The notes under the pieces were generated by a model, which was given only the letters and a program-made list of their open reading frames with translations, was not told where the DNA came from and searched no databases. From NCBI GenBank assembly GCA_022703425.1, contig JAKLDQ010000001.1, positions 36,243 through 100,242 on the forward strand: DNA of 64,000 nt, read 5' to 3'. The stretch's first letter is position 1. Each line of letters begins with the position of its first letter. Made by a program: the position numbers and the translations under genes. Of this stretch, positions 1 to 64,000 are shown piece by piece. The stretch is from Patescibacteria group bacterium (GTDB lineage Bacteria; Patescibacteriota; Minisyncoccia; Minisyncoccales; Staskawiczbacteraceae).

Positions 1-141
1 TACCGGCAGAAGCCCGCCGATGCGGTAATAAGCAGAAACAAAATAGTTTTTTCAAAACCGCAGAAAGGGGTTACTCCCGGACAGTCGGCTGTCTTTTATA
101 TAAACAAAGAGATGATAGGGGGAGGAATAATCAGGTAGAAT

Positions 142-169
142 TTGACAAGGTTTTTTATTTTGATATGAT
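142..169 (+). promoter_or_regulatory. sigma70-like promoter TTGACA-16nt-TATGAT upstream of the copper cluster
   Basis: TTGACA at 142-147 and TATGAT at 164-169 read directly; spacing is 16 nt. Confidence 0.4.
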
Positions 170-170
170 T

Positions 171-193
171 GACCTATACCATAGGTGTAGGTC
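171..193 (+). promoter_or_regulatory. palindromic operator GACCTATACCATAGGTGTAGGTC, candidate CsoR binding site
   Basis: perfect GACCTA/TAGGTC arms with nested CCTAT/ATAGG; sits between the -10 and the start codon of the first gene of a csoR-containing operon. Confidence 0.4.
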
Positions 194-194
194 A

Positions 195-389
195 ATGAAG
201 AAAAGCTGCGCATGCAAAAAATCAGTCAGCCATAAGAGATGCAGGTGTCCGGAAAATTGCGCCTGCGTCAGCGACCGCCTTTCTGAGGTGAGAAAGTGCG
301 CGTGCTCTTTTGCATATAAAAATAACAAATATTTTTGCGCCGGATGCTGCAACCACAATGACGGGTGCATTTGTCCGCTCGTCGAATAA
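195..389 (+). CDS. Cys-rich metallothionein-like small protein (16 Cys in 64 aa). ORF trimmed to the second ATG because the promoter/operator overlap the upstream ATG at 165
   Basis: MKKSCACKK...CAGCCNHNDGCICP; CxC/CC motifs; operon context with csoR/copA. Confidence 0.5.
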   Translation: MKKSCACKKSVSHKRCRCPENCACVSDRLSEVRKCACSFAYKNNKYFCAGCCNHNDGCICPLVE

Positions 390-409
390 TAATATTAAAT
401 TAAAATCGT

Positions 410-682
410 ATGACTATAAATAAGCAGGCGACTTTGATAAATTTTAAAAAAGCCAACAGTTTGACTGCAAAAATCATAAGCATGATCGAGAAGGATGAGT
501 ACTGCATTGATGTTATGCAGCAGAATTTGGCTGTAATCGGCCTTTTGAGGTCAGCCCATGAAATGCTCATGGAGAATCATCTAAACTCGTGTTTTAAAAC
601 GGCAATGGCCTCAAAAAACGAAAAAAAGAAAAGGGAAATGACGGACGAAATTTTAAAAGTAACCAAAATTTTCAACAAATAA
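410..682 (+). CDS. csoR: CsoR/RcnR-family copper-sensing transcriptional repressor
   Basis: ~90 aa all-helical; C(YCIDVM)...H(RSAHEM)...C(NSCF) signature of CsoR (DUF156). Confidence 0.8.
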   Translation: MTINKQATLINFKKANSLTAKIISMIEKDEYCIDVMQQNLAVIGLLRSAHEMLMENHLNSCFKTAMASKNEKKKREMTDEILKVTKIFNK

Positions 683-683
683 T

Positions 684-2216
684 ATGCCAAAGGAGCAGTT
701 GTATAAAGTCAAAGGAATGCATTGTGCATCGTGCGAAATACTCATCGAAAAAAAGATGCTGGAACTCGAGGGTGTTAAGGCTGCAGATGCGTCAACCCAT
801 AAAGGGGAGGTAATAATCGAATACGAAGGGGAAAAGCCCGATGAAAAAAAACTGAACACGATTTTTTCCAAGGAAGGGTACAGCTTTTCTGAAAATGAAA
901 TTTCAAAGAAAGAGGAAAAGAAAAATACTATGAGTCCGACGCTTTTTGCGTTTGATATCGCGCTATTTATTATTATTGCTTTCTTGTTTTTGGACAGAGC
1001 GGGAATTTCAGGCCTTTCGGGCGTCAGCTCCGGATCGTCAATCCCTGCTTTCTTCATTTTCGGTTTGCTTGCGGGAATTTCAAGTTGCGCGGCGCTGGTC
1101 GGGGGAATCGTCCTTTCCATGTCAAAGCAGTGGCTTGAAATATATTCAGAAAATCAAAAGTTCTCAAAAAAAATCCAGCCCCATGTAATGTTTAATGCAG
1201 GAAGGGTAGCTTCCTATGCTCTCTTCGGCGGTCTTCTCGGTCTGGTCGGCTCAAAACTCCAGTTCTCATTGCAGGCAAGCTCATTTCTGATAATTGCAAT
1301 CTCTTTTTTAATGGTCGCAATGGGCCTGCAGATGCTCGGCGTAAAAGCATTCAGAAAATTTCAGATAGCTCCTCCGAAATTTATCACCAGAAATATTGCA
1401 GACGAAAGAAATTTTCAGGGAAAGCTGATGCCGTTAATAATGGGCGCTTTGACTTTCTTCCTGCCTTGCGGGTTTACAATCACAGCCCAGGGAATCGCAC
1501 TTTTGTCGGGAAGCTTTGTAAAAGGATCCCTGATAATGTCGGCGTTCGCCCTCGGGACGGTTCCCATGCTGATGCTTATCGGGCTTTCAAGCGCAAAATT
1601 TTCGTCAAAACCTCATTTGGCTGAAAGGTTTTCCAAAATTGCCGGATTTCTGGTTTTGTTTTTTGCGCTTTTCAATATAAACGGCCAGCTGAATGTCCTT
1701 GGATTCTCCGGAATAAATTCTCTCTTCGGTTCGGGCGAAAGCGCCAAAGTTGAAAATCTTCCGCCAATGGTCGAGGGAAAACAGATAATAAAAATGGAGG
1801 CGTCGGCATCAGGTTACAGCCCGAATTATTTCAAGGTGCGCGCAAACGTTCCGGTAAGATGGGAAATCACAGACATCGGCACAAGCGGGTGCACGAATGC
1901 GGTTATTTCGAGAAATTTGTTCGACGGGCAGGTGGATCTCGAACCGGGAAAACTTTCGGTGAAAGAGTTTACCCCCGCAACTCCCGGCAAATACAGGTTT
2001 TCCTGCTGGATGGGAATGGTTTCCGGAACGATTGAGGTTATAGATGAAAACAGCGGAAACGCAGGAAATGATTCATCTTCAAATGAAGCAAACTCAAACC
2101 CGGGTAACGTTGCTTCCGCCTCCGCGTCCAATTCCTGCGGAGGGTCATGCGGAGGCTCGTGCGGATGCGGAGGAAAAAAACCATCCGGATCGGGACAAGG
2201 AGCAAGCTGTCATTAA
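684..2216 (+). CDS. fusion protein: N-terminal HMA metal-binding domain, DsbD_2/CcdA-like polytopic permease, C-terminal cupredoxin-like domain, Cys/Gly tail
   Basis: GMHCASCE HMA motif; TM segments with conserved Cys (GISSCAALVGG, FFLPCGFT); C-terminal beta-sandwich segment ...FSCWMGMVSGTIEV; tail CGGSCGGSCGCGG. Confidence 0.7.
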   Translation: MPKEQLYKVKGMHCASCEILIEKKMLELEGVKAADASTHKGEVIIEYEGEKPDEKKLNTIFSKEGYSFSENEISKKEEKKNTMSPTLFAFDIALFIIIAFLFLDRAGISGLSGVSSGSSIPAFFIFGLLAGISSCAALVGGIVLSMSKQWLEIYSENQKFSKKIQPHVMFNAGRVASYALFGGLLGLVGSKLQFSLQASSFLIIAISFLMVAMGLQMLGVKAFRKFQIAPPKFITRNIADERNFQGKLMPLIMGALTFFLPCGFTITAQGIALLSGSFVKGSLIMSAFALGTVPMLMLIGLSSAKFSSKPHLAERFSKIAGFLVLFFALFNINGQLNVLGFSGINSLFGSGESAKVENLPPMVEGKQIIKMEASASGYSPNYFKVRANVPVRWEITDIGTSGCTNAVISRNLFDGQVDLEPGKLSVKEFTPATPGKYRFSCWMGMVSGTIEVIDENSGNAGNDSSSNEANSNPGNVASASASNSCGGSCGGSCGCGGKKPSGSGQGASCH

Positions 2217-2220
2217 AAAC

Positions 2221-2436
2221 ATGAAATATACAAAAACATCAACGTTAAAAAATATCCTGGATAAAAAGGGGGCAGGCGAAGTCTTGATGAAAAACGGGGT
2301 TCCGTGCCTTTCGTGCCCGATGGCATCGCTGGAGCTGGAGCATCTTCAGATCGGACAAGTCTGCAAAATGTACGATCTGCCTCTTGATAAAATATTAGAG
2401 GAATTAAATGAGCCTTCAAAAAAGGTAAAAAAATAA
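2221..2436 (+). CDS. DUF1858-like small redox-disulfide protein (trimmed from the longer ORF that overlaps the upstream gene)
   Basis: [38 protein letters not shown] matches the DUF1858 CxxC pattern; ATG at 2221 directly after the upstream stop. Confidence 0.6.
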
Positions 2437-4676
2437 TGGAGGAGAAAAAAATATTGAAAATAAAAGGAATGGACTGCGCTTCGTGCTCAGCTTTGATTGA
2501 ACATGCGCTAAAAAAGGAAAAGGGCGTAAGTTCGGCAAATGTAAATTACGCGTCGGAGAAAGCGCATGTGAACTTTGATCCGGAAAAAACGAGCGCTGAA
2601 AAAATTGAAAAAGTTATCAACGGCCTCGGATATTCTGTTGAGAAAGAAGAAGAGATGGGTCACGGCCACGAACATCATCATAGGCCCGAATCGAAAAGCG
2701 AAATCAAATCATTGAGAAATCGCTTTTTTTTGTCTTTGTTTTTCGGTTTGCCGGCAATATACATGGTGATGGGTCCGATGGTCGGTCTTCCGCGCCTGCC
2801 GATAGATGAAAAAAACGGTATTTTTTTGCAGGCTTTTCTTGCAACGCTTGTAATAGCTGCGTGTTTTAACATCTGGGAATCCGGGCTGAAGAAAGTTCTG
2901 AAATTCGGGCCGAATATGGACACTCTGATTTTCGTCGGCACGGCGACGGCCTATGTTTACAGTATGGCAAATGCGATTCTGCTTTTTTTCGGGCGGGAAA
3001 TTCCGATGGAAAATTTTTATTTCGAATCTGCAATTTTTATTTTGGTTTTTATTTCTCTCGGAAAATATCTTGAGGCAATTACAAAAGGGAAAACATCGCA
3101 GGCGATCAAGAAGCTGATCGGCTTGCAGGCAAAAACCGCTGTTGTAATAAAAAACGGAGAAGAAACTGAAATTCCCATCTCTGACGTAAAGGCGGGGGAC
3201 ATAATAATAGTAAAACCCGGAGAAAAAATTCCCGTTGACGGAATAGTCATAGACGGATATTCGGGAGTGGACGAAAAAGCAATCACGGGGGAGTCTATTC
3301 CAGCCGAAAAGAAAAAGGGCGATTCTGTGATCGGAGCCACAATAAACAAAACAGGAGTTTTAAAGTTTCAGGCAACAAAGGTGGGCAAAGACACAATGCT
3401 TGCCCAGATTATAAAAATAGTCGAAGATGCGATGGGTTCAAAGGCGCCCATCCAGTTTCTTGCAGACAAAGTTTCATTTTATTTTGTGCCGATTGTCCTG
3501 GTTCTGGCAGTTCTGTCTGCCGCGGTCTGGCTTTTACTTGGATATTCGTTTGTTTTTGCGCTTACTGTTTTTGTGGCGATTCTGATCATTGCCTGTCCTT
3601 GCGCACTTGGGTTGGCCACTCCCACGGCTGTGATGATGGGCACCGGTCTGGCGGCCGAAAGAGGGATTCTTATAAAATCCAGCAAGGCTCTCGAAACCGC
3701 CAAAGACATCGATATTTTTGTTTTTGACAAAACAGGAACTCTTACAAGGGGGGAGCCGGTCGTCACAGACATTGTTCCTTTGGACGGACAGTTCAGCCAG
3801 AGCGAAATATTAAGGATAGCAGGCTCTGCTGAAAAAAATTCCGAGCATCCGCTTGCCCAGGCAATAGTCAATAAGGCAAAAGAGGGCAAAATAAGCCTCG
3901 CAAATGCAGAAAAATTCAGCGCCGTGCCCGGCAAAGGAGTAAAAGCCGTTGTAGAAAAAAAACAGATTTTGCTCGGAACAAGAAATCTTCTCGCAGAAAA
4001 TGGTATCGGAGCGAAGTCTTTTGAAAACAGGCTCTTTGCGCTCGAAGACAACGGCAAAACAGCAATATTGCTGGCTGTGGGGAAAAAAGTCGCCGGAATT
4101 TTGGCTTTGCAGGACGTCCTGAAAGATCATTCTTACGAAGCTCTCGAAAAGATACACAAAATGGGAAAGGAAGTTTATATGCTGACGGGCGACAACAAGC
4201 GCGTCGGGGAAGCCATTGCAAAACAATTGAATGTAGACAAGGTTCTCGCCGAGGTCCTGCCTCACGAAAAGTCAGATGAGATAAAAAAACTTCAGCACAA
4301 AGGAAAAAAAGTTGCCATGATCGGGGACGGAATAAATGATGCTCCGGCGCTGGCGCAGGCAGATCTTGGGATTGCTTTGGGATCTGGGACGGATGTCGCC
4401 ATGGAAACGGGCGAAATTGTCCTTATCAGAGATGATTTGCGCGATGTGATTTCCGCCATTGATTTAAGCAGATATACGCTGACCAAGATAAAACAAGGCC
4501 TGTTTTGGGCGTTTTTCTATAATGTTGTGGGAATTCCCGTCGCTGCAGGGGTGCTTTATCCTTTTTTTGGGATTCTTTTAAATCCGGCAATCGCAGCTGC
4601 TGCAATGGCATTTTCATCTGTCAGTGTCGTGCTTAACGCGCTTTCCATGAAAACATACAGCAAAAAGAAAATCTAG
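2436..4676 (+). CDS. copA: copper-translocating P1B-type ATPase
   Basis: HMA GMDCASC; His-rich GHGHEHHH; CPC (CPCALG); DKTGTLT; GDGINDAP; TAATG overlap with the upstream gene. Confidence 0.93.
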
Positions 4677-4736
4677 TATTGCGTTCGGAGGTTTTTTAGG
4701 GTTTAATGGAATTAATATAATAATTATTCTAAACAA

Positions 4737-5144
4737 ATGGATATCAAAGCATTTTTCGCAAACAAAAGAAATCTCGCATTGGTTTTGGTTGCGGCAGTTT
4801 TAATAATTACAGGAGGGGGGTTTCTGCTTAACCGTTTAGGATTATTAAATATGCAGAGCGTGGAAGTTCCAAAAGGAATAATTCTTTTTTATGGGAACGG
4901 ATGTCCGCACTGCCAGCAGTTGGAGGAATTTCTTACAGACCACAAAATTAATGAAAGGGTGAGCCATACAAAACTTGAAGTCTTTGAAAACGAGTCAAAC
5001 GCGCAGATACTTTTGGAAACCGCAAGAAGATGTAAAATTTCAGACGACCAGATCGGGGTTCCTTTTCTTTGGGACGGGGAAAAATGCTACCTCGGATACC
5101 CTGACGTTGAAAAGTTCTTTAGAGATCAATTAGTAAACGGCTAA
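4737..5144 (+). CDS. membrane-anchored thioredoxin-fold protein (CPHC active site)
   Basis: N-terminal TM; YGNGCPHCQQLEEF. Confidence 0.6.
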   Translation: MDIKAFFANKRNLALVLVAAVLIITGGGFLLNRLGLLNMQSVEVPKGIILFYGNGCPHCQQLEEFLTDHKINERVSHTKLEVFENESNAQILLETARRCKISDDQIGVPFLWDGEKCYLGYPDVEKFFRDQLVNG

Positions 5145-5145
5145 A

Positions 5146-5661
5146 ATGTTTAAAAAAACAACTTTTTTATCAGGTGTAATTTTTTGCGGACTGGCTTTGG
5201 CAAATTTTGCGAAAGCTGTCTGCCCTGTGTGTGTTGTTGCTGTCGGTGCGGGAGTAGGCTTGTGCAGGTGGCTCGGAGTTGATGATACAATTTCAGGGCT
5301 TTGGATCGGAGGGGTTACACTGGCGCTGGCTATGTGGACTGTTTTCTGGCTGAAGAGTAAAAAGTGGAGCTTTAAATTTGATTGGGCGTTAGTAACTGTT
5401 GCTTATTTTGGACTTGTTCTATTTCCCTTGTTTGCATACAAAATCGTAGGTCATCCTAATAACAAAGTTCTTGGGGTTGACAAGCTACTGTTTGGAATAG
5501 GCGCAGGAGGCGTTTTGTTTTTGTTAAGCAGTTATATAAGCTCATATCTGAAAAACAAAAACGGAGGGAAGGTTTATTTTCCCTACCAAAAAGTCGCAAT
5601 TCCGGTAATTGTCTTGATTATTGCCAGCGGAATTTTTTATTTAATAATCAAATGCTATTAA
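5146..5661 (+). CDS. polytopic membrane protein with CxxC inside TM1
   Basis: AVCPVCVVAVGAGVGLC; 4-5 predicted TM segments; adjacent to the thioredoxin-fold gene. Confidence 0.5.
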   Translation: MFKKTTFLSGVIFCGLALANFAKAVCPVCVVAVGAGVGLCRWLGVDDTISGLWIGGVTLALAMWTVFWLKSKKWSFKFDWALVTVAYFGLVLFPLFAYKIVGHPNNKVLGVDKLLFGIGAGGVLFLLSSYISSYLKNKNGGKVYFPYQKVAIPVIVLIIASGIFYLIIKCY

Positions 5662-5662
5662 C

Positions 5663-6193
5663 ATGGAAATAGACGATAAAAAAATAAACGAATTTATAAA
5701 AAAAGTAAACGAAAGCAAACAGGAAAAAATGGACCTGTCCTCTGACGAAGATCTTTCAATTGCAATAATGAATCTTATTTCCATCGAAGAACATTTTTTC
5801 TTTACTGCGGAAAAAACCGGAAAATCGGAGTATTTTGATTTGTTGAACGCTGCGCGGGAAATGCGGAAATCTCTTCTCAAGAAGATAATCAAGGACTATG
5901 AAGGCGAAGTCTGGTGCATCTCAAAACATCTTTTGGCAGCTTCGATGAGGCTTATGGAGGTTGGAACAAAAGCGCTGGGGCGGGGGAAAAAACAGGAAGC
6001 AGAAGATCTTTTTAAAAAAGCGTATGAACTTTATTCATTGTTCTGGGGGCTGAATCTGAAAATGGTAGATTTGGGGGACGTTAAAAAAATAGAAGAAAAC
6101 CAGATTTCAAAAAAAGACGACGACAAAAAAACAGGCATAATGGGAAAGCTTGGAAAAATGGTACAGTATGTTATAGACTGTTGCAGGGAATAA
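5663..6193 (+). CDS. hypothetical protein
   Basis: 176-aa ORF; no recognisable motif. Confidence 0.45.
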   Translation: MEIDDKKINEFIKKVNESKQEKMDLSSDEDLSIAIMNLISIEEHFFFTAEKTGKSEYFDLLNAAREMRKSLLKKIIKDYEGEVWCISKHLLAASMRLMEVGTKALGRGKKQEAEDLFKKAYELYSLFWGLNLKMVDLGDVKKIEENQISKKDDDKKTGIMGKLGKMVQYVIDCCRE

Positions 6194-6294
6194 TTTAGAT
6201 TTGAACGGCTCAGGCGGTCATACACCGTATGAGCCGTTTTTGTTTGCAAAAAATTATTGTATAATTAAGCAAATACTAAATTATTTTTTCAAAT

Positions 6295-7086
6295 ATGTTC
6301 GGATTAAACAAAACAACTCCAAAGTTTTGCGAATTAAAGGGAAAAGTAGCAATCGTTACGGGGGCAGCCAAAGGAATGGGAAAAGCCGATGCAATAAAAT
6401 TTGCAAATGCAGGCGCAAAAGTTGTCCTTGCAGATATTTCCCAGCAGGAATGCGAATCTGTTGCCACAGAAATTAAGAAGATGCGCGGAGAAGCGATAGC
6501 AGTAAAATGCGATGTGAGTAAGAAAGCAGATGTTGATACGGTCGTTTCAGAAGCAATTAAAAAATTCGGCAAAATTGATATTCTGGTGAACAATGCGGGA
6601 ATTTTTCCGTTCGAACCCTTTCTGCAAATGCCCGAACAAAACTTTGAAAAAGTCATCGACGTAAACCTTAAAGGAAGCTTTTTGATGGCCCAGGCATGCG
6701 CAAATGAAATGGCAAAGCAGAAATCCGGATCAATCATAAATATTACATCAATTGCGATGGGGCAGGTTGGCATGGGATTTGCCGGCCTTTCCCATTATTG
6801 CGCATCAAAAGGCGGAATGGTGGGAATGTCTGAAGCTATGGCTCTGGAGCTTGCTCCCTTGGGAATACGTGTAAACTGTATTGCCCCCGGAGCCATTGAT
6901 ACGCCCGGCGCTTCTTCAACAAGATTGGATGTAAAGCAAATGGAGGCGATGCTTGCTCCTATTCCGATGAAAAGAAAAGGGAGCGCAGAAGAAGTCGCAA
7001 ACGCAGTGCTTTTTCTTGCCTCAGACGAGTCATCTTATATGACCGGATCTGTGATGATTGTGGACGGTGGCTGGTGCGCAAATTAA
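6295..7086 (+). CDS. SDR-family oxidoreductase (FabG-like)
   Basis: VAIVTGAAKGMG Rossmann motif; NNAG; YxxxK (YCASK). Confidence 0.85.
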   Translation: MFGLNKTTPKFCELKGKVAIVTGAAKGMGKADAIKFANAGAKVVLADISQQECESVATEIKKMRGEAIAVKCDVSKKADVDTVVSEAIKKFGKIDILVNNAGIFPFEPFLQMPEQNFEKVIDVNLKGSFLMAQACANEMAKQKSGSIINITSIAMGQVGMGFAGLSHYCASKGGMVGMSEAMALELAPLGIRVNCIAPGAIDTPGASSTRLDVKQMEAMLAPIPMKRKGSAEEVANAVLFLASDESSYMTGSVMIVDGGWCAN

Positions 7087-7212
7087 CAAAAAAGCTCAAA
7101 TTATGTTTGACAAGAGTTTTTGATGGTATAAAATAGTCGTAATACTGTGAATAACTCATTTTTGAACCAAACCAAGGTCGAAGAACTCTATTAATTTTCA
7201 AAATTCAAACTC

Positions 7213-7374
7213 ATGTCAACAGAAGCTTATTGCGTAAAATGCAAGGCCAAAAGAAATATGAAAGATGAGAAGGAAGTGGAAATGAACGGCAAAGGCGGAA
7301 AAAAGAGGGCAGCCATGACAGGTACTTGCGAAAAATGCGGAACAAAGATGTTCAAGATAATGGGACTGAAATAA
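7213..7374 (+). CDS. 53-aa zinc-ribbon small protein, absent from the ORF track (<60 aa)
   Basis: MSTEAYCVKCKAKR...TGTCEKCGTKMFKIMGLK; two CxxC pairs; TTGACA-16-TAAAAT-like promoter upstream; terminator immediately downstream. Confidence 0.55.
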   Translation: MSTEAYCVKCKAKRNMKDEKEVEMNGKGGKKRAAMTGTCEKCGTKMFKIMGLK

Positions 7375-7380
7375 TATAAA

Positions 7381-7405
7381 GCCGCCTGAACTGAGGCGGC
7401 TTTTG
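7381..7405 (+). terminator. rho-independent terminator
   Basis: GCCGCCTGAACTGAGGCGGC hairpin followed by TTTTG. Confidence 0.6.
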
Positions 7406-8311
7406 CGTATGAAAAAAATTCCGGCAACAATCTGTATTGCCCTTTTTGCTCTTAATTTTTTTGCCTGGCAGGAAGTATTTTATCTGCAAAGGCCGAAACT
7501 GCTGGAGGTTGTTTTCTTTGATGTTGGGCAGGGTGATTCGGCACTTATAAAAACTCCGGAAGGACGCCAGATTTTAATCGACGGGGGGCCGGATTCGTCT
7601 GTTTTGGAAAAGCTTTCACAGGAAATGCCTTTTGCAGACAGAACAATCGACGCAATAATTCTGACGCATCCCGAAAAAGACCATTTTACCGGATTTCTGG
7701 ATGTTCTTGAAAGATATGATGTGCAGTATGTTTTCTGGACAGGGACAAGGAGCGACAATGCAGAATATAAAAAATGGACAGAGGCGGTTGAAAATGAGAA
7801 GAAAAATATCTGGCTTGCCGGAGGAAAAAAAGAAAATACAAAAATTTTTGAAATAAAAAAGGGCGCAAACATCAGGGCGGGAAATGTTCTGATTGAAACT
7901 CTTTCTCCGGAAGAGAGCTTCAGTGGTGTTAAAATGAAAAATTCAAGCAATGATTCAGGAATTGTTTCTCTTCTGAAATACGGTGAAGTTTCATTTCTGT
8001 TTACAGGGGATATTGCTCAAAAAACAGAAAGCCGGCTTGCCAATTCTTACGGATTGGCAAATGCCTTTGGAATGGATATTGATGTTTTGAAAGTTGCCCA
8101 TCACGGCTCAAAGTATTCAACTTCGGAATTTTTTCTACAAAACACAAAACCGGAATTTGCCGTGATATCAGTCGGGAAAAATTCGTATGGCCATCCGACT
8201 CCTGAGGTTTTGCAAAGACTGGAAAAATTTGGTATAAAGGTTTTGAGAACAGACCGCGATGGAGATGTAAAATTTCTATCTGACGGGAAAAATTTAACAG
8301 TAAAAAAATAA
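7403..8311 (+). CDS. metallo-beta-lactamase-fold protein related to the ComEC C-terminal domain
   Basis: signal/TM; VVFFDVGQGDSALI; HPEKDHFTGF; VAHHGSKYS. Confidence 0.75.
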   Translation: MRMKKIPATICIALFALNFFAWQEVFYLQRPKLLEVVFFDVGQGDSALIKTPEGRQILIDGGPDSSVLEKLSQEMPFADRTIDAIILTHPEKDHFTGFLDVLERYDVQYVFWTGTRSDNAEYKKWTEAVENEKKNIWLAGGKKENTKIFEIKKGANIRAGNVLIETLSPEESFSGVKMKNSSNDSGIVSLLKYGEVSFLFTGDIAQKTESRLANSYGLANAFGMDIDVLKVAHHGSKYSTSEFFLQNTKPEFAVISVGKNSYGHPTPEVLQRLEKFGIKVLRTDRDGDVKFLSDGKNLTVKK

Positions 8312-8315
8312 TTTT

Positions 8316-9386
8316 ATGAAAGACTTAGACTTTCCGATATTTAAAACAAAAAGTGCTTCATATAAAAAATTTGACCTTACCGATGTAAAACATAGGCAGG
8401 AGTATTTTGAATATAAAGCCGGTGATGAAATTAAAAGAATGAGGGAATTTTTGAAAGAAAACACATTTATTGCCTACCTCATGGGGAAAAAATCTTCCGG
8501 AAAAGGAACGTATGCAAAAATGCTTGCAGAGATCATTGATAAAGACGGGATTGCTCATTTTTCCATTGGAGACATGATACGATCCTTTGATGAAACTGTC
8601 AGGGATCCCGAAAAAAGAAAAGAACTGGAAGAATTTTTGAAGAAAAATTACAGGGGATACCATTCGCTCGACAAAATAGTACAGTCTCTGCAGGAAAGAT
8701 CAACGAAAACATTGCTGCCATCAGAATTAATTCTGGCTTTGGCAAAAAGAGAAATTGCAAAGCTTGGCAGGAAAGCAATTTTTATTGACGGTTTTCCGCG
8801 CGACTTGGATCAAGTTTCGTATTCGCTGTTTTTCCGCGACCTTATCGGATATAGGGAAGATCCTGACGTGTTTATTTTAATTGATGTTCCCACAACAGTG
8901 ATTGATGAAAGGGTAAAAACAAGAGTTATCTGCCCGCTGTGCCAAACGTCAAGAAGCACAAAGCTTCTTCCAACAAAGAATGTTGAGTATGAAAAAGAGA
9001 CGGGCAAATTCCATTTAATATGTGACAATTCGTCCTGCAAGGGCGCAAGGATGGTAATGAAAGAAGGCGATGAGCACGGAATTGCCCCGATAAAAGAAAG
9101 GCTGGATAAAGACGAACTCCTGATTAAGGAGGCATATAATTTGCAGGGAATTCCAAAAGTGCTTTTGAGAAATACAATCCCGGTTGAAAAAACGGGGGAG
9201 TTTGCCGACGATTATGAAATTACTCCGGAATTTTCATACTCATACGACGAAAAGAGCGGTAAAGTTGAAATTTCGGAAAAGCCGTGGGAGGTAAAAGACG
9301 ATGAGGGAATGTCTTCAAACAGTCTGATGCCGCCTCCGGTTGTCGTATCTCTTATCAAACAGCTTGTGGAGGTTTTGGGCATTTAA
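8316..9386 (+). CDS. adenylate-kinase-family NMP kinase paralog with zinc lid and ~130-aa C-terminal extension
   Basis: P-loop GKKSSGKGTYAK; lid CPLC...CDNSSC; canonical adk is elsewhere at 42759. Confidence 0.6.
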   Translation: MKDLDFPIFKTKSASYKKFDLTDVKHRQEYFEYKAGDEIKRMREFLKENTFIAYLMGKKSSGKGTYAKMLAEIIDKDGIAHFSIGDMIRSFDETVRDPEKRKELEEFLKKNYRGYHSLDKIVQSLQERSTKTLLPSELILALAKREIAKLGRKAIFIDGFPRDLDQVSYSLFFRDLIGYREDPDVFILIDVPTTVIDERVKTRVICPLCQTSRSTKLLPTKNVEYEKETGKFHLICDNSSCKGARMVMKEGDEHGIAPIKERLDKDELLIKEAYNLQGIPKVLLRNTIPVEKTGEFADDYEITPEFSYSYDEKSGKVEISEKPWEVKDDEGMSSNSLMPPPVVVSLIKQLVEVLGI

Positions 9387-9433
9387 ATACCGGCTTCTGC
9401 AATAAACAATAGCCTTGATAAAAATAATTAAAA

Positions 9434-9455
9434 AGCGCCAATGGGGCGCTTTTTA
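9434..9455 (+). terminator. rho-independent terminator
   Basis: AGCGCCAATGGGGCGCT hairpin followed by TTTTT. Confidence 0.6.
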
Positions 9456-9719
9456 ATTGCTCTGACTTTCCATAAATTTCTAGCAATCTAATTAAAGTGG
9501 GTGCCCTCACGCCCTGGCCACAGCCAGAACAAATGTTTGGGCTCCCTATAAGAAAAGTTGTGTAGAAAATTTAGAAATGCCAGAGCTACTTTTATTTTAG
9601 CTTTGAAAGTACCCAAGTCAAGACTAAAAGTACGAATTTTGCCTGCGTTTTTTGGGGTAACTTTGCTTTACATAATATTTCAAACTTATATAATTAACAA
9701 ATAGCTTTAACTATATAAA

Positions 9720-12041
9720 ATGGCAAAAAATTTATCTCTGGCGATAAAAATCTGCGACAAAGCAGCAAAATTCAGCGTTTACGCCCTTGCGTTCTTTCTG
9801 CCTCTGGCAGTTCTCCCCGTTACGGCAGATCCGGTTGATTTTAACAAGCAGGCGGTTCTGCTTTTACTGGCTTTTATCGGCCTTTCTGCAACCGTGGTAA
9901 AAGCCCTGATTTCGGGCAAGCTGGATTTAAATTTAAACAAAACATATATTCCCGTTTTGCTGGTTGTGCTGGCGTACGGGCTCTCAACGATTCTTTCGCT
10001 TGATAACAACTCGAGCTTTTGGGGATTTACGAAAAACAGTTCTGAAAGTTTGTTAACGGTTTTTTGCCTTGCGGTGATTTACTTTTTAATTTCAGTTTTC
10101 GGAAAAGAAGAAACTTTTAATCTTCTGAAAACTTTTATTGCGTCCTGCGCAGTTGCGGTTTTTGCCGGATTCATCCAGCTTTCGGGAATTCCATTTTTAA
10201 ATATTTCAAAAATTTTCAGCTTCAATACGATTGGTCTTGTTTCCAGCCTTGGAATTTTTGTCGCCATAGCCATTCCCTTGCTGACAGCGCTCTCTATGGC
10301 GGACAAAAGCTGGATAAGGTGGCTTGCCTTAGCGGCGCTGATTTTCTCTGCTGTATTGCTGGTGATAATCAATTTCCAGCTTGCATGGTGGCTTGTTCTT
10401 GCCGGATCTGTTTTTTTTGTTTTATTTTCCATGCTGAAAAAGGACTTGTTCGATTTAAGATGGCTGAGCATCCCGACCTTTTTTCTTGTTGTGGCATTGT
10501 TTTTTATTTTAATAAAACCGCAGATAGCATTATTCAGCAGGCCAACAGAAGTGATTCTTGGCCAGACGTCCGGCCTTGAGGTTGCGCTTAAAACTCTCTC
10601 AAAATTTCCTGTAACAGGTTCCGGTCCGGGCACATTTGTTTATGATTTTTCGAAGTACAAAAATGCCGACTTCGGCAAGGGTCCGCTTTGGAACCTGAGG
10701 TTTGATTCAGCCGGGTCAAAATTCTTGACTGTTGCGGCAACCACGGGCGCGATCGGAATAATTGCGTTTATTTCCCTGATATTAACTGTTCTTTTTTATA
10801 TCTTCAGATATCTGGCTTCCAAACACAGCGAAGTTGATGAAAGCGAAAACGGGGAGTGGATTTTGGGCGGATCTGCGATTGTTTCCATTTTGCTGATTGT
10901 GCTTGCTTATTTTCTGGGAAATTCAAATTTGGCTTTGGATTTTGCATTTTTTCTGCTTATTGCTGTGTTTATCGCGCTTGTTTCAAAAAACAAAAAAGAA
11001 TACACGCTTTCGCCTTCTTCGCTTCTAACCCTGGGCGTCACATTTTTATCGACCTTATTTTTGATTTTCGGTCTGGGGATAGTTATTCTATATGGCCAGC
11101 GTTACTATGCCGAAACAAGATATTTATCCGGTATTAAAGAGCTTTCGGCCGGAAATTTGGACGCGGGGATAAAATTGCTAGAAAAATCTGTAACGTTAAA
11201 TCCGAAGCAAGACTCGTATCTGCTGGAGTTGTCTCAAGCATATCTTGTTAAAGCCACGCAGCAGGCAAACAAAGAAAGCTTGTCGGATTCTGAAAAAAGA
11301 AATATTGAACTTCTCGTGAACAACGCAATAAACGGAACGAAAATCGCCACGGATATAAGTCCAAATAGTGCGGGCAATTGGTCTGTGCGCGGATATGTTT
11401 ATCAGAATATCATCGGGCTTGTGCAGAGCGCCGAGGATTGGGCAATGACATCTTATGATAAGGCAATTGAGCTTGAGCCAGCAAATCCGTACTACTATAC
11501 GCAACAGGGATCCGTTTTGGCGAGCAAAGCACTTTTGCCCGCAAACGCTACTTCAAAAAACAAAATTCTGGAAGAAGCAATTGTAAAACTTAACGAGGCG
11601 ATAAAAATAAAATCAGATTATAGTCCGGCAAGATTCCAGCTGGCAATGGTTTATCAGGCGCAGGGGAAAATTAACGAGGAGATAAGCGCTCTGTCTGAAG
11701 CCATTAAAGAATCGCCAAACGATCCGGGTTTGTATTATCAATTAGGGATTGTATATTTTCAAACAGGAAGATACCAGAACGCAAAAACTCAGCTTGAGAA
11801 AGCAGTAAGCTTGAATTCTGAATATGCGAATGCGCTGTATTCGCTTGCTCTTACATATGAAAAACTTGGGCAAAAAGAAAAGTCTCTTGAAACCATGGAA
11901 AAAGTCGCAAGCATTTATCCAAATAATGCTCAGGTAAAAAAAGTTTTGGAGAATATCAGAAGCGGGCAAAGTGCGCTTTCCGGAATAGGGGAAACGTCGC
12001 CAGGGCCGGTCCAGGAAGCCCCTCCAGAAGTTAAAAAATAG
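9720..12041 (+). CDS. O-antigen ligase/polymerase-like (Wzy/WaaL) polytopic membrane protein with C-terminal TPR repeats
   Basis: ~12 TM helices over the first 420 aa; C-terminal TPR-like repeats (AxxYxxxG spacing). Confidence 0.6.
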   Translation: MAKNLSLAIKICDKAAKFSVYALAFFLPLAVLPVTADPVDFNKQAVLLLLAFIGLSATVVKALISGKLDLNLNKTYIPVLLVVLAYGLSTILSLDNNSSFWGFTKNSSESLLTVFCLAVIYFLISVFGKEETFNLLKTFIASCAVAVFAGFIQLSGIPFLNISKIFSFNTIGLVSSLGIFVAIAIPLLTALSMADKSWIRWLALAALIFSAVLLVIINFQLAWWLVLAGSVFFVLFSMLKKDLFDLRWLSIPTFFLVVALFFILIKPQIALFSRPTEVILGQTSGLEVALKTLSKFPVTGSGPGTFVYDFSKYKNADFGKGPLWNLRFDSAGSKFLTVAATTGAIGIIAFISLILTVLFYIFRYLASKHSEVDESENGEWILGGSAIVSILLIVLAYFLGNSNLALDFAFFLLIAVFIALVSKNKKEYTLSPSSLLTLGVTFLSTLFLIFGLGIVILYGQRYYAETRYLSGIKELSAGNLDAGIKLLEKSVTLNPKQDSYLLELSQAYLVKATQQANKESLSDSEKRNIELLVNNAINGTKIATDISPNSAGNWSVRGYVYQNIIGLVQSAEDWAMTSYDKAIELEPANPYYYTQQGSVLASKALLPANATSKNKILEEAIVKLNEAIKIKSDYSPARFQLAMVYQAQGKINEEISALSEAIKESPNDPGLYYQLGIVYFQTGRYQNAKTQLEKAVSLNSEYANALYSLALTYEKLGQKEKSLETMEKVASIYPNNAQVKKVLENIRSGQSALSGIGETSPGPVQEAPPEVKK

Positions 12042-12049
12042 AACTAAAA

Positions 12050-12082
12050 AACCGCCTGCGATACGCAGCGCGGTTTTTTAGT
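12050..12082 (+). terminator. rho-independent terminator
   Basis: ACCGCCTGCG...CGCAGCGCGGT hairpin followed by TTTTTT. Confidence 0.5.
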
Positions 12083-12149
12083 TATCCACATTGTTGACAA
12101 GTGCTTTTGATGTTAAAATTAGGTAATATTTTTACCGTATTTGTTCGGG

Positions 12150-14474
12150 ATGGAGCAAATCAAAATTAGATACGTTAAAAGCGAGCCGAAACGAAAGCCG
12201 AGTTCTTCGGTTGTAAAGTTTTTGTTTCCAAAAAATGCGGTTCTCTGCATACTAAGTACGCTAGTTATTGCCGGTTTGTTTTGCTCTGCAGTTTATGTTT
12301 TTGCCGTTCCGCCTGACAGCAAATATGATGCGGGCGCAACGCTTGATCCCGCTTGCACTGTCGGATCTGCAAATTGCAGTGTTGTTGCTCCTGCCGCCTA
12401 TTCGTTTGGTGCAAATAATTTTTCTGGTTCGGGGGGATTTACATCAACTGCCGGTACGGGAACCTTTGCACAAATAATCGATAATGGGCTGACAGCATCG
12501 AAGGTTGTTTTTACCGATTCTAACAAACAGCTTACATCAACTGGTACGCTTGGTCTTGATCAAGGCGGAACAGCTGCCAGTCTGACAGCATCAACGGGTG
12601 GAATTGTTTACTCCGGAGCATCTGCTTTGGCGATTTTATCAGGAACCCCAACTGCTAACAAGGTGTTGTTGTCTGGAGCTTCGGCTGCGCCAGCATGGTC
12701 TACTGCAACTTATCCTTCAACTGCCTCGGGAACAGGAACAATTCTGCGCGCAGACGGAACAAACTGGACAGCAACAACGGCAACTTATCCAACAACAACA
12801 ACCGCGAATCAAATTTTGTATTCCACGGCGCTTAATACAATCGGCGGGAGCGCCGGTTTGACCTTTGACGGAAATACTTTGAGTTTAACAACAACTGCAT
12901 CCGTTCCGAATGAAAAACTTATTTACGACGGATCAAATTATTCTACATTATCTTCTGACAGCATCGGAAATTTGAATGTAAATGTTTACACCGGCGGAAG
13001 CGGAGGCGATATTATTTTTACGCCGGGAACAGCCGGAAACCCCGGAGTTTATTCTGATTCGGGCACACTGATATTGGGAAGCAGCAAGCCTTCGTCATAC
13101 AAAGAAAATCTAAGCTTTGATTTTGAGGGGACCGAAAACACAGTCGCAATAGGATCCGGATCGGGCGTAACAAATCTTACATGGTCTGGAAATTTAACAA
13201 TGGGCGGAGGCACAACCGGAACATTGGTAACCAGAGTTTCGAGCGGCGCTCCGACAGAATCAGATTCCAACGGATCTATCGTTATTAACTCGGGTTCGAG
13301 TCCGGGAATTTATTACAGATATGGAGGTGCCTGGCATTATGCCGGAAACACTGCCGGTTTTCAGATTCCAAGTTATGAAACTTCAGATCCAATTTCCGGA
13401 GAAAAAATAAAAACAGGCGATATCGTCTTGGGAATGATCAATGAAGAATATGAAGATGACGCCCTTCACGGAATCTGGGTAAAATGGGAGAGCGTTAAAA
13501 AACAGCTTTTGGCTGAGGCAAGAGGAGAATTATCAAGCGCCGGAAGCTATGGAACAGGAACGATTTCAGAGGTTGACACAACGCCATTTTTAACAAAAAT
13601 TACAAATTCACTTGTGTCACTTGGCATCTCTTTTGTTGACGGAGTAGTGCATATTAAAGATTTGGCAGTTGAAAGATCAACAACAGATATTGCACGGATT
13701 AAGAAAATAGAAATGATTGACCAGGATACAGGCGAAATTTATTGTACATGGATAAGAAACGGGGAATGGGTCAAAGTGAACGGAGAATGCAGTTCTATTT
13801 CGGCTACAGTAGCCGCATCAAAGCCGGCAGAACAGATGGAGGGGTCAGTCCAACAAGCAGTTGCGCAGGTACAGGAAGCTGTTGAACAGGCGCAGGAAGC
13901 AACAAAGGAAGCACAGGAAGCGACAATTCAAGCGCAGGAAGCTGCTGTTGCGGCAGAAGAAGCGATTGAACAACCAGTAGAATCTTCGGAAGAACCTGCA
14001 GAACCGATCGAACAGCCAGCTGAATCAGAAGAAAACGCCAGCGAAGAACAAAATGCGGAGGAAACGGTGCAGGAAACAACTGAAGATGCTCAAGAGGAAT
14101 CAGAGCAGGAAACGCCAAGCGCTGGCGAAATCATTCAGGAGTCTGCAGCCGGATTTATGAATTCGGTATGGAACTCGACAAAAGGCGCAATTACAATGGA
14201 CTTCTCGTTTATAACACCTGTTTCAAAACTTGCTGCATCGGCTGCAACAAGTCTTTCTAATTTTTCTTCCGATGTGATAAGAGCTTCTGTTGAATTTATT
14301 AAATTTATTTTCAGCGACGGGATCGATGCCGTTTCATCTGCCGGAATTATTCAGAGTTCCAGCGCAGGATTATCAAAAGTTGTTAATAACATCAAGCAAA
14401 ACTCTCTGGTTAAGGAATTTAATTATTTGATAAACGGATTGCTCGAGCCCATAAATAATTTATTAGGCAGATAG
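12150..14474 (+). CDS. large secreted/surface protein: Gly/Thr/Ser-rich fibre-like N-terminal half, acidic AQEA coiled-coil segment
   Basis: signal-anchor; repeated GTxxxxT blocks; AQEAVEQAQEATKEAQEATIQAQEA; start moved to MEQIKI by analogy with the next gene. Confidence 0.55.
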   Translation: MEQIKIRYVKSEPKRKPSSSVVKFLFPKNAVLCILSTLVIAGLFCSAVYVFAVPPDSKYDAGATLDPACTVGSANCSVVAPAAYSFGANNFSGSGGFTSTAGTGTFAQIIDNGLTASKVVFTDSNKQLTSTGTLGLDQGGTAASLTASTGGIVYSGASALAILSGTPTANKVLLSGASAAPAWSTATYPSTASGTGTILRADGTNWTATTATYPTTTTANQILYSTALNTIGGSAGLTFDGNTLSLTTTASVPNEKLIYDGSNYSTLSSDSIGNLNVNVYTGGSGGDIIFTPGTAGNPGVYSDSGTLILGSSKPSSYKENLSFDFEGTENTVAIGSGSGVTNLTWSGNLTMGGGTTGTLVTRVSSGAPTESDSNGSIVINSGSSPGIYYRYGGAWHYAGNTAGFQIPSYETSDPISGEKIKTGDIVLGMINEEYEDDALHGIWVKWESVKKQLLAEARGELSSAGSYGTGTISEVDTTPFLTKITNSLVSLGISFVDGVVHIKDLAVERSTTDIARIKKIEMIDQDTGEIYCTWIRNGEWVKVNGECSSISATVAASKPAEQMEGSVQQAVAQVQEAVEQAQEATKEAQEATIQAQEAAVAAEEAIEQPVESSEEPAEPIEQPAESEENASEEQNAEETVQETTEDAQEESEQETPSAGEIIQESAAGFMNSVWNSTKGAITMDFSFITPVSKLAASAATSLSNFSSDVIRASVEFIKFIFSDGIDAVSSAGIIQSSSAGLSKVVNNIKQNSLVKEFNYLINGLLEPINNLLGR

Positions 14475-14493
14475 CTTTTCGTTTGTTTTCGGA

Positions 14494-15702
14494 ATGGAGG
14501 CAAACAAAATAAAAACCCTTTTAGTAAAGTGTAAATACATTCTCTTTCTTCTGTTCTTTTTTGGAACAGCTTTGTTTTGTTTAGATGTTCGTGCAGACAC
14601 TCTGACCGTTTATCCGGATGCAAGCACTGGAGGAACAACCGTGGATGGTGATGTTGGTGAGCAGTCTCTTGCTGGAACTACGTGGCCATCCATAACGGGT
14701 GCGGCAGGCGACCAGCATTCCGACACTTCTGCCTTAATTAGGACTTATTATCAGTATGCTGATTCCGGAGAGCCCGATTTTTCACTTCTTTATAGAGGTA
14801 TTTTACTTTTTGACACTTCCTCTCTTGGATCAGATGCTACGGTTTCGTCGGCAACGGTATCCTTGTTTGGACAGGCAAAATATAATCAGTCATCCTCTGA
14901 GGGTAGCGGGCACCCGGATTCTACAAGTATTAATGTCTATACATCGACTCCTGCTTCAGACAACGATTTGGCGAATGCCGACTATGCGCAGATTGGTACA
15001 ACAGCCCAGGCGACTGCAATAGAATATTCCAGTTTTTCTGCATCTGGATATAACAATTTTACTTTGAATGCGACTGGATTAAGTAATATATCAAAAACAG
15101 GCATAACAAAATTTGGAACCAGAGAGGCGAGTTATGATGTGACCGGCACCACTCCTCCGTGTGCGGGATTTTGCACGACTGAAGTGGAAGGATATATTTT
15201 TTACTCCGCAGACCAGGCAGGCACAGACAATGATCCGAAATTGGTTATCAATTATACTCCGGCAGTTTCCAACACCACCCCCACAGCTTCGTCTGTCACA
15301 GTATCTCCGAAATCAAACAAAGTCGGATACGACTTCACATTCACAGGAACATGGACCGAGTCAGACGCAGGAGACAATGTCAAAATGTACATATGCAAAG
15401 ATTCCTCTTGTACAAACTGCGATAACACATCCCAGACCAACTGCTGGTGCTATTCTGACGACAATGTAACCCAGCCGACAGTCACAGACACATGCACATA
15501 TACAGCCCAATCATCAGACATTGGCAACCGCAATTTCTACATGAAAGTCTGTGATGACGAACCATCGTGCAGTGTATCAATCTTCGGGGGATCATTTCTT
15601 GTCGGTCCTGCAACGAGCACCCCCTTGAGATTTAAAGGGGGAGTTGTTCTTAGAATTAAAAACGGTTTTGATTCAAAAAGCATTAGAATAAGGTGTTTAT
15701 GA
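14494..15702 (+). CDS. secreted Cys-rich protein, paralog A
   Basis: signal peptide; TLTVYPDASTGGTTVDGDV shared with paralog B; identical C-terminal 144 aa. Confidence 0.6.
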   Translation: MEANKIKTLLVKCKYILFLLFFFGTALFCLDVRADTLTVYPDASTGGTTVDGDVGEQSLAGTTWPSITGAAGDQHSDTSALIRTYYQYADSGEPDFSLLYRGILLFDTSSLGSDATVSSATVSLFGQAKYNQSSSEGSGHPDSTSINVYTSTPASDNDLANADYAQIGTTAQATAIEYSSFSASGYNNFTLNATGLSNISKTGITKFGTREASYDVTGTTPPCAGFCTTEVEGYIFYSADQAGTDNDPKLVINYTPAVSNTTPTASSVTVSPKSNKVGYDFTFTGTWTESDAGDNVKMYICKDSSCTNCDNTSQTNCWCYSDDNVTQPTVTDTCTYTAQSSDIGNRNFYMKVCDDEPSCSVSIFGGSFLVGPATSTPLRFKGGVVLRIKNGFDSKSIRIRCL

Positions 15703-15703
15703 T
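15271..15703 (+). repeat. 433-bp direct repeat, copy 1 (3' end of paralog A)
   Basis: nucleotide-identical to 16909-17341 by inspection. Confidence 0.8.
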
Positions 15704-16169
15704 ATTTACAAGAAAAAAAATATTTTGGGCGGTTTCTATTTTATTGATTGTTTTTGGAGCGTGCGGACTTGCATATACGGCGTACATCTTTAAAAGGCCT
15801 TCGCTGGCAGAGCAGATAAAAAACATGACTCCGGAGGAAAGAAATCTGGCAAAAATTGCAGCTTTTACAAAAATAAGAACTCCCGTCAAATATGCCTATG
15901 AAGGAATTGATATTAAGATTACCAGCTTAAGTATGGAAAACAGTCTTTTAAAAGTAATGGTTTCTGCGCAAAAAAATGGAAAAGAAATTAAATTGGATTT
16001 GCCTTTTTATTACCAAAATCCGCCGATACTCGTAAGTATTGGAACAAAAAGAACTGCAGTCGAATACGGCGAGGAGGTTGAGCTAAACAACTACCGAGAA
16101 GATATTCCTGAAGCACTCAGAAGGATTGTGGGAGAAACGGTTAAGTTGCAATCAGAGAATGCAAAATAA
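15693..16169 (+). CDS. hypothetical membrane-anchored protein
   Basis: N-terminal TM; overlaps both neighbours. Confidence 0.5.
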   Translation: MFMIFTRKKIFWAVSILLIVFGACGLAYTAYIFKRPSLAEQIKNMTPEERNLAKIAAFTKIRTPVKYAYEGIDIKITSLSMENSLLKVMVSAQKNGKEIKLDLPFYYQNPPILVSIGTKRTAVEYGEEVELNNYREDIPEALRRIVGETVKLQSENAK

Positions 16170-17340
16170 ATTTTTAAAAATATTTTTAATTTCTTTGCTG
16201 TTTGCTTTATCTGCTGACTTTGCTTTTGGTGCGACTTTGACTGTATATCCGGATGCAAGCACTGGAGGGACAACAGTTGACGGGGATGTGGCCGAAACGG
16301 GAACTCCGCAATGGTGCCAAGCAAGGTATCCTGGATCAGGAGATACACACACAGATACTGCAACGACTATTAGAACATATCACACAATTGATGAGACAGA
16401 AGGAGTGACTGGAACGTATCGCGGAATACTTCTTTTTGACACATCAGATCTTACAAGTGGCGCAACAATATCGGCAGCTGTTCTTTCTGTTTATGTCGTC
16501 TCAGAGTCTCACGTTCCAGGATTTTCGTCCGCTTTTAATGTCTTTTCCGCAACTCCTGAATCAGACGACGATTTAGTCAACGAAGATTATGCAGCCGTCG
16601 GGAGTACAGTTTTATCTGACACATGGAAGGCATCAACTACATTTGCGCCGTTAAATTGGGAAGCATACACAGCCAGCGCATATAATGATTTTACGTTGAA
16701 TGCTTCTGGGATCAGCAACATATCTAAAACTGGAATTTCAAAGTTTTCAACAAGAGAGTGGTTTGAGGCTCAAAACACACAAGATGAGTGCTGTGACGTG
16801 GGCGGTTGCTTTGATTCCACAAATCCTACCGGTTACACCTACTACTCCGCTGACCAAACAGGCACAGACAACGATCCAAAGCTCGTTATCACATATACTC
16901 CGGCCGCAAACACCACCCCCACAGCTTCGTCTGTCACAGTATCTCCGAAATCAAACAAAGTCGGATACGACTTCACATTCACAGGAACATGGACCGAGTC
17001 AGACGCAGGAGACAATGTCAAAATGTACATATGCAAAGATTCCTCTTGTACAAACTGCGATAACACATCCCAGACCAACTGCTGGTGCTATTCTGACGAC
17101 AATGTAACCCAGCCGACAGTCACAGACACATGCACATATACAGCCCAATCATCAGACATTGGCAACCGCAATTTCTACATGAAAGTCTGTGATGACGAAC
17201 CATCGTGCAGTGTATCAATCTTCGGGGGATCATTTCTTGTCGGTCCTGCAACGAGCACCCCCTTGAGATTTAAAGGGGGAGTTGTTCTTAGAATTAAAAA
17301 CGGTTTTGATTCAAAAAGCATTAGAATAAGGTGTTTATGA
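16159..17340 (+). CDS. secreted Cys-rich protein, paralog B (start trimmed to MQNKF)
   Basis: signal peptide; same N-terminal motif and identical C-terminus as paralog A. Confidence 0.6.
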   Translation: MQNKFLKIFLISLLFALSADFAFGATLTVYPDASTGGTTVDGDVAETGTPQWCQARYPGSGDTHTDTATTIRTYHTIDETEGVTGTYRGILLFDTSDLTSGATISAAVLSVYVVSESHVPGFSSAFNVFSATPESDDDLVNEDYAAVGSTVLSDTWKASTTFAPLNWEAYTASAYNDFTLNASGISNISKTGISKFSTREWFEAQNTQDECCDVGGCFDSTNPTGYTYYSADQTGTDNDPKLVITYTPAANTTPTASSVTVSPKSNKVGYDFTFTGTWTESDAGDNVKMYICKDSSCTNCDNTSQTNCWCYSDDNVTQPTVTDTCTYTAQSSDIGNRNFYMKVCDDEPSCSVSIFGGSFLVGPATSTPLRFKGGVVLRIKNGFDSKSIRIRCL

Positions 17341-17341
17341 T
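16909..17341 (+). repeat. 433-bp direct repeat, copy 2 (3' end of paralog B)
   Basis: identical to 15271-15703. Confidence 0.8.
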
Positions 17342-17395
17342 TATCCACTGTTTTACGGATAAGAAATTTTATATAATAGGAAAATTATTCATCCG

Positions 17396-19975
17396 ATGAG
17401 AAAGAGCATAAAAATTTTTTTGTTATTTGCTGGAATTCTATTTCCCGTTTTTGTTTTTGGTGCAGACGGAACGATCGATTCAACAAACAAATATGCCTGG
17501 TCTGATAATATGGGATGGATTAATTTTAATCCCACAAATGGAAATGTTGTGGTTTCTGACACCGAAATCACCGGATATGCGTGGAATGACAATTATGGAT
17601 GGATTAATCTTTCCCCGACAAACAGCGGAATCTCAAATTCTTCGGGAACCCTTTCAGGATATGCTTGGGGGGAAGGCGTTGGCTGGATAAATTTTTCGGG
17701 GGTGACAATTAATTGCGACGGAGAATTTTCGGGAACAGCAACGGGGGATGTCGCCGGCAATATAAGTTTTGACTGTACAAATTGCAGTGTAACCACAGAT
17801 TGGAGGGCGGCTTCGTGCGGAGGCACTGTTTGCGGAAACGCAAGCTGCGAAAGTGGAGAAAGCTGTTCCACTTGCCCAGCTGACTGCGGAACATGCCCGG
17901 CAGTCTGCGGAAATGATTCATGCGAATCAGGAGAGACATGCGCGAGTTGCCAGGCAGATTGCGGATTATGTCCGTGGAATCCCGTTTTCCATCGCGAGTG
18001 CAATACTGATCTTCAGTGTATTTCTGTAATCGGGCCCGGAGCAAATCAATGCGAAACGAATACAAATTGCACTTCGCACAGAGAATGCAATACGCAACGA
18101 CAGTGCGTGTCCGTTGAAACTCCCGGTCCTGATTTATGCTATACGGAGTCTGATTGCAGTAATTCCCACAACGAATGCAGCGGAGCGCAAATTGTCTGCT
18201 ACCCGGATATTTGTTTTGGAGAACAATGTGTTTCAGTTTTGGGCTTTGGAACCAACCAATGCCAGGTTGATTCGGATTGCGAATCTATTAGGCATAATGT
18301 TTGCAACGAGCAAAAACAATGTGTCTCGGTGGACGGTGAAGGACAAAATATGTGCCAGACTAACAATGATTGCCAGACACATAATGAATGCAATCTTTCT
18401 TTCCAGTGCATACAGGTCACAGGTGTCGGCTCTAATTTATGCCAGACAGATCAGGACTGCAGAACCGCAACTCACAGCGAATGCAATGTAGAAAAAAAAT
18501 GTGTGCAGGTAAATGGAGAAGACGTTGACCAATGCGATAGCGACGAAGACTGTCAGGAGGAGATCGAACAGCACAGCGAATGCAATAGCGAAAAAAAATG
18601 TGTTTTGGTTGAGGGCGCTGGTCCCGATTTCTGTGTGATAGACGGTGACTGCCAAAGAACGCACCTTGAATGTAATGCACAAAAACAGTGCGTATCTGTT
18701 ACCGGCGTTGGGATTGACCAGTGTGTGCAAGATTCAGACTGTAGCCGGGGAAGGCATAATATATGCAATGTCGAGCGCCAGTGTGTCCCCACTGATGGTG
18801 AAGGGGATGATGAATGTCAGACAAACAGAGATTGCAGTTCGGGAACAACCGGTGCTCTACACTCAGAATGCAAAAATTGGAAATGTATTTACGTTGAGGG
18901 TGGCGGAGAAAACGAATGTAATTCTGACAATGAGTGCAAACCTGATATAATAGAAATAATAACGGAGCCCTTCGAAGAAATTCCGGAATTTATTGGGACA
19001 GTAATTGAAGAAACAAAAAAAATTATTGAAACTCCGGCGGGGTATTATGCGACAAAAGCTCTTTCAACTTTCGGACTTGTAGCTGTTGGCGCGAGTATGG
19101 CGTTTTCATTTTCTTTTTTTGAAATTTTTCTTGTGCCCCTGCGCCTGATAAGCCTGCTCCTTACCGCGTTTGGAATTAAAAAGAGGTCTGTGCCATGGGG
19201 AACAGTTTACGATTCTATTACAAAACAACCGCTGGATCCTGCATATGTAACTCTTATAGATCAAAACGGAAAAAAAATAGCGTCGGCAATCACAGATTTG
19301 GACGGGCGTTATGGTTTTTTGACAGAGACCGGAACATACAGAATCGAGGCAAATAAAACTCATTACATTTTCCCTTCAAAGAAACTTGCCGGCAGAACGC
19401 AGGACGAACTTTATGCGAATCTGTATTTTGGCGAATTGTTTGATGTAAGGAGCAGAAATGAAGCTGTAATAAGGAACATTCCTTTAGATCCGATAAATTT
19501 TGACTGGAACGAATTTGCAAAAAGGGACAAAAAACTAATGAAATATTATTCAAAATGGGATTCCGCGCTAAGGGAGGTTTCGGACATATTCTTTGTAATA
19601 GGGTTTATTGTCGCCCTCGTTGCATTTTTCTTTGCGCCTTATCCTTACAACACGATTATAATCATTTTATATTTTATATTCCTTCTTTTAAGGATTTTTG
19701 GCATAAAGCCAAGGCCGTTTGGAATCGTTTCTGAACAGGCGAGCGGAGGCCCTCTTTCTTACGGAATAATCAGGATATTTATGGCTGGAACAGATCGCCA
19801 GATTGCGTGGAGAGTTTTAGACAAATTCGGCAGATATTATTGTCTAGTTTCGCCTGGCGGATACAATGTACGAATTGAAAGGAAAAATAGCGACGGATCT
19901 TATTCCGAGGTTTACAGGTCTTCTTTAATAAGCGTTGGTAAAGACGGAATTATTAAAAAGAAATTCCAAATTTAA
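17396..19975 (+). CDS. 859-aa membrane protein: signal peptide, three GYAW...GWINF repeats, two CxxxCESGExCxxCxADCGxC modules, thirteen ~31-aa four-Cys modules (H-x-E-C-N-x4-Q-C-x10-C-x5-C), TM segments, two carboxypeptidase-regulatory-like domains
   Basis: repeats read directly from the translation; hydrophobic segments at ~560-600 and ~740-780. Confidence 0.65.
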   Translation: MRKSIKIFLLFAGILFPVFVFGADGTIDSTNKYAWSDNMGWINFNPTNGNVVVSDTEITGYAWNDNYGWINLSPTNSGISNSSGTLSGYAWGEGVGWINFSGVTINCDGEFSGTATGDVAGNISFDCTNCSVTTDWRAASCGGTVCGNASCESGESCSTCPADCGTCPAVCGNDSCESGETCASCQADCGLCPWNPVFHRECNTDLQCISVIGPGANQCETNTNCTSHRECNTQRQCVSVETPGPDLCYTESDCSNSHNECSGAQIVCYPDICFGEQCVSVLGFGTNQCQVDSDCESIRHNVCNEQKQCVSVDGEGQNMCQTNNDCQTHNECNLSFQCIQVTGVGSNLCQTDQDCRTATHSECNVEKKCVQVNGEDVDQCDSDEDCQEEIEQHSECNSEKKCVLVEGAGPDFCVIDGDCQRTHLECNAQKQCVSVTGVGIDQCVQDSDCSRGRHNICNVERQCVPTDGEGDDECQTNRDCSSGTTGALHSECKNWKCIYVEGGGENECNSDNECKPDIIEIITEPFEEIPEFIGTVIEETKKIIETPAGYYATKALSTFGLVAVGASMAFSFSFFEIFLVPLRLISLLLTAFGIKKRSVPWGTVYDSITKQPLDPAYVTLIDQNGKKIASAITDLDGRYGFLTETGTYRIEANKTHYIFPSKKLAGRTQDELYANLYFGELFDVRSRNEAVIRNIPLDPINFDWNEFAKRDKKLMKYYSKWDSALREVSDIFFVIGFIVALVAFFFAPYPYNTIIIILYFIFLLLRIFGIKPRPFGIVSEQASGGPLSYGIIRIFMAGTDRQIAWRVLDKFGRYYCLVSPGGYNVRIERKNSDGSYSEVYRSSLISVGKDGIIKKKFQI

Positions 19976-19978
19976 ATT

Positions 19979-20866
19979 ATGGAATTAATAATTAAGTTTT
20001 TAAAATATTTTCTTTTAGTCGTAACCACCAGCTTAATTCTTCTTGCGCTTCTGTTTTTGGAATCCGTCCTGTTTTCTTCAAAAGAAAATAGCATTGCATA
20101 TTCCGCAACATTTCTTGCATCCATTATTTTGATTTTCTGGCTTTACAGATATTTGGACAAGCAAAACACCGGGAAAAGATCCGAGAGAACGTTAATGAGA
20201 AGAAGTTCTGCGGTAATGCATAACATTAAAAATTCTCTTGCTGCAGAAAAATGGTCCCTGAAAATGCTTGCAGAGGGGGATTTTGGGAAAGTCACTGAGG
20301 AGCAAAAAGCAGTGCTGGAAAAACTTTTTAACAAAAATTCACAAATGATTACCCTTTTGGGAAACTTAATAATTGAGAAGAACGGGGGAGAAATAAAAGA
20401 CGCCCACGTCAACCTTGAAGAGGCAATAAATGATTTAATTTATGATAACAGCGGTTTGATTTCGGCAAAAAAAATATCGTTGGAATTTAAGAATTTGTCT
20501 TATGCACCACCCATTGCAATTGGCGATGCACAAGGCATAAAATCGGCATTGCAGAGCGTGTTTGAAAATGCGGTCAAATATACTCCCGAAGATGGCAATA
20601 TTTCTATCAGTCTGAAAACAAATAAAAACGAAATTGAAGTAAAAATACAGGATACCGGAATTGGAATACCAAAAGACCAGCAGGATAGGGTATTTTCAAA
20701 GTTTTTTAGAGCAAGTAACGCAAGCGAGATGGTTTCAACTGGTACGGGAATGGGTCTTTATATTGCAAATGACTTAGTAAAAGCGAACGGTGGGAAAATC
20801 TGGTTTACATCCGAACAAGGCGAGGGAAGCGCATTCTATATCAGTTTTCCGCGAAAAGAATTTTAA
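19979..20866 (+). CDS. sensor histidine kinase
   Basis: two N-terminal TMs; HATPase_c G-boxes (DTGIGIP, GTGMGLYIA). Confidence 0.75.
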   Translation: MELIIKFLKYFLLVVTTSLILLALLFLESVLFSSKENSIAYSATFLASIILIFWLYRYLDKQNTGKRSERTLMRRSSAVMHNIKNSLAAEKWSLKMLAEGDFGKVTEEQKAVLEKLFNKNSQMITLLGNLIIEKNGGEIKDAHVNLEEAINDLIYDNSGLISAKKISLEFKNLSYAPPIAIGDAQGIKSALQSVFENAVKYTPEDGNISISLKTNKNEIEVKIQDTGIGIPKDQQDRVFSKFFRASNASEMVSTGTGMGLYIANDLVKANGGKIWFTSEQGEGSAFYISFPRKEF

Positions 20867-20896
20867 TTAAAAAATAGAAATTAATAATTTAAAAAT

Positions 20897-21262
20897 ATGG
20901 GGAAAAACATTTTAATCATCGAAGACGACGAGTTTTTAATCGGTTTGCTTGGGAAAAAGCTAAAATCGGAAGGATTTGAAGTTTCGATGGCAAAAGACGG
21001 GAAAACCGGCGCAAAAAAAGCAAAACAGGAAAAGCCGGATTTGGTTTTGCTTGATTTGTTGTTGCCGGAAATCGATGGGTTTGAGGTGCTGGCAATGTTG
21101 AAATCAGATCCGGAGGTAAAAAATATTCCGGTGCTTGTTCTATCAAATTTAGATCAAAAAAGCGACATCGATAAGGTTATAAAACTTGGAGCGATGGAAT
21201 ATTTAATTAAAGCGCAATCAACTCCAGAAGAGATCGTGGATAGAATCAAAAAAATTTCATGA
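20897..21262 (+). CDS. single-domain response regulator (receiver only)
   Basis: ILIIEDDE; LVLLDLLLP; K at the expected position; no output domain. Confidence 0.8.
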   Translation: MGKNILIIEDDEFLIGLLGKKLKSEGFEVSMAKDGKTGAKKAKQEKPDLVLLDLLLPEIDGFEVLAMLKSDPEVKNIPVLVLSNLDQKSDIDKVIKLGAMEYLIKAQSTPEEIVDRIKKIS

Positions 21263-23979
21263 AAATAGTTGCTGTTTATTACTGCGTACTCTTGTGCCTG
21301 GCGTTTTTTGCCGGAGCGCCTTTTGTGTCAGGCGCAGAAAACCTTAAATGGGACGAAATAATGCCTGCGGGAGATACCAACAAAAATTGGTATTCTGTTG
21401 CGGAAGATTCAACGGGGAACACAATTTTGATCGGAGTAAATGGCGGGCGCCTGTATTTATCTCAAGACGGCGGTTTTAGTTGGCAGGAAAAACAGCCGGC
21501 GGGGAACGCCGACAAAGCATGGCAGACTGTTGCATGCGATGGATCAGGAAAAAATTTAATTGCAGCTGTAAACAGCGGAAGACTTTATGTTAGTTCTGAC
21601 TTCGGCCAAAGTTGGCAGGAAAAACAGCCGGCTGGAAATTATAATAAGGCATGGAAAGCGTCCGCTTCAAATAGCACTGGATCGCAATTGCTCGCAGCTG
21701 TAAACAACGGAAGAATGTATATTTCGAGAGATTCTGGCGTAAACTGGTCAGAAGTCCGTCCAAATGGAAACAAAAACATGGGATGGAGCATGATTGAATC
21801 AAATTCTTCGGGATCTGTAATTATTGCCGGAGTGACGGGAGGCAATTTGTATTTATCAAAAGATTCCGGAAACAACTGGACTGAGGTAAAACCGCTTGGC
21901 GCAACAATAAAGGAGTGGATTTCTGCAGGCATGAGTTCGTCTGGATCCAATATAATAGTCGCTGCAAGAAACGGAAGACTATATATTTCTGCAGACACAG
22001 GAAGCACCTGGCGGGAAACACAACCAGCCGGAAACAGTAATAAAAATTGGAGCCGTGTTGATTCAGATTCGACAGGACAGCACCTGGTTGCAGCGATTTC
22101 AACGGGAAGTTTTTATACGTCATCTGACGGCGGACAAAAGTGGATTGAAAGATGGCCTGCCGGCGGAGGGAGTAAAAGCTGGTTTATCGCATCTTTAAAT
22201 GCCGGCGGCACAAGCTTTTTAGCAGGAGTTTATTCCGGAAGATTATATAAATCAAGCGTAACAACAGAACCTTCCCAGAATGAACCGGTGCTTTCAACGG
22301 TCGCAGGTTTGTATATAAAAGGAAAGCCCGGAAGGGCGATTGGGGCAAAATTTGGCTCTGTCAAAGGTTATGTGATAATTGCAGACAAAGACACATTAAA
22401 TGCAAGCACGGTTAAAGTTTCTCAATATATTTCTTCCTGGACAGATGAATTGGTCCTTTTTACCGTAAATCCGGGAACGCTGGCACAGGGTGTTCAGGCA
22501 TACGTTTACGTGCAAAAATCGACAGGAGAATATAATACCGCAGGATATCCGATTATAATCGGCGGCGGTCAGGCAGACGCAATTGCTCCAGTAATTGTCT
22601 CATCTGCGCCAAAAGCAAATGAATTTTTTGTTCCGATTGACACAAAAATCTCTCTTGAAATTTCCGACGCAAATCCCGGCATAAACAGATCCAGTATTCT
22701 TTTATATGTAAACAGTGCAAGAGTTGCTCCTGCAATCACGGAAGAAAACGGGAATTTAATTCTAGAATACACCCCTCCCGCGAATTTCAATTATTTTCAA
22801 AGCGTTTCAGTCCGTATTATTGCGAGTGATTTTGACGGCAATAAACTCGACAAGTCCTATGTCTTTAAGACGATCGCGACCAAGGCATATCCCGACGTTG
22901 CATGGGAATTATCTGTTTTGGCAGATGAAGGATATTCCGAAACAGATGTCGATAACACCGATACGATAAGGCTTCTGATTGACGGTGAAAAACTTGCTTT
23001 TTCCGCAGATAAAATTGCGCTGGAGTTTGTGGGCAGAAAAACGGATACTTATTATATAAGAAACGTATCAATAGCAGAAGCAGATATTTCCGCGGGTGAT
23101 GGTAAAATTGTTGCCGGCACGTGGAGAAAAGTTTTATTTGACAGTCAAAACGACAATACTTGGAAAAACTCAACTGTTGCTGTTCTTCCGGGCGGATACA
23201 AAACAAGCAAGCCCCTTGATTTTGTAATCTATCCGGACAAATTTTATTACGTAACTTTTAAAAACATATCAAAAGCGGTAAAACAGACCGCATATCCGCA
23301 GGCAAGAGCGTTCAAGGTTTCCGGAACGGATTCGTCCGGAAGGGCGGTTGACTTTTCGATGACATTGGACTGGACAAATCCTTCCGCCGGAGAATTTTAC
23401 AATTTAAGCAGGATTTATGCAGTAAATGTAATTGCACGAACGCGCAGGTTGACCGTAAACACTAATTCCGGCGGAACAGTAACAAAAAATCCTGACAAGC
23501 CGTTTTATCTTGATGGAGAAAGAATAACTCTCCAAGCGACGCCACCGCAGGGATATGTGTTTGCATGGTGGTCTGGCGAAAATTTTATGAAAGCTTTAAA
23601 TCCCCTGACATTGATTATGGATTCTGACAAAACTTTGAATGCAAACTTTATTCCTGTTTCATCGACAACATACACTCTGACGGTTATTTCTGAAAAAGGC
23701 GGTACGGGTGCCGATCAAATATATACATCAAGATATATGGCAGGATCTGTGGTTGTCATGAAAGCAAGCTCCAATCCGCAATATAATTTTACAAACTGGT
23801 CGGGCGATGTAACAGGTACCAGCGCTCTGATTAATATCACAATGGATCGCGACAAAACAATTACTGCCCACTATGCTCCAATTTTAACCGGTCCTGTCAC
23901 TTCTGTTTTGCACAATCTGACAGCCGGGTTATGGAGCGGAGTAAAGAATTTATTAAATGCAATAGATTTGTTTAAATAA
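21259..23979 (+). CDS. secreted BNR/Asp-box repeat beta-propeller protein with C-terminal Ig-like domains
   Basis: eight or more SxDxGxxW motifs (SQDGGFSW, SSDFGQSW, SRDSGVNW ...); signal peptide. Confidence 0.7.
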   Translation: MKIVAVYYCVLLCLAFFAGAPFVSGAENLKWDEIMPAGDTNKNWYSVAEDSTGNTILIGVNGGRLYLSQDGGFSWQEKQPAGNADKAWQTVACDGSGKNLIAAVNSGRLYVSSDFGQSWQEKQPAGNYNKAWKASASNSTGSQLLAAVNNGRMYISRDSGVNWSEVRPNGNKNMGWSMIESNSSGSVIIAGVTGGNLYLSKDSGNNWTEVKPLGATIKEWISAGMSSSGSNIIVAARNGRLYISADTGSTWRETQPAGNSNKNWSRVDSDSTGQHLVAAISTGSFYTSSDGGQKWIERWPAGGGSKSWFIASLNAGGTSFLAGVYSGRLYKSSVTTEPSQNEPVLSTVAGLYIKGKPGRAIGAKFGSVKGYVIIADKDTLNASTVKVSQYISSWTDELVLFTVNPGTLAQGVQAYVYVQKSTGEYNTAGYPIIIGGGQADAIAPVIVSSAPKANEFFVPIDTKISLEISDANPGINRSSILLYVNSARVAPAITEENGNLILEYTPPANFNYFQSVSVRIIASDFDGNKLDKSYVFKTIATKAYPDVAWELSVLADEGYSETDVDNTDTIRLLIDGEKLAFSADKIALEFVGRKTDTYYIRNVSIAEADISAGDGKIVAGTWRKVLFDSQNDNTWKNSTVAVLPGGYKTSKPLDFVIYPDKFYYVTFKNISKAVKQTAYPQARAFKVSGTDSSGRAVDFSMTLDWTNPSAGEFYNLSRIYAVNVIARTRRLTVNTNSGGTVTKNPDKPFYLDGERITLQATPPQGYVFAWWSGENFMKALNPLTLIMDSDKTLNANFIPVSSTTYTLTVISEKGGTGADQIYTSRYMAGSVVVMKASSNPQYNFTNWSGDVTGTSALINITMDRDKTITAHYAPILTGPVTSVLHNLTAGLWSGVKNLLNAIDLFK

Positions 23980-23984
23980 TATAA

Positions 23985-24008
23985 AACGCCCCGCGTACGG
24001 GCGTTTTT
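23985..24008. terminator. bidirectional rho-independent terminator
   Basis: AAAACGCCCCGCGTACGGGCGTTTTT. Confidence 0.6.
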
Positions 24009-24014
24009 GTTTTG

Positions 24015-24085
24015 TCGGGATATTGGGATTTGAACCCAAACTAAATCCACCCCATGGACTCGTGCTACCGTTACACTATATCCCG
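24015..24085 (-). tRNA. tRNA-Pro, anticodon GGG; no encoded CCA
   Basis: hand-folded cloverleaf: acceptor CGGGATA/TATCCCG; U8; D-loop with GG; anticodon loop AUGGGGU; T-arm TTGGG-TTCAAAT-CCCAA; C1-G72 and A73 typical of tRNA-Pro. Confidence 0.75.
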
Positions 24086-24162
24086 CTAAAATAACTATCG
24101 CATAAATGTATAAAAAAATAAATGCTTTTAGCATCTATTTTCATTTTATATAGAAAGAAAGC

Positions 24163-24351
24163 TTAGACTTTCGAAGTTCTCTTAATGCACTTGGCACAAG
24201 CTAACACTCTTTTTCCGGAAGCCAAACGAACCCACTGAAGATTGGGGTACTTTCTTGATTTTTTTGTTGGGTTGTATTTTCCTCTCAATTTAACAAGAGT
24301 GACGCCCATTCCGGATTTCTTTCCGCAAATTGTACAAACTTTTTCTGCCAT
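24163..24351 (-). CDS. rpmB: 50S ribosomal protein L28, the 62-aa C-terminal part of the 118-aa ORF
   Basis: MAEKVCTICGKKSGMGVTLVKLRGKYNPTKK...LACAKCIK matches the L28 zinc-ribbon pattern; the upstream 56 codons are AT-rich read-through. Confidence 0.7.
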   Translation of the reverse strand: MAEKVCTICGKKSGMGVTLVKLRGKYNPTKKSRKYPNLQWVRLASGKRVLACAKCIKRTSKV

Positions 24352-24508
24352 ATACGTGTTAATTAATAAATCTATAATATACCATTTTTCAAATAATTGC
24401 AACCGTAATGACCATAAACGGGGGTCTTTTAATTTAAAAGATGTCTGGTAGAATATTGATTGTTGCTTTTGTTTGTATATATAAAAATTATCTGATAACA
24501 TAAAAAAT

Positions 24509-25138
24509 ATGGAACCCATTACGGCGATTTTTTCAATTATTGTTTTGCTTTTTTCTGTAATAATGCACGAGCTTGCCCATGGCAGTGTTGCTTATTCTTT
24601 GGGAGATCCTACTGCAAAATATGAAGGAAGGCTGACTTTAAATCCTTTAAAACACCTAGATCCCTTTGGCTCGGTTATATTGCCATTAATGCTTCTGGTT
24701 ATTACAGCTGGTGCGGGGCCGATATTCGGATGGGCAAAACCTGTCCCGGTAAATCCCTATAACCTCCGCGACCAAAAATGGGGTTCTTTAAAAGTGGCAA
24801 TTGCGGGCCCTGCAACAAACTTTGCAATCGCAATATTTTTTGGACTGATTATCAGATTTTTGGATATGCCCCAGACGACCCCTTTTATCAGCTTTCTGTC
24901 TTTAATTGCGCTGTATAATTTTCTGTGGGGGGTATTTAACCTTGTTCCGATTCCTCCTTTGGACGGGTCATGGATTTTATTCAGATTTTTGCCCGACGTA
25001 AGGATGAGAACTTTTCTTCAGCAGTATGGACTTTTTCTTCTGATATTTTTTATCTTTTTCGGAGGCCTGCAGGGCTTGGGTAATATCGCCGGTTTTCTGT
25101 ATTCGCTCGTAACTGGCACTCCTTTTATGTTTCTCTAA
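24509..25138 (+). CDS. M50-family site-2 protease-like membrane metalloprotease
   Basis: HELAHG; NLVPIPPLDG. Confidence 0.7.
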   Translation: MEPITAIFSIIVLLFSVIMHELAHGSVAYSLGDPTAKYEGRLTLNPLKHLDPFGSVILPLMLLVITAGAGPIFGWAKPVPVNPYNLRDQKWGSLKVAIAGPATNFAIAIFFGLIIRFLDMPQTTPFISFLSLIALYNFLWGVFNLVPIPPLDGSWILFRFLPDVRMRTFLQQYGLFLLIFFIFFGGLQGLGNIAGFLYSLVTGTPFMFL

Positions 25139-25232
25139 TAAAGGGGTTATTGACGTATTTGGGATTATTTGTTAAACTTACAAATACATAAGCGCAAGGC
25201 GCGCTTGTTTTTCTAAATCAATAAAATAAAAA

Positions 25233-25643
25233 ATGCCTACAATACATCAGTTAATAAAAAAGAACAGAAAGAGCGCAAAAAAGCGCAAAAAGACAGTTGC
25301 ACTGCAACGCGGTTTTAACGTTCTAAAAAACAGGCCTACAAATTATCCTTCACCTTTTAAGAGGGGAGTTTGCATCAAGGTTTTTACACAAACACCTAAA
25401 AAGCCTAACTCGGCTTTGAGAAAAGTCGCCAGAGTAAAGCTTTCAAACGGAATGGAGGTTACAGCCTACATCCCGGGAGAAGGGCATAACCTTCAGGAAC
25501 ACTCGGTTGTTTTAATCAGGGGAGGAAGAGTTAAGGACTTGCCCGGAGTAAGATATCACATTGTGAGAGGAGTTTTGGATACAGCCGGAGTCGAAAACAG
25601 AAAGCAAGAAAGATCAAAATACGGTACCAAAAAAGCCAAGTAA
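25233..25643 (+). CDS. rpsL: 30S ribosomal protein S12
   Basis: [11 protein letters not shown]; conserved S12 core. Confidence 0.95.
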
Positions 25644-25655
25644 TCTACTATATAT

Positions 25656-26120
25656 ATGAGAAGAGCCTACAAAAAACACAAAGCACAGCCGGATTCAGTT
25701 TACAACGACACAGCAATCGGGCAGTTTATAAACAAAGTAATGAAAGACGGGAAGAAAACGACCGCGCAGAGGATTGTTTATGATGCTTTCGAAATTATAA
25801 AAAACAAAACAAAAAAAGAGCCCGTTGAAATTTTCAGGCTCGCAATTGAAAACGCTTCGCCTCTTTTGGAAGTAAAGCCAAAGAGAATCGGAGGAGCCAC
25901 ATATCAGGTTCCCATGGAAGTAAGGGGAGAGAGAAAGCTGGCTTTGGCAACAAAATGGATTTTAGACGGAGCAAGAGCCAAGAAAGGAAAATCAATGGCA
26001 GAAAAACTGGCGCAGGAACTGATTGACTGCACAAACAACGAAGGTTCAGCCATCAAAAAGAAAAACGACACCCACAGAATGGCAGAAGCAAACAAAGCTT
26101 TCGCCCATTTTGCCAGGTAA
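25656..26120 (+). CDS. rpsG: 30S ribosomal protein S7
   Basis: S7 core; follows rpsL. Confidence 0.95.
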
Positions 26121-26164
26121 TATATTAAATTGTATACTCAAAGCATGGAACTTCGTTTCATGCT

Positions 26165-28252
26165 TTGTTTAAAATTATGCCTCGTAAACATCCTTTAGAC
26201 AAACTAAGAAATATCGGAATTATTGCTCACATCGATGCTGGAAAGACAACTTTCTCTGAGCGTCTTTTGTTTTACACCGGAGTTTCCCACAAAATCGGAG
26301 AAGTACACGAGGGAGAGGCAGTCATGGACTGGATGGTTCAGGAAAGAGAGAGGGGAATTACAATCACCTCCGCTGCCACGACAATGTATTGGAAAGATTA
26401 CCAGATAAACCTTATTGATACCCCCGGACACATCGACTTTACCGCCGAGGTTCAGAGGTCTCTAAGAGTTTTGGACGGCGCGGTTGTCGTATTTGACGGA
26501 GTTGCCGGAGTTGAGCCTCAGTCAGAAACAGTATGGAGACAGGCAGACAAATATTCTGTTCCAAGAATGTGCTTTGTTAACAAGCTGGACAGAATGGGAG
26601 CATCTTTCGACAAGAGCTTTGATTCAATTTTAAAAAAACTGACCCCGAATGCAGTTGCTATTGAAATTCCGATGGGTGTTGAAGAAAAAATGTCAGGTGT
26701 GATTGATCTGCTTAAAATGAAAGCATTGTATTTTGAAGGCGAAAAAGGAACAACAGTTGTAGAAAAAGAAATTCCGGAGGAATTTAAGGCAGAAGCTGAA
26801 AAATGGCACAAAATCGCAGTTGAAAAAATCGCAGGCGACGACGACATTCTTACAGAAAAATTTTTGGAGGGAAAAGAAATTTCTTTGGAAGAATTGAAAG
26901 CCGCTTTGAGGCGCGCAGTTCTTGCTTATAGGCTGGTTCCGGTTTTGTGCGGAACAGCACTGAAAAACAAGGGAGTCCAGCCCGTTTTGGATGCAGTTGT
27001 TGATTATCTTCCTTCTCCATTGGATTTGCCCGCACAAAAAGGAACAGATCCGAAAACAGCAGCTGTTATAGAAAGAAAGGCAGATGACAACGAACCGTTT
27101 GCCGCTTTGGTTTTTAAAATCGCAGCAGACCCTTATGTGGGAACTCTTACATATTTCAGGATTTATTCGGGAGTTTTGAAAAAGGGATCTTATGTTTTAA
27201 ATGCAAATACAGGAGAACAGGAAAGAATTGCCAGAATTTTGAGGATGCACGCCGATTCAAGGCAGGAATTGGACGAACTTTATGCCGGAGAAATCGGAGC
27301 AACTGTCGGATTGAAGGCAACAAACACAGGACACACTCTTTGTGAAAAGACAGCTCCTGTAATTCTGGAGAAAATCGTATTTCCAGAGCCCGTTATCGGA
27401 ATCAGAGTGGAGCCGAAAACAAAAGCCGACCAGGAGAAACTTATTATGTCTATCAGGAAGCTCACAGAAGAAGATCCGACTTTCAGAATCAAAGAGGACC
27501 TGGAAACAGGAGACACTGTTATTTCCGGAATGGGAGAACTGCACTTGGATATTATTGCCGACAGATTGAGGAGAGAGTTCCATGTTGACGCAAACTACGG
27601 AAGACCGCAGGTTGCATACAAAGAAACAATTTTGGCCGAAGCCAATGGTGAAGAAAAATATGTAAGGCAGTCGGGAGGAAAGGGACAATACGGACACGTA
27701 TTGCTGAAAATCAAGCCGAAAGAGAGGGGAGCGGGATTTGAATTCATCGATGAAATCAAGGGAGGAGCAATTCCAAAAGAATTTATCGCTCCTGTTGAAA
27801 AAGGAGTAAAAGAAGCAATGGACAAAGGAATCGTTGCAGGATATCCGATGGTTGATGTTGAAGTTACGCTTTATGACGGAAGCTATCACGATGTTGACTC
27901 ATCTGAATTCGCTTTCAAGATTGCAGGATCTATGGCATTCCAGAAAGCGGCCAAAGCTGCAAAACCGATCATACTTGAGCCGGTCATGAAAACAGAGGTT
28001 ATTACTCCGCCGGATTTCTTCGGACAGGTTATTTCTGATTTAAGTTCAAGAAGAGGAAAAATCGAAGAAACATCAGAAAGAGTCGGGATGAAAGTCATCG
28101 ATGTAATGGTTCCATTGTCTGAAATGTTTGGATATGCAACAGGATTGAGATCTCTCACAGAAGGAAGGGCGAGCTTTACAATGGAATTTGACCACTATGA
28201 ACAGGTGCCAGCTAATGTGGCACAAGAGATTATAGACGGAAAAAGACAGTAA
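26165..28252 (+). CDS. fusA: elongation factor G
   Basis: AHIDAGKTT; DTPGHIDF; NKLD; full EF-G domain set. Confidence 0.95.
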
Positions 28253-28268
28253 ACTCTAATAAGTAAAA

Positions 28269-28294
28269 ATGCGCACGAAAATGCGCATTTTTTG
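28269..28294 (+). terminator. fusA rho-independent terminator
   Basis: ATGCGCACGAAAATGCGCAT followed by TTTTTT. Confidence 0.7.
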
Positions 28295-28310
28295 TTGAAA
28301 ACTAAAATTT

Positions 28311-28630
28311 GCCGAACGGCTCACTCCGCCAGGGCACCAGTGCAATATTAGGAATCAGATTTAGAATACAAAAAATGAGCTGATTTCAAGACGCAGCGAG
28401 GAGGTTGTGCAAAGTGTTTGCACATCGACGAAGCTGTAACGACGAAATCAGCCATTTTTTGTATTCCCTTCGGGGCGGGCCAATTACAGCAATCTTCTGC
28501 GTTGCTCGTCGCGAACGATGCATTTCTCGCTGCATCAGTTCGCTTCCTCGCGCCTTGAAATATTGCTGTAATTGGCTCCGCTAAATTGATTCTAATATTG
28601 TACTGGCGCCCTAGGAGCCGTTCGGGTTTT
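28311..28630. repeat. ~320-bp nested-palindrome element: ~45-bp imperfect terminal inverted repeats enclosing two internal ~100-nt hairpin arms; MITE-like or structured RNA
   Basis: CCGAACGGCTCACTCCGCCAGGGCACCAGTGCAATATTAG versus CTAATATTGTACTGGCGCCCTAGGAGCCGTTCGG; inner pairs GAATACAAAAAATGAGCTGATTTC/GAAATCAGCCATTTTTTGTATTC and GGGCCAATTACAGCAAT/ATTGCTGTAATTGGCTCC. Confidence 0.5.
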
Positions 28631-28639
28631 GTAAAAAAA

Positions 28640-28671
28640 GAGCCCCGTAGTATACCTATGGGGCAAAAAGT
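28640..28671 (-). terminator. rho-independent terminator of the minus-strand DUF4177 operon
   Basis: minus-strand GCCCC-13nt-GGGGC followed by TCTTTTTTT. Confidence 0.6.
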
Positions 28672-28704
28672 CTTTGTCTTGCGACTCAGATACATATATT
28701 TACT

Positions 28705-29010
28705 TTACTCCTGACCGGAATATTCCTCGCCGGGAGCCAAAGCTTGGTAATTCTTCCAGAGATCCCTCCGCATCTCCTCAGGGGAGGGAAGTTCTGATAA
28801 AGATTCCTCCGCTTCCTCAATCAGAGTGTGTCCGACGGAGGATGGTGTTTGCACTGCGGACGGATCGGGAACTTCGCGAATCAAGACGTAAACGAGCTCA
28901 CTTCTTGAAATGGTGACTTTCCATCCGTTCTTTTCATCTTTGCCTAATATCTTCCGGGAAATTTCCGGAGGCGTATCGATTGGCAGACGAATCTCTTTTG
29001 TTTCTTTCAC
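28705..29010 (-). CDS. DUF4177-like paralog 4 (partial similarity)
   Basis: GWKVTISRSELVYVLIREVPDPS shares the GW...IxEREVP(E/D) signature with the three upstream paralogs. Confidence 0.45.
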   Translation of the reverse strand: MKETKEIRLPIDTPPEISRKILGKDEKNGWKVTISRSELVYVLIREVPDPSAVQTPSSVGHTLIEEAEESLSELPSPEEMRRDLWKNYQALAPGEEYSGQE

Positions 29011-29112
29011 CGCGTTCTCCTTTCTTCGCCCGCCGTAGCTTTAGCGAAGGCGCGCTTTGACCAAAGTAGCTTGCGAAGGCGGGTTTTGTTGAGTTTGTCG
29101 GACCCGATGAGA

Positions 29113-29697
29113 CTATTCAAAGCCTCCGGGTTTTAGCTCCGAAAGCTGTCCAAGGGTCATCTCTCTTGTTTTGCTGTTCGGATTTACCTCCACTTTTCCC
29201 GGAGTTCTTTCAAAGTGTTCTCTGGGAATATCCCGGACAACAATTTCCTCGTCGGGCGGACGATCAAATTCGGGGATAGGTCCCCAAAATCTCTGGTCTC
29301 CTAATACTGGAAACCACCTGTTGCAACCAATTAAGAGATATTGTCCGCGTACCACTTTTACAATTTCTATTTCAGGTTCCTCTCCAATTTCTGTGAAATA
29401 ATATCCGTTGTCTGGACTTGTAGCCCTTTCAAGATTCGCCCAAACGGACTCCGGCTGTTCAATCCGGAATTTTCCGTCGTCACCGATAACTCTGCGCTCG
29501 ACAACCGTTTCGGGTGCGGGCGTTTTCGTTTCTGGAACTTCGCGCTCCATTAGAATAAATGAATCGTTGTAGAGAAACGAGCAGAGGGGTGGCACTATGC
29601 GCCATCCTTCCTTTGCCGCTGAATTCAGCTCTTTTGCCCAGTCATCGCTATCTGGACTGCCAAACGGCCGCAAGATTTTGTATTCTACCTTACTCAT
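29113..29697 (-). CDS. DUF4177-like domain protein with ~130-aa C-terminal extension (paralog 3)
   Basis: VEYKILRP...WAKELNSAAKEGWRIV...FILMEREVPETK; AAGGAG RBS. Confidence 0.55.
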   Translation of the reverse strand: MSKVEYKILRPFGSPDSDDWAKELNSAAKEGWRIVPPLCSFLYNDSFILMEREVPETKTPAPETVVERRVIGDDGKFRIEQPESVWANLERATSPDNGYYFTEIGEEPEIEIVKVVRGQYLLIGCNRWFPVLGDQRFWGPIPEFDRPPDEEIVVRDIPREHFERTPGKVEVNPNSKTREMTLGQLSELKPGGFE

Positions 29698-29720
29698 TGC
29701 AATCTCCTTTTTTTTATAGA

Positions 29721-30041
29721 TTAAAGCGGCCTTAGGCCAGAGTGCATTTGCCGGAAATGATCATCCAGATCACCCGGAAAACGCTTCTCGCAAAGCTGAC
29801 AATACATCTCGTATTCTGGCGAAGCCAGTTCCGGTAAGGCCGTTTCGGGAACCTCGCGCTCGAGAGTTGCAATATAAGCGAGAGTTGTCCCAGTTTCTCG
29901 AACCTTCGCTCCGGGAAAAACAGCTGAAAAAATAACCTTGTAGCCATTATTTGCCAATACATTCAGCGCTTTTTCGAACGATGTCGCGCCTTCTTCGGCT
30001 ACGCACTTGTATTCGTATCTTTTCATTGGGTTCTCCTTCAC
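29721..30041 (-). CDS. DUF4177-like domain protein with C-terminal C2H2-like zinc-finger motif (paralog 2)
   Basis: YEYKCV...FEKALNVLANNGYKVI...ATLEREVPETA; CQLCEKRFPGDLDDHFRQMH. Confidence 0.55.
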   Translation of the reverse strand: MKENPMKRYEYKCVAEEGATSFEKALNVLANNGYKVIFSAVFPGAKVRETGTTLAYIATLEREVPETALPELASPEYEMYCQLCEKRFPGDLDDHFRQMHSGLRPL

Positions 30042-30253
30042 ATTCCTGTGTCACAACCAGCAAACGCGTCGTGAGGTGTTGCGCCTTTCGGACGCTTGAA
30101 AACGAAGACGGTGACGTTCGGAGTGTGGCTGGTAATTGAGCGAAGTTCTGAAGAGGTTGTTAGCTCCCAGCCTTGCTCTCCAAACTTGTCGAGTTCTTTC
30201 TCAAGATCTTCCTGATCGTAAGTAAGTCGTTGACACATGTACTCCCACCTCAT
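30038..30253 (-). CDS. DUF4177-like small protein (paralog 1)
   Basis: MRWEYMCQRL...LEKELDKFGEQGWELTTSS...VFVFKRP matches the canonical DUF4177 pattern (WEYK...EELEkkLNeLGeeGWELV...FKRP). Confidence 0.6.
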   Translation of the reverse strand: MRWEYMCQRLTYDQEDLEKELDKFGEQGWELTTSSELRSITSHTPNVTVFVFKRPKGATPHDAFAGCDTGM

Positions 30254-30330
30254 TATTTTCTCCTTTCGAAAACGAGAAGACAGAGTACAAATAGGGCGAA
30301 AGCCATTGCAATCGTTTCTGCCATGTTCAT
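30253..30330 (-). CDS. 25-aa hydrophobic leader peptide MNMAETIAMAFALFVLCLLVFERRK, overlapping the next gene by TAATG
   Basis: perfect AAGGAGGG Shine-Dalgarno 5 nt upstream of the ATG; directly downstream of the near-consensus promoter. Confidence 0.4.
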   Translation of the reverse strand: MNMAETIAMAFALFVLCLLVFERRK

Positions 30331-30388
30331 AAAAACCCTCCTTGGTCAGAGAAATCCTAAAAAGATTTTCAAAATGCTAAGTGGCTGA

Positions 30389-30417
30389 TTTATATCATCT
30401 TTAATGGTTATTGTCAA
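30389..30417 (-). promoter_or_regulatory. near-consensus sigma70 promoter TTGACA-17-TATAAA on the minus strand, driving the island operon
   Basis: reverse complement reads TTGACAATAACCATTAAAGATGATATAAA. Confidence 0.5.
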
Positions 30418-30560
30418 TGTATAAAATCTGATGCTTTTTAGTTGTTGACTTGGCAAAAAATATAGGTTATTATTACTTTAAGTTTTGCTTTACAGGAATT
30501 TGTTAAAATTCCGAAATTTTTGTAAAGCAGAGGTTTTGTTTTTCCGACACCCAAAACGGG

Positions 30561-30589
30561 TTGACGGATTACAAAAAATATAATAATAT
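30561..30589 (+). promoter_or_regulatory. candidate tuf promoter TTGACG-17-TAATAT
   Basis: read directly; ~90 nt upstream of the tuf ATG; a second candidate TTGACT-17-TATTAT lies at 30445-30473. Confidence 0.35.
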
Positions 30590-30678
30590 AAGTTCATATT
30601 AAATTCCAGATTCGAAATCGCAAATCACTCTATGTAATTTGTAGATTGTAATTTGGAATTTCGTAAATAAAAAATAAT

Positions 30679-31872
<1,194 letters not shown>

Positions 31873-31894
31873 AGCGGTTTTGTTGAAAATGTTT

Positions 31895-31935
31895 CACCTG
31901 CCAAGGTTATACAATTTTGGCAGGTGCTCATTTTT
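31895..31935 (+). terminator. hairpin followed by a T-tract between tuf and rpsJ (terminator/attenuator)
   Basis: CACCTGCCAA...TTGGCAGGTG followed by CTCATTTTT. Confidence 0.5.
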
Positions 31936-31966
31936 CGCAAGAAAAATGTATTTTATATAATTTATT

Positions 31967-32365
31967 ATGCCAGCTAAAAAGACAACTAGCAGGAAAAAAC
32001 CTACGAAAGCTTCATCTGTTAAGACTCAGGACACAGAAAAGAAGGCTGAGGGTACTCCGGAGCTGTCAAAGCTTCGGATTAAGCTTCGCGCTTATGACCA
32101 CAAAATTATCGATAATTCTGCAAAACAGATTATTGATATTGCAAACCGCTACGGAGTAGAGGTTGTGGGACCGGTTCCCTTGCCTACTGAGATTCTGAAG
32201 TACACCGTCAACAGATCGACCTTTGTGCACAAGAACGCCAGAGAGCAGTTCGAAATGAGGGTTCACAAGAGGGTTATCGATATTCTTAGCCCGAATGCTG
32301 AAATCATAGAAGCATTGAGAGATTTGAATCTCCCGTCAGGTGTTGACATTGCGATAAAAATTTAA
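31967..32365 (+). CDS. rpsJ: 30S ribosomal protein S10 with N-terminal Lys-rich extension
   Basis: IRIKLRAYDHK...LPT core. Confidence 0.9.
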   Translation: MPAKKTTSRKKPTKASSVKTQDTEKKAEGTPELSKLRIKLRAYDHKIIDNSAKQIIDIANRYGVEVVGPVPLPTEILKYTVNRSTFVHKNAREQFEMRVHKRVIDILSPNAEIIEALRDLNLPSGVDIAIKI

Positions 32366-32504
32366 TAAGATATGGTTATATTCTAACCATAAGAAATTAG
32401 AGCGATAGTTAACTTTTCCATGGATATTTTTTAAAGAAAATATTACAGGAATAACAACATTGCCGGACTGGGCAAGTTGCCCAGTTTTTATTAACAGCGA
32501 CAGT

Positions 32505-33101
32505 ATGAAATTCATATTAGGACAAAAAATTGGAATGTCTCAGTTGTTCAACAAAGAAGGCAAATTGGTGCCTGTTACTTTGGTTTCCGCAGGTCCTTGC
32601 TATATTCTCCAGAAAAAAACAAAAGAGAAAGACGGATATTCAGCCCTTCAGGTTGGTTTTGTTAGGATAGAAAAGAAAAACAAAATAAAGAAAACAATGA
32701 AGGGGAAGGAATATAAACATATTAAAGAAAACAGAATTGAATCCGGCGATGATATTAAGGTCGGTGACGAGGTTAGCGTTTCAGTATTTGAAGAGGGCGA
32801 TAAGGTGAAAGTTTCCGGAATTTCAAAAGGAAAGGGATTTCAGGGAGGCGTCAAAAGGCACGGATTTCACGGAAGAAACAAGACGCACGGAGTAAAACAC
32901 GAACAAAGAACAATCGGTTCAACCGGGAGGCGTTTTCCGCAGCACGTGCAGAAAGGAAGAAAGATGCCTGGCAGAATGGGATATGAAAGAATAAGCGTCA
33001 AGAATTTAAAAATTGAGAAAATCGATAAAGAAAACAATATTTTAATATTAAGAGGAGCAGTTCCCGGACACAGGGGCACATTGCTGGAGATAAGAGCATA
33101 A
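32505..33101 (+). CDS. rplC: 50S ribosomal protein L3
   Basis: KIGMSQLF; FQGGVKRHG. Confidence 0.9.
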   Translation: MKFILGQKIGMSQLFNKEGKLVPVTLVSAGPCYILQKKTKEKDGYSALQVGFVRIEKKNKIKKTMKGKEYKHIKENRIESGDDIKVGDEVSVSVFEEGDKVKVSGISKGKGFQGGVKRHGFHGRNKTHGVKHEQRTIGSTGRRFPQHVQKGRKMPGRMGYERISVKNLKIEKIDKENNILILRGAVPGHRGTLLEIRA

Positions 33102-33102
33102 T

Positions 33103-33732
33103 ATGAAAGCTGATGTTTACAGCCAGAAAGGCGAAAAGGTGGGAGAAATTTCTCTTCCAAAAGAAATATTTGAGGTAAAGCTCAACGCTGATTTGGTTCA
33201 CCAAGTTCTTGTTTCGCAGATGGCAAACAAGCGCCAGGTTTCTGCTCACACAAAATTCAGAGGAGAAGTTTCGGGTGGCGGGAAGAAGCCATGGAGGCAA
33301 AAGGGAACAGGAAGGGCAAGACATGGATCAATAAGATCGCCGTTGTGGAGAGGAGGAGGAGTCACATTCGGTCCGAGAACGGAAAGAGTGTTTGAACGCG
33401 AAATCCCAAAGAAAATGAGAAGAAAAGCCTTGCTTATGGTTCTTTCCGAAAAAGCAAGGAATAAAGTTTTGATTGTAATGGACGAATTAAAAATGGAATC
33501 ACCCAAGACGAAAGAAATTGCAAAGGCATTAAAAAAACTTCCGGCAAACGGAAAAAGCCTGCTCATTGCTCTTCCGCAGTATGATAAGAATGCTTTTTTG
33601 TCTGCAAGAAACATTAAGAAAACAGCTGTCGAGGACGCAAGAAATTTAAATGTTGCAGATTTGTTACAGTATAAATATTTATTAATGACAAAGGACGGAA
33701 TAAAGACAATTGAGAAAACTTTTAAGGTTTAA
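33103..33732 (+). CDS. rplD: 50S ribosomal protein L4
   Basis: PWRQKGTGRAR. Confidence 0.9.
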   Translation: MKADVYSQKGEKVGEISLPKEIFEVKLNADLVHQVLVSQMANKRQVSAHTKFRGEVSGGGKKPWRQKGTGRARHGSIRSPLWRGGGVTFGPRTERVFEREIPKKMRRKALLMVLSEKARNKVLIVMDELKMESPKTKEIAKALKKLPANGKSLLIALPQYDKNAFLSARNIKKTAVEDARNLNVADLLQYKYLLMTKDGIKTIEKTFKV

Positions 33733-33736
33733 AGAC

Positions 33737-34207
33737 ATGGCAGCACTATTTGATTTTTTAAAAAAGAAGGATGCAACTGAAAAAGCAAGGGAAGGGAAAA
33801 AAACTCCGGCAAAAAGAAAACAGCCGAAAACCGAAAAAGCGGTAAAAAGGGATGAGAAAAAGGAACCAGCAGTACAGGAGCCGAAAAAAGAGGTTGCAAA
33901 AATGACAAGCGTGAAGCAGAAAAAAACCTACGGTTTTTCTTATGATATTGTTAAAGAGCCCCATATTTCGGAAAAGGGATCCATTTTATCAGAAAAAAAC
34001 CAGTATATTTTTAGGACAATAGACGGAGCGAATAAAACAGAGATAAAAAAGGCAATTGAAGGAATTTACGGAGTGGATGTTTTGTCGGTAAATATTGTTA
34101 AAATTCCGGCAAAAAAAAGGAGACTCGGAAGGACGCAGGGATACAGAAAGGGATATACAAAAGCTTTTATTAAAATAAAGGAAGGACAAAAAATAGAGAT
34201 AATATAA
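33737..34207 (+). CDS. rplW: 50S ribosomal protein L23 with Lys-rich N-terminal extension
   Basis: IVKEPHISEK...TIDGANKTEIK. Confidence 0.85.
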   Translation: MAALFDFLKKKDATEKAREGKKTPAKRKQPKTEKAVKRDEKKEPAVQEPKKEVAKMTSVKQKKTYGFSYDIVKEPHISEKGSILSEKNQYIFRTIDGANKTEIKKAIEGIYGVDVLSVNIVKIPAKKRRLGRTQGYRKGYTKAFIKIKEGQKIEII

Positions 34208-34255
34208 TGCAATCCTTCGCTCAAGATCTGAGCTCAGGATAATTCGTTCACAATC

Positions 34256-35083
34256 ATGAAGTCATATAAACCAACAACTCCATCCAGAAGAGGAATGACA
34301 GGAATTGATTTCTCCCAGCTTACAAAAAAGAAAGCAGAGAAAAGTCTTTTGAAATACGTCAGAAGGAGCGTTGGAAGGTCAAAATCTTCGGGCAGAATAA
34401 CAACAAGGCACAAGGGAGGAGGAGTTAAAAAACTATACAGAATTGTTGAATTTTCCCAGACAAGACTAAATAGCCCGGCAAAAGTGATAGCATTGGAATA
34501 CGATCCAAACAGGACTGCTTTTATTGCATTGATTGAATATGCAGACAAAACAAAGCAGTACATAATTGCTCCGCAGGAACTGAAAGTTGGAAACGAAATT
34601 ATTTTTGCAGAAAAGGCCGCTTTAAATCCCGGAAACAGAATGCATGCAAAACATATTCCTGTTGGAATTTCGGTTTATAATGTTGAATTAGAATCAGGTA
34701 AGGGGGGTAAAGTTGTGCGGTCAGCGGGATCATCGGCTCAGATATTGGCGCAGGAGGAAAACTATACGACAATAAAAATGCCATCGACAGAAGTAAGAAA
34801 AATTAAAAATGATTGCTTCGTTTCAGTTGGAATGGTTTCCAATCCGGAAAACAGGTTTTACAGAGTAGGAAAGGCGGGAAAATCCAGATTGAAGGGAAGA
34901 AGGCCTCACGTCAGGGGATCTGCAATGAATCCGGTAGACCATCCGCATGGAGGAGGAGAAGGAAGACAGCCGATTGGATTAAAGCATCCGAAAACACCCT
35001 GGGGAAAACCTGCTTTGGGCGTAAAAACAAGAAATAAGAAAAAGTGGACAAATAAATTCATTATTCAAAGAAGAAAGAAGTAA
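34256..35083 (+). CDS. rplB: 50S ribosomal protein L2
   Basis: [23 protein letters not shown]. Confidence 0.95.
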
Positions 35084-35084
35084 T

Positions 35085-35414
35085 ATGGCAAGAAGTCTTA
35101 AAAAAGGACCATATATAGACCAGAATTTGCTCGAAAAGGTTTTGAAATTGAGAAAAGACGAAAAAATTATCATCAAAACCTGGGCAAGAGCTTCTACAAT
35201 TTCGCCTGAAATGGTCGGGTATACATTTGGAGTGCATAATGGGAAAGAATTCGTGCCCGTTTACGTTTCAGAAGATATGGTTGGCCATAAACTTGGAGAG
35301 TTTGCGCCTTCAACAAAGTTTGGAAGGCATGGAGGAAAAATGCAGAGGGAAATCGAAGCTGGAGCAGAACAAAAAGCGGCAGCAAAAGTAGAAACGCCGG
35401 CAGCAAAGAAATAG
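35085..35414 (+). CDS. rpsS: 30S ribosomal protein S19
   Basis: [12 protein letters not shown]...[10 protein letters not shown]. Confidence 0.95.
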
Positions 35415-35431
35415 AATTTCAATAAACAAAC

Positions 35432-35914
35432 ATGGAAGTCAAAGCATCATTAAATTATTTAAGAATAGCCCCAAGAAAAGTCAGACAGGTTGCAGATTTG
35501 GTCCGGGGAAAAAAAACGGAAGAAGCAAGGACTATTCTCGAGTTTGCAATAAAAAGAGGAGCCAATCCTGTTTTGAAGCTTTTGAATTCTGCGGTCGCAT
35601 CCGCTAAACATGATTTTCATTTGCAGGAATCGAACTTGTTTGTTTCGCAGATTATGGTTAACGAAGGGCCGACATTGAAGAGATGGCACCCGATGTCGCG
35701 CGGAAGAGCTTACCCCATAATGAAGAGAAGCTCGCACATTATACTTATATTAAAAGATAATTCAGTTGTTGAAGAAAAAAAGGTTGAAGCGGCAAAGATC
35801 GAGGATAAACCGAAAACCGAGAAAAAAATAAAGAAAACAGTCAAATCGGCAAAAATAGAAACAAAGAAAACTGAAAAACCAAAGAGAACAAGAAAAACAG
35901 CAGTAAAAAAATAA
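35432..35914 (+). CDS. rplV: 50S ribosomal protein L22 with Lys-rich C-terminal tail
   Basis: RIAPRKVRQVADLVRGK. Confidence 0.9.
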   Translation: MEVKASLNYLRIAPRKVRQVADLVRGKKTEEARTILEFAIKRGANPVLKLLNSAVASAKHDFHLQESNLFVSQIMVNEGPTLKRWHPMSRGRAYPIMKRSSHIILILKDNSVVEEKKVEAAKIEDKPKTEKKIKKTVKSAKIETKKTEKPKRTRKTAVKK

Positions 35915-35917
35915 ATT

Positions 35918-36565
35918 ATGGCACACAAAGTCCATCCAAAATCATTTAGAATAAGGGGAACAGAAGACTGGAACATCAGAGGCTTTTATGGCAAAAAAAT
36001 GCCCCAGTTTTTGATGGAAGATTTTTTGATTAAGGACTTTCTGATGAAAAAATTGGCTGAGGCTTCAGTGTCCAATATTGAAATTGAGCATTCGGCAAAT
36101 AAATTAAATATAATTATTTCCACAGCAAGGCCCGGTTTGATTATTGGCAGAGGCGGAGGCGGGGTAGATACGCTCAAAAAAGCAATTGAAAAGAAAATAG
36201 GAAAAAAAGAAGGTAAAAGAGAAATAAAAATTGAAATCAGAGAAATTAAGAATCCCTGGGGATCTGCTTCATTGGTCGCTCAATTTGCAGCCCAGCAGAT
36301 CGAAAAGCGTATTCCGTTTAGGCAGGTTTTGAAAGGTTCAATTGAAAAAGTAATGCAAAACAGGGACGTCAAAGGAGTCAGGGTTGAAGCATCCGGAAGG
36401 TTAAACGGAATTGAAATTGCCAGAAAAGAATGGCTCAGACAGGGAAAACTTCCCAGAAACACAATCAGAGCAGACATAGATTATGCGCAGGCGGAAGCTC
36501 ACTGCACTTATGGAAAAATCGGAATAAAAGTCTGGATTTACAAAGGAGATAAATTCGATAAATAA
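35918..36565 (+). CDS. rpsC: 30S ribosomal protein S3
   Basis: KH domain; GIKVWIYKG. Confidence 0.95.
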   Translation: MAHKVHPKSFRIRGTEDWNIRGFYGKKMPQFLMEDFLIKDFLMKKLAEASVSNIEIEHSANKLNIIISTARPGLIIGRGGGGVDTLKKAIEKKIGKKEGKREIKIEIREIKNPWGSASLVAQFAAQQIEKRIPFRQVLKGSIEKVMQNRDVKGVRVEASGRLNGIEIARKEWLRQGKLPRNTIRADIDYAQAEAHCTYGKIGIKVWIYKGDKFDK

Positions 36566-36582
36566 ATTAGAAGAACAAAGAT

Positions 36583-36999
36583 ATGGCAATAATGATGCCC
36601 AAAAAAGTAAAGCACAGAAAGTGGCACAAGGGAGTGACCAGAGGAGTTGAAACACGCGCGACCGAGGTTGCTTTTGGCAGCTATGGATTAAAATCCCTTG
36701 GAACAAAATGGATTACCGCCAGACAGCTTGAATCTGCAAGAAGGCACATTATCAGATACTTAAAAAAGGGAGGAAAGCTTTGGGTCAGGGTATTTCCGGA
36801 CAAGCCGGTAACATTTAAGGGCGCGGAGGTGGCCTTGGGAGGAGGAAAAGGAGCTGTTGACCACTATGTTTATCCGATAAAACCCGGCAGAATTATTTTC
36901 GAGCTTGACGGATTAAAAGAAGAGGTTGCCAGAGAAGCGTTTAAAGGTGCAGGCAATAAGTTGCCAATTAAGACAAAATTTGTTAAAAAGGAGAATTAA
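36583..36999 (+). CDS. rplP: 50S ribosomal protein L16
   Basis: MPKKVKHRKWHKG. Confidence 0.95.
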   Translation: MAIMMPKKVKHRKWHKGVTRGVETRATEVAFGSYGLKSLGTKWITARQLESARRHIIRYLKKGGKLWVRVFPDKPVTFKGAEVALGGGKGAVDHYVYPIKPGRIIFELDGLKEEVAREAFKGAGNKLPIKTKFVKKEN

Positions 37000-37007
37000 T
37001 TGCGAAT

Positions 37008-37193
37008 ATGAAAACAGCCGAATTAAGAAAAAGAGACAGGAAAGAGCTTGAAAAGCAGGTTTATGATCTGAAGAAAAAACTGAATGATATCAGGTTTAAG
37101 TTTTCGTCGAATAAATTAAAGAATGTAAAGGAAGTGAAGGATACGAAGAAAGATGTTGCGAGGATATTAACCATTCTTAAAGAGCAAAAGTAA
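37008..37193 (+). CDS. rpmC: 50S ribosomal protein L29
   Basis: ELRKRDRKELEKQVYDLKKKL. Confidence 0.85.
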   Translation: MKTAELRKRDRKELEKQVYDLKKKLNDIRFKFSSNKLKNVKEVKDTKKDVARILTILKEQK

Positions 37194-37194
37194 T

Positions 37195-37440
37195 ATGCCA
37201 AAAAGAAAATTATCAGGTGTAGTTGTTTCAAACAAGATGCAAAAGACAATCGTTGTTGAAGTTGAAACAATGAAAGAACACCCAAAATACAAAAGAAGAT
37301 ATAAGGTCCACAACAGATACAAAGCTCATGATGAAAAAGGAGAATATTTAATGGGCGACAGGGTTGTGATAGAAGAAACAACGCCAATTTCAAAAGACAA
37401 AAAATGGAAAGTTATACAAAAGATTAATCCGACCAAATAG
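37195..37440 (+). CDS. rpsQ: 30S ribosomal protein S17
   Basis: GVVVSNKMQKTIVVEV. Confidence 0.9.
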   Translation: MPKRKLSGVVVSNKMQKTIVVEVETMKEHPKYKRRYKVHNRYKAHDEKGEYLMGDRVVIEETTPISKDKKWKVIQKINPTK

Positions 37441-37447
37441 CAAAGGT

Positions 37448-37816
37448 ATGATTCAATTAAGGTCAATGCTAAAAGTTGCCGATAACTCAGGTGCAAAAAT
37501 AGTGCAATGCATTAATGTACCCGGGGGAACAAGAAAGCGTTATGCTCAGCTGGGAGACATTATTGTTGGCGTGGTTAAAAAAGCAGAACCGAGAAAAATT
37601 GTAAAAAAGCACGAAAAAGTCAAAGCAGTAATTATCAGGCAAAAAAAAGAGTTTAAGAGAGCTGATGGATCTTATATCAGATTTGACGATAACGCGGTTG
37701 TTGTTTTAGGCGACGGAAAAATGCCGAAGGGGGGAAGAGTATTCGGTCCCACAGCAAAAGAATTAAGAGAAAAAGGTTTTGAAAAAATAGCGATGATGGC
37801 ATCTGAATTGCTTTAA
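37448..37816 (+). CDS. rplN: 50S ribosomal protein L14
   Basis: MIQLRSMLKVADNSGAK. Confidence 0.95.
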   Translation: MIQLRSMLKVADNSGAKIVQCINVPGGTRKRYAQLGDIIVGVVKKAEPRKIVKKHEKVKAVIIRQKKEFKRADGSYIRFDDNAVVVLGDGKMPKGGRVFGPTAKELREKGFEKIAMMASELL

Positions 37817-37820
37817 AAAC

Positions 37821-38126
37821 ATGAAAGTTAAAAAAGGAGACAATATTTTAGTAATTACCGGGAAAGACAAGGGTAAGACGGGAAAGGTTTTAAGGGCTCT
37901 TCCAAAGGAGAGAAAGGTTTTGATTGAGGGAGTAAATATGAAGGTCCATAATATCAGGCCGAAAAAACAAGGTGAAAAAGGGCAGATAGTGAAAGTTCCG
38001 GCCCCGATTTTTACATCGAATGTCAAGGTCATCTGTTCAAAGTGCGGAAAGGCAGTGAGGGTCGGATATAAGATAGAGGGAGACAAAAAGGACAGAATCT
38101 GCAAAAAATGCGGGCAAAGCACATAA
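37821..38126 (+). CDS. rplX: 50S ribosomal protein L24 with C-terminal zinc-ribbon extension
   Basis: KOW motif VKKGDNILVITGKDKGKTGKV; CSKCGK...CKKCG. Confidence 0.9.
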   Translation: MKVKKGDNILVITGKDKGKTGKVLRALPKERKVLIEGVNMKVHNIRPKKQGEKGQIVKVPAPIFTSNVKVICSKCGKAVRVGYKIEGDKKDRICKKCGQST

Positions 38127-38158
38127 CTCGCAGGCAAACGGAAATTATTTGAGAAAAC

Positions 38159-38728
38159 ATGAAAAGCTTAAAAGAAAAATTTCAAAAAGAGGTAATACCG
38201 CAAATGATGAAGGAAATGGGATTTAAAAATCCTATGGCTGTTCCGAGGATAAAGAAAGTTGTTTTAAATACCTCATTCGGAAGGGAAGTTGTGGTCAAAA
38301 CCTCAGGAGAGAGGGAAAAATTATATAAACTGGTTACTCAGGACTTGGGTTTGATTGCCGGACAAGCGCCGGTTTTGACAAAGGCAAAAAAATCAATCGC
38401 CGGTTTTAAGCTGAGGGAGGGCCTTCAGATTGGAGCCAAAGTCACATTAAGAAAAGACAGGATGTGGGATTTTCTGGAAAGATTGATTTATTTGTCATTG
38501 CCAAGATCGAGGGATTTTAAGGGAATTGATCCCAAAAATATTGATAAAAACGGAAATCTGACAATTGGATTTAAAGAACACATTTCGTTCCCTGAAATAT
38601 TTACCGAAAAAGAAAAAACAATTATCGGACTGCAAATTACAGTATCGACAAACGCGAGGAGCAAAAAGGAAGGACTGGCATTATATAAATTTTTAGGATT
38701 TCCGATGAAAGAGGAAAAAAATAAATAG
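38159..38728 (+). CDS. rplE: 50S ribosomal protein L5
   Basis: L5 core; position in the spc operon. Confidence 0.9.
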   Translation: MKSLKEKFQKEVIPQMMKEMGFKNPMAVPRIKKVVLNTSFGREVVVKTSGEREKLYKLVTQDLGLIAGQAPVLTKAKKSIAGFKLREGLQIGAKVTLRKDRMWDFLERLIYLSLPRSRDFKGIDPKNIDKNGNLTIGFKEHISFPEIFTEKEKTIIGLQITVSTNARSKKEGLALYKFLGFPMKEEKNK

Positions 38729-38779
38729 TAATCCTTCGCCTTGTCGGCTCAGGATGAATTATTACTTCGTTCATAATTC

Positions 38780-38965
38780 ATGGCAAAAACATCACAAATT
38801 GCAAAATCAAATAAAAAGCCAAAGTTTTCATCCAGAAAGGTGAACAGATGTTTTAAGTGCGGAAGAAGGCACGGTTATATGAGAAAGTTCGGCCTTTGCA
38901 GAATCTGTTTTAGAGAACTTGCTAATAAAGGAGAAATTCCGGGAGTTAAAAAATCAAGCTGGTAA
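38780..38965 (+). CDS. rpsN: 30S ribosomal protein S14 type Z (zinc-binding)
   Basis: [20 protein letters not shown]. Confidence 0.95.
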
Positions 38966-38969
38966 AAAT

Positions 38970-39359
38970 ATGACAGACCCAATAACAGACATGTTAAACC
39001 AAATAAGGAATGCCGAAGCCGTGCAGAAGGCCGAAGTGGTTTTGCCTTATTCAAGGTTAAAATTTGAAGTTGCAAAAATACTGATGCAGGAAAATTTTAT
39101 TTCTGACGTCAAAAAAGTTGCCAAGGGCAAAGCAAAAACAATGAAAATTGTTTTAAAATATGAAAATGGAGTGCCAGGAATCGCGGGATTGAAAAAGATT
39201 TCAAAGCCCGGCCAACGAATTTATCAAAAACATTCAGAATTGAAATACGTAAAGGGCGGATATGGCATTGCAGTTATTTCAACACCCAAGGGATTAATGA
39301 CAAACAAAGATGCAAAAAAAGCAAAATTGGGAGGGGAGGTGCTGTGCGAAATCTGGTAG
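38970..39359 (+). CDS. rpsH: 30S ribosomal protein S8 (start trimmed to MTDPITDML)
   Basis: DPITDMLNQIRNA; GGEVLCEIW. Confidence 0.9.
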   Translation: MTDPITDMLNQIRNAEAVQKAEVVLPYSRLKFEVAKILMQENFISDVKKVAKGKAKTMKIVLKYENGVPGIAGLKKISKPGQRIYQKHSELKYVKGGYGIAVISTPKGLMTNKDAKKAKLGGEVLCEIW

Positions 39360-39407
39360 GAAGGCACTCGCCTGTGAAGCTATATAATATCATAATACAA
39401 CAATATC

Positions 39408-39959
39408 ATGTCACGAATAGGAAAAAGACCAATTGAAATTCCGGTAGGGATAACATTAGAAATCAAGGATGAAAATTTAAAGGTTACAGGTCCGAAAGGA
39501 ACCCTCGATTTGAAGTTGAACAGAGAAATCAATGTTGAGCAAAAGGACAATCAGGTTTTGGTTTCAATAAGGCAAGAAACTGCCACCGGAAAAGCAAGCG
39601 CTTTGTGGGGGTTATACAGGGTTCTTATTTCTAACATGATAGAGGGAGTTTCAAAGGGTTTTGAAAAAAAACTTGAAATTGAAGGAGTAGGATTTAAGGC
39701 CGCGGTTCAGGGAGATGAATTGGTTTTAAATCTTGGATTTGTAAATCCGGTAAAGGTTAAAAAACCGGCAGGCATTAATTTTCTTGTTGAAAAGAACGTT
39801 ATTACCGTTTCCGGAGCGGACAAACAGGCTGTCGGGGAAATAGCAGCCATTATAAGAAAACAGAAGAAAGCAGAACCCTACAAAGGCAAAGGAATTAAAT
39901 ATCAGGGCGAAAAAATAAGAAGAAAGGAGGGTAAGAAAGTTGTATCATCTAAAAAGTAA
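39408..39959 (+). CDS. rplF: 50S ribosomal protein L6
   Basis: MSRIGKRPIEIP. Confidence 0.95.
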   Translation: MSRIGKRPIEIPVGITLEIKDENLKVTGPKGTLDLKLNREINVEQKDNQVLVSIRQETATGKASALWGLYRVLISNMIEGVSKGFEKKLEIEGVGFKAAVQGDELVLNLGFVNPVKVKKPAGINFLVEKNVITVSGADKQAVGEIAAIIRKQKKAEPYKGKGIKYQGEKIRRKEGKKVVSSKK

Positions 39960-39962
39960 AAC

Positions 39963-40310
39963 ATGTTAACCAAAAAGGAAAAACGCGTAAAACGCCATAT
40001 AAGAGTCAGAGCAAAGATAAGTGGAACAAAAATCCGCCCGAGGCTTTGTGTTGCAAGGTCTGCAAATCACATCTATGCCCAGCTTATTAATGATGAAAAT
40101 GCAAAAGTGATAGCATCGGCTTCCGATAAAGAGCTTAAAAATGCAAAAGGAGACAAAAAAGCGCTGGCAAGAGAGGTTGGGAAGCTGATTGCAAAAAAGG
40201 GATTAGAAAATAAAATCGAAAAAGTTGTTTTTGACAGAGGAGGAATCGTTTTTCACGGCAGAGTAAAAGCTCTTGCCGAAGGCGCCAGGGAAGGCGGGCT
40301 AAAATTCTAA
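39963..40310 (+). CDS. rplR: 50S ribosomal protein L18
   Basis: [16 protein letters not shown]. Confidence 0.9.
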
Positions 40311-40321
40311 TATAAAAAGCT

Positions 40322-40933
40322 ATGGAAGAAAAAATAGAACAGAAAAATTCTAACCAGCAGACCGGAGTTCCGGCAAAAGACGGCTTTAAGCCGTATGGAA
40401 CCGGCCCGATGCAAAAATCACATGGGCGCGGATTTGGCGGAGGAAGAGGAGGAAATCGCGGTCCACGGAGAGACCAGGTAAGGGATGAATTCGATTCCAA
40501 GCTTTTGGATTTGGCCAGGGTTACAAGGGTTACCGGCGGCGGAAAGAGATTGAGGTTTAGAGCTGTAGTTGTGGCGGGAGACAAAAAAGGAAAAGTGGGA
40601 ATCGGAATTGATAAAGGCAAAGATGTTTCACAGGCAATAGAAAAAGCAACAAGAAGAGCAAAGAAAAACCTTATTAGCGTTGCTGTAATGGATGGAACAA
40701 TTCCTCACGAGGTGGAGGCAAAAATCGGTCCGGCAAGGATTTTGCTCAGACCGCAAAAAAAAGGAAGAGGACTTGTTGCCGGAGGAGCAGTCAGAATTAT
40801 TTGCGATCTCGCGGGGATAAAAAATGTTTCTTCCAAGATTTTGTCTGGTTCAAAAAACAAGTTGAATAACGCAAGAGCAACAATGGAAGCGTTAAGAAAA
40901 TTAAAAGCTGAGCAATCAAAGCAGGCAAAATAA
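40322..40933 (+). CDS. rpsE: 30S ribosomal protein S5 with Gly/Arg-rich N-terminal extension
   Basis: LRFRAVVVAGDKKGKVGIGIDKGKDVSQAIEKA. Confidence 0.9.
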   Translation: MEEKIEQKNSNQQTGVPAKDGFKPYGTGPMQKSHGRGFGGGRGGNRGPRRDQVRDEFDSKLLDLARVTRVTGGGKRLRFRAVVVAGDKKGKVGIGIDKGKDVSQAIEKATRRAKKNLISVAVMDGTIPHEVEAKIGPARILLRPQKKGRGLVAGGAVRIICDLAGIKNVSSKILSGSKNKLNNARATMEALRKLKAEQSKQAK

Positions 40934-40934
40934 T

Positions 40935-41366
40935 ATGCAGTTACACGAATTACAGCCAAAACACAAAGCAAAAGGGAAAAAGAGAGTTGGCAGAGGCGGA
41001 AGAAAAGGAACTTATTCAGGAAAAGGAAATAAGGGCCAGAGCTCAAGAGCCGGAAGAAAAATGGTGCCAATTATCAGAGAGCTTATTAAAAGGTATCCTA
41101 AATTGAGAGGATACAGAAGGTTTAAGCTGGACGATTATTCAGCTGTGTTAAATTTGGATGTTTTGGAAAAGCACGTTAAAGCCGGTGAAACCGTAAATCC
41201 TGAAAATTTGATAAAAATGGGATTAGTGCGTATGATAAGAGGAAGAGTTCCCGAAATAAAGATTCTTGGAAACGGAAAAATCTCAAAAAAAATAACAGTT
41301 GAAAACTGCAAAGCTTCAAAATCAGCAAAGGAGGCGATTGAAAAAGCAGGAGGGAACGTTAAGTAG
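40935..41366 (+). CDS. rplO: 50S ribosomal protein L15 (directly follows rpsE; no rpmD)
   Basis: LHELQPKHKAKGKKRVGRGGRKG. Confidence 0.9.
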   Translation: MQLHELQPKHKAKGKKRVGRGGRKGTYSGKGNKGQSSRAGRKMVPIIRELIKRYPKLRGYRRFKLDDYSAVLNLDVLEKHVKAGETVNPENLIKMGLVRMIRGRVPEIKILGNGKISKKITVENCKASKSAKEAIEKAGGNVK

Positions 41367-41425
41367 GCAATGAAACCCTTCCATTTTAAAATGTCAGGGT
41401 AATTTATTCGCTTCGCTCACAAATT

Positions 41426-42703
41426 ATGTGGTACGACAAAGTAGTATTTCTTTTTAAAAACAAAGAGCTGAGGAACAAATTTATTTTTGTTCTGTCATTG
41501 TTTATTATATTCAGAATCGCGGCCAACATTCCAATTCCCGGAATCGGAGCCCAGGATCTTGTAAAATTTTTCTCACAAAATCAGGTATTCGGCCTTCTGA
41601 ACCTATTTTCAGGAGGAGCTTTAAGCAACTTTTCTATTGTTCTGCTGGGACTTGGGCCCTATATTACTGCAACCATTATATTGCAGCTTTTAACAATGAT
41701 TTTTCCCGCATTGGAAAGGTTATATAAAGAAGAAGGAGAAGCCGGCAGGCAAAAATTCAACCAGTACTCACGATTGCTCACAATTCCATTGGCAATATTT
41801 GAGGGATATGGAATGCTGATGCTTTTTCAGAAGCAGGGAATCATATCAGCTCTTCCTTTACCGGTTTTAATCAGCTCTATAATTACAATAGTTGCAGGAG
41901 CAATGTTTTTAATGTGGCTCGGAGAAATCATCACCGAACAGGGCCTTGGAAACGGGATTTCACTGCTTATTTTTGCGGGTATCGTTGCAAGCCTGCCGAT
42001 GAATATTTTTCAGACGTTCGTAAGCTGGGATCCGGCGCGAATTCCCTCATATCTTTTATTTATTGTGCTGTCAATCGTGATAATCGCGGGTGTTGTCCTG
42101 ATTACAGAGGCCAGAAGAAACATTCCGGTTTCATACGCAAAGAGAGTAAGGGGAATGAAAATGTATGGAGGCGTTTCCACATATCTTCCGCTCAATGTTA
42201 ACCCGGCTGGAGTCATTCCGATTATTTTTGCGCTTTCAATACTTTTATTTCCGGGCATGATCGCAGGATTTTTCGGAAGCTACCCCGGAGTTGTGGGAAC
42301 TGTGGCAACAAACATCGGAGCATTCTTTAATAATGTCTGGATTCACGGAATATTGTATTTTCTGCTTGTCATAATGTTCACATATTTTTATACAGCCGTT
42401 ACTTTTGATCCGAAAACCATAGCAGAAAATCTGCAGAAAATGGGGGGATTCATTCCGGGCGTAAGGCCGGGGAATTCCACAACAGTTTATCTCAAACACA
42501 TTTTAAACAGAGTGTTGTTTACCGGCGCGATATTCCTTGGACTGATTGCGGTTCTGCCTTCTATTGTGGCGGGCATGACCGGAGTTACCGGATTCACATT
42601 CCTGATCGGAGGCACCTCATTGTTAATCGTCGTATCGGTGGTGCTCGACACGCTCCGTCAGGTAAACGCCCAATTGCAAATGCGAGAGTATGAAACTTTT
42701 TAA
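41426..42703 (+). CDS. secY: preprotein translocase subunit SecY
   Basis: 10 TM segments; GPYITATIILQLL. Confidence 0.95.
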   Translation: MWYDKVVFLFKNKELRNKFIFVLSLFIIFRIAANIPIPGIGAQDLVKFFSQNQVFGLLNLFSGGALSNFSIVLLGLGPYITATIILQLLTMIFPALERLYKEEGEAGRQKFNQYSRLLTIPLAIFEGYGMLMLFQKQGIISALPLPVLISSIITIVAGAMFLMWLGEIITEQGLGNGISLLIFAGIVASLPMNIFQTFVSWDPARIPSYLLFIVLSIVIIAGVVLITEARRNIPVSYAKRVRGMKMYGGVSTYLPLNVNPAGVIPIIFALSILLFPGMIAGFFGSYPGVVGTVATNIGAFFNNVWIHGILYFLLVIMFTYFYTAVTFDPKTIAENLQKMGGFIPGVRPGNSTTVYLKHILNRVLFTGAIFLGLIAVLPSIVAGMTGVTGFTFLIGGTSLLIVVSVVLDTLRQVNAQLQMREYETF

Positions 42704-42758
42704 CCTAACGGTTAAAAAGTTTTTGATTATTTAACAAATTTTTTAATTTTTAAATAAA

Positions 42759-43460
42759 ATGTCAAAGCAAGTTGTAATTTTATTCGGCCAGCCCGGGGCA
42801 GGAAAGGGAACGCAGGCAGAAATATTGGCAGACAAAACGGGATTCTATCATTTTGAATCCAGCAAAGTTATTGAGGCAAGCTTTGTCGAGTTTCCCCCCG
42901 AAAAGACTTTTGAAATTGAAGGCCAGACCTATAAAATAGAGGACGAAAAGAAAAGATGGGAAGCCGGATTGCTTAACAGTCCGCCTTTCGTTGTCTATTT
43001 GATGACCGAAAAAATAAAGGAGCTTGCCGACATGGGCAAATCCATTATTTTTTCCGGTTCTCCTAGAACTCTTTACGAGGCAGAAAGGGAAATCCCGCTC
43101 TTGAAGGAATTATACGGAGCAGAAAACATAAGATTTGTAATGCTCGAAATATCAGCCGAAACTACAATTTTCAGAAACTCAAACAGAAGAATTTGCGAAT
43201 TAATAAGGCATTCAATTCTTTTTAATAAGGAAACCGAGCAGTTGTCAGAATGCCCGCTTGACGGATCAAAACTTGTAAGAAGGAAAAAGCTTGATGATCC
43301 TGAAACAATAAAAACAAGACTGGAGATTTATAAAGAACAAACCTTTCCTGTCTCTCAATTTATTGAGAAAGAGGGCTTGCCCGTTCATAAAGTAAATGGC
43401 GAGCAGACAGTCGCGGAAGTTTTTGCAGACGTATTAAAGGCAGTAGAATCAAAGCAGTAA
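42759..43460 (+). CDS. adk: adenylate kinase
   Basis: LFGQPGAGKGTQA; Zn lid C...CPLDG. Confidence 0.85.
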   Translation: MSKQVVILFGQPGAGKGTQAEILADKTGFYHFESSKVIEASFVEFPPEKTFEIEGQTYKIEDEKKRWEAGLLNSPPFVVYLMTEKIKELADMGKSIIFSGSPRTLYEAEREIPLLKELYGAENIRFVMLEISAETTIFRNSNRRICELIRHSILFNKETEQLSECPLDGSKLVRRKKLDDPETIKTRLEIYKEQTFPVSQFIEKEGLPVHKVNGEQTVAEVFADVLKAVESKQ

Positions 43461-44207
43461 ATGGCAATTACGATAAAATCCGAAGAAGAAATTAAGATAA
43501 TGGCAGAAGGGGGCAAAATCCTGGCAACCGTTTTAAGTGAGGTTGAAAAAATGGTAAAGCCTGGAATTACCACCTTGGAGCTGGACAGGGCCGCAGAGGC
43601 CCTTATTTTAAAGCACGGCGCAAAGCCGGGATTTAAAAATTACGAAGGTTTTCCGTTCAGCCTGTGCGCTTCGGTGAACGAGGATATTGTCCACGGATTC
43701 CCCTCGGGCAGGGTGCTTTATGAGGGCGATGTGATCGGGCTGGATCTGGGCGTTTACTACAAGGATTATTATTCAGACATGTCCAAAACAATTGCCGTGG
43801 GGAAAATTTCTTTCGAAGCAAAAAGGCTTTTGGACGTAACAAAAAAATGCTTGCGCCTTGGAATCAAAAAAGTCAGGCCGGGGAATACTATTGGAGACAT
43901 TGGAAATACAATACAAAGGTTTGCGGAGGATCAGGGATATGGAGTAGTGCGGGAATTATGCGGGCACGGAATTGGAAAAGAACTGCACGAAGATCCGAAA
44001 ATCCCGAATTATGGCAAGAGGGGCGAGGGAGCAAAACTTGAAGAGGGAATGGTAATCTGCATTGAACCGATGCTGACGATGGGCGACTATCATCTGAAAA
44101 CAGCCAAAGACGGATACGGATATGCAACAAAAGACGGGTCATTATCAGCGCACTTTGAACACACGATAGCAGTCACAAAAAACGGAGCAAAGATACTGAC
44201 GGAATAA
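43461..44207 (+). CDS. map: methionine aminopeptidase type I
   Basis: pita-bread fold; FEHTIAVT. Confidence 0.9.
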   Translation: MAITIKSEEEIKIMAEGGKILATVLSEVEKMVKPGITTLELDRAAEALILKHGAKPGFKNYEGFPFSLCASVNEDIVHGFPSGRVLYEGDVIGLDLGVYYKDYYSDMSKTIAVGKISFEAKRLLDVTKKCLRLGIKKVRPGNTIGDIGNTIQRFAEDQGYGVVRELCGHGIGKELHEDPKIPNYGKRGEGAKLEEGMVICIEPMLTMGDYHLKTAKDGYGYATKDGSLSAHFEHTIAVTKNGAKILTE

Positions 44208-44209
44208 TA

Positions 44210-44232
44210 AAACGGCTTTTGCCGTTTTTTGT
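44210..44232 (+). terminator. rho-independent terminator
   Basis: AACGGCTTTTGCCGTT followed by TTTTTG. Confidence 0.6.
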
Positions 44233-44267
44233 TTTATGTTAAAATCAGCTAATTAATTATTTTCAAC

Positions 44268-45002
44268 ATGAAACCATTAATCGCAGGAAACTGGAAGATG
44301 AATCCAAACAGCGCAAAAGAGGCAAAAGAGCTGTTTGATGAAATTAAAAAAGGAATAAAAACGGCAAAATCGGAAGTGGTTGTTTGTCCGCCGTTTGTTT
44401 ATCTTTCCCAGCTGAACGGACTTTCTTTGGGGGCGCAAAACGATTTTTACGAAGAAAAAGGGGCTTATACCGGAGAAATCTCTGCATCAATGCTGAAGGA
44501 TTTGGACATAGATTATGTAATTCTGGGCCATTCAGAGCGCAGAAAATATTTTAACGAGACAGACGAACAGATAAACAAAAAAATAAAAAAATCTCTAGGG
44601 CAGGGGCTTAAAATAATTTTTTGCATAGGCGAAACAGCAGAGGAGAGAGATGCGCAGAAAAAATCAGAGGTTCTGGAAAAACAGATTAAAGAGGGGCTGA
44701 AAGGCGTAACGCGGGAAGAAATGAAAAGCATAAATATTGCGTATGAGCCTGTTTGGGCAATCGGCACCGGAAATAATTGCTCGGTTGATGAAACAATGAG
44801 TTCAGTGCTTTTTATCAGAAAAACAATATCTGATTTGTATAACAGGGAAATTGCAGACAACACAAGAATTCTTTACGGAGGAAGTGTGAAAAAAGATAAT
44901 TCCGGTTCATACATTAAGGATGCCGGCGCAAACGGATTGCTCGTCGGAGGCGCCTCGTTGAATGCAGATGATTTTGTTGAAATTGTAAAATCGGCAGAAT
45001 GA
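44268..45002 (+). CDS. tpiA: triosephosphate isomerase
   Basis: AGNWKMN; AYEPVWAIGTG; GGASL. Confidence 0.9.
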   Translation: MKPLIAGNWKMNPNSAKEAKELFDEIKKGIKTAKSEVVVCPPFVYLSQLNGLSLGAQNDFYEEKGAYTGEISASMLKDLDIDYVILGHSERRKYFNETDEQINKKIKKSLGQGLKIIFCIGETAEERDAQKKSEVLEKQIKEGLKGVTREEMKSINIAYEPVWAIGTGNNCSVDETMSSVLFIRKTISDLYNREIADNTRILYGGSVKKDNSGSYIKDAGANGLLVGGASLNADDFVEIVKSAE

Positions 45003-45068
45003 CAGAATATCGGAATGTCAGAAATTGCGGGAATTGACTTGTTTTGCTGTTTTATGTAGTGTAAAAAT

Positions 45069-45605
45069 ATGAACGATGACATCATAAATAACGGAAGCTT
45101 CTTCAGCCCCAGCAAGGGCGATATTAGTTTTGAAGAGGTGATTGGCGAGATTTATAACTACATTTCCGAGAAACCGGAATTTTTTTATGATATTGTTGTC
45201 GGATGTGATTCGCCCTCATCAGACAAGCCGTTTTTTCCGATTGCAATTGTTGTTTTGAGAACGGGAGCCGGCGGGAGATTTTTTCTTAAAAAAATGCGTT
45301 ATCCGGATAATTTTCTGAAAAAATTCGCCCACGTGCCTACAAATTGGAAGAGCAGGATATTAAACGAGGTTTATTTGTCCTGCGAGCTTGCTCTTTCTTT
45401 GCGCGAAACTCTTGAAAAAGAATTCGGTAAGGCTTCGCCAAATTTTAATTATCAGTTTCAGTACATTCACGCAGATGTCGGTGAAGTCGGCAAGACAAAA
45501 GAGATGGTCAGGGAAGTGGTGGGACTGATAAGGAGCAGCGGATTCGAACCGATTATAAAACCGTTGTCGTTTGCAGCATCAGTCGTTGCAGACAGGTATA
45601 CATAG
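45069..45605 (+). CDS. hypothetical protein, possibly DUF458/YkuK-like RNase H fold
   Basis: 178-aa ORF; weak resemblance only (DIVVGCDS ... AIVVLRTGAGGRFF). Confidence 0.4.
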   Translation: MNDDIINNGSFFSPSKGDISFEEVIGEIYNYISEKPEFFYDIVVGCDSPSSDKPFFPIAIVVLRTGAGGRFFLKKMRYPDNFLKKFAHVPTNWKSRILNEVYLSCELALSLRETLEKEFGKASPNFNYQFQYIHADVGEVGKTKEMVREVVGLIRSSGFEPIIKPLSFAASVVADRYT

Positions 45606-45676
45606 CTGGTTGTCTGGTTTTTCTGGGTATTTTTGACCGCCGGGGGCGGTTTTTGTATGGAATTTTTTGCTTTTTT

Positions 45677-45704
45677 GAACGGCTCACTTCGAAGTGAGCC
45701 GTTC
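45677..45704. repeat. hairpin GAACGGCTCACTTCGAAGTGAGCCGTTC, one member of a dispersed AACGGCTCA...TGAGCCGTT palindromic motif
   Basis: same stem sequence recurs at 46416-46446 and in the outer arms of the 28311-28630 element. Confidence 0.5.
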
Positions 45705-45716
45705 ATGGAAAGGGGT

Positions 45717-45744
45717 TTGACATATTTATTTTGTTTTGTATAAT
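45717..45744 (+). promoter_or_regulatory. consensus sigma70 promoter TTGACA-16-TATAAT at the head of the GC-rich noncoding region
   Basis: read directly. Confidence 0.5.
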
Positions 45745-45751
45745 AAAAAAT

Positions 45752-46387
45752 ATTAAAATCCCTTGATGGCTTAATGCATGTGCGACAGAGTCCGATTCTG
45801 TACTGGGGGACGCAATCCGTCCACAATGAGCTGAAAAGCACATCCCTCCAAAAGAAGTGCAATTCTGGCCCCAGTGGTCTGCCTTCGGCGTCCGTTTACG
45901 GGATTTGACGGGCAGGCAGGCGATAACCGCGCAGGAAAAACAGTTGCATCGGCCAAGCGCACGACGGTGCACGCGTGCAGACTTCGGCGTTTTTCCCTTT
46001 AAGCCATCATTTTGCTCTTTGAAAATAAGTTCGGATAAAAAAGCGTGTTATGGCGACAACTCCGGAAACGGAGCAGTTGGGTCCGATTCCCAAACGCTTG
46101 GTTGTGTGGAAACTGATTTTGTTGTGCTGCGTAGGTGGGAGACATTGAAGCACGGGCGCCAGCTTGTGCAGAGTCGCTAAAGCGACACCACCCTCTTAAT
46201 CGGTTTTCATATTGCCTCCGAACTTATATAAACTTCTTCGTCGCGAGGGCGCGTTGCCGTTGCGTGGTGGCCAGGTGGGCCGTGGAGGGGTGGGAACAGC
46301 CATGTTCAAACCGTCGGTTCGACTCCGACAAAACTTGGCCAGGGCCGTCAGAATTTTCAAGGGGTCTTGATCTGACGGCCTCTTTTA
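45752..46387 (+). ncRNA. candidate structured ncRNA transcript (~60% GC), identity unresolved; tmRNA-like, RNase P-like and SRP-like features all present
   Basis: bounded by a consensus promoter and the 46343-46387 terminator; no credible ORF; tRNA-like T-arm GTCGG-TTCGACT-CCGAC then ...CTTGG-CCA at 46313-46341; GGAUUUGACGGG box at 45901; UCCGGAAACGGAGCAG (GNRA-capped helix) at 46069. Confidence 0.45.
46343..46387 (+). terminator. rho-independent terminator
   Basis: GGCCGTCAGA...TCTGACGGCC followed by TCTTTTA. Confidence 0.65.
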
Positions 46388-46415
46388 TTACATTTTTGTA
46401 ACACCGTCTTTTTCC

Positions 46416-46446
46416 AACGGCTCAACGTGAGTTGAGCCGTTTTTGT
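46416..46446 (+). terminator. second hairpin terminator (REP-like motif copy)
   Basis: CAACGGCTCAACGTGAGTTGAGCCGTT followed by TTTG. Confidence 0.55.
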
Positions 46447-46496
46447 ATACGAAGGCGATTCTTGCCGTGCAAAAAAATTTAATGTAGAATACAGTA

Positions 46497-48275
46497 ATGA
46501 ATTCCTCCGAATTAAGGACAAAATTTTTAAATTTTTTCAAGAGCAAAGGGCACGCAGTTATTCCTTCAGCTTCTTTGATTCCGGAAAACGATCCTACCGT
46601 TTTGTTTACTACCGCCGGAATGCATCCCTTGGTGCCTTATCTGCTCGGACAAAAACACCCTGAAGGAACAAGGTTAACTGATGCGCAAAAATGCATTAGA
46701 ACAGGTGATATTGAAGATGTGGGTGATGATACGCACCTTACTTTTTTTGAGATGCTCGGAAACTGGTCGTTGGGCGACTATTGGAAAGAAGATGCGATAA
46801 AATGGAGCTTTGAATTTTTGACAGAAGAACTTAAGGTTCCACTGGACCGCCTGGCAGTTTCATGTTTTTCCGGAGACGATGATGCGCCAAAAGACGAGGA
46901 ATCAGCAAAAATTTGGGAATCTTTGGGGATAAAAAAAGAAAGGATTGCTTTTCTTCCAAAAGAAGACAACTGGTGGGGGCCTGCCGGAAAGACCGGTCCG
47001 TGCGGTCCGGATACAGAGATGTTTTATTGGAAACTGAATGATGAGCCGGCTCCTGAAACTTTTGATCCAAAAAACAAGAACTGGGTTGAAATTTGGAACG
47101 ATGTTTTTATGCAGTATGTAAAAGATGAAAATGGAAAGTTTCTTCCGGCAGAACAAAAAAACGTTGATACAGGAATGGGACTGGAAAGGACAGTTGCAGT
47201 ATTAAACGGAAAAGAAAATGTTTACGAGACGGATGCATTTGATTTCATAATCAAAAAAATTGAAGAATTATCCGGAAAAAAATATAACGAAGACCCAAAG
47301 TCCTTCAGAATAGTTGCCGATCATTTGAAGGCGGCAACGTTTATTGTCGGAGATAATAAAGGAGTTGCTCCGAGTAATCTGGGGCAGGGATACATTGTCA
47401 GACGCTTGATAAGAAGAGCAATAAGATTCGGGGAAAAACTAGGAATTGGCCGAAAGAATTGGCTTGCAGATGTTGCTGAAATTATTGCCGGAAACTACAA
47501 AAGCGCCTATCCAGAAATTTTAAAAAACCTTGATTTTGTCAGATTTGAATTCTCCAAAGAAGAAGAGAAATTTGGCGCAACAATTGAAAGAGGAATTATA
47601 GAGACAACATCAGAAATTACTAGCATGGGTCATCTTACCGGGGATGCTGCATTTAGGTTATATGAGACGTATGGGATGCCACCTGAACTAAGTCAAGAAA
47701 TTGCTCGCGAAAAGAAATTTAAAATTTCTCGCAATTTTCATACAGAATACGGTATTGCCAAGGAAAAACACCAGGAATTATCGCGCACATCCTCTGCGGG
47801 AATGTTTAAGGGCGGACTTGCTGATGCATCAGAACAGACAACAAAATATCATACTGCAACACATTTGCTTCTTGCGGGATTGAGAAAAGTTTTGGGCGAT
47901 CACGTGACTCAGAAAGGAAGCAATATTACTGCTGAAAGAATAAGGTTTGACTTCGCGCATAAAGAGAAAATGACTTCTTCACAGATAAAAGATGTAGAAA
48001 ATTTTGTAAATGATATAATAAAGAAAGATTTGCCTGTCTATTGTGAAGAAATGACTCTTGAGAAAGCCCGTGAGCTTAACGCTATGGGAGTTTTTGAATC
48101 AAAATACGGCGAAAAGGTGAAAGTATACACAGTGGGAGAAGGAGATGATATTGCAAGCAGAGAAATTTGCGGAGGGCCTCATGTTGAAAGAACAGGAATA
48201 TTAGGACACTTTAAAATACAAAAGGAAGAAAGTTCTTCCTCCGGCGTAAGAAGAATCAAAGCGATACTCGAATAA
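46497..48275 (+). CDS. alaS: alanine--tRNA ligase, short 592-aa form lacking the C-terminal C-Ala/oligomerisation region
   Basis: FTTAGMHP; FFEMLGNWSLGDYWK; editing HxxxH (HTATHLL); CGGPHV. Confidence 0.85.
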   Translation: MNSSELRTKFLNFFKSKGHAVIPSASLIPENDPTVLFTTAGMHPLVPYLLGQKHPEGTRLTDAQKCIRTGDIEDVGDDTHLTFFEMLGNWSLGDYWKEDAIKWSFEFLTEELKVPLDRLAVSCFSGDDDAPKDEESAKIWESLGIKKERIAFLPKEDNWWGPAGKTGPCGPDTEMFYWKLNDEPAPETFDPKNKNWVEIWNDVFMQYVKDENGKFLPAEQKNVDTGMGLERTVAVLNGKENVYETDAFDFIIKKIEELSGKKYNEDPKSFRIVADHLKAATFIVGDNKGVAPSNLGQGYIVRRLIRRAIRFGEKLGIGRKNWLADVAEIIAGNYKSAYPEILKNLDFVRFEFSKEEEKFGATIERGIIETTSEITSMGHLTGDAAFRLYETYGMPPELSQEIAREKKFKISRNFHTEYGIAKEKHQELSRTSSAGMFKGGLADASEQTTKYHTATHLLLAGLRKVLGDHVTQKGSNITAERIRFDFAHKEKMTSSQIKDVENFVNDIIKKDLPVYCEEMTLEKARELNAMGVFESKYGEKVKVYTVGEGDDIASREICGGPHVERTGILGHFKIQKEESSSSGVRRIKAILE

Positions 48276-48299
48276 AAATAATTTTTTTAAACTTTTATA

Positions 48300-49577
48300 A
48301 TGGCTAAAAAAATTTACGATATCGTTCCGCCTAAAGCACGGCATAAAGCCGAAGCGGGCAAAAAAGCAGAAACTGTGCACAAGCATGCCCATACAAAGCA
48401 TGCCGTCCGTCACAATGCCAGCAGTTTTCCCTTCTTGAGGGTTGCTTATATCTCGGGGGCTGTCGTTATTATTTTATTAGCCGTTTTTTTGTATTTTAAA
48501 CTGCAACGAGTAGAAGTATCCATCTGGCCTAAAACTGAAATTTTAAATTTTGAAGAGAAAATTACTGCAGATAAAAGCGCTGATGCGGTTGACCCGGTAA
48601 AAGGTATTATCCCGGCGCAGTTTATAGAAGATGAAAAGGAGCTGTCGCAGGAATTTCAGGCGACTGGCGAATCAGCTGAGGATACCAAGGCAGGGGGAAC
48701 AATAAAAGTGTTTAACAATGAGACTTCTTCTGTGACATTAAAAATCGGGACGCACTTTTTATCCGATTCCGGAAAATATTTTATCAGCTTGTCTCGTATT
48801 GTAATTCCTGCCGGAAAAAAGAGCGGGAGCAAGGTTACGCCCGGTTCGGTTGATGTGAAGGTTCAGGCGGTTGAAGCAGGAAGCGGATCAAATATCGGTC
48901 CTGCAAAATTTTCTGTTCCAAAACTTGCCGGAAATCCTCTTTATTACAGCGTGTATGCCAGCTCGTCTGCTTCGATGTCCGGAGGATCTGAAAAAGACGT
49001 AAGGCAGGTAAGCGAAAAAGATGTTGATGACGCAGAGACAGCGGTGACAGAAAAAGCGAGAGAGCAATTAAAAGAATCCTTAAAATCCAAAATCACCGGA
49101 GAACAAATTCTTTTGGACGATGCACTGTTAATTGATATTTTAGAAAGTTCGCCGTCAGTGAAGGTTGGAACGGCGGCTTCAAACTTCAATTATCAGGTAA
49201 AGCTGAAAGGTTCTGCGCTGGTAATCAAAAAGGAGGATCTTAGAATGTTTGTGAAGGATTATTTGCTTTCACGCTCTCCGGCAGGAAACACCATATTGGA
49301 CGAAAGCATTTGGATGGACTACTCGGTGGACTCAGCCGATTTGAAAACCGGAAAAATGACCATAAAAATTTCTTTTTCCGGAAAAAATTATGCTGAGATA
49401 AACAAGGAAACATACGTAAGTTCCTTCCGCCAAAAAACAGAGAATCAGATTATAAACGAGGTGAGTGCGGATTTCGGAGAGAATGTTTCAAAAGTTGATG
49501 TAAAACTCTGGCCGTTCTGGACAATGAAAGCTCCGTCAGAGAAGGAAAAAATCAGGATTAAACTCCATTTTGATTAA
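48300..49577 (+). CDS. hypothetical membrane-anchored protein
   Basis: His/Lys-rich N-terminus, one TM, then a 350-aa beta-rich domain; no recognised motif. Confidence 0.5.
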   Translation: MAKKIYDIVPPKARHKAEAGKKAETVHKHAHTKHAVRHNASSFPFLRVAYISGAVVIILLAVFLYFKLQRVEVSIWPKTEILNFEEKITADKSADAVDPVKGIIPAQFIEDEKELSQEFQATGESAEDTKAGGTIKVFNNETSSVTLKIGTHFLSDSGKYFISLSRIVIPAGKKSGSKVTPGSVDVKVQAVEAGSGSNIGPAKFSVPKLAGNPLYYSVYASSSASMSGGSEKDVRQVSEKDVDDAETAVTEKAREQLKESLKSKITGEQILLDDALLIDILESSPSVKVGTAASNFNYQVKLKGSALVIKKEDLRMFVKDYLLSRSPAGNTILDESIWMDYSVDSADLKTGKMTIKISFSGKNYAEINKETYVSSFRQKTENQIINEVSADFGENVSKVDVKLWPFWTMKAPSEKEKIRIKLHFD

Positions 49578-49733
49578 AAAAACGGGTAGGAAAACAAGGA
49601 ATATTGCGTTATGCTCCTGGGTGCTTGACTTTAAACTATTAATTTGTTAGTATAATAAATTCCACCCAGTTAAATTAAAAGCAGATTTTAACTTTGGCGT
49701 GGCCGAAGTTATTTAACAGGGTAAAATAAAACA

Positions 49734-49970
49734 GTGAACGAAGGGAAAAACCAAGACTCAAAAAAAGTCGTAAGGTGCGACGGAAGGGTTATCGAAGCCT
49801 TGCCGAATGCATTCTTTAAGATAGCATTGGAGGATGGAAGAGAGGTGATAGGATTTCTTTCCGGTAAAATGAGACTCCACAGAATCACAATTTTGCCGGG
49901 AGATAAGGTAACGCTGGAAATGACGCCTTATGATCAATCAAAAGGGAGAATAGTGTATAGATTAAAATAA
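49734..49970 (+). CDS. infA: translation initiation factor IF-1 (GTG start)
   Basis: [14 protein letters not shown]...[16 protein letters not shown]. Confidence 0.9.
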
Positions 49971-50058
49971 AACGAGCTACAGCGAGTTTTTACCCCGCCC
50001 TCTGGGCTTTTGTTTTTTACATTAGCATAGAGGGCGGGGTTCATAATATTTCTATATC

Positions 50059-50175
50059 ATGAAAGTAAAACCATCAGTTAAAAAAATGTGCAAAGATTGC
50101 AAGATCGTCAGAAGAGAGGGTCGGATTTATGTCATCTGCAAAAAGAATCCAAAACACAAACAGAGACAGGGATAA
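50059..50175 (+). CDS. rpmJ: 50S ribosomal protein L36, 38 aa, absent from the ORF track
   Basis: [38 protein letters not shown]. Confidence 0.9.
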
Positions 50176-50209
50176 ATAAAATCATACTTAAATAATTTTA
50201 CTAAAAGTC

Positions 50210-50599
50210 ATGCCAAGAATTGCGGGAGTAAATATTCCTGAAAACAAAAGAATAGAAATTGCTTTAACCTATATATATGGAATAGGAGGCCATTTGAGTA
50301 AGGAAATTCTCAAACTGGCACAGGTTGATGCCAACAAAAAAGCAAAAGATCTTACCCCAAAAGAAGTTAACGACCTCAAGGAGCTTATTGAAAAAAATCA
50401 CAAAATCGAGGGAGATTTGAGAAGGCAGGTTATGATTAATATCAAAAGGCTGAAAGACATCGGAGCATGGAGGGGAATGAGGCATGCAAAGGGATTACCG
50501 GTAAGAGGCCAAAGGACAAAAACAAATAACAGAACAATAAGAGGCAATGTCAGGAAGACCATGGGTTCGGGAAGAAAGCCTGCAGCTACGCCGACATAA
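50210..50599 (+). CDS. rpsM: 30S ribosomal protein S13
   Basis: [26 protein letters not shown]. Confidence 0.95.
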
Positions 50600-50657
50600 T
50601 TGTTTACACTTCGTCCGTCGGGACTCAGTGTGATTTATTCACTTTCGTTCATAAATC

Positions 50658-51110
50658 ATGGGAAAAAAGCATATCATAGAAACAAATCAGGAAGAACTGA
50701 TTAAAGAAAAAGAAAAAGTTGAAGCAACCATGAAAAAAGAAGCAAAAGTAAAAGCTTCTGAAAGGGTTGCCGAAGCGAAAGTTTTCGTTTCTTCTTCATA
50801 CAACAACACCATAGTTACCCTTACAAATCACAGAGGACAAGTTTTAGCGTGGAAATCGGCGGGATCGGTTGGATTTAAAGGGACAAAGAAAGCAACATCG
50901 TTTGCTGCATCAAGGGTTGCCGAAGCCATTGCGAATATCGCAAAAAAACTAGGAGTTGAAAAAATCGAAGTTCTTATAAAGGGTATCGGAGCAGGAAGAG
51001 AGTCTGCTGTCAGAACTTTGGTTACACAAGGGTTAAATATTATTTCTATAAAAGACGTCACGCCTATTCCTCACAACGGATGCAGGCCAAAGAAAGTAAG
51101 ACGCGTATAA
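50658..51110 (+). CDS. rpsK: 30S ribosomal protein S11 with N-terminal extension
   Basis: SSYNNTIVTLTNHRGQVLAWKSAG. Confidence 0.9.
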   Translation: MGKKHIIETNQEELIKEKEKVEATMKKEAKVKASERVAEAKVFVSSSYNNTIVTLTNHRGQVLAWKSAGSVGFKGTKKATSFAASRVAEAIANIAKKLGVEKIEVLIKGIGAGRESAVRTLVTQGLNIISIKDVTPIPHNGCRPKKVRRV

Positions 51111-51116
51111 CGAATT

Positions 51117-51749
51117 ATGGCAATATACGATCAATGTAAAACTTGCAGAAGACTTGGAGAAAAGCTTTTCATTAAAGGAGAGCGCTGTTTGTCTCAGAAA
51201 TGCGCACTCACAAGAAGGGCTTATGCCCCCGGTCCGCAGAAGAAGAGGAAGGGCGGAGCTCCCTCGGACTATAAAAAATCGTTGAACGAAAAGCAGGCTC
51301 TCAAGAAATGGTACGGCCTTTCTGAAAAACAGTTCAAGAGATACGTTGAAGAAACTCTTGCAAAAATGGGCAAGGTTGAAAACGTTGCAGACGAGTTGAT
51401 CAAAAAACTTGAAACAAGGCTGGACAACACAATTTTCAGACTGGGGTTTGCTACGACAAGGACGCACGCAAGGCAGATGGTTTCGCATAGCTTCTTTTTA
51501 GTAAACGGAAAACCGGTAAATATTCCTTCATATCAGGTTAAGAAGGGAGATGTTATTACCATAAAAGAAACCAAGAAAAAAAAGCCGGTATTCAATTCTT
51601 TGTCAGAATCCTTAAAGAGAAAAGAAGTGCCGGTCTGGTTGAATTTAAATAAAGAAAAATTGGAAGGAAAGCCTGTCGGAGAACCTTCTTTGGCGGAAGT
51701 AAATCCTCCTGCAGAAATTTCCTTAATATTCGAGTTTTATTCACGCTAA
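51117..51749 (+). CDS. rpsD: 30S ribosomal protein S4
   Basis: CKTCRRLGEKLF zinc ribbon; S4 domain. Confidence 0.9.
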   Translation: MAIYDQCKTCRRLGEKLFIKGERCLSQKCALTRRAYAPGPQKKRKGGAPSDYKKSLNEKQALKKWYGLSEKQFKRYVEETLAKMGKVENVADELIKKLETRLDNTIFRLGFATTRTHARQMVSHSFFLVNGKPVNIPSYQVKKGDVITIKETKKKKPVFNSLSESLKRKEVPVWLNLNKEKLEGKPVGEPSLAEVNPPAEISLIFEFYSR

Positions 51750-51820
51750 CCGCATGGAGCGCGTGATAGGGAGCAAATAACATTGTTATGCTTCATATCT
51801 GTTGCTCGATGCAAAATTAT

Positions 51821-52780
51821 ATGATTCCATTACCGTTACCGCCAAAAATTATCCACAAGAAAAAGAATCACGCCCTTTTTGAAATAGAGGGCCTTTATCC
51901 TGGATACGGCGTTACAATCGGAAACAGTTTGAGAAGAGTTTTGCTCTCCTCAATGCAGGGATCGGCAGTCACTGAAATAAAAATTAAGGGAGCATCCCAC
52001 GAGTTTTCAACAATTCCGGGCGTTTTAGAAGACACAATAATGATTATTTTGAATGTCAAAAATTTGAGATTCAAAATACACGAAGGCGATTCGCAGAGGA
52101 TTACCCTTAAAGTGAAGGGGGAGAAAGAAGTTAAGGGATCGGACATTGATTTGCCCGCTCAAGTTGAGCTTGCAAATCCCGACCAGCATATCGCCACAAT
52201 CAGCGACAAGAAAACAGAATTTGAAATGGAGTTTTTTATTGAAAAGGGAATCGGATATGAGCCGAAGGATCAGAGAAAAAATAAAAAAGCGGAAATCGGC
52301 GTGATTGCACTTGACGCAATTTACACTCCGATTAAAAATGTTAACTTCCAAATAGAGAGCATGCGTGTCGGTGACAGAACTGACTTTGACAGATTAAATC
52401 TTGAAATCGAAACCGACGGAACAATCACTCCGGAAGAAGCATTTTTTGAGGCGTGCGACATTTTAATTAAGCACTTCAACGTTATTTTTGAAGGAAAAGC
52501 GCCGAAAACCGCTGTTAAGGATGAGACCCCCGATTTAATGGGCGGAGAAGAAGAAAAATCGGAAGCTGAGGCAGATGCCACAAAAACAAATGTTGAAGAT
52601 TTAAAGCTCTCAACAAGAACCTTAAATGCATTGCTCGACAATAACATTAAGACAGTCGGAGGATTGATAAGAAAATCAGAAAAAACCTTGTCTGAGCTAG
52701 AAGGAATGGGCGATGTTGCAATAAAGGAAATAAAGAAAAGATTAAAGAAACTCGGCTTGGAATTAAAGGCGGGTGAATAA
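51821..52780 (+). CDS. rpoA: DNA-directed RNA polymerase subunit alpha (start trimmed)
   Basis: LYPGYGVTIGNSLRRVLLSS; C-terminal domain LSTRTLNAL. Confidence 0.9.
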   Translation: MIPLPLPPKIIHKKKNHALFEIEGLYPGYGVTIGNSLRRVLLSSMQGSAVTEIKIKGASHEFSTIPGVLEDTIMIILNVKNLRFKIHEGDSQRITLKVKGEKEVKGSDIDLPAQVELANPDQHIATISDKKTEFEMEFFIEKGIGYEPKDQRKNKKAEIGVIALDAIYTPIKNVNFQIESMRVGDRTDFDRLNLEIETDGTITPEEAFFEACDILIKHFNVIFEGKAPKTAVKDETPDLMGGEEEKSEAEADATKTNVEDLKLSTRTLNALLDNNIKTVGGLIRKSEKTLSELEGMGDVAIKEIKKRLKKLGLELKAGE

Positions 52781-52797
52781 TAGGATTTTAAATAGAC

Positions 52798-53148
52798 ATG
52801 AGAAAGTTAAACAAAGGAAGAAAATTATCCAGAACAAAAAATAAGAGAAAAGCGCTATTGAAAGCATTAGTGACCAGTCTTTTCTTGCACGAAAGAATTC
52901 AGACAACAGAAGCGAAGGCAAAAGAACTTCGTGTTGTTGCCGAAAAATTTATAACAAGGGCAAAGAACAACACTATTGCCAACAAAAGAGTTTTGGCACA
53001 GGTTCTTTCTCCCAAAATAAATAAAAAATTATTTGAAGAAATTGCTCCGAAATACAAGGACAGAAACGGCGGATACACAAGAATAATGAGGCTTGGTCCG
53101 AGGCCGTCTGATGGAGCAAATATGGTAATTATAGAACTCGTTAAGTAA
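52798..53148 (+). CDS. rplQ: 50S ribosomal protein L17
   Basis: LFLHERIQTTEAKAKELR. Confidence 0.9.
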   Translation: MRKLNKGRKLSRTKNKRKALLKALVTSLFLHERIQTTEAKAKELRVVAEKFITRAKNNTIANKRVLAQVLSPKINKKLFEEIAPKYKDRNGGYTRIMRLGPRPSDGANMVIIELVK

Positions 53149-53152
53149 TAAC

Positions 53153-53512
53153 ATGGAAAAGATTCAAAGAGAAAATCACATAATTGATGCAGAGGGAAAA
53201 ATTCTTGGAAGACTGGCAACACAAGTTGCAAACCTGTTGAGAGGAAAGAACAAGCCGGGATTTGTTTTACATCAGGACATGGGGGATTTTGTCACAATAA
53301 AAAACGTAGATAAAATGAAATTCACCGGAAAGAAATTTACAGACAAAATTTATTACAGGCATACAGGATATTTGGGAGGGTTAAAACAGATGACATTAAA
53401 AGAGCTTCACACAAAAAGACCTTCAGAGGTTTTGAGAAAAGCAGTTATGGGAATGCTTACAAAAAACAAATTGAGGGCAAGACAGATTAATAGATTAAAG
53501 TTTGAGAAATAG
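53153..53512 (+). CDS. rplM: 50S ribosomal protein L13
   Basis: IDAEGKILGRLATQVANLLRGK. Confidence 0.9.
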   Translation: MEKIQRENHIIDAEGKILGRLATQVANLLRGKNKPGFVLHQDMGDFVTIKNVDKMKFTGKKFTDKIYYRHTGYLGGLKQMTLKELHTKRPSEVLRKAVMGMLTKNKLRARQINRLKFEK

Positions 53513-53516
53513 AAAC

Positions 53517-54098
53517 ATGCCAACAGCAAAGAAACCAACAACTAAAAAAACACCGGCCGAAAAGCCGGTAAAGAAAACAGCTCCAAAGCCGGTTGAAGAA
53601 ATAAAAGAACCGGTTCAGGCATACGTTACACCGGACATTGCAGATGATGACGGAGATGATTTTTCTTTGGAAGATTTTAAATTTGACAAGGAGCTTGCTT
53701 CAAAGCCCGACAGGTATTTTGAGGCAATCGGAAGAAGAAAGACTGCTGTTGCAAGAGTAAGGCTTTTTACAAGAGGAGAGAAACAATTTTTAATAAACAA
53801 CAAACCCTACGAAGAATATTTCAAAGTTTCAGAAGACCAGCAGACAGCGACGGCTTCAATGAAAAAAATGAAATGCCTCGACAAATTCAGAATCACAGTA
53901 GTTGTGAGAGGGGGAGGAAGGCACGCCCAGGCAGAAGCAGTAAGGCACGGAACAGCCAGAGTATTGGTTGATTTCAACAATAACTTCAGAAAGAGGCTTA
54001 GAAAAGCCGGATTCTTAACAAGAGATCCGAGAATGAGAGAAAGAAAGAAGTTCGGTTTGAAGCGTGCAAGAAGAGCGCCACAATGGGCAAAGAGATAA
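53517..54098 (+). CDS. rpsI: 30S ribosomal protein S9 with long N-terminal extension
   Basis: GRRKTAVARV...GGGRHAQAEAVRHG...KRARRAPQWAKR. Confidence 0.9.
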   Translation: MPTAKKPTTKKTPAEKPVKKTAPKPVEEIKEPVQAYVTPDIADDDGDDFSLEDFKFDKELASKPDRYFEAIGRRKTAVARVRLFTRGEKQFLINNKPYEEYFKVSEDQQTATASMKKMKCLDKFRITVVVRGGGRHAQAEAVRHGTARVLVDFNNNFRKRLRKAGFLTRDPRMRERKKFGLKRARRAPQWAKR

Positions 54099-54104
54099 TG
54101 GAAA

Positions 54105-54126
54105 ACCGCCGAAAGGCGGTTTTTTG
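54105..54126 (+). terminator. rho-independent terminator ending the ribosomal operon
   Basis: ACCGCCGAAAGGCGGT followed by TTTTTTG. Confidence 0.7.
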
Positions 54127-54219
54127 TTAGCACTCATATCGGAAAGGCATCTATTGACATTGTATATTATCCATAGTATAATCAAGAAAGTACAGTGATG
54201 TTCTTGCACAAAGGAGATT

Positions 54220-54858
54220 GTGATGAAAATGAAAGTAGCAGTGGCGGTATTGGTTCTCGCATTCGCCAGTATGGCCAAGGGCGATACGCTGGATGGAAGC
54301 TATCTTGTTCCGGGCTCCACTTTGACCGAAAGTTATGTTTTCGATAACTACAATTTCGGCGGTGGCATCCAGAACTACGTTTATTACCATGAGGGCGCTC
54401 CTCAGTTCGAGTGGGCACATCTCTGGGTTAGCTTTAACAGCGCCTATCGGCTGATTGGCAGTCCGGCATGGATTTTTGAGTCTGAGCCGGGAAGCAAGCA
54501 GTGGACGGCCACTTTGAGCTTTTCTGGAGTGGAAACGATGGACAATACCAGGTCAATGGCTTATTCGCCGGCATTCCTATATGTTAATGGGTGGGAAGCA
54601 CGGGGCGGAGTTATGACCCTCTGTGAATATGGAAATCCACTCTGGGTCAATCTAAATGCGTCCCTGCAGGTAAGCCCGTTTGCCAAGGCAAACAACTTCG
54701 ATTTCCAGTTTACGGAAACGCCGGATCCAACGGGGACTGTCCACTTTCAAGGAACTTATACTGCATATGGCGAATTTGCACCTGTTCCCGAGCCGAGCGC
54801 ACTTGTGCTAATGCTTGGTGTTGTTGCAGGCGGAATGCTGATTTTTCGCAAAAAATAA
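54220..54858 (+). CDS. secreted protein with C-terminal PEP-CTERM sorting signal
   Basis: signal peptide; C-terminal PVPEPS + TM (ALVLMLGVVAGGMLIF) + RKK; locally elevated GC. Confidence 0.6.
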   Translation: MMKMKVAVAVLVLAFASMAKGDTLDGSYLVPGSTLTESYVFDNYNFGGGIQNYVYYHEGAPQFEWAHLWVSFNSAYRLIGSPAWIFESEPGSKQWTATLSFSGVETMDNTRSMAYSPAFLYVNGWEARGGVMTLCEYGNPLWVNLNASLQVSPFAKANNFDFQFTETPDPTGTVHFQGTYTAYGEFAPVPEPSALVLMLGVVAGGMLIFRKK

Positions 54859-54936
54859 GGTCATCGTAATTTGACCCCGACCGCATGGTTTTGCCCAGCG
54901 GCCTTTTTTTATTAAGAAAATAAATCAAAAGAAAAA

Positions 54937-54958
54937 CCGCTGGGGGAAGCGGTTATTT
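54937..54958 (-). terminator. rho-independent terminator for the minus-strand small gene
   Basis: minus-strand ACCGCTTCCCCCAGCGGT followed by TTTTCTTTT. Confidence 0.55.
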
Positions 54959-54971
54959 AATGGGATAAACT

Positions 54972-55211
54972 CTAAGAAATTTTTCCCTCGGTCCAATCGC
55001 CGTAGAGAGCATTCAGCTCAAGTTTCATCGCGACAATTTCTTCGACCAAACCTTGGTCAATAAGACCCGTAAAAGACGCTCGAAACTCTGCAACGCGAAT
55101 TTTTGCTTCAATTTTTTCTGTCAGCTCGATGATTACTGCCGGTCGGTATGAACTTTTGGCAAGTTCAAACGCCCTTAACGATGCTTTTTGGCTTAACACT
55201 CGCAATGGCAT
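54972..55211 (-). CDS. hypothetical small protein
   Basis: 79-aa ORF with its own terminator; no recognised motif. Confidence 0.45.
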   Translation of the reverse strand: MPLRVLSQKASLRAFELAKSSYRPAVIIELTEKIEAKIRVAEFRASFTGLIDQGLVEEIVAMKLELNALYGDWTEGKIS

Positions 55212-55285
55212 TCTACTCTCCTTAGCAAAACGGTGTACAAATGAACTATTCTTAAACTAACCGAAGAAACTTCTTTTGTCAATTT

Positions 55286-56014
55286 ATGTTCAGGGTTGCA
55301 CAAATTTTTCAAAATGATAAAATTCAGAATATGTTAAAAGAACTAATTGACCAGTTTTATATCGAGAACCAAAAAAACAGGGATCAGACTCATTTTTATA
55401 TAACAGATGCAGGCAAATGCCCCCGCGCTGTTTTTTTTAAGTTCAAAAATGTTCCAAGAGAACCGATGGATGCAAGATTACTGAGAGTTTTTGAGCACGG
55501 CGAACATCTTCACCGAAATATTTTTAATATTTTATACAGGTTGAGAGTAGGAGTTACGACAGAAATTCCAATTCCGGCGCAGGAAATAATTTCGGGCAGG
55601 GCAGACGCAATCCTGTGCGTTAACAACGAAAATTATGTGCTGGATATTAAAAGCATGAACAGCATGATTTTCCGGAACTTAAAAGAGCCGAAAGAGGAGA
55701 ACGTTTATCAGATCCAGTTGTATTTGCACTATTTTAATATCAAAAAAGGAATTTTACTGTATATAGACAAAGACCAGCAAAATTTAAAGGAGTTTATAAT
55801 TACTTATGATCCGGTTCTGGTAAAAGGGCTGCTCGAGGGATTTTATTCCTTAAAAACACAGATTGAAGAGGGATCTGTTCCGGCAAGATTGGCGGAATAT
55901 CCCCAAAATTGGCAGTGCACATATTGCCAGTTCCGCGACATATGCAAGTTAGCGGATGGAGAAAATGTAAAATGGGAGGAATTCAAAAAGAAAATTGAGA
56001 CTTTGCAGGCATAA
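55286..56014 (+). CDS. Cas4-like / RecB-family PD-(D/E)xK nuclease with four-Cys Fe-S cluster signature
   Basis: N-terminal Cys (DAGKCPR); motif II D (ADAIL); VLDIKS (DxK); QIQLYLHY (QxxxY); C-terminal CTYCQFRDIC. Confidence 0.6.
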   Translation: MFRVAQIFQNDKIQNMLKELIDQFYIENQKNRDQTHFYITDAGKCPRAVFFKFKNVPREPMDARLLRVFEHGEHLHRNIFNILYRLRVGVTTEIPIPAQEIISGRADAILCVNNENYVLDIKSMNSMIFRNLKEPKEENVYQIQLYLHYFNIKKGILLYIDKDQQNLKEFIITYDPVLVKGLLEGFYSLKTQIEEGSVPARLAEYPQNWQCTYCQFRDICKLADGENVKWEEFKKKIETLQA

Positions 56015-56045
56015 AAAAATCCCCGCAAAACGGGGATTTTTTATT
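56012..56045. terminator. bidirectional rho-independent terminator
   Basis: AAAAAAATCCCCGCAAAACGGGGATTTTTTATT. Confidence 0.7.
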
Positions 56046-57393
56046 GAGTGATTTTTTCCGATGCGATTAACGTATTGCCGGAAAGCATATATATCTTTCC
56101 GTCATTTCGGTTAAAGGCTATTTTTGCTCCTTTTGTGCTGAATTCTTTTCCGCCGGCAATCAACGTCTGGGGGAGGGTGTGCATATTGATGTGTCCGCGC
56201 GGATCAATTTCTGAAATAACGATGCTGTTTTGCGTGTTAAAAATCAGGTAATCATTATTCAGCCAGTAGCAGTCAATAATTTTCTCCTGGAGGCGTGCAA
56301 GCAAAACTTTTTCGGCCGGTCCATCTTTTGTGGTTAAGTAGGAAATTTCATTTTCATTGTAATAAAGCAATTTTTTTCCATCTGGAGAAACGCTTGTTTT
56401 GGCAATAGGGGAATAAAAATCCTCAAAAAGTTTTGTGGTTTTATTCAGGAAAAAAAGCTTCTGGTTTTCCTGCAAAGAAATATTTTCCTGTGAGGTTGCC
56501 AGTTTATAACTATTTGCTGTGTTTACTGAGTAGGGCTTTTCAAAAAGGGTTGAAATAAGCTTTCCCGAAAAATCCGAATTGTAAATATTGCTGTCATACG
56601 AGAGCCAGACTATTCCTCCGTCAGCAAAATAATACGAAGCAACATTTTTTATAATAGGAACGGATTTTTTGCTGGAGTATAAATTTTTGTTTATCACGTA
56701 AAAAAAGTCGTCTGAATTTCTCGGGTCAAAAGAAATTTGTTTTGCAGATGAAAGATAGGGAAGCGGCAGCGCTTTCGGCTTCTGTTCAAAAGGGTTAAGC
56801 AGATAATATTTTCCTTGTGATTTCATTAAAAGCTTGTTTGAGTCTCCGGACCATATCAAATCTGTTATATTTGCAATTTCGGCGGGTAAAAGCACTGTCA
56901 TTGTGTGCTTCTCTGAGTTCCTGGAAATAATATTCGCTTCAATTGAAGCCGGCTTGAAGACAGCATAAAAAAATCTGTTCCCGTCATCTGACAATGAAAG
57001 ATAGTCTGCTTTCTGCGCAATTTCAGAAAAGGGAATATCTTTTTTTATAAGCAGGATATCCTCAATTTTCTCTGCCTGTTTTCCGGTAACCTCAAGAGTT
57101 TTTTGATAATCAAAATACCCGATTTTTCTTACCGTGACTGTATGCTGTCCCGGAAGCAAGTCCTGCACGAAAACAGCGCTGTCAAACAGGCCGGGTTTAA
57201 CAGTTTTTTTGGAGTCTATGGTAACCTCGTTGGCAGAAGGAAAGCTCCTTATATATATTCCTCCCGTTGAAACAATCTTCCATCTCTGCAAATCTATCCT
57301 GTAGCCGATTGAATACATAACAATATACGGAGCGGCCGCAAAGAAACAAATAATACAGGCGAAGAATATAACTAGACGTATTTTTTTATTCAT
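56041..57393 (-). CDS. membrane-anchored PEGA-domain protein with beta-propeller-like C-terminal region
   Basis: N-terminal TM; PGQHTVTVRKIGYFDYQKTLEV resembles a PEGA motif. Confidence 0.5.
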   Translation of the reverse strand: MNKKIRLVIFFACIICFFAAAPYIVMYSIGYRIDLQRWKIVSTGGIYIRSFPSANEVTIDSKKTVKPGLFDSAVFVQDLLPGQHTVTVRKIGYFDYQKTLEVTGKQAEKIEDILLIKKDIPFSEIAQKADYLSLSDDGNRFFYAVFKPASIEANIISRNSEKHTMTVLLPAEIANITDLIWSGDSNKLLMKSQGKYYLLNPFEQKPKALPLPYLSSAKQISFDPRNSDDFFYVINKNLYSSKKSVPIIKNVASYYFADGGIVWLSYDSNIYNSDFSGKLISTLFEKPYSVNTANSYKLATSQENISLQENQKLFFLNKTTKLFEDFYSPIAKTSVSPDGKKLLYYNENEISYLTTKDGPAEKVLLARLQEKIIDCYWLNNDYLIFNTQNSIVISEIDPRGHINMHTLPQTLIAGGKEFSTKGAKIAFNRNDGKIYMLSGNTLIASEKITQ

Positions 57394-57496
57394 AAATATG
57401 GTTTGACTTTATCACAAAAGCCGGCTTTTTTCAATTGACACTCAGGGTTTACAATATCGGGTTTTTGGATTAGGATAAAAACAATTAACCATAAAA

Positions 57497-58759
57497 ATGG
57501 CAGAAAAATTTGTAATTCAGGGCGGAAAACGCCTTTCCGGAGAAATTGAAGTCAGGGGTTCAAAAAACGCGGCAGGTCCAATACTTGCTGCTTGTCTTTT
57601 GACCGACAAGGAATGTGTTATTGATAATCTTCCGTTAATAGAAGATATTTTTAATATTCTGGAAGTTTTTAAAAGCATCGGTGTCGGCATCGAAAACATT
57701 TCAGAAAGGAAAATAAAAATCAAAGCAGAAAAGCTCGAGCTTGATAAAATGGACTTTGAAAAGGTTTCAAGAACCAGAATTTCTGTGTTGCTTTTTGGCG
57801 CTTTAATTTCGCGGGCAAAGAATTTTGTGATGTCTGCTCCCGGCGGTGACAGAATCGGATTAAGGCCGATTTATGTGCACCTGGATGCTTTTGAAAAACT
57901 GGGCGCGAAAATCGAGAGGAACGATGGATTTTACACTGTTGATTGCGCAAATTTGAAAGGGACAGAAATAGTCCTGGACGAATTTTCTGTAACTGCAACG
58001 GAAAATATTATGCTTGCTGCGGTTTTTGCCGAAGGAAAAACTGTTATCAAGGGGGCCGCATGCGAACCGCATGTTGAAGATCTTGGAAAAATGCTTTCAT
58101 CAATGGGAGCAAAAATTAAGGGTGCCGGGACACACACAATCGAAGTTGAAGGCGTCAAGAACCTTAATGGAGCTGAGCATACAATTATTTCTGACTACCT
58201 GGAAGCCGGCACGTTCATTGTTATCGGAGCATCAGTTCCGGGCTCTTCGATCAGGGTTAAAAATGTTCCAATGGAAAATCTGGACCTGTTTTTTAAAAAA
58301 ATAGACGAGCTTGGAATTAACTTTAAAAAAGAGGGGGATGATGTTATAGTTTCATATACCGATAAATTAAATGCATTGAGAATCCAGGCACTCCCGTATC
58401 CCGGTTTCCCGACAGACCTGCTTCCGGTTGTAATTCCTCTTCTTACAAGGGCAAAGGGAAAGAGCCTTATACATGATCCTTTATATCCAGGGAGGTTTAA
58501 TTATGTAAACGAACTGAGAAAAATGGGCGCAGACATAGAAATTGTAGATCCGCACAGAGCTTTTGTTTTCGGGCCATCAGAGCTCTCCGGATTGACGATT
58601 GAGTCATGGGACATCAGGGCAGGAGCCTCCTTAATTATTGCCGGATTGATGGCAGAAGGAAAAACAACGATCCAAAATATTTATCAGATAGACCGCGGAT
58701 ACGAAAAAATTGAGGAGCGGCTGTCAAAAATAGGAGCGGATATCAAACGAACCAATTAA
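57497..58759 (+). CDS. murA: UDP-N-acetylglucosamine 1-carboxyvinyltransferase
   Basis: IQGGKRLSGEIEVRGSKNAA; active-site Cys region; full length. Confidence 0.9.
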   Translation: MAEKFVIQGGKRLSGEIEVRGSKNAAGPILAACLLTDKECVIDNLPLIEDIFNILEVFKSIGVGIENISERKIKIKAEKLELDKMDFEKVSRTRISVLLFGALISRAKNFVMSAPGGDRIGLRPIYVHLDAFEKLGAKIERNDGFYTVDCANLKGTEIVLDEFSVTATENIMLAAVFAEGKTVIKGAACEPHVEDLGKMLSSMGAKIKGAGTHTIEVEGVKNLNGAEHTIISDYLEAGTFIVIGASVPGSSIRVKNVPMENLDLFFKKIDELGINFKKEGDDVIVSYTDKLNALRIQALPYPGFPTDLLPVVIPLLTRAKGKSLIHDPLYPGRFNYVNELRKMGADIEIVDPHRAFVFGPSELSGLTIESWDIRAGASLIIAGLMAEGKTTIQNIYQIDRGYEKIEERLSKIGADIKRTN

Positions 58760-58848
58760 TATCAATTATCAATTTGCAATAAATTTTCAAGGATTGAATG
58801 ATTAGTTCCGTTTTGAAAATTTGAAAATTGTAAATTGGAAATTTTCGC

Positions 58849-59856
58849 ATGTTTAATACTAAAATCGCAATTGATTTGGGAACCTGCAATTCCCTTGTTT
58901 ACGTCCAGGGAAAAGGAATTGTTTTGTATGAGCCGTCCGTAGTTGCTGTTTCTCTCGCTGATAATAAAATTTTAGCAGTAGGAGAGAATGCCAAGGAAAT
59001 GATCGGCAGGACTCCGGCAGATATCAAGGTTTATAGGCCTTTAAAGGACGGCGTTATTGCTGATTATAAAGTGACGCAGGCAATGATGCGCTATTTTATT
59101 TCAAAAACAGCAAGCCGGTTCAGGATGTTTAAGCCTGAGTTAGTTATCTCGGTGCCCGCCGGAATTACTAGCACAGAAAGAAGGGCGGTAATTGAGGCCG
59201 CGCTTTCATCGGGGGCAAAAACAGCATATGTTGCCAAAGAACCCATTCTTGCGGCGATCGGCGCCGGAATTCCGATTAATTCCTGCTCAGGGCATATGAT
59301 TGTTGACATCGGCGGAGGAACTTCTGAGGTTGCGGTTATTTCGCTGGGCGGGATTGTCACTGCGCACTCCGTAAGGGTTGCCGGGGACAAACTGGACATG
59401 GCAATCGCCGAATATATAAAAAAGAAATATAATCTTGCAATCGGAACGCAATCAGCCGAAGAAATTAAAATCAAAGTCGGGTCGGCCCTGCCTCAGAAAG
59501 ACCCGAAATACCTTGAAATTCAGGGAAGGGATTTGATCTTGGGTCTTCCGAGAAATATAAAGATTTCAAGCAATGAAGTCTGCGAAGCAATTTCGGACAC
59601 ATTGATTGAAATCATCCAGGTTTTAAAACAGGTTCTTTCTGAAACTCCGCCGGAACTTTCCGCCGACATTATGAACAAAGGAATTATTATGGCGGGGGGA
59701 GGCGCACTGCTTCCAAAAATTAACGAATTGGTGGCGCAGAATACCGGAGTGCCGTGCTTTATTGCAGAAGAGCCGTTATTTTGCGTGGTAAAAGGAACGG
59801 GAGTAGTGCTCGAACATTTGGATGATTACAAGAAAGTTGTAATGTCAAAAAAATAA
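58849..59856 (+). CDS. mreB: rod-shape-determining protein MreB
   Basis: IDLGTCNSLVYV; actin-fold phosphate motifs DIGGGTSEVAV. Confidence 0.9.
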   Translation: MFNTKIAIDLGTCNSLVYVQGKGIVLYEPSVVAVSLADNKILAVGENAKEMIGRTPADIKVYRPLKDGVIADYKVTQAMMRYFISKTASRFRMFKPELVISVPAGITSTERRAVIEAALSSGAKTAYVAKEPILAAIGAGIPINSCSGHMIVDIGGGTSEVAVISLGGIVTAHSVRVAGDKLDMAIAEYIKKKYNLAIGTQSAEEIKIKVGSALPQKDPKYLEIQGRDLILGLPRNIKISSNEVCEAISDTLIEIIQVLKQVLSETPPELSADIMNKGIIMAGGGALLPKINELVAQNTGVPCFIAEEPLFCVVKGTGVVLEHLDDYKKVVMSKK

Positions 59857-59863
59857 AAACTAA

Positions 59864-60814
59864 ATGATTTTAGGGCACAAAAAGCAATGGGGTTTCCTAC
59901 GGAATAAGTTTGAGCTGGGACAATTATCGCATGCGTATCTCCTTACAGGCGAAAGGCAGCTCGGTAAAAAAACCTTTGCAAAAGAAATAGCAAAGATTAT
60001 AAACTGCACCGGAGAAAATAAGTCCTGCGGGGAATGCAACGGCTGCCGGCTTATTGAAAAAGGAAGCCATCCCGATCTGCTGATTGTTGAGCGGAAAGAA
60101 GACCAAAAAGAAATCCAGATTGCCCAAATTAGAGATGCACAGAACTTTTTAGGATACAAATCCTATTATGGAGGATATAAAACCGTAATTGTGGACAATG
60201 CAGAGGAGATGAGTATTGAGGCGCAAAACTGTTTTCTAAAAACTCTTGAAGAGCCGAAGGGGAGAACAATAATTTTTATGATTTCTTCAAATCCTGCCTT
60301 GCTGCTTTCAACAATCTATTCAAGATGCCAGAACGTTAAATTTTTTAAAGTGAAGGATAGCGAAATTAAGGAATATTTAAGGTCTCAGGGGTTAAAATCA
60401 CAGGATGCAGAATTAGTATCATTAATATCTGAAGGCAGGCCGGGCAGGGCGGATGAGTTTGTAAAAAATCCTGATAAATTATCCGAGGACAAAAATGCGG
60501 TGCAAGAGATTATTAAAATAGCAGATTCAGAACTGGGGGCTAAATTCCAATTTTCAAAATCTACTGATCTGGAAGGAGAGAGATTGAAAAAAATATTTGA
60601 GGTTCTGCAAAGATACTTCAGGCACCTCTTGCTTTTGAAGACGGGAGCTGGTAATGCAAACGGATTTTATCCTGAGCCGACTGCAAAACAAAAAAGCTAT
60701 TCTGTCGAAAAAATTAAGAATATTTTAGAATTAATTGAGAAAGTTGACTACAAAATATCATCTACCAATGCAAGCCCGAAGCTTGCTTTGGAAGTAGTAT
60801 TAATGCAATTATAA
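59864..60814 (+). CDS. holB: DNA polymerase III delta-prime subunit
   Basis: HAYLLTGERQLGKKTFA; CGECNGCRLI zinc module; clamp-loader AAA+ fold. Confidence 0.75.
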   Translation: MILGHKKQWGFLRNKFELGQLSHAYLLTGERQLGKKTFAKEIAKIINCTGENKSCGECNGCRLIEKGSHPDLLIVERKEDQKEIQIAQIRDAQNFLGYKSYYGGYKTVIVDNAEEMSIEAQNCFLKTLEEPKGRTIIFMISSNPALLLSTIYSRCQNVKFFKVKDSEIKEYLRSQGLKSQDAELVSLISEGRPGRADEFVKNPDKLSEDKNAVQEIIKIADSELGAKFQFSKSTDLEGERLKKIFEVLQRYFRHLLLLKTGAGNANGFYPEPTAKQKSYSVEKIKNILELIEKVDYKISSTNASPKLALEVVLMQL

Positions 60815-60818
60815 ATAT

Positions 60819-61376
60819 ATGCCGACGTATAAAGAATTTATAGACCGAGTTAAGCCGGAATTTGATAAAACATTTAAATTTTTAGAAGGCGAGGTTTCAA
60901 AAATAAGGACATCGAGAGCGTCTCCGGCTCTGGTTGAAGACATTGAGGTGACTGCTTTTGGTTCCAAGTTTGCATTGAAGCAGCTCGGCGCGATTTCCAC
61001 TCCTCAAACAAATCAGATTGTCATACAGCCATGGGATTCTTCTTATATTGAGCCGATTGGAAAAGCGATTGCGCAGTCGGGACTTGGAATGTCGGCGGCA
61101 GTGGATAAAAATTTAATCAGGTTAAATCTCCCGACCCTTACCGAGGAATACCGAGTGGGTTTGACAAAAGCTTTAAATGAAAAAGCAGAACAGGCAAGAC
61201 AGACAATCAGGCGCTGGAGAGAAGATGCATGGAACAAAATACAGGATGCGCAAAAAGCAAAACAGATTTCAGAGGACGACAAATTCCGCGGAAAAGACGA
61301 ATTGCAGAAAATAATTGACGAATACAACGAGAAAATTAAAAATTTAATCGAAAGGAAAAAGTCGGAGATAATGTAA
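60819..61376 (+). CDS. frr: ribosome recycling factor
   Basis: VSKIRTSRASPALVEDIEV ... LPTLTEEYR. Confidence 0.85.
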   Translation: MPTYKEFIDRVKPEFDKTFKFLEGEVSKIRTSRASPALVEDIEVTAFGSKFALKQLGAISTPQTNQIVIQPWDSSYIEPIGKAIAQSGLGMSAAVDKNLIRLNLPTLTEEYRVGLTKALNEKAEQARQTIRRWREDAWNKIQDAQKAKQISEDDKFRGKDELQKIIDEYNEKIKNLIERKKSEIM

Positions 61377-61396
61377 AAAAAGCCCTGCGAACAGAG

Positions 61397-61609
61397 CTAT
61401 TCGGAAAACTGCTTATACCAGACGAGTAAAGTTGTTACCGTGACGAACTGATGGCCGACAAAGCCGGAATTGCTGAAGGTTTCACGGGTTAATATGTCCG
61501 TTGTCGGCGGGAGGCTTTCAATCCAGCCGTTTATCTCTTTTTCAAATTCTCCGATGTGATCTTTGTTAAACTGGATGCACTGAAAAACTTTTACCTGGAT
61601 TGCCATCAA
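61397..61609 (-). CDS. hypothetical small protein, possibly DUF4177-like fold
   Basis: 70 aa; EFEKEINGWIESL resembles the ELEKELxxxGxxGWEL core of the island paralogs; weak. Confidence 0.35.
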   Translation of the reverse strand: MMAIQVKVFQCIQFNKDHIGEFEKEINGWIESLPPTTDILTRETFSNSGFVGHQFVTVTTLLVWYKQFSE

Positions 61610-61681
61610 TATCTCCTTTTCAAGGTTCCACTAATTTATTTATACGAATTTTAAAAATATTATTATCAAAGCGGAAACATT

Positions 61682-62839
61682 ATGCTATTAACTACAATTT
61701 TTACACTTGTAATCGCGCTTTTAAGCCTGATTGCTTTGATGATAATCCACGAATTCGGCCATTTTATAATTGCAAAAAAATTCGGAGTGCGTGTGGATGA
61801 GTTCGGCATTGGGTATCCTCCGCGCTTATTCGGGAAAAAAATAGGAGAAACAATTTACTCAGTAAACTTGATTCCGCTTGGCGCGTTTGTCAGGATTTAC
61901 GGAGAGGAGGGCGGACTGGACGATTATAGGAGTTTTTCAAAACTTGCCATTTGGAAGAGAGTCCTTATTGTTATCGGCGGAGTCGCCGCTTTTTGGATTG
62001 CATCAATTGTCATTTTTACTGTTGTATTCGGAATTGGCGCGGATATCCCGGTTGGCGACCAGGATGTTAGCGGGGTAACGAATCCTAAGGTGACTGTTGT
62101 TTCTGTTGCATCGGACTCTCCAGCTCAGAATGCGGGATTACAGAGCGGGGACGTGTTGGTTGAAATTAAAAGCCAGAGATATGAAAGCGCTCAGGTCGGA
62201 CCGGAAGTTTTAAAAATTGACAAAATAAAGGATTTTCAGGACTTTGTAAAAGCCCATGTTTCGGAAAAGGTGGACATTGTATTTGAAAGAAACGGCGAAA
62301 GAATGGAAACTTCACTAAGCCCGCGCGAAACGTATCCGCAGGGGCAGGGAGCGGTTGGCGTGGGACTCGAAAGAATGGCGACTTTGATTCAAAAATATCC
62401 CTGGTATCTAACGCCCATTCAAGGCGCAAAATATACGTGGGAAATTACGGTAAAATCAGTCGCCGGTTTGTGGGATATTTTAAGAAATTTGTTTGTCGGA
62501 AAAGGCGTTCCTCAGGGCGCGGAATTGGCAGGGCCGTTGGGAATAACAGTATTTTTGGCGAGAGCGGTTGATTATGGAGCCGGATTCTTCCTGTATTTCA
62601 TCGGGGCGATTTCTGTTTTTATCGCAATTTTTAATCTTTTTCCAATTCCGGCGCTGGACGGGGGGAAGCTTGTTTTTCTTCTGATCGAGAAAATCAAAGG
62701 AAAACCGGTGTCTCCAAAAGTTGAGCAGATTGTAACCGCAACATTCTTCTTTATACTTATTGGTTTGTCTCTGTTTATTACTGTGCGATTTGACATCCCC
62801 AGAGTGGCCGATTTTTTCAAATCAAGCCTGCAGAGGTAG
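61682..62839 (+). CDS. rseP: RIP metalloprotease RseP (M50 family with PDZ domain)
   Basis: HEFGHFIIAK; PDZ region; LFPIPALDGG. Confidence 0.85.
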   Translation: MLLTTIFTLVIALLSLIALMIIHEFGHFIIAKKFGVRVDEFGIGYPPRLFGKKIGETIYSVNLIPLGAFVRIYGEEGGLDDYRSFSKLAIWKRVLIVIGGVAAFWIASIVIFTVVFGIGADIPVGDQDVSGVTNPKVTVVSVASDSPAQNAGLQSGDVLVEIKSQRYESAQVGPEVLKIDKIKDFQDFVKAHVSEKVDIVFERNGERMETSLSPRETYPQGQGAVGVGLERMATLIQKYPWYLTPIQGAKYTWEITVKSVAGLWDILRNLFVGKGVPQGAELAGPLGITVFLARAVDYGAGFFLYFIGAISVFIAIFNLFPIPALDGGKLVFLLIEKIKGKPVSPKVEQIVTATFFFILIGLSLFITVRFDIPRVADFFKSSLQR

Positions 62840-62879
62840 CAAATTATTTCTGCATTTAAAATACTAAAAAATAAAAATA

Positions 62880-64000
62880 TGCTTCAATCAAAGCTTTTTT
62901 GTAAGACTCAAAAAGAAAAATCAGCTGATTCGTCCTCTGTATCGCACGATCTGCTTGTGCGTGCAGGCTTTGTCGACCAGCTTATGGCAGGCGTTTATAC
63001 TTATATGCCTCTGGGCTTTAAGGTTTTACAGAAAGTTGAATGCATTATCAGGGAAGAAATGGAAAAAGCCGGCGGGCAGGAAATTTTGATGCCTGTCCTT
63101 CATCCTAAAGAAAACTGGGAAAAAACCGGCAGATGGGATTCTCTTGATATTTTGTTTAAGGTAAAAGGCGGAGGCGAAAAAGAATATGCCTTGGGTCCCA
63201 CGCATGAAGAGGTTGTTTCTCCATTGGCAAAAAAATTTGTATTGTCTTATAAAGATCTTCCATTTTCAGTTTTTCAGATACAAACAAAGTTCCGGGACGA
63301 GCTTAGGGCAAAATCAGGAATCCTGCGAACAAGAGAATTTTTAATGAAAGATTTTTACTCGTTTCATTCAGACCAGTCAGATCTTGATAAGTTTTATGAC
63401 AAAATGGCAAAAGTCTATGCGAACATTTTTAAGCGGGCCGGCATAGGCAAACAAACATACCAGACTCTGGCATCAGGAGGAAGCTTTTCAAAATATTCAG
63501 ATGAATTCCAGACGGTGACTGAAGCCGGCGAAGACATTATTTATGTCTGCTCAAAATGCAAGATTGCCATAAACCGGGAAATTAAGGAAGAAAACCAGTT
63601 CTGCCCGAAATGCAAAAATTCAGAATTTGAAACAAAAAAATCCGTCGAGGTGGGAAACATCTTCAAGCTTGGCACAAAGTATTCCGCCCCTTTTGACCTG
63701 AAATTCCGGGACAAAGACGGAATAGAAAAGCCGGTATTAATGGGGTGTTACGGAATCGGGCTTGGAAGGGTTCTGGGAGCTGTTGTGGAAATCAGCCATG
63801 ATGAAAAAGGCATTATTTGGCCGGCAGAAATTGCGCCTTTTTCTGCGCATCTGATTCAGATAGAGAACACGCCGAAGGTTTTAAAAACTGCGCAAAAATT
63901 ATACACAGATTTACAAAAAGAAAATATTGAGATATTATACGACGAAAGACAAGACAAAACTGCCGGCGAAAAATTCGCCGATGCAGATCTGATGGGAATT
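62880..64000 (+). CDS. proS: proline--tRNA ligase, 5' partial (runs off the window end)
   Basis: class II aaRS motifs; zinc-binding CSKCK...CPKC insertion; open to the end of the window. Confidence 0.8.

Follow-up and report, generated by a model that had tools for sequence, protein, structure and literature searches.

A CsoR-type copper operon of Patescibacteria and its HMA-DsbD_2-cupredoxin membrane fusion

The window analysed here is a 64-kb stretch of DNA from an uncultured ultra-small bacterium of the Patescibacteria (CPR), in which eight co-directional genes follow a promoter and a palindrome and end at a strong terminator (Table 1). The locus raises the question of whether these genes form a copper operon under one repressor and what the membrane fusion between csoR and copA contributes to it. 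We read the operon as a lineage-typical copper detoxification system repressed by CsoR, a reading that we hold to be somewhat probable. Regulation by CsoR is well supported by comparative sequence data, whereas the mechanism of the fusion is one that we infer. An earlier note on this DNA had counted seven genes and missed ORF8. Its call of a CsoR/CopA copper operon was borne out. The note spoke of an island, but the locus is not an acquired one: the same synteny, including the flanking housekeeping genes, is repeated in relatives.

The core of csoR, fusion and copA is standard and conserved throughout Patescibacteria. This order was seen again in most of 80 genome loci, and copA lay at most 4.5 kb 3' of the fusion in 46 of 53 genome loci and 10 of 10 metagenome loci. 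The CopA sequence matched the Pfam domains E1-E2_ATPase, Hydrolase and HMA, and its translation carries an N-terminal HMA CASC motif, a His-rich linker, CPC and DKTGT. From what is known of the family, CopA would export Cu(I).

Table 1. Features of the operon, with positions counted in the window
Feature	Position	Strand	Description
Sigma-70-type promoter	142-169	+	-35 TTGACA 142-147, 16-nt spacer, TG-extended -10 TATGAT 164-169
Candidate CsoR operator	168-196	.	29-bp inverted repeat ATTGACCTATACC-ATA-GGTGTAGGTCAAT; arms 168-180 and 184-196; conserved core ACCTATACC-N3-GGTGTAGGT at 172-192
Metallothionein-like peptide	195-389	+	64 aa, 13 Cys (20%); first gene; unannotated; CxC/CxxCC motifs
CsoR-family repressor	410-682	+	90 aa; PF02583, 54 bits, E 2e-14
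HMA-DsbD_2-cupredoxin fusion	684-2216	+	510 aa; three Pfam domains above gathering scores
DUF1858-like CxxC protein	2221-2436	+	71 aa, cytoplasmic; VPCLSCPMA; stop overlaps copA start
CopA, P1B-1 Cu(I)-exporting ATPase	2436-4676	+	TIGR01511, 605 bits vs 397 cut-off
Trx-like CPHC protein	4737-5144	+	135 aa; single N-terminal TM anchor; glutaredoxin/thioredoxin-like domain
CPVC polytopic membrane protein	5146-5661	+	171 aa; signal-like N-terminus; read from orthologue sequences and hydrophobic segments
ORF8, soluble helical protein	5663-6193	+	176 aa; begins 2 nt after CPVC gene
Intrinsic terminator	6203-6246	+	15-pair interrupted hairpin (6203-6239), then UUUUUGUUUG

Operator and repressor

The promoter is near consensus, with 11 of 12 matches. 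The inverted repeat starts in the last two nucleotides of the -10 element, spans the expected transcription start and runs into the ATG of the first gene at 195, so that a repressor bound there should keep RNA polymerase out. The palindrome between -10 and start codon had been described as perfect; it is present, but its 13-nt arms contain one mismatch (92%) and only the outer 9 bp pair perfectly. The window contains a single copy of the motif ACCYRYACCNNNGGTNNNGGT, where 0.01 would be expected.

The earlier note had proposed the palindrome as a candidate CsoR operator, with its conservation upstream of orthologous operons as the test, and comparative genomics agreed. The strict motif ACCYRYACC-N3-GGT-N3-GGT was found 5' of csoR, at a median distance of 50-66 nt, in 42 of 53 genome and 11 of 11 metagenome loci, together 53 of 64, whereas all 94 loci in which no csoR was recognised lacked it. 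A looser version was present in most of the 11 genome csoR loci that lack the strict one. Within 1.5 Mb, 53 of 57 operator sites were csoR-proximal, and most of 56 related sites have TTGACA...TAnAAT directly 5' of the operator. In two related loci (L060 and L066), copA or HMA genes that lie apart are preceded by further copies.

The palindrome is thus a putative CsoR operator with a conserved 21-bp target for apo-CsoR. Characterised type-2 CsoR operators contain a G-tract with TAC-X9-GTA (PMC3902906); the operator here consists instead of two TACC/GGTA dyads, nested with an offset of 6 bp, and has neither a continuous G-tract nor TAC-X9-GTA spacing. Because of this unlikeness, we infer binding by CsoR from co-occurrence only. 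The alpha-1 RLxR of S. lividans CsoR (PMC3902906) is also absent, as read without alignment to a characterised CsoR, and the N-terminal region carries a conserved NFKKA stretch. In other respects, the locus resembles the CsoR-copZ/copA operons of B. subtilis, L. monocytogenes, S. lividans and M. tuberculosis, which share a CsoR-family repressor with C-H-C ligands, autoregulation, a pseudopalindromic operator at the promoter and control of an HMA-containing P1B-1 Cu(I) ATPase. Compared with the operons of Firmicutes and Actinobacteria, a free CopZ is missing and a membrane fusion stands between csoR and copA.

The C-H-C signature noted earlier was confirmed in the repressor as Cys32, His57 and Cys61 of an x-C-H-C ligand set with Tyr31, and all four residues are invariant in 62 orthologues. 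By family knowledge, Cu(I) bound to Cys32/His57/Cys61 would free CsoR from the DNA. Elsewhere, CsoR/RcnR members of related fold sense persulfide, nickel/cobalt or formaldehyde, the NCBIfam search returned weak RcnR and FrmR matches, and the accessory module described below is also found behind ArsR-type operons; the operon might therefore answer a non-copper signal as part of a general thiol stress response. We regard this as very improbable, since the invariant x-C-H-C set with its preceding Tyr is a Cu(I) signature, the best NCBIfam match is RicR, a copper sensor, and the products under its control are a P1B-1 ATPase for Cu(I) along with HMA domains and a Cu(I) site of the CupA type.

The Cys-rich first gene

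The peptide gene between operator and csoR was unannotated before. The earlier note gave its length correctly but counted 16 Cys; there are 13, in the pattern CxC...CxC...CxC...CxC...CxxCC...CxC. Metallothioneins typically repeat CxC and CxxCC motifs, and the peptide would buffer cytoplasmic Cu(I) as one of them, by analogy with the Cu(I) metallothionein MymT of the mycobacterial RicR regulon. Both are small Cys-rich peptides under a CsoR-family repressor with a presumed role in cytoplasmic Cu(I) buffering; they differ in Cys pattern, have no detectable sequence relationship, and the peptide here is encoded within the csoR operon, at its head, whereas MymT belongs to the RicR regulon of M. tuberculosis.

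Alternatively, the ORF may be non-metal-binding, either a chance reading frame or a Cys-codon-rich regulatory leader whose translation serves only to control downstream expression. The peptide had no Pfam or NCBIfam match, searches of two very large protein catalogues found no homologue, the JGI record has no gene call there, and most related operons lack the gene, their operator standing only about 50 nt from csoR. However, Cys codons number 13 in this frame, while the other two hold 0 and 1 (P ~1e-8), and an AGGTG Shine-Dalgarno-like element lies 7 nt 5' of the ATG. All 13 Cys align, with identical spacing and differing non-Cys residues, with peptides in two further loci (L090 585-788 and L102 2239-2454), and the N-terminal six align with short forms in three more (L033, L103 and L151). 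All five relatives sit between operator and csoR. The metallothionein-typical motifs and this conserved Cys topology, which adds support to the metallothionein-like label of the earlier note, make the alternative unlikely.

The membrane fusion

For the fusion, an HMA domain, a DsbD_2 permease, a cupredoxin domain and a Cys/Gly-rich tail had been proposed, with Pfam searches as the check, and all three domain assignments held. The HMA domain (41.5 bits) covers residues 7-66, is predicted to be cytoplasmic and has its CxxC at C14/C17; DsbD_2 (115 bits) covers a 6-TM core at residues 85-338, plus one extra TM helix; Cupredoxin_1 (36 bits) corresponds to a CupA-type domain at residues 364-453 with C403, C441, M443 and M445, and residues 458-510 form the disordered tail. 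Across 49 sequences of 48-68% identity, C14, C17, C135, C262, C403, C441, M443 and M445 do not vary. The architecture had been called unusual, but with more than 3,500 homologues it is the usual gene between csoR and copA and thus a standard of the lineage.

HMA-DsbD_2 proteins had been predicted before as members of a CsoR regulon: COG2836 proteins (HMA, DsbD_2 and DUF2318) lie under a predicted CsoR site in the CsoR meta-regulon of gut Firmicutes (PMC4938975). They differ from the fusion in their C-terminus, which is DUF2318/FtrD-like instead of a CupA-type cupredoxin.

An AF2 model of the fusion (mean pLDDT 77.5) has seven TM helices, with the invariant Cys135 and Cys262 at helix breaks, and the K/R-rich loops lie on the HMA side, as expected from the positive-inside rule. 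Since an odd number of helices (7) precedes the cupredoxin domain, this domain is predicted to face the cell exterior and the HMA domain the inside. With the four CupA ligands conserved behind these helices, an extracytoplasmic copper-handling step, as suggested by the earlier note for the periplasmic side, is plausible. The fusion thus appears to be a widespread yet unstudied membrane protein that would present a copper-binding domain outside the cell.

The closest relative of the cupredoxin domain was CupA of Streptococcus pneumoniae, both by fold (Foldseek, 4F2E, TM 0.90, rmsd 1.3 Å) and by sequence (E 3e-5 with the ligands aligned; profile E 3.5e-7); CupA (4F2E/2MRY) and the cupredoxin domain of pneumococcal CopA (4F2F) have this same fold. 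CupA shares the four Cu(I) ligands (Cys, Cys-x-Met-x-Met), the attachment to the membrane and a gene next to copA. The domain here differs as the C-terminus of a 7-TM protein, predicted outward and followed by the Cys/Gly-rich tail, and the regulator is CsoR rather than CopY. In one related locus (L082), the protein is split, and its cupredoxin part is tethered by a separate membrane anchor at the N-terminus.

[quoted passage not shown] Together with the kinship to CupA and the near-constant adjacency of copA, this would suit a fusion whose HMA and cupredoxin domains are both cytoplasmic, a tethered double chaperone that supplies CopA with Cu(I) and whose membrane part is only an anchor. We consider that arrangement quite unlikely. 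One extra helix added to a 6-TM core with same-side ends puts the two domains on opposite faces, which the positive-inside distribution also fits; CopA here has an HMA domain and not the cupredoxin domain of pneumococcal CopA; and two invariant intramembrane Cys at helix breaks would be functionless in a mere anchor.

Our preferred reading, which is tentative, is that the fusion is a partner of CopA, with an outer CupA-type Cu(I) site and a CcdA-like core that passes reducing equivalents outward. The site and the Cys-rich tail would be displayed on the membrane's outer face, where they would capture, and possibly reduce, copper leaving or around the cell; the Cys pair of CupA reduces Cu(II) and depends on a re-reductant that is not known (PMC5646241). 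Through its invariant Cys pair, the 6-TM core would keep the outer cysteines reduced, together with those of co-encoded outward Trx/DsbA-like proteins, while the cytoplasmic HMA domain would couple the fusion to cytoplasmic Cu(I) or to CopA.

Among the closest known systems are the transmembrane thiol-disulfide reductases CcdA, DsbD and ScsB. They too have six TM helices in the core, of which the first and the fourth each hold one Cys that looks essential. Also shared are matches to Pfam DsbD_2 and DsbD_TM and outward thiol-active domains, whether fused or co-encoded; the Scs copper-tolerance system adds a link to copper stress. CcdA itself, including its solved structure, was not retrieved by sequence from the DsbD_2 core and was not among the 50 best Foldseek matches of the fusion, whose core is without a solved relative. 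The cytoplasmic partner here is an HMA domain rather than a thioredoxin, and on the outward side a cupredoxin that binds Cu(I) takes the place of a thioredoxin fold. Because DsbD-type proteins are normally reduced by thioredoxin and not by an HMA domain, the role of the latter in the redox model is ad hoc.

A possible, though rather doubtful, alternative to an electron conduit is an ATP-independent copper permease, a thiolate relay in which Cu(I) would pass through ligand exchange from the HMA CxxC via Cys135/Cys262 to the outer CupA-type site and the Cys tail. The invariant residues all fall into ligand sets of the Cu(I)/Hg(II) type, the HMA domain, a canonical metal donor or acceptor, is always present, and no gene for a cytoplasmic thioredoxin-like donor adjoins the fusion. 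The superfamily of DsbD_2 also includes metal-ion permeases. COG2836 is usually annotated as heavy-metal transport proteins (PMC4938975). The layout also recalls the mercury relay MerP-MerT-MerA (NmerA), with an outer metal-binding domain, an intramembrane Cys pair and a cytoplasmic HMA domain; this is an analogy only, as membrane fold and metal differ and a single polypeptide with a proposed outward direction stands here.

Against the permease, relatives encode, right after the fusion, a protein in which one TM helix links HMA with a DsbA-like domain; as this protein has no metal path through the membrane, HMA alone is no sign of transport. Moreover, in Pfam the core belongs with the DsbD/CcdA families of cytochrome c biogenesis, thiol oxidoreductases that face outward are repeatedly encoded alongside, and energy coupling is not evident. 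In one related locus (L034), the operator heads an operon with CcdA-like and AhpC/TSA-Redoxin-family proteins. Some relatives have a gene for a Trx and FtrD-like protein near the fusion.

The accessory module

The DUF1858-like gene overlaps copA in TAATG, with base 2436 shared by its stop and the copA ATG. The overlap and the CxxC, conserved in nine orthologues, agree with the earlier note, but the DUF1858 match, though significant, falls short of the curated thresholds (Pfam 24 vs 32.2 bits; TIGR03980 38.1 vs 44.95); the match to PDB 2K53 reached E 1.6e-5. For the CPHC protein, the TM anchor and active site were likewise as described, with orthologues carrying C(P/S)HC and a cis-Pro-type 'GVPFLWDG' motif present here, whereas the thioredoxin fold relies on weak matches (Glutaredoxin E 0.002, below cut-off; PDB 3IC4 E 0.019). 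The protein is predicted to face outward.

The membrane CxxC protein of the earlier note is the CPVC protein, in which a conserved CPxC starts the first mature TM segment and RWLGVDD and FPYQKV are conserved; it matched no described family in Pfam or NCBIfam. ORF8 has invariant EEH, W-C-ISKH and C-terminal CC motifs and at least 8,000 homologues, 76-86% identical among the matches listed. It matched no Pfam domain or described family, and no PDB entry significantly by fold (AF2 model, pLDDT 64) or sequence. In related locus L002, ORF8 carries an intein at the cysteine of W-C-ISKH.

The CPxC membrane protein and ORF8 were paired in all 34 copies examined, and the DUF1858-like gene often directly precedes the Trx-CPxC-ORF8 genes where copA is absent. 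The earlier note had taken the DUF1858, Trx-like and CPxC proteins as parts of the cop operon; however, only 14 of the 34 copies adjoin copA. By gene neighbourhood, the four genes are a separate, widespread thiol/metal-stress module, and because 20 of 34 loci have it without cop genes, its role in copper handling is uncertain. Here the module adjoins the cop operon and would be transcribed together with it as far as the terminator, whose hairpin is predicted at -23 kcal/mol (z -5.96), a stability that 0 of 200 shuffled sequences reached.

Gene order, operator and repressor of the cop locus

A single co-directional gene string occupies the + strand at window positions 140-6250. The earlier note had claimed seven genes for this copper-homeostasis operon; eight are present, with ORF8 as the addition. 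Over the whole window (1-64000), nearly all long ORFs lie on the + strand, and tRNA-Pro(GGG) (24014-24085, - strand) was the only RNA gene detected.

Features of the cop operon in window coordinates
Feature	Position	Strand	Description
Promoter	142-169	+	TTGACA, 16 nt, TG-n-TATGAT; near-consensus, 11/12 matches
Inverted repeat	168-180 / 184-196		Arms ATTGACCTATACC / GGTGTAGGTCAAT; 13 nt, one mismatch, 3-nt centre
Cys-rich 64-aa peptide	195-389	+	13 Cys
CsoR-family protein	410-682	+	PF02583
HMA-DsbD_2-Cupredoxin_1 fusion, 510 aa	684-2216	+	Pfam
DUF1858-like CxxC protein, 71 aa	2221-2436	+	Stop overlaps copA ATG
CopA	2436-4676	+	TIGR01511
CPHC protein, TM-anchored	4737-5144	+	
CPVC membrane protein	5146-5661	+	
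ORF8, 176 aa	5663-6193	+	Absent from the earlier gene list
Terminator hairpin	6203-6239	+	-23 kcal/mol, z -5.96; followed by a U-run; closes the unit

CopA scored 604.8 bits against the TIGR01511 cut-off of 397 (NCBIfam), its ATPase domains were supported by Pfam, and the translation reads an N-terminal HMA domain, GMDCASC, a CPC transmembrane motif and DKTGT. The genes csoR, fusion and copA form a recurrent core in 80 genome loci fetched via the fusion protein; a full copA lies at most 4.5 kb downstream of the fusion gene in 46 of the 53 loci with enough sequence and in all ten independent metagenome loci. The locus had been called an island. Because close relatives keep the whole arrangement of the window, including the flanking mnmA (upstream) and SDR and DUF5679 genes (downstream), the cop locus is, as judged from gene order, a stable chromosomal locus and not a recent acquisition. 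An acquired island was rejected on these shared flanking genes.

The inverted repeat overlaps the end of the -10 element, the expected transcription start, and the first ATG (195). It had been described as a perfect palindrome, which holds for the outer 9 bp, while the 13-nt arms carry one mismatch. Generalized as ACCYRYACC-N3-GGT-N3-GGT, the core pattern has a single copy in the window, where 0.01 would be expected; a weak motif at 50267, with four mismatches, fails the strict pattern and was treated as chance. Of 165 loci fetched, 160 (1.5 Mb) make up the two main sets, which were analysed in detail for the operator. The strict pattern was found upstream of csoR in 42 of 53 genome loci and 11 of 11 metagenome loci, and in none of the 94 loci without a recognized csoR. 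The earlier proposal of the palindrome as a CsoR operator, to be checked by its conservation upstream of orthologous operons, has therefore survived its refutation test. Among 57 sites, 53 are csoR-proximal. Of the other four, three could be placed: two lie in front of a copA or HMA gene that stands apart (L060, L066), and one heads a longer operon ending in csoR (L034). In this last locus (3125-5672), the operator copy lies 2.5 kb upstream of csoR, and the operon encodes a Cys-containing membrane protein of 336 aa that matches no family, a DsbD_TM protein resembling CcdA, and a protein that combines a TM anchor with AhpC/TSA and Redoxin domains.

When 56 sites were aligned, the triplets ACC, ACC, GGT and GGT hardly varied. 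Conservation is higher in the left half than in the right, and the sites are immediately preceded by a TTGACA/TAnAAT promoter. Characterized type-2 CsoR operators read ATATACCCCTNAGGGGTATAT, a TAC-X9-GTA dyad around G-tracts (PMC3902906). The sites described here keep a pseudopalindrome with TACC/GGTA dyads, but the dyads are doubled with a 6-bp offset, and their spacings are X5, X11 and X17 instead of the canonical X9. Moreover, the G-tract is interrupted, and no G/C tract is present in the left half. By its sequence, the operator is a variant and not a canonical type-2 CsoR site.

The repressor itself scored 54 bits against a cut-off of 22.8 for PF02583 (Trns_repr_metal). None of the 62 orthologues departs from Y31, C32, H57 or C61, which corresponds to the x-C-H-C fingerprint of the Cu(I)-sensing branch of the CsoR/RcnR family, with Tyr before the first Cys and with ligand spacings of 25 (C to H) and 4 (H to C). 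An RLxR motif has been described in helix alpha-1 of S. lividans CsoR (PMC3902906), whereas our reading of the N-terminal region, made without alignment to any characterized CsoR, found a conserved NFKKA stretch and no RLxR-type motif. An altered recognition surface together with an altered operator would be consistent with co-evolution.

The motif conservation and the CsoR fingerprint leave the regulatory part of the operon well supported, and the defined operator motif makes the Patescibacteria copper regulon readable from sequence. Regulation and efflux follow the CsoR/CopA paradigm, from which the locus differs by its operator variant, by a conserved HMA-DsbD_2-CupA-type membrane protein in place of free CopZ, and by two extras, an unannotated metallothionein-like first gene and an attached thiol module. 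Few stress systems survive in the very small genomes of CPR/Patescibacteria, and copper efflux is one of them. Patescibacteria have been noted to carry copA, with nothing further on the operon (PMC8672522), and our literature search found neither a study of the fusion family nor any description of this operon type.

Cys-rich peptides

The 64-aa peptide had been said to hold 16 Cys; the count is 13. Its frame contains that many Cys codons, whereas the two other frames contain 0 and 1 (chance P ~1e-8). It is not among the genes called in the JGI record. No Pfam or NCBIfam family matched it, HMMER returned 0 hits against 1.84 billion representatives, and a word-index catalogue search was also empty. 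Genes left uncalled and filters on composition may account for part of these empty catalogue results.

An ORF scan of the fetched loci recovered two more 13-Cys peptides (L090 585-788 and L102 2239-2454). All 13 Cys align among the three peptides in a common topology (CxC, Cx(1-2)C, CxC, CxC, CxxCC, CxC), and three peptides of 37-46 aa share the same N-terminal six Cys (L033, L103, L151). All five additional peptides are encoded between the operator and csoR. As in metallothioneins, the Cys positions hold while the non-Cys residues diverge. The window peptide is small, and its 13 Cys in 64 residues, arranged in clusters with conserved positions, compare with a bar of at least 15-20% Cys in CxC/CxxC motifs. 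The earlier description as metallothionein-like has gained support, and we infer a metallothionein-like function from these sequence features. The closest functional precedent is MymT of the mycobacterial RicR regulon, with which the peptide has no detectable homology. Such peptides would represent small, putatively metal-binding genes that annotation pipelines miss in CPR genomes.

Other small genes were observed in the fetched loci. A distinct 38-aa, 12-Cys peptide (L093 6603-6719, MTEKKCACGEKCSCGCGCKDGKKCACGPDCPCGCGCKK) is encoded between csoR, which lies upstream of it, and DUF1858-Trx-CPxC-ORF8; this operon lacks both copA and the fusion gene. A 34-aa ORF with nine Cys (MENETSKCDCPDGQCTCGEEKKCCCETEKEGSCC) lies on the minus strand of L133 (7715-7819 on the reverse complement). 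Between the operator and the 13-Cys ORF, L090 (238-579) and L102 (1843-2205) encode a membrane protein of 113-120 aa with an outer segment rich in Met, Gly and Tyr (MMGY...MMGYGY) and a SHOCT domain at the C-terminus.

The accessory thiol module

For the DUF1858 assignment of the earlier note, the match is significant but falls short of the curated cut-offs: the protein scored 24 bits against 32.2 in Pfam and 38.1 against 44.95 for TIGR03980 (E 1e-9), and it aligns to PDB 2K53 with the CxxC included (E 1.6e-5). The CPHC protein, which carries a DsbA-type active-site motif, matched Glutaredoxin weakly (18.8 bits against 22.9), and its alignment to 3IC4, spanning the CPHC and VP motifs, is also weak (E 0.019). 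Neither the CPVC membrane protein, a CPxC protein, nor ORF8 belongs to a Pfam or NCBIfam family, and a PDB profile search with ORF8 was empty.

ORF8 has at least 8,000 homologues, with 76-86% identity among the matches listed, and is far more conserved than the neighboring fusion (about 60%). It is helical, with invariant EEH, W-C-ISKH and C-terminal CC motifs, and its AF2 model has a pLDDT of 64. Its best Foldseek match, to rubrerythrin-like four-helix bundles (E 0.25, TM about 0.3), was judged uninformative. One ORF8 homologue of 568 aa (L002 10366-12072) contains an intein with a LAGLIDADG endonuclease (Pfam Intein_splicing, LAGLIDADG_3), placed exactly at the invariant Cys of W-C-ISKH. Inteins usually occupy functionally critical sites of important proteins.

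Gene neighborhoods were counted in the 34 metagenome loci with enough upstream sequence. The CPxC membrane protein precedes ORF8 in all 34 and a Trx-like protein lies ahead of ORF8 in 24, whereas a DUF1858-like gene is near in 14 and copA in only 14. Stand-alone modules in the fetched loci had no operator motif upstream. Since ORF8-CPxC often occurs without copA and the operator, and in two loci behind an ArsR-type regulator, the DUF1858-like, Trx-like, CPxC and ORF8 proteins are best seen as a portable thiol/metal-stress module. In the window, the module is joined to the cop operon, and copA stands between DUF1858 and the other members. In L160 (3885-8516) and L135 (3528-8516), Trx-CPxC-ORF8 forms the tail of an operon starting with an ArsR/SmtB-type regulator, and translations inspected by eye revealed ArsP-like permease, Trx-like, CcdA-like and 4Fe-4S ferredoxin-like proteins in the same operon.

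The HMA-DsbD_2-cupredoxin fusion

Pfam was run on the fusion as a check of its domain assignments. HMA (41.5 bits), DsbD_2 (115), DsbD_TM (39) and Cupredoxin_1 (36) all exceeded the gathering scores, and the HMA, DsbD_2 and Cupredoxin_1 assignments of the earlier note were confirmed. Homologues of the fusion number over 3,500, and almost all of them share its three domains; the named source organisms are mostly Patescibacteria/CPR, with a few Actinobacteria. Homologues that bear a protein name are usually called 'sulfite exporter TauE/SafE family protein', a name we rejected as the Pfam scan gave no TauE match. Longer relatives of 600-720 aa (P0014, P0002, P0007) are extended by an additional HMA or HMA_2-like domain at the N-terminus, by a second cupredoxin domain, or by both. 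In a close relative (L082 1118-2597), HMA-DsbD_2 forms one protein and the cupredoxin domain another, which has an N-terminal hydrophobic anchor of its own; the two are encoded in different reading frames, and this split could be genuine or an assembly frameshift.

Across 49 sequences 48-68% identical, the invariant residues include C14 and C17 (HMA CxxC), C135 and C262, and, in the cupredoxin domain, C403, C441, M443 and M445. In the AlphaFold model (mean pLDDT 77.5), an HMA fold is followed by seven membrane helices, a beta-sandwich, and a disordered tail rich in Cys and Gly. The fusion has in common with DsbD/CcdA a DsbD_2/DsbD_TM match over a 6-TM core, formed by the six helices after TM0, and one Cys each in core helices 1 and 4 (C135 and C262); in the model these two helices are broken there, at 133 and 260-262. 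A PDB profile search with the fusion retrieved neither CcdA nor any other membrane protein, and neither this search nor Foldseek found a solved relative of the membrane core.

Both ends of the DsbD_2-covered part lie on one side, and the extra first helix therefore puts the HMA and cupredoxin domains on opposite faces. The K/R-rich loops are on the HMA side and no signal peptide precedes the HMA domain, so the cupredoxin domain is predicted to face outward. A cytoplasmic placement of both soluble domains, as in CupA, conflicts with the odd number of helices.

The best PDB sequence match to the cupredoxin domain is pneumococcal CupA (2MRY/4F2E; E 3e-5, profile E 3.5e-7), which is also the top Foldseek fold match (4F2E, TM 0.90, rmsd 1.3 Å). 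The Cu(I) sites of CupA are C74/C111 and C74/M113/M115 (PMC5646241), and its Cys and Cys-x-Met-x-Met ligands align with those of the fusion, which thus has the Cys...Cys-x-Met-x-Met binuclear Cu(I) site within a cupredoxin fold. On these alignments, the domain is of the CupA type. A blue-copper electron carrier was rejected because the domain has the Cys/Cys/Met/Met ligand set of CupA in place of His/Cys/His/Met. However, CupA has a single N-terminal anchor, whereas the fusion domain follows seven TM helices and is predicted outside; CupA delivers Cu(I) to a cupredoxin domain on CopA, taken as cytoplasmic, whereas CopA here has an HMA N-terminus.

The architecture had been presented as unusual. 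HMA+DsbD_2 proteins (COG2836) were earlier predicted in the CsoR regulon of gut Firmicutes (PMC4938975), and therefore the class is not new; the new aspects are the CupA-type domain, predicted outward, and the ubiquity in CPR. The family has thousands of members and no studied representative, and it combines a CupA-type copper site with a CcdA-like membrane core. The cysteines of CupA can reduce Cu(II), and their re-reductant is an open question (PMC5646241), on which this combination bears directly. A second question that it prompts is whether cells of the Gram-positive type capture copper on the outside of their membrane.

It is possible, albeit doubtful, that Patescibacteria have a copper-defence design of their own, made up of this undescribed fusion, an undescribed CsoR-controlled peptide family, and a new thiol/metal-stress membrane system of the co-transcribed CPxC protein and the extremely conserved ORF8. 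One polypeptide would join an HMA site in the cytoplasm, a Cys pair within the membrane and a CupA-type Cu(I) site facing outward, and it would act as an ATP-independent Cu(I) thiolate relay or supply reductant, as a built-in function, to an extracellular copper trap/reductase. The peptide family would consist of metallothionein-like members with 13 (and 6-7) Cys, missed by gene finders and protein catalogues.

We infer the function of the fusion from its sequence. A redox conduit is favored over a metal relay, although tentatively and somewhat short of an even chance. The CcdA-like Cys pair would pass reducing equivalents outward, and the outward CupA-type site and tail would stay reduced and trap or reduce copper beside CopA. 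Several findings point toward such a conduit: the Pfam assignment of the core to the DsbD/CcdA family, the outward CPHC protein encoded in the window, the L034 operator heading an operon with CcdA-like and AhpC/TSA-Redoxin-family proteins, and, in relatives, an HMA-single TM-DsbA-like protein encoded directly after the fusion. Outward Trx/DsbA-like genes sharing operons with the fusion are no more than suggestive of electron transfer from cytoplasmic thioredoxin to an outward thiol-active partner. The metal relay, in which Cu(I) would move from HMA to the membrane Cys pair and on to the CupA-type site, resembles the mercury relay MerP-MerT-NmerA and is the more doubtful reading. Each invariant residue set of the fusion is a Cu(I) ligand set, and we know of no HMA domain acting as electron donor to DsbD-type proteins, both of which favor the relay. 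The HMA-TM-DsbA-like proteins join HMA to outward thiol proteins even without a transmembrane metal path, which suggests that, in the redox conduit, HMA may serve in copper-dependent docking or control.

The HMA-TM-DsbA-like protein of L010 (3044-4036) has 330 aa; its HMA domain is cytoplasmic and is connected through one TM helix to an outward-facing DsbA-like thioredoxin domain whose site reads CPFC. Genes of this type were also observed in L014, L016, L020, L026, L027, L030, L037, L039, L040, L067, L072 and L074. Beside the cop genes, L034 (8054-8833) and L039 (10567-11478) encode proteins with a TM-anchored thioredoxin-like part and a Cys-rich C-terminal domain. In the L034 protein this domain is FtrD-like (DUF2318), which echoes the HMA+DsbD_2+DUF2318 proteins of Firmicutes (PMC4938975).

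Follow-up and report, generated by a model that had tools for sequence, protein, structure and literature searches.

Paralogous genes for surface proteins are well known to undergo partial gene conversion, by an ordinary mechanism. In Helicobacter pylori, the paralogues babA/babB and homA/homB diverge in the 5' or middle regions that bind the ligand, and their 3' segments resemble each other more closely inside one genome than across genomes. This 3' concerted evolution has been ascribed to intragenomic RecA-dependent gene conversion (Pride & Blaser, 2002, in the account given in PMC3960876). Here we describe a gene pair of comparable design, genes A and B, found in a 64-kb stretch of DNA (hereafter the window, meaning the whole stretch analyzed). 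A and B differ from the H. pylori genes in that they lie adjacent in tandem, 1.6 kb apart, in an uncultured, ultra-small (CPR) bacterium, whereas the H. pylori genes occupy distant loci, and in that their constant part is an Ig-like module plus tail rather than an outer-membrane beta-barrel. Additionally, no chimeras or switching were seen for A/B in the one strain-level population and one related genome considered. Neither gene conversion affecting CPR surface proteins nor phage-like heads on such proteins had been described in the subset of the literature searched.

Single parts of the locus also resemble described proteins. The head domains share with CBM96/DNRLRE modules the same jelly-roll fold and the LLFDTS...ATIssAtLsLy motif, but they carry a distinctive TLTVYPD...TTVDG strand motif at the start and have no lyase or hydrolase attached. 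Phage tail-module proteins match the full-length head at 35-50% amino acid identity (BFVD E 6e-24, rmsd 1.5 Å), and at a subset of their loci the same small partner gene immediately precedes the head gene. The constant module, in turn, recalls the PKD/Ig-like domains of surface proteins, as its model is a beta-sandwich, and large extracellular proteins carry it either alone or as a tandem array. Our analysis leads us to propose that A and B are probably anciently diverged tandem paralogues whose 3' ends were made identical by a recent non-reciprocal recombination, that is, by gene conversion.

Layout of the locus and its exact repeat

The features of the locus, all on the forward (+) strand of the window, are as follows:

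12141..14474, +, upstream secreted protein of 777 aa, with orthologues in the related genomes L003 and L008 (ORFs)
14494..15702, +, gene A, 402 aa (ORF; the exact protein on record is P0001)
14599..14654, +, head-start block, 56 nt encoding TLTVYPDASTGGTTVDGDV, 86% identical to 16234-16289
15202..15270, +, head-end segment YYSADQxGTDNDPKLVIxYTPA (repeat search and alignment)
15271..15703, +, repeat copy 1 (exact-match extension and alignment)
15699..16169, +, small membrane-protein gene, 156 aa from ATG (ORF; called identically in contig L005)
16159..17340, +, gene B, 393 aa from ATG 16159; the ORF opens at TTG 16126
16909..17341, +, repeat copy 2, identical to 15271-15703
17396..19975, +, downstream membrane protein of 859 aa (Pfam; orthologues in L003, L008 and L010)

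The first-pass annotation had described two secreted proteins of about 400 aa on either side of a small membrane-protein gene, with an N-terminal motif in common. The lengths of 402 and 393 aa, the signal-like N-termini of both proteins and the presence of TLTVYPDASTGGTTVDGDV in each agree with that description. The protein of gene A opens with a hydrophobic N-terminal signal/anchor (aa 1-34), after which a CBM96/DNRLRE-like head follows at aa ~35-256; behind the head come a linker, the Cys-rich Ig-like module and a basic C-terminal tail whose last residues are RIRCL. Gene B, whose protein is on record as P0002 and called from 16159, encodes a signal peptide and a diverged CBM-like head, followed by an Ig-like module and tail identical to those of A. 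The small gene, encoding a single N-terminal TM helix and a soluble domain, overlaps the stop codon of A with its start (ATGA) and the start of B with its end, by 11 nt. Further downstream, the 859-aa protein contains GWINF repeats, Cys-rich repeats, TM segments and a CarboxypepD_reg domain (Pfam).

The 433-nt identity between the two 3' ends held letter for letter: positions 15271-15703 and 16909-17341 form an exact direct repeat with a spacing of 1638, checked base by base, which is the sole exact direct repeat of at least 30 nt in the window. Copy 1 takes in the 143 codons at the end of A, which encode linker, Ig-like module and tail, together with the TGA stop and 1 extra nucleotide, and its final bases hold the start of the small gene that lies behind copy A (GTG 15693 / ATG 15699). 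The identity had been said to run 9 nt beyond the stop codon; the actual overrun is 1 nt, the in-frame TGA being at 15700-15702 and 17338-17340 (...IRIRCL*), and the TAA within AGAATAAGG that had been taken as the stop is out of frame. The sequences 3' of the two copies cannot be aligned. Since synonymous sites are identical as well, and the aligned remainder outside the repeat is only about 45-60% identical, chance or purifying selection is excluded as the source of a 433-match run.

An exact repeat of this length invites the suspicion of an assembly artefact, in which only one copy exists in reality or a differing second copy was collapsed or mis-joined. The repeat is indeed longer than short reads, the 129.6-kb source contig must have relied on pairing or long reads to cross it, and the contigs of other assemblies all break at the repeat's 3' end. 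Four contigs of three further assemblies (L001, L002, L005 and L022), 99.99-100% identical to the window, nevertheless make this explanation extremely improbable. These contigs start or stop at the 3' edge of the repeat, and none in the other assemblies crosses its 3' end. L001 and L002 contain head A and the full 433-nt segment; L005 runs from the segment tail through the small gene and head B to the full segment; and L022 contains the segment tail and the 859-aa gene. The joins seen across them thus run from head A into the repeat, from head B into the repeat, from the repeat into the small gene and from the repeat into the 859-aa gene. Two different entries and two different exits need two copies, and the order A, small gene, B, 859-aa gene is the sole linear path through them; moreover, copies that differed internally would break contigs within the segment and not at its edge. 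Of the two options offered by the first-pass annotation, recent gene conversion or assembly collapse, the latter falls, and conversion or recombination is the best reading of the pattern. The supporting contigs come from near-clonal populations, and they validate the assembly but not the evolutionary persistence of the arrangement. Samples containing this population are ENA ERZ27257456, JGI 3300025706 and JGI 3300010429, besides the source of the 129.6-kb NCBI contig. In this regard, short-read assemblies break at predictable points at exact repeats of this size, and the break points can be used for repeat validation.

Domain architecture and phage relatives

For structure prediction, head and C-module proteins were aligned separately. 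The AF2 model of gene A shows a helix at residues 3-27 and a head with pLDDT mostly above 90, whose jelly roll is superposable on solved CBM96-like modules. In Foldseek comparisons with the PDB, the head matched 8wab_B (E 6e-6, target TM 0.68), a chondroitin-sulfate-binding CBM. A second match was 7vbo (E 3e-4, target TM 0.55), an alginate-binding CBM96 (PMC9971899). Sequence profiles gave matches below threshold: the NCBIfam DNRLRE model (NF033679) scores 22.1 bits for A, with E 1.3e-4, and 17.6 bits for B, below the cutoff of 34, with a weak match that spans nearly the whole profile, and Pfam Disaggr_repeat gives 18 bits without reaching its threshold of 33.9. Additionally, a BFVD protein named as CBM96-domain-containing matches at E 5.6e-6. 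On these models, the head is a CBM96/DNRLRE-like jelly roll that is predicted to bind glycans.

The module encoded by the repeat gave a confident beta-sandwich model (pLDDT 87), with a PKD domain (4xed) as best PDB match, fold matches being weak (best E 1.2e-3); no model of Pfam or NCBIfam matches it. It has about 8 conserved Cys and is terminal in about 50 proteins, where it is followed by a basic Gly-rich tail. The module is no orphan: a word-indexed search with the 144-aa C-terminal segment came back empty for lack of sensitivity, missing even the query itself, but an exhaustive HMMER search returned 268 clusters. The tail, PLRFKGGVVLRIKNGFDSKSIRIRCL, has no hydrophobic helix and is modeled by AF2 at low confidence with two short strands, and no NCBIfam or Pfam match on it was found to known C-terminal sorting signals (LPXTG, PEP-CTERM, GlyGly-CTERM, T9SS CTD and others).

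Relatives of the head are encoded on 247 IMG/VR contigs, and the closest homologues in cellular databases, P0004 and P0008, lie on contigs with terminase, capsid and adaptor genes (Pfam); these loci are assigned to phages because of their IMG/VR membership, their Pfam matches (terminase, capsid and adaptor) and BFVD. The phage proteins A0A1B1INI7 and A0A5Q2WAR1 in BFVD share the head domain, and more distant relatives include CBM96, tail, minor-tail and tail-fibre proteins of Bacillus, Brevibacillus and Arthrobacter phages. PHROGs returned no match for A or B, and next to nothing for the gene neighbors of the L027 phage homologue. The phage versions examined differ from A and B in lacking the Cys-rich Ig-like module and tail, for which no match was found in 82 phage-like loci, and many of them have another N-terminal segment of ~100 aa and no signal peptide. 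The locus in the window is also unlike the phage loci in being chromosomal and syntenic among CPR genomes.

The soluble domain of the small gene has homologues in 10 of the 82 phage-like loci (tblastn and jackhmmer), each directly upstream of a head gene. In one of them, L087, the head protein is 228 aa long, begins MATLTIYPDASTG and ends right after the head. The small gene together with head B thus resembles a phage two-gene cassette whose head protein has no Ig-like module, an observation that runs counter to conversion.

Origin of the identical 3' ends

The divergence through the middle of the two genes, followed by identity, is borne out by a step-like profile: the heads are ~48% identical in amino acids, and identity then switches abruptly to 1.00 at all positions from alignment codon ~280 (A aa ~260) to the stop. 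At the nucleotide level, heads A and B share 40-72% identity (14-50% at third codon positions, close to random) versus 100% over the 433-nt tract, the contrast that characterizes gene conversion. Head A shares 48% of its residues with head B and 48-50% with homologues on unrelated contigs, and a sister relationship of the A and B heads received a bootstrap of only 43/100 in a reduced NJ analysis. Since head A is no nearer to head B than to other homologues, and given the bootstrap value, the heads are old and the tail is new. The head start is conserved across the family (consensus TLTVYPDxxxExTTVDG), and by our reading of both sequences the differences between 14599-14654 and 16234-16289 are synonymous. 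At the other end of the head, a 78-nt block (15202-15279) is 78% identical to 16843-16920 and contains a 12-nt exact match; the head-end segment within it immediately precedes the identity boundary, and this homologous stretch holds the tract's 5' end.

These data are consistent with two proteins that would each consist of a signal, a CBM96/DNRLRE-like glycan-binding head, a Cys-rich Ig-like module and a short basic C-terminal tail, and with a recent non-reciprocal homologous recombination by which one gene would have acquired the other's entire coding sequence for module and tail. The conversion tract would begin in the conserved head end and reach the end of the coding homology. RecA-type conversion may be the mechanism, and gene B would have owned a homologous module before the event. 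As both copies are identical, either gene may have been the donor; a closer relative, strain or species, with a diverged or unconverted B module was searched for and not found, and no pre-conversion state is visible. The module and tail may be kept uniform for a common anchoring or display function, with the heads binding different glycans.

A related genome shows a like pattern of variable heads and homogenized tails at this locus. In L008, the same syntenic slot holds two tandem paralogues with heads unrelated to those of A and B, and the 3' ~1 kb of these paralogues is a mosaic of 91-98% blocks broken by 67-71% blocks, as repeated conversion with tracts of unequal age would produce. Over the repeat, the C-modules of A and B do not differ, and those of the two L008 paralogues share 90% of nucleotides, versus 58-70% for all between-genome pairs (third positions 0.26-0.53). 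Similarity is thus higher within than between genomes, as in concerted evolution, a result that independent lineage-specific duplications would give as well.

The phage relatives raise the alternative that gene B arose by domain grafting or segmental duplication, in which a copy of the 433-nt module-plus-tail segment of A was joined to a phage-type cassette of small protein and stand-alone CBM-like head downstream of A, through a crossover within the conserved GTDNDPKLVI.YTP stretch at one side and an illegitimate junction at the other. The small-protein homologues placed just 5' of head genes, the module-less head protein of L087, the 247 IMG/VR contigs and the phage-gene contigs of P0004 and P0008 all speak for such a scenario, as does the occurrence of related genomes without the small gene and with other heads in the slot. 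The identity also ends exactly with the coding sequence, with no homology further 3'. Separately, a tract end 1 nt past the stop without flanking homology is in itself an observation against conversion, and one that also fits a module graft onto a module-less head.

We tried to recognize the small gene and head B as a recent import by base composition and by head affinity, and neither held. GC content is 0.436 in head B, 0.441 in the repeat and 0.438 in head A, and neighboring genes match; head B is equally near to cassette-type and other phage heads, with a best phage identity of 37-45%. Given the matching GC and the lack of affinity to cassette-type phage heads, there is no sign of a recent import of head B. 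In addition, an illegitimate junction placed exactly 1 nt past the stop would be a coincidence that a homology-limited conversion tract explains, and the tandem paralogues of L008, both owning the module, do exchange tracts. On balance, grafting seems unlikely, and gene conversion remains the explanation that we favor.

Surface variation and the variable slot

The first-pass annotation had further suggested that deletion between the direct repeats could produce a chimeric gene and that the pair might serve surface variation in an episymbiont. The first idea does not hold, and the second lacks support. The repeat is the 3' end of both genes and head A joined to the C-module is gene A itself, so that a deletion would yield no new chimeric protein, only the small gene and head B being lost. 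Likewise, the window holds only two copies, both full-length with their own starts and signal sequences. The EF-Tu sequence points to Candidatus Staskawiczbacteria (Parcubacteria, CPR) as the group of the organism, and for this reason the Saccharibacteria label of the related MAG was not carried over to the window; the term episymbiont is an assumption.

Programmed variation, i.e., antigenic or phase variation or a DGR-type pair using the repeats as recombination substrates, can draw on the probable surface location of the A and B proteins, on direct repeats 1.6 kb apart that are able to recombine and on the hypervariability of the slot between genomes. We consider it highly improbable, in view of what the 64-kb window contains: two complete genes and no truncated donors, unlike the antigenic-variation cassettes of the pilE/pilS, vlsE or msp2 type; repeats that are 100% identical and lack the adenine-specific mismatches of DGR template and variable repeats; and no signature of a silent-cassette archive, an invertase or a DGR. 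A repeat search of the flanks found no inverted repeats or silent cassettes, and recombination between the two repeats gives gene A unchanged. Our results show that the A/B pattern reflects evolutionary homogenization and not programmed switching. Taken alone, A and B are one more case of partial gene conversion, and their value is mainly that of a pointer rather than of a switching device.

What they point to is a syntenic slot in Parcubacteria occupied by surface proteins with very different heads and one common Ig-like module plus tail. Heads A and B, like the small gene between them, are members of a family whose other representatives come from phage tail modules. Between genomes the slot is hypervariable: there is no small gene in the related genomes, and their heads are different ones. 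A broader reading, which we regard as doubtful, would see the 433-nt segment as encoding the constant part of a modular system of surface proteins specific to CPR, a unit for display or anchoring, with interchangeable heads (and the small partner gene) grafted by recombination at the linker, the identity being the footprint of a fresh graft. The constant unit would then combine the Ig-like domain with an undescribed basic Gly-rich tail (h-K-h-x-GG repeats, here ending RIRCL), in a slot beside a conserved membrane protein and a two-component system, and what is shared with phage tail modules would include predicted glycan-binding head domains and the small partner gene. If it is true that CPR cells and phages attach via the same glycan-binding domain, A and B would be candidate attachment or host-recognition factors, and since such factors are largely unknown in CPR, candidates there matter.

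A general partnership between module-plus-tail proteins and the GWINF/CarboxypepD_reg membrane protein was considered and set aside, as it fails for P0177. Where the module-plus-tail proteins end in RI[KR]CL or RIK, this membrane protein adjoins them in 4/4 cases (window, L003, L008 and L010). In the same four genomes the 859-aa protein follows the variable slot and a response regulator comes after it; in the window, L003 and L010 a histidine kinase separates the two.

Arrangement of the paralogues and integrity of the assembly

Exact-match extension confirms that two paralogous genes (A and B), with a small gene between them, share an identical 433-nt segment, as the first-pass annotation had reported. 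The two copies form a direct repeat with a spacing of 1638 nt, the sole direct exact repeat of at least 30 nt within the window. In each paralogue an N-terminal CBM96/DNRLRE-like domain (head) precedes a Cys-rich Ig-like domain (module) and a basic C-terminal tail, the latter two encoded by the repeat.

Features of the locus
14494-15702, + strand: gene A, ORF of 402 aa
15271-15703: first copy of the repeat
15699-16169, + strand: small gene, ORF of 156 aa with one N-terminal TM helix
16159-17340, + strand: gene B, ORF of 393 aa from the ATG of the public gene call; the ORF opens at TTG 16126
16909-17341: second copy of the repeat

All three genes are tightly packed on the + strand: the start of the small gene shares ATGA with the stop of A, and the start of B shares 11 nt with the end of the small gene. 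The in-frame stop of A is TGA 15700-15702, following IRIRCL, and identity extends 1 nt beyond it; the 9 nt given previously arose from an out-of-frame TAA in AGAATAAGG that was mistaken for the stop. Both copies contain a G+C-rich hairpin, CCCCCTTGAGATTTAAAGGGGG, with a T-rich stretch after it (15620-15641 and 17258-17279). The hairpin has a terminator-like score; it encodes PLRFKGG and may be a chance product of Pro/Gly codons.

Exact look-up of the encoded proteins retrieved four contigs from three other assemblies.

Contigs from other assemblies aligned with the window
L001: window 11194-15701; ENA ERZ27257456; 100% identical
L002: window 12447-15701; JGI 3300025706; 100% identical
L005: window 15594-17341; JGI 3300010429; 100% identical
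L022: window 17217-25975; same JGI sample as L005; one mismatch in 8.8 kb

All four have an end at, or no more than 125 nt from, the 3' edge of the repeat; breaking at a fork is the usual behaviour of short-read assemblers. Jointly they document the junctions from head A to repeat, from head B to repeat, from repeat to small gene and from repeat to the gene of an 859-aa membrane protein. L005 has the small gene ahead of head B, which leaves one linear path, identical to the order in the window: A, small gene, B, 859-aa gene. Copies with internal differences would break contigs inside the segment and not at its end, and a collapsed repeat or chimeric contig is therefore hardly credible; the earlier alternative of a single copy is contradicted by the two entries and two exits seen in these assemblies. 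The repeat observation is real and well supported. The populations sampled are near-clonal, and the contigs validate the assembly without informing the duration of the identity. L001 and L002, from different samples, both end at 15701, 2 nt short of the end of identity, whereas L005 reaches the last identical base, 17341; the shared stop could reflect assembler trimming or a minor variant at the fork.

Head divergence, 3' identity and the variable slot

In a codon-aware profile, the nucleotide identity between heads A and B is 0.40-0.72, with third positions at 0.14-0.5, near saturation; it has risen to 1.00 at all positions by alignment codon ~280 (A aa ~260), where it remains through to the stop. 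The two heads are 48% identical in amino acid sequence, and head A is 48-50% identical to homologues on unrelated contigs. A neighbour-joining tree built from 69 head domains pairs A with B, at a bootstrap of only 43/100. This divergence and low bootstrap, set against the identical 3' segment, indicate that the heads parted long ago or came in separately, and that the 3' segment was homogenised very recently. Purifying selection is ruled out as the cause of the identity, since synonymous sites are identical too.

The paralogues occupy a slot whose flanking genes are syntenic in three related contigs. Upstream in the window lie genes for a metallo-beta-lactamase, an ADK-like protein, a TPR membrane protein and a 777-aa protein; downstream lie those for the 859-aa GWINF/Cys-repeat/CarboxypepD_reg membrane protein, a histidine kinase and a response regulator. 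A response regulator is found after the slot in every case; the histidine kinase is shared by the window, L003 and L010.

Occupants of the slot in related contigs
L003/L006: one 646-aa gene with an extra N-domain, CBM-like head, module and tail
L008 (1771-6441; Ga0265297_10000022, a 693,815-bp contig): two tandem genes, 832 and 721 aa
L010: one gene of at least 2077 aa

The slot, which is bounded by a conserved secreted protein of ~780-1050 aa and the conserved GWINF/Cys-repeat/CarboxypepD_reg membrane protein, is hypervariable (window 12141-21262 against L003, L008 and L010): it contains a single gene, a pair or one giant gene, and their heads are unrelated. The N-terminal regions in L008 and L010 are long, repetitive and unrelated to the window heads, and, judged by sequence, look beta-helix-like. 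All slot proteins share the terminal module and tail, ending in RI[KR]CL or RIK. Module nucleotide identity is complete over the repeat in the window pair, 90% in the L008 pair and 58-70% in every between-genome pair. The N-parts of the L008 paralogues are poorly alignable; in the 3' ~1 kb, blocks of 91-98% identity are broken up by blocks of 67-71%, a mosaic with the look of repeated conversion tracts of differing ages.

Probable gene conversion and its alternatives

The old heads set against an identical 3' segment, together with the L008 mosaic, favour the earlier reading of recent gene conversion between A and B, which is probably the correct explanation. A heteroduplex/repair tract would start in the conserved head end YYSADQxGTDNDPKLVIxYTPA, part of a 78-nt block with 78% nucleotide identity and a 12-nt exact match just before the boundary; it would continue to the end of coding homology and replace a homologous module already present in one gene. 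The nearest analogue on record is the concerted evolution of 3' segments described for the H. pylori pairs babA/babB and homA/homB (PMC3960876). The mechanism is an ordinary, known kind of event. Its context is moderately interesting: putatively glycan-binding heads of phage type sit on a constant, unannotated Ig-like module that carries an unrecognised C-terminal tail, all within a hypervariable syntenic slot.

The head (aa ~35-256) is modelled by AlphaFold2 with pLDDT mostly >90 (71-sequence alignment). Its best solved-structure match is a chondroitin-sulfate-binding CBM (8wab_B; E 6e-6, target TM 0.68), and it also matches 7vbo, the alginate-binding CBM96 founder (E 3e-4). Matches to NCBIfam DNRLRE (E 1.3e-4, 22 bits against a cutoff of 34) and Pfam Disaggr_repeat are below threshold; CBM96 has been linked to the DNRLRE domain (PMC9971899). 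The nearest database homologues, P0004 and P0008, are encoded on contigs of 37-41 kb that also carry terminase, capsid and SU10-adaptor genes, and an IMG/VR scan found relatives on 247 viral contigs, with 35-47% identity over the whole head. The closest BFVD viral protein matches at E 6e-24 (34% identity, rmsd 1.5 Å); more distant BFVD matches are to phage proteins annotated as CBM96-domain, tail, minor tail, tail fibre or pectate lyase.

Ten of 82 phage-like loci (L035, L050, L056, L066, L076, L079, L083, L087, L091 and L092) encode a homologue of the soluble part of the small protein, always adjoining a head gene and, in nine, 18-75 nt upstream of it. In L079 a ~500-nt gap separates the two, with a minus-strand ORF inside whose sequence looks HNH-endonuclease-like. 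L087 encodes, in order, a 968-aa protein with repeats that look fibre-like, a 126-aa small protein and a 228-aa head-only protein starting MATLTIYPDASTG. Given this order, the small gene and head B (15699-16908) resemble a phage two-gene cassette, in which a ~130-aa protein directly precedes a head-only CBM-like protein.

The cassette, along with the absence of homology 3' of the tract, speaks for the main rival, a graft, in which a copy of the A module and tail would have been added to a formerly free-standing head that had come in together with its small partner gene; the sole difference from conversion is whether B had a module beforehand. The endpoint at exactly stop+1, the unremarkable base composition and the L008 mosaic disfavour it relative to conversion, and we regard it as possible but rather unlikely. 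Head B and the repeat, with GC contents of 0.436 and 0.441, match head A (0.438) and neighbouring genes, head B is not nearer to cassette-type phage heads than to other phage heads, and these features give no sign of a recent import of the small gene and head B. The module is absent from all 82 phage-like loci.

Homologous deletion between the copies would leave head A, module and tail followed by the 859-aa gene, with loss of the small gene and head B. The product would be gene A unchanged, the repeat being the shared 3' end, and not the chimeric gene proposed previously. A programmed device for the surface variation suggested then is very improbable, since the window holds two copies only, each a complete gene, and since silent cassettes, inverted repeats in the flanks and a DGR-like mismatch pattern are all absent. 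The lineage is not known to live as an episymbiont.

Module, tail and genomic surroundings

The identical segment is modelled as a confident beta-sandwich (pLDDT 87; >90 over most of residues 1-115) ending in a low-confidence 25-residue tail. The best PDB match of the module is the PKD domain 4xed (E 1.2e-3), which points to a predicted generic Ig/PKD-like fold; no Pfam or NCBIfam model matches it. A word-indexed search with the 144-aa C-terminal segment returned zero matches, missing even the parent proteins, and negatives of such searches should not be trusted for short Cys/Thr/Ser-rich queries. Exhaustive HMMER search found the module in 268 representative clusters, as a single unit or in arrays with as many as 16 units; the proteins reach 3526 aa. 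It extends to the protein C-terminus in 51 domain hits, usually followed by a short basic, Gly-rich tail such as SLKFDGGIYFKGGTTIK or VKIKGGTVIKGGTKIR; the window tail is PLRFKGGVVLRIKNGFDSKSIRIRCL. About 50 proteins end in module and tail (P0169, P0173, P0177, P0200, P0259 and others). The tail has the form h-[KR]-h-x-GG-x-x-h-[KR]-GG-x-x-h-[KR]-COOH (window 15604-15699 and 17242-17337), matches no curated sorting-signal model and could serve as a C-terminal anchor or sorting signal that has so far gone unrecognised.

As regards the organism, S5 lies directly before L15 and the L30 gene is absent (EF-Tu and ribosomal regions, 30679-31872 and 40322-41366); CPR genomes typically lack uL30. EF-Tu is 90-94% identical to proteins of, where the source is named, Candidatus Staskawiczbacteria, Parcubacteria or Patescibacteria. 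The label 'uncultured Candidatus Saccharibacteria bacterium' on the syntenic MAG in L006 looks loose.

Downstream of copy B (17331-17399), the carried-over start GTGTTTATG opens a 22-codon ORF. Its stop and the start of the 859-aa gene overlap as ATGA, and its own ATG likewise overlaps with the stop of B; this may be a translational-coupling chain or a relic. The 859-aa protein (17396-19975) carries three N-terminal Y(A/G)W..N.GWINF repeats, then at least six Cys-rich units H.ECN...(K/R)QCV...G.G...C..D.DC at 87-216-nt spacing, followed by TM segments and a CarboxypepD_reg domain. Within the 777-aa gene, 13851-14113 is a run of 21-nt (7-aa) periodic repeats rich in Q/E/A (CAGGAAGC...), which suggests a coiled-coil or low-complexity spacer.

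Follow-up and report, generated by a model that had tools for sequence, protein, structure and literature searches.

What kind of sequence occupies the gap between fusA and the neighboring minus-strand gene island in the 64-kb stretch of DNA from an uncultured bacterium of the Patescibacteria (CPR) analyzed here (the window, from whose first letter all positions are counted)? A sequence-only reading had described a nested palindrome in this gap, lying between the terminators of the two flanking transcripts and lacking a credible ORF, and had offered a MITE, an insertion scar marking the island boundary, or a structured RNA as explanations.

The element and its predicted fold

Inverted repeats and strong folding were found where the palindrome had been placed, and a comparison of copies sets the repeated unit at 28314-28623 (310 bp), with a conserved core at 28331-28612 (AGGG...CCCT) that measures 282 nt in the window and 270-282 nt across copies. 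Based on an inverted-repeat search, the outer arms at 28331-28351 and 28592-28612 are 90% complementary (21 nt) and those at 28312-28322 and 28615-28625 100% complementary (11 nt), while the bases of hairpin A (28364-28377/28453-28466) and hairpin B (28479-28496/28559-28576) are 100% (14 nt) and 94% (18 nt) complementary, respectively. The terminal inverted repeats comprise 33 nt (28331-28363) facing 31 nt (28582-28612), plus the 9-bp GAACGGCTC/GAGCCGTTC. When folded as RNA, the plus strand reaches −163.1 kcal/mol compared with −94.3 ± 6.1 kcal/mol for shuffled sequences (z, −11.4) and the minus strand −161.6 kcal/mol (z, −17.2); folded as DNA, the element reaches −97.4 kcal/mol (z, −12.0). 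The two strands fold equally well with nearly equal energies, and the ~150-bp stem is far beyond the norms for intrinsic terminators.

The fold consists of an outer stem around two ~100-nt hairpins and a mini-hairpin. This mini-hairpin (28467-28474; 2-bp stem, UUCG loop, between A and B) is absent from the earlier description; because of it, the window fold is a four-way junction. On the plus strand, the outermost, or host, hairpin begins with a left arm at 28314-28330, defined by inverted repeats and copy comparison and composed of GAACGGCTC (28314-28322) and ACTCCGCC. The 5′ arm of the core outer stem (28331-28363) begins with AGGGCACCAG and its 3′ arm (28582-28612) finishes with CTGGCGCCCT; both were identified as an inverted repeat and from covariation. 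Hairpin A (28364-28466; 103 nt; helices 2-4) and hairpin B (28475-28581; 107 nt; helices 6-10) were likewise delimited by inverted repeats and covariation, and the mini-hairpin CC-UUCG-GG at the junction centre (helix 5) by the fold and covariation. The right arm (28613-28623; AG followed by GAGCCGTTC) was set by copy comparison, and immediately to the right of 28623 all copies diverge. Compared in the same orientation, hairpins A and B are no more similar than shuffles (z, ~0.8 and −0.3), while A and the reverse complement of B have weak similarity (z, ~3.1 and 1.7).

Both flanking terminators were found. The intrinsic terminator of fusA (plus strand, 28265-28292) is an 11-nt perfect inverted repeat, AAAAATGCGCA/TGCGCATTTTT, followed by a T-run; it lies upstream of the element and outside the repeat, and the corresponding flank differs in the copy next to an HtrA-like protease gene. 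The terminator of the minus-strand island genes (28640-28664; GAGCCCCGTAG...CTATGGGGC, with A/T runs on its flanks) is also outside the repeat and is replaced by other sequence in contigs L001 and L007. The element lacks a credible ORF, as the earlier reading held: the only sizeable one, a 115-aa frame on the minus strand (28348-28695), has no Pfam match and no homolog among 5.8 billion proteins.

Copies within the species

The element is repeated. In metagenome contigs of the same species, several near-identical copies (96.7-98% identity) lie in different contexts, i.e., after fusA, after the HtrA-like protease gene, beside an ABC-transporter operon, and before a pyrB-like gene, and the divergence of their flanks starts exactly at 28314 and 28623. 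Contigs with an identical EF-G have either the order fusA-element-island (the window and L003) or fusA-element-ABC operon (L001, L002, and L005), and the latter junction was recovered in three independent assemblies; L008 has HtrA-element-island and L007 has element-pyrB-like gene. In total, there are at least three right flanks and at least two left flanks, as counted on metagenome contigs rather than on a closed genome; the copy number derives from these contigs too, and the repeat has made chimeras of some. Three contigs (L004, L006, and L090) terminate inside the element, as expected of a repeat. Samples containing the species come from anaerobic digesters (3300010429, 3300009838, ERZ761563, and ERZ27257456).

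In sister species with 85-86% identical HtrA, only ordinary terminators are present at the corresponding site, which argues for insertion rather than ancestral sequence. The synteny of HtrA with DUF4015, a 173-aa ORF, and RNase Y in the sister species identifies HtrA-element-ABC-DUF4015 as the native second locus. For fusA-tuf, no empty site was found in the same species, as the island is present in all tuf contigs, and the closest relative (L009) is too diverged to serve as an empty comparison. The copies by HtrA, the pyrB-like gene, and the ABC operon do not adjoin the island of the window, and the far end of this island (30254-30678) has no copy; the idea of a scar marking the island boundary therefore lacks support.

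The window itself holds a single copy. A candidate second, diverged copy at 48197-48503 was rejected as an AT-rich chance match inside coding sequence. Scanning a genome collection at the DNA level with the terminal-repeat consensus AGGGCRCCAGTRCAATRTTAG gave 0 matches, so that a representative of the species is either absent from it or lacks the consensus; the same scan of metagenomes gave two contigs only.

Homologs in Candidatus Yanofskybacteria and covariation

Candidatus Yanofskybacteria have, in several contexts, a diverged homolog built on the same plan; samples with this population are 3300025311, 3300025317, and ERZ27254752. L030, whose EF-G is only 63% identical, carries it, as do ten contigs of a relative (nhmmer E values of 1e-57 to 1e-36), which have one common left flank and at least five different right flanks; nhmmer with all filters off retrieved every copy having the conserved blocks. 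The distribution is patchy, with no element near ndk-rpsL in other Yanofskybacteria. Relatives are annotated as Parcubacteria-group.

In an alignment of five intact copies, 105 pairs were defined and 92.9% of the pair cells are paired. Covariation across the homologs exceeded that of shuffles: 25 of the 105 pairs were altered on both sides compared with 11.0 ± 2.2 in shuffles (0/500), and with 2-7 when the partners were slid. Compensatory changes keep the helices paired, and particular bulges and internal-loop sequences do not vary. In helix 1, the core outer stem, nine pairs have changed on both sides, and it is the pairing rather than the sequence of the termini that is conserved between the lineages. 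In hairpin A, the lineages share the sequence of the basal stem (AAAAATGAG.TGATTT/GAAATCAGCCATTTTT, including a bulged A), and the apical part is variable with its pairing retained; its internal loops are purine-rich on the plus strand. In hairpin B, conservation covers the base (GCGGG.CAATT/AATTG.CTCCGC, including a bulged T) as well as the internal-loop motifs CGTTG(C/T)TCGTCGC and CGCCTTGAA; the loops are pyrimidine-rich on the plus strand. The mini-hairpin is CCC-N3-GGG in the relatives, with compensatory changes and both sides altered in two of three pairs (helix 5). A similarity between lineages in hairpin A suggesting swapped arms (GACGAAG and TTCAAGG) was dismissed as coincidental, since two 300-nt sequences are expected to share 7-mers.

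A palindrome that arose by chance or through local events, or an artifact of assembly, would be in keeping with the single copy in the 64-kb window. However, the folding z-scores of −11 to −17, the identical sequence in at least five independent metagenome assemblies, and the homologs with covariation in another lineage make this explanation exceedingly improbable.

Probable insertion into hairpins

The motif AACGGCTCA occurs seven times in the window compared with 0.36 expected. The earlier reading had noted that the stem motif of the element is shared with two other hairpins; such hairpins exist, but there are three of them, and their stem is the same as that of the left arm at 28314-28330. 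All are on the plus strand: at about 6203-6239, 3′ of a plus-strand gene, GAACGGCTCA and TGAGCCGTT enclose a 17-nt loop; at 45677-45704, a perfect 28-nt palindrome (GAACGGCTCACTTC/GAAGTGAGCCGTTC) has its first 15 nt identical to the left end of the HtrA-side copy of the element; and at 46415-46442, AACGGCTCA and TGAGCCGTT enclose an 8-nt loop. T-runs lie directly 3′ of the short GAACGGCTCA hairpins at 6203 and 46415. The element in the window sits inside a GAACGGCTC/GAGCCGTTC hairpin that has three unoccupied relatives elsewhere in the window.

Comparison of filled and empty sites places the core in the loop of a small host hairpin. The hairpin GACC-loop-GGGTC in the rpsL leader is empty in L030, L105, L109, and L112, while in L095, L096, and L101 the element occupies its loop. 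Similarly, AAGTT-AGG/CCT-AAG in L111, with its TTAGG/CCTAA palindrome, is the empty counterpart of a 306-nt copy in L109, and the flanks of the two sites are 90-94% identical. TTAGG is present at both of the empty sites in question (L030:4865-4882 and L111:2362-2376). The element has been gained or lost precisely at otherwise conserved sites and, wherever a comparable empty counterpart is available, occupies a short hairpin (in its loop) or palindrome (at its centre) that was there beforehand; for copies seen only in chimeric contigs, the pairing of left and right flanks is uncertain.

Altogether, we conclude, with a probability of roughly 0.6, that 28314-28623 is one of the copies of a small DNA element, non-coding, non-autonomous, and either mobile or duplicative, that represents a new MITE/REPIN-like family in Patescibacteria. 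Of the earlier suggestion of a MITE, the multiple copies, the filled and empty sites, and the small size without coding capacity (310 bp) hold up, but two features of classical MITEs, a target-site duplication and conserved terminal sequences, are missing: no direct repeats lie beside the window, L095, and L109 copies, no segment is duplicated at the empty sites, and the terminal sequences differ between the lineages, unlike the inverted repeats bound by classical transposases. Three further points weigh against mobility. First, no transposase, RAYT, or recombinase was found among the scanned proteins of the window, nor was a Y1 transposase domain, the scanned set covering the window except for the block of ribosomal proteins (about 31900-45000) and part of the small ORFs, so that the mobilizing activity is purely inferred. 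Second, the apparent copy number is low, with at least three contexts here and at least five in Yanofskybacteria. Third, precise loss through replication slippage over a long palindrome could mimic empty sites. Three scans of viral contigs with conserved-motif patterns and distant-mode blastn searches of phage and plasmid collections gave 0 matches.

Orientation and transcription

The conserved asymmetric internal loops, together with the co-orientation of the element with genes, fit a transcribed functional RNA equally well. According to this alternative, the element would be a multi-copy noncoding RNA or a cis-acting UTR element, made from the plus strand by read-through or from host promoters, whose four-way junction and internal loops bind protein or nucleic acid, e.g., in stabilization or processing, in attenuation, or in guiding or scaffolding a trans-acting enzyme. 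The fold is backed by covariation, the bulged or unpaired nucleotides and internal-loop motifs are common to lineages with EF-G only 63% identical, and, on the plus strand of the window copy, a C(UUCG)G tetraloop caps the mini-hairpin. Moreover, the element is gene-oriented in every context with a co-directional neighbor (after fusA, HtrA, ndk, and M50; before rpsL, Pterin_4a, and the pyrB-like gene); however, this bias is inseparable from replication bias, as about 90% of the ORFs are on one strand. In L095, a consensus promoter (TTGACA-18-TATACT) ends about 12 nt upstream of the copy, which must therefore be transcribed as the rpsL 5′ leader, but the same promoter is present at empty sites, arguing that it is the host rpsL promoter rather than the element's own. 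The window copy lies 3′ of the fusA terminator without an evident promoter before it, and a promoter scan of this copy, outward or upstream, gave none at threshold. The window copy is followed by GGGTTTTG and the L095 copy by TCTTATTTTATT; the L001 and L007 copies have no T-run.

The pairing itself also argues against selection on one RNA strand, as G-U pairs are nearly absent and stability has no strand asymmetry: Watson-Crick pairs account for 98-100 of about 105 in the copies from Yanofskybacteria, and the counts of G-U and A-C have no strand bias. Nothing in Rfam matches the element at gathering thresholds across the whole window, and even at E ≤ 10 (Rfam 15, 28200-28750) the sole match to its body is mir-556, with 18 bits against a gathering score of 84 bits; the remaining weak matches are mainly on the two flanking terminators. 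The fusA-tuf spacer of L009 also gave nothing in Rfam. Finally, the presence/absence polymorphism and the absence in close relatives speak against an essential housekeeping RNA. Based on these considerations, we regard a primarily functional RNA as rather unlikely.

Variation of the flanks

Both lineages have one constant and one varying flank, raising the question of whether the element is a folded attachment or crossover site of a site-specific recombinase, comparable to integron attC or folded-ssDNA att sites, at which gene blocks are exchanged or inverted. In the window species, fusA-element-island and fusA-element-ABC coexist with the reciprocal HtrA-element-island, and the recurrence of the fusA-element-ABC junction in independent assemblies is in line with such exchange; in Yanofskybacteria, M50-element is followed by rpsL, by Pterin_4a/RadC/type I restriction genes, or by others. 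The conserved extrahelical bases and variable hairpin tips also recall the logic of attC sites. Nevertheless, paralogous copies combined with assembly paths that switch in the identical centre provide a simpler account of the varying flanks, and the element copies E1 and E2 have an identical stretch of at least 113 nt in common. In the chimeric contigs, the outer arms do not match and the fold is less stable (in Yanofskybacteria, −114 to −129 kcal/mol compared with −136 kcal/mol for intact copies), and the constant flank arises by construction, as contigs were retrieved via the protein on that side. In addition, no integrase or recombinase gene adjoins any copy, and the island has no second bounding site. 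We therefore consider a recombination site improbable and favor the small non-autonomous mobile element.

Model and implications

When single stranded or extruded as a cruciform, the element folds into the four-way junction of outer stem, hairpin A, mini-hairpin, and hairpin B, and we propose that a structure-recognizing recombinase or transposase encoded elsewhere in the genome moves it in trans. This enzyme would read the folded strand, with its conserved bulges and internal loops, rather than the terminal sequence. Insertion into a hairpin loop would be tolerated because it only lengthens a terminator or UTR hairpin. Being dispersed, the repeat also interrupts short-read assemblies and may bring about rearrangements. 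A bolder version, which we put forward tentatively and hold to be rather doubtful, is that, in CPR bacteria, the element represents a new class of mobile nucleic acid that depends on structure, a ~280-nt four-way-junction module inserted specifically into the loops of other hairpins. Such a module may be read as a folded single strand of DNA or RNA, the agent may be some enzyme or the element itself may be the guide or scaffold RNA component, and recognition or catalysis may reside in the conserved internal loops of B together with the basal stem of A.

The genomes of CPR/Patescibacteria are tiny, and we found no report in the literature of dispersed palindromic repeats in them. A conserved, mobile cross-shaped palindrome in lineages with EF-G only 63% identical would mean that small structured pieces of selfish DNA reside in, and pass between, such reduced genomes. 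The element lands in the UTR hairpins of essential operons (rpsL leader, downstream of fusA) without destroying them. At the str/S10 ribosomal locus, on which CPR phylogenomics draws, it also interrupts short-read metagenome assemblies or joins them wrongly, as exemplified by the fusA-element-ABC and HtrA-element-island contigs, and may drive real rearrangements as well. If the conserved loops were the site of a structure-specific recombinase or the core of a functional RNA, the element would open the way to a new mechanism of insertion targeted to hairpins.

Comparison with known systems

From the shape and a GAGCCG motif, we considered and rejected several known structures, i.e., retrons and attC sites, as no reverse transcriptase or integrase is nearby and R/L boxes are lacking; domain V of group II introns, as the stem halves are in the wrong order; and IS200/IS605 ends, as the two hairpins are not alike. 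The outer palindrome around two smaller ones resembles the ITRs of parvoviruses/AAV in shape only. These ITRs are the T-shaped A-B-B′-C-C′-A′ termini of a linear ssDNA genome that is copied by Rep through rolling-hairpin replication, whereas the element is a dispersed chromosomal repeat without associated genes.

PATEs, which are non-autonomous IS200/IS605 derivatives, and integron attC sites are recombination substrates recognized as folded ssDNA. With these, the element shares conservation of structure over sequence, conserved extrahelical bases, variable tips, the lack of target duplication, and a biased orientation relative to gene and replication direction. However, IS200/IS605 elements carry short, ~20-nt hairpins at each end that are alike in sequence, and they lack terminal inverted repeats, while the element has long complementary termini and its hairpins A and B are not alike in the same orientation. 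attC sites are single hairpins of 57-141 nt with R/L boxes (RYYYAAC...GTTRRRY) in cassette arrays beside an integrase; by contrast, by our reading, the ends of the element have no R/L boxes, and there is one copy per 64 kb, no array, and no integrase nearby. IS1397 and ISKpn1 (IS3 family) and elements of the IS110/IS1111 family are autonomous, transposase-encoding elements that target pre-existing extragenic hairpins or palindromes. The element is likewise found specifically within such structures; those insertion sequences are not palindromic, whereas here the passenger-less palindrome stands alone.

Among structured bacterial MITEs, the Correia elements of Neisseria, enterobacterial ERIC/IRU, and pneumococcal BOX form long hairpins when transcribed, are co-transcribed with their neighbors, and can promote rearrangements (PMC10969869). 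Like them, the element is small, gene-less, multi-copy, and intergenic, with presence/absence polymorphism between strains. Unlike them, it has no target-site duplication, its terminal inverted repeats are not sequence-conserved between lineages, its interior consists of two hairpins with conserved internal loops, it occupies hairpin loops, not a short target sequence such as TA, and neither the window nor about 1.3 Mb of retrieved loci contained a related, autonomous insertion sequence sharing its ends.

The last group to compare is the REPINs and REP-BIME elements mobilized by RAYT transposases (Bertels & Rainey 2011, PMC3116915; PMC3337134). The element is three to five times longer than REPINs (270-310 nt compared with about 60-110 nt), has a four-way junction with two 100-nt hairpins instead of a single hairpin of two REP palindromes, and has a handful of copies where REPINs have tens to hundreds; no RAYT gene was seen, and the host belongs to Patescibacteria, not Proteobacteria. 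Nevertheless, like REPINs, it is a non-coding, extragenic, hairpin-forming module of inverted palindromes that is dispersed at gene ends, keeps its pairing by compensatory change, and would act as a folded single strand moved in trans; moreover, the short GAACGGCTCA hairpins resemble solitary REPs.

Results

The palindrome lies in the gene order rpsL-rpsG-fusA, element, four small minus-strand ORFs (the island), tuf, and S10 operon. A sequence-only reading had described a nested palindrome at 28311-28630 that has no credible ORF; the sequence is as described, and the sole long ORF (115 aa, minus strand) has neither a Pfam domain nor a homolog. Aligning copies fixed the repeated unit, here called the element, at 28314-28623. 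Its outer arms pair 28331-28351 with 28592-28612 (21 nt, 90% complementary), a second outer pair is perfect (28312-28322/28615-28625, 11 nt), and two further inverted repeats form the bases of hairpin A (28364-28377/28453-28466) and hairpin B (28479-28496/28559-28576). The RNA folding proposed in that reading, applied to 28311-28630, gave −163.1 kcal/mol for the + strand compared with −94.3 ± 6.1 in shuffles (z −11.4); the − strand as RNA gave −161.6 kcal/mol (z −17.2) and the + strand as DNA −97.4 kcal/mol (z −12.0). The structure is a four-way junction in which essentially no junction nucleotides are unpaired; it comprises an outer stem (28331-28363 with 28582-28612; outside it the cap GAACGGCTC/GAGCCGTTC), hairpin A (28364-28466), a mini-hairpin, CC-UUCG-GG (28467-28474), and hairpin B (28475-28581).

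Because the window EF-G is 77% identical to that of a Patescibacteria MAG and 60-66% identical to those of Parcubacteria-group MAGs, and an identical EF-G occurs in anaerobic-digester metagenomes, the host is an uncultured CPR bacterium. Strand bias is extreme, with ~62 of the 69 window ORFs of at least 90 aa on the + strand. The island (28705-30253; ORFs of 101, 194, 106, and 71 aa, weakly similar to DUF4177, between fusA and tuf) lies on the opposite strand from almost every other gene, occurs in every tuf contig of the window species, and is absent from the closest relative (L009). Two independent tuf contigs (L115 and L116) both end near window position ~29280, inside the 194-aa gene, a possible sign of another repeat, or of a site that varies between strains, within the island. 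Across the 64 kb, one RNA gene was detected, for tRNA-Pro (GGG) on the minus strand at 24014-24085, and none of the non-ribosomal window proteins scanned has a transposase or recombinase domain. In L009 (EF-G 77% identical), the fusA stop is followed by ~200 bp of GC-rich, structured-looking sequence (L009:8077-8341), which has no Rfam match and is not homologous to the element, and then by a duplicated fragment encoding the EF-G C-terminus (FNKYEVVPNNVAAQIIESRGK and stop), suggesting that something integrated at the fusA 3' end.

The search for other genomic copies recovered several junction contexts in contigs of the window species. The element lies between fusA and the island in the window and L003; between fusA and genes for an ABC transporter, DUF4015, and RNase Y in L001 (L001:8138-8447), L002, and L005; between an HtrA-like protease gene, whose stop codon is just 6 nt 5' of the element, and the island in L008 (L008:662-971); and before a pyrB-like gene in L007; L004, L006, and L090 stop within it. 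The aligned copies are 96.7-98% identical; in L001, L002, and L005, the match to the window stops exactly at 28623, with 5 substitutions in the last ~100 nt. Sister species (HtrA 85-86% identical) have plain terminators instead of the element at the HtrA site and the gene order HtrA...DUF4015, 173-aa ORF, RNase Y. It follows that the native form of the second locus is most simply HtrA, element, ABC-DUF4015-RNase Y, and that this copy is an insertion that relatives lack. Therefore, the fusA-element-ABC and HtrA-element-island junctions reflect either assembly paths that switched within a stretch of at least 113 nt identical between copies or a real reciprocal rearrangement, which is possible because the same fusA-ABC junction was recovered in three independent assemblies. 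A real variant would be a repeat-mediated rearrangement parting fusA from tuf in some strains, the alternative being systematic assembly chimeras; real or chimeric, these junctions affect binning and ribosomal-locus phylogenomics in the same way.

Of 80 GTDB-genome loci centred on fusA, one matched the element, namely L030 from Candidatus Yanofskybacteria RIFCSPLOWO2_01_FULL_42_49 (EF-G 63% identical to that of the window). At L030:2191-2464, the outer stem, hairpin A, mini-hairpin, and hairpin B are all as in the window copy; the stem sequences are unlike and specific blocks are retained, i.e., the base of hairpin A with a bulged A (AAAAATGAG.TGATTT/GAAATCAGCCATTTTT), the base of hairpin B with a bulged T (GGGCGGG.CAATT/AATTG.CTCCGCT), and, in the internal loops of hairpin B, CGTTG(C/T)TCGTCGC and CGCCTTGAA. 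The distribution is patchy, with the same region in other Yanofskybacteria lacking the element. Contigs with a 91%-identical Ndk carry ten additional copies (nhmmer E 1e-57 to 1e-36); as retrieval went through a gene on the left side, these contigs have a common left flank, and they have at least five different right flanks. L109 contributes a copy from one further species. Because contigs with non-matching outer arms fold more weakly (−114 to −129 kcal/mol compared with −136 in intact copies), we conclude that they are chimeras between paralogous copies and, therefore, that the family is multi-copy in Yanofskybacteria too. In L109, hairpin B contains an extra 27-nt mini-palindrome (L109:12381-12419; CGGTTAGAGGCC-AG-GCCTCTAACCG, with a direct repeat, CTCGTC, on its flanks) that splits the conserved CGTTGCTCGTCGC motif, giving a palindrome nested within a nested palindrome. 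Downstream of element copies in Yanofskybacteria contigs are variable defence-type genes (L097:9450-16103 and L098:9858-14932), namely RadC, type I restriction HsdR/HsdM/HsdS, DUF3800, and an OLD/AAA-like gene. The junctions cross chimeric element copies, which makes the linkage of these genes to the M50-rpsL locus uncertain.

Covariation was analyzed in five intact copies (window, L030, L095, L096, and L109), which represent a small sample of three to four independent lineages and for which the RNAalifold consensus has 105 pairs. Paired changes exceeded both controls: 92.9% of pair-cells were paired, compared with 87.1% in shuffles and 35-45% with slid partners, and 25 pairs had changed on both sides, compared with 11.0 ± 2.2 in shuffles (0/500 reached 25) and 2-7 with slid partners, a control that keeps relatedness. 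The compensatory changes are in the outer stem (9 pairs), hairpin A (7), the mini-hairpin (2), and hairpin B (7).

Such covariation, the bulges and loops kept between lineages, and the UUCG loop of the window copy favour an RNA role; against a dedicated RNA, 98-100 of the ~105 pairs in the Yanofskybacteria copies are Watson-Crick, with 1-4 G-U and 0-2 A-C pairs and without strand bias. The strands are equally stable when folded (−156.0 and −155.2 in the window copy; −136.7 and −135.2 in L030), inter-copy substitutions yield wobble pairs equally often on either strand, and zero Rfam families match the element. On the RNA side, the L095 copy is unavoidably transcribed from the rpsL promoter; however, this promoter is the host's, because it is also present at empty sites. 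Similarly, the element is co-oriented with every co-directional neighbouring gene, but gene-relative and replication-relative orientation are inseparable in such a strand-biased genome. A + strand asymmetry is kept, the internal loops of hairpin A being purine-rich (0.61-0.62 purine) and those of hairpin B pyrimidine-rich (0.35-0.38). Hairpin B is also weakly similar to A in reverse complement (z about 3 for the window copy and 1.7 for L095), which gives an approximate dyad about the mini-hairpin, and therefore either strand presents a similar fold. Altogether, a DNA element acting as a folded single strand or cruciform fits this pattern better than a one-strand RNA gene, the less probable reading.

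The str-operon leader is kept across Yanofskybacteria (L030:4832-4900; upstream of rpsL in L105, L109, and L112). In these four, it is empty and consists of a TTGACA-18-TA(T/C)ACT promoter, a small GACC-loop-GGGTC hairpin, which could be a 5' stabiliser or attenuator, a U-run, and rpsL. In L095, L096, and L101, promoter and hairpin are unchanged, and a 274-nt core lies within the hairpin loop. At a second site, compared within one species, L111 has the 10-nt palindrome AAGTT-AGG/CCT-AAG where L109 has a 306-nt copy, and the flanks are 90-94% identical. TTAGG is at the junction of both empty sites, which are two cases only, and no target duplication is visible at the compared sites. The element lengthens an existing hairpin rather than breaking a gene or signal, a plausible reason for its tolerance in an essential operon's leader.

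The window core sits within GAACGGCTC...GAGCCGTTC. The AACGGCTCA motif occurs 7 times in the window (0.36 expected); its sharing with other hairpins was foreseen correctly, although three further short hairpins, not two, have this stem, all unoccupied (6203-6239, 45677-45704, and 46415-46442). Similar ones are present in the sister species (L092:6407-6434) and Yanofskybacteria (L030:2635-2689; L097:9927-9954), and none in ~1 Mb of other loci. These terminator-like hairpins have a common stem, (G)AACGGCTCA/TGAGCCGTT(C), and unrelated loops; the stem is kept across CPR lineages with EF-G ~63% identical and in L030 caps a perfect 26-bp hairpin. Candidate explanations are a REP-like repeat, a protein site, or a preferred target of the element.

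Discussion

The element is multi-copy, is precisely present or absent, keeps its pairing by compensatory change with bulges and loops retained, and, at sites with a comparable empty counterpart, lies in a hairpin loop or palindrome centre. We put the probability that it is a non-autonomous mobile palindromic repeat at roughly 0.6; for any particular mobilising enzyme, our confidence is much lower. We speculate that a structure-reading recombinase or transposase, encoded elsewhere and acting in trans, would recognise the folded element, possibly by the conserved base of hairpin A and the internal loops of hairpin B, and would then put it into other single-stranded hairpin loops; in mRNA, the inserted element may act as an extended form of the host hairpin. 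That the arms are almost perfectly Watson-Crick suggests that one serves as template for the other during copying or repair.

The sequence-only reading had offered a MITE or insertion scar at the island boundary or a structured RNA. The element does not belong to the classical MITEs, as target duplication and conserved terminal sequence are both absent; to REPINs, given its size and topology and with no RAYT seen among the window proteins scanned; to IS200/IS605 derivatives, as hairpins A and B are unlike each other; or to attC sites, lacking R/L boxes and an array. Our literature searches found no description of repeats of this kind in CPR bacteria. The element would be more interesting if the conserved loops served as the handle of a new hairpin-targeting insertion system or as a functional RNA core. 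With IS1397 or IS110-type elements it has only the preference for hairpin targets in common, with attC or IS200/IS605 ends only its definition by structure, and with parvoviral ITRs only its shape; in the way it works, its closest counterparts are REPINs/BIMEs and the structured bacterial MITEs (Correia, ERIC, and BOX).
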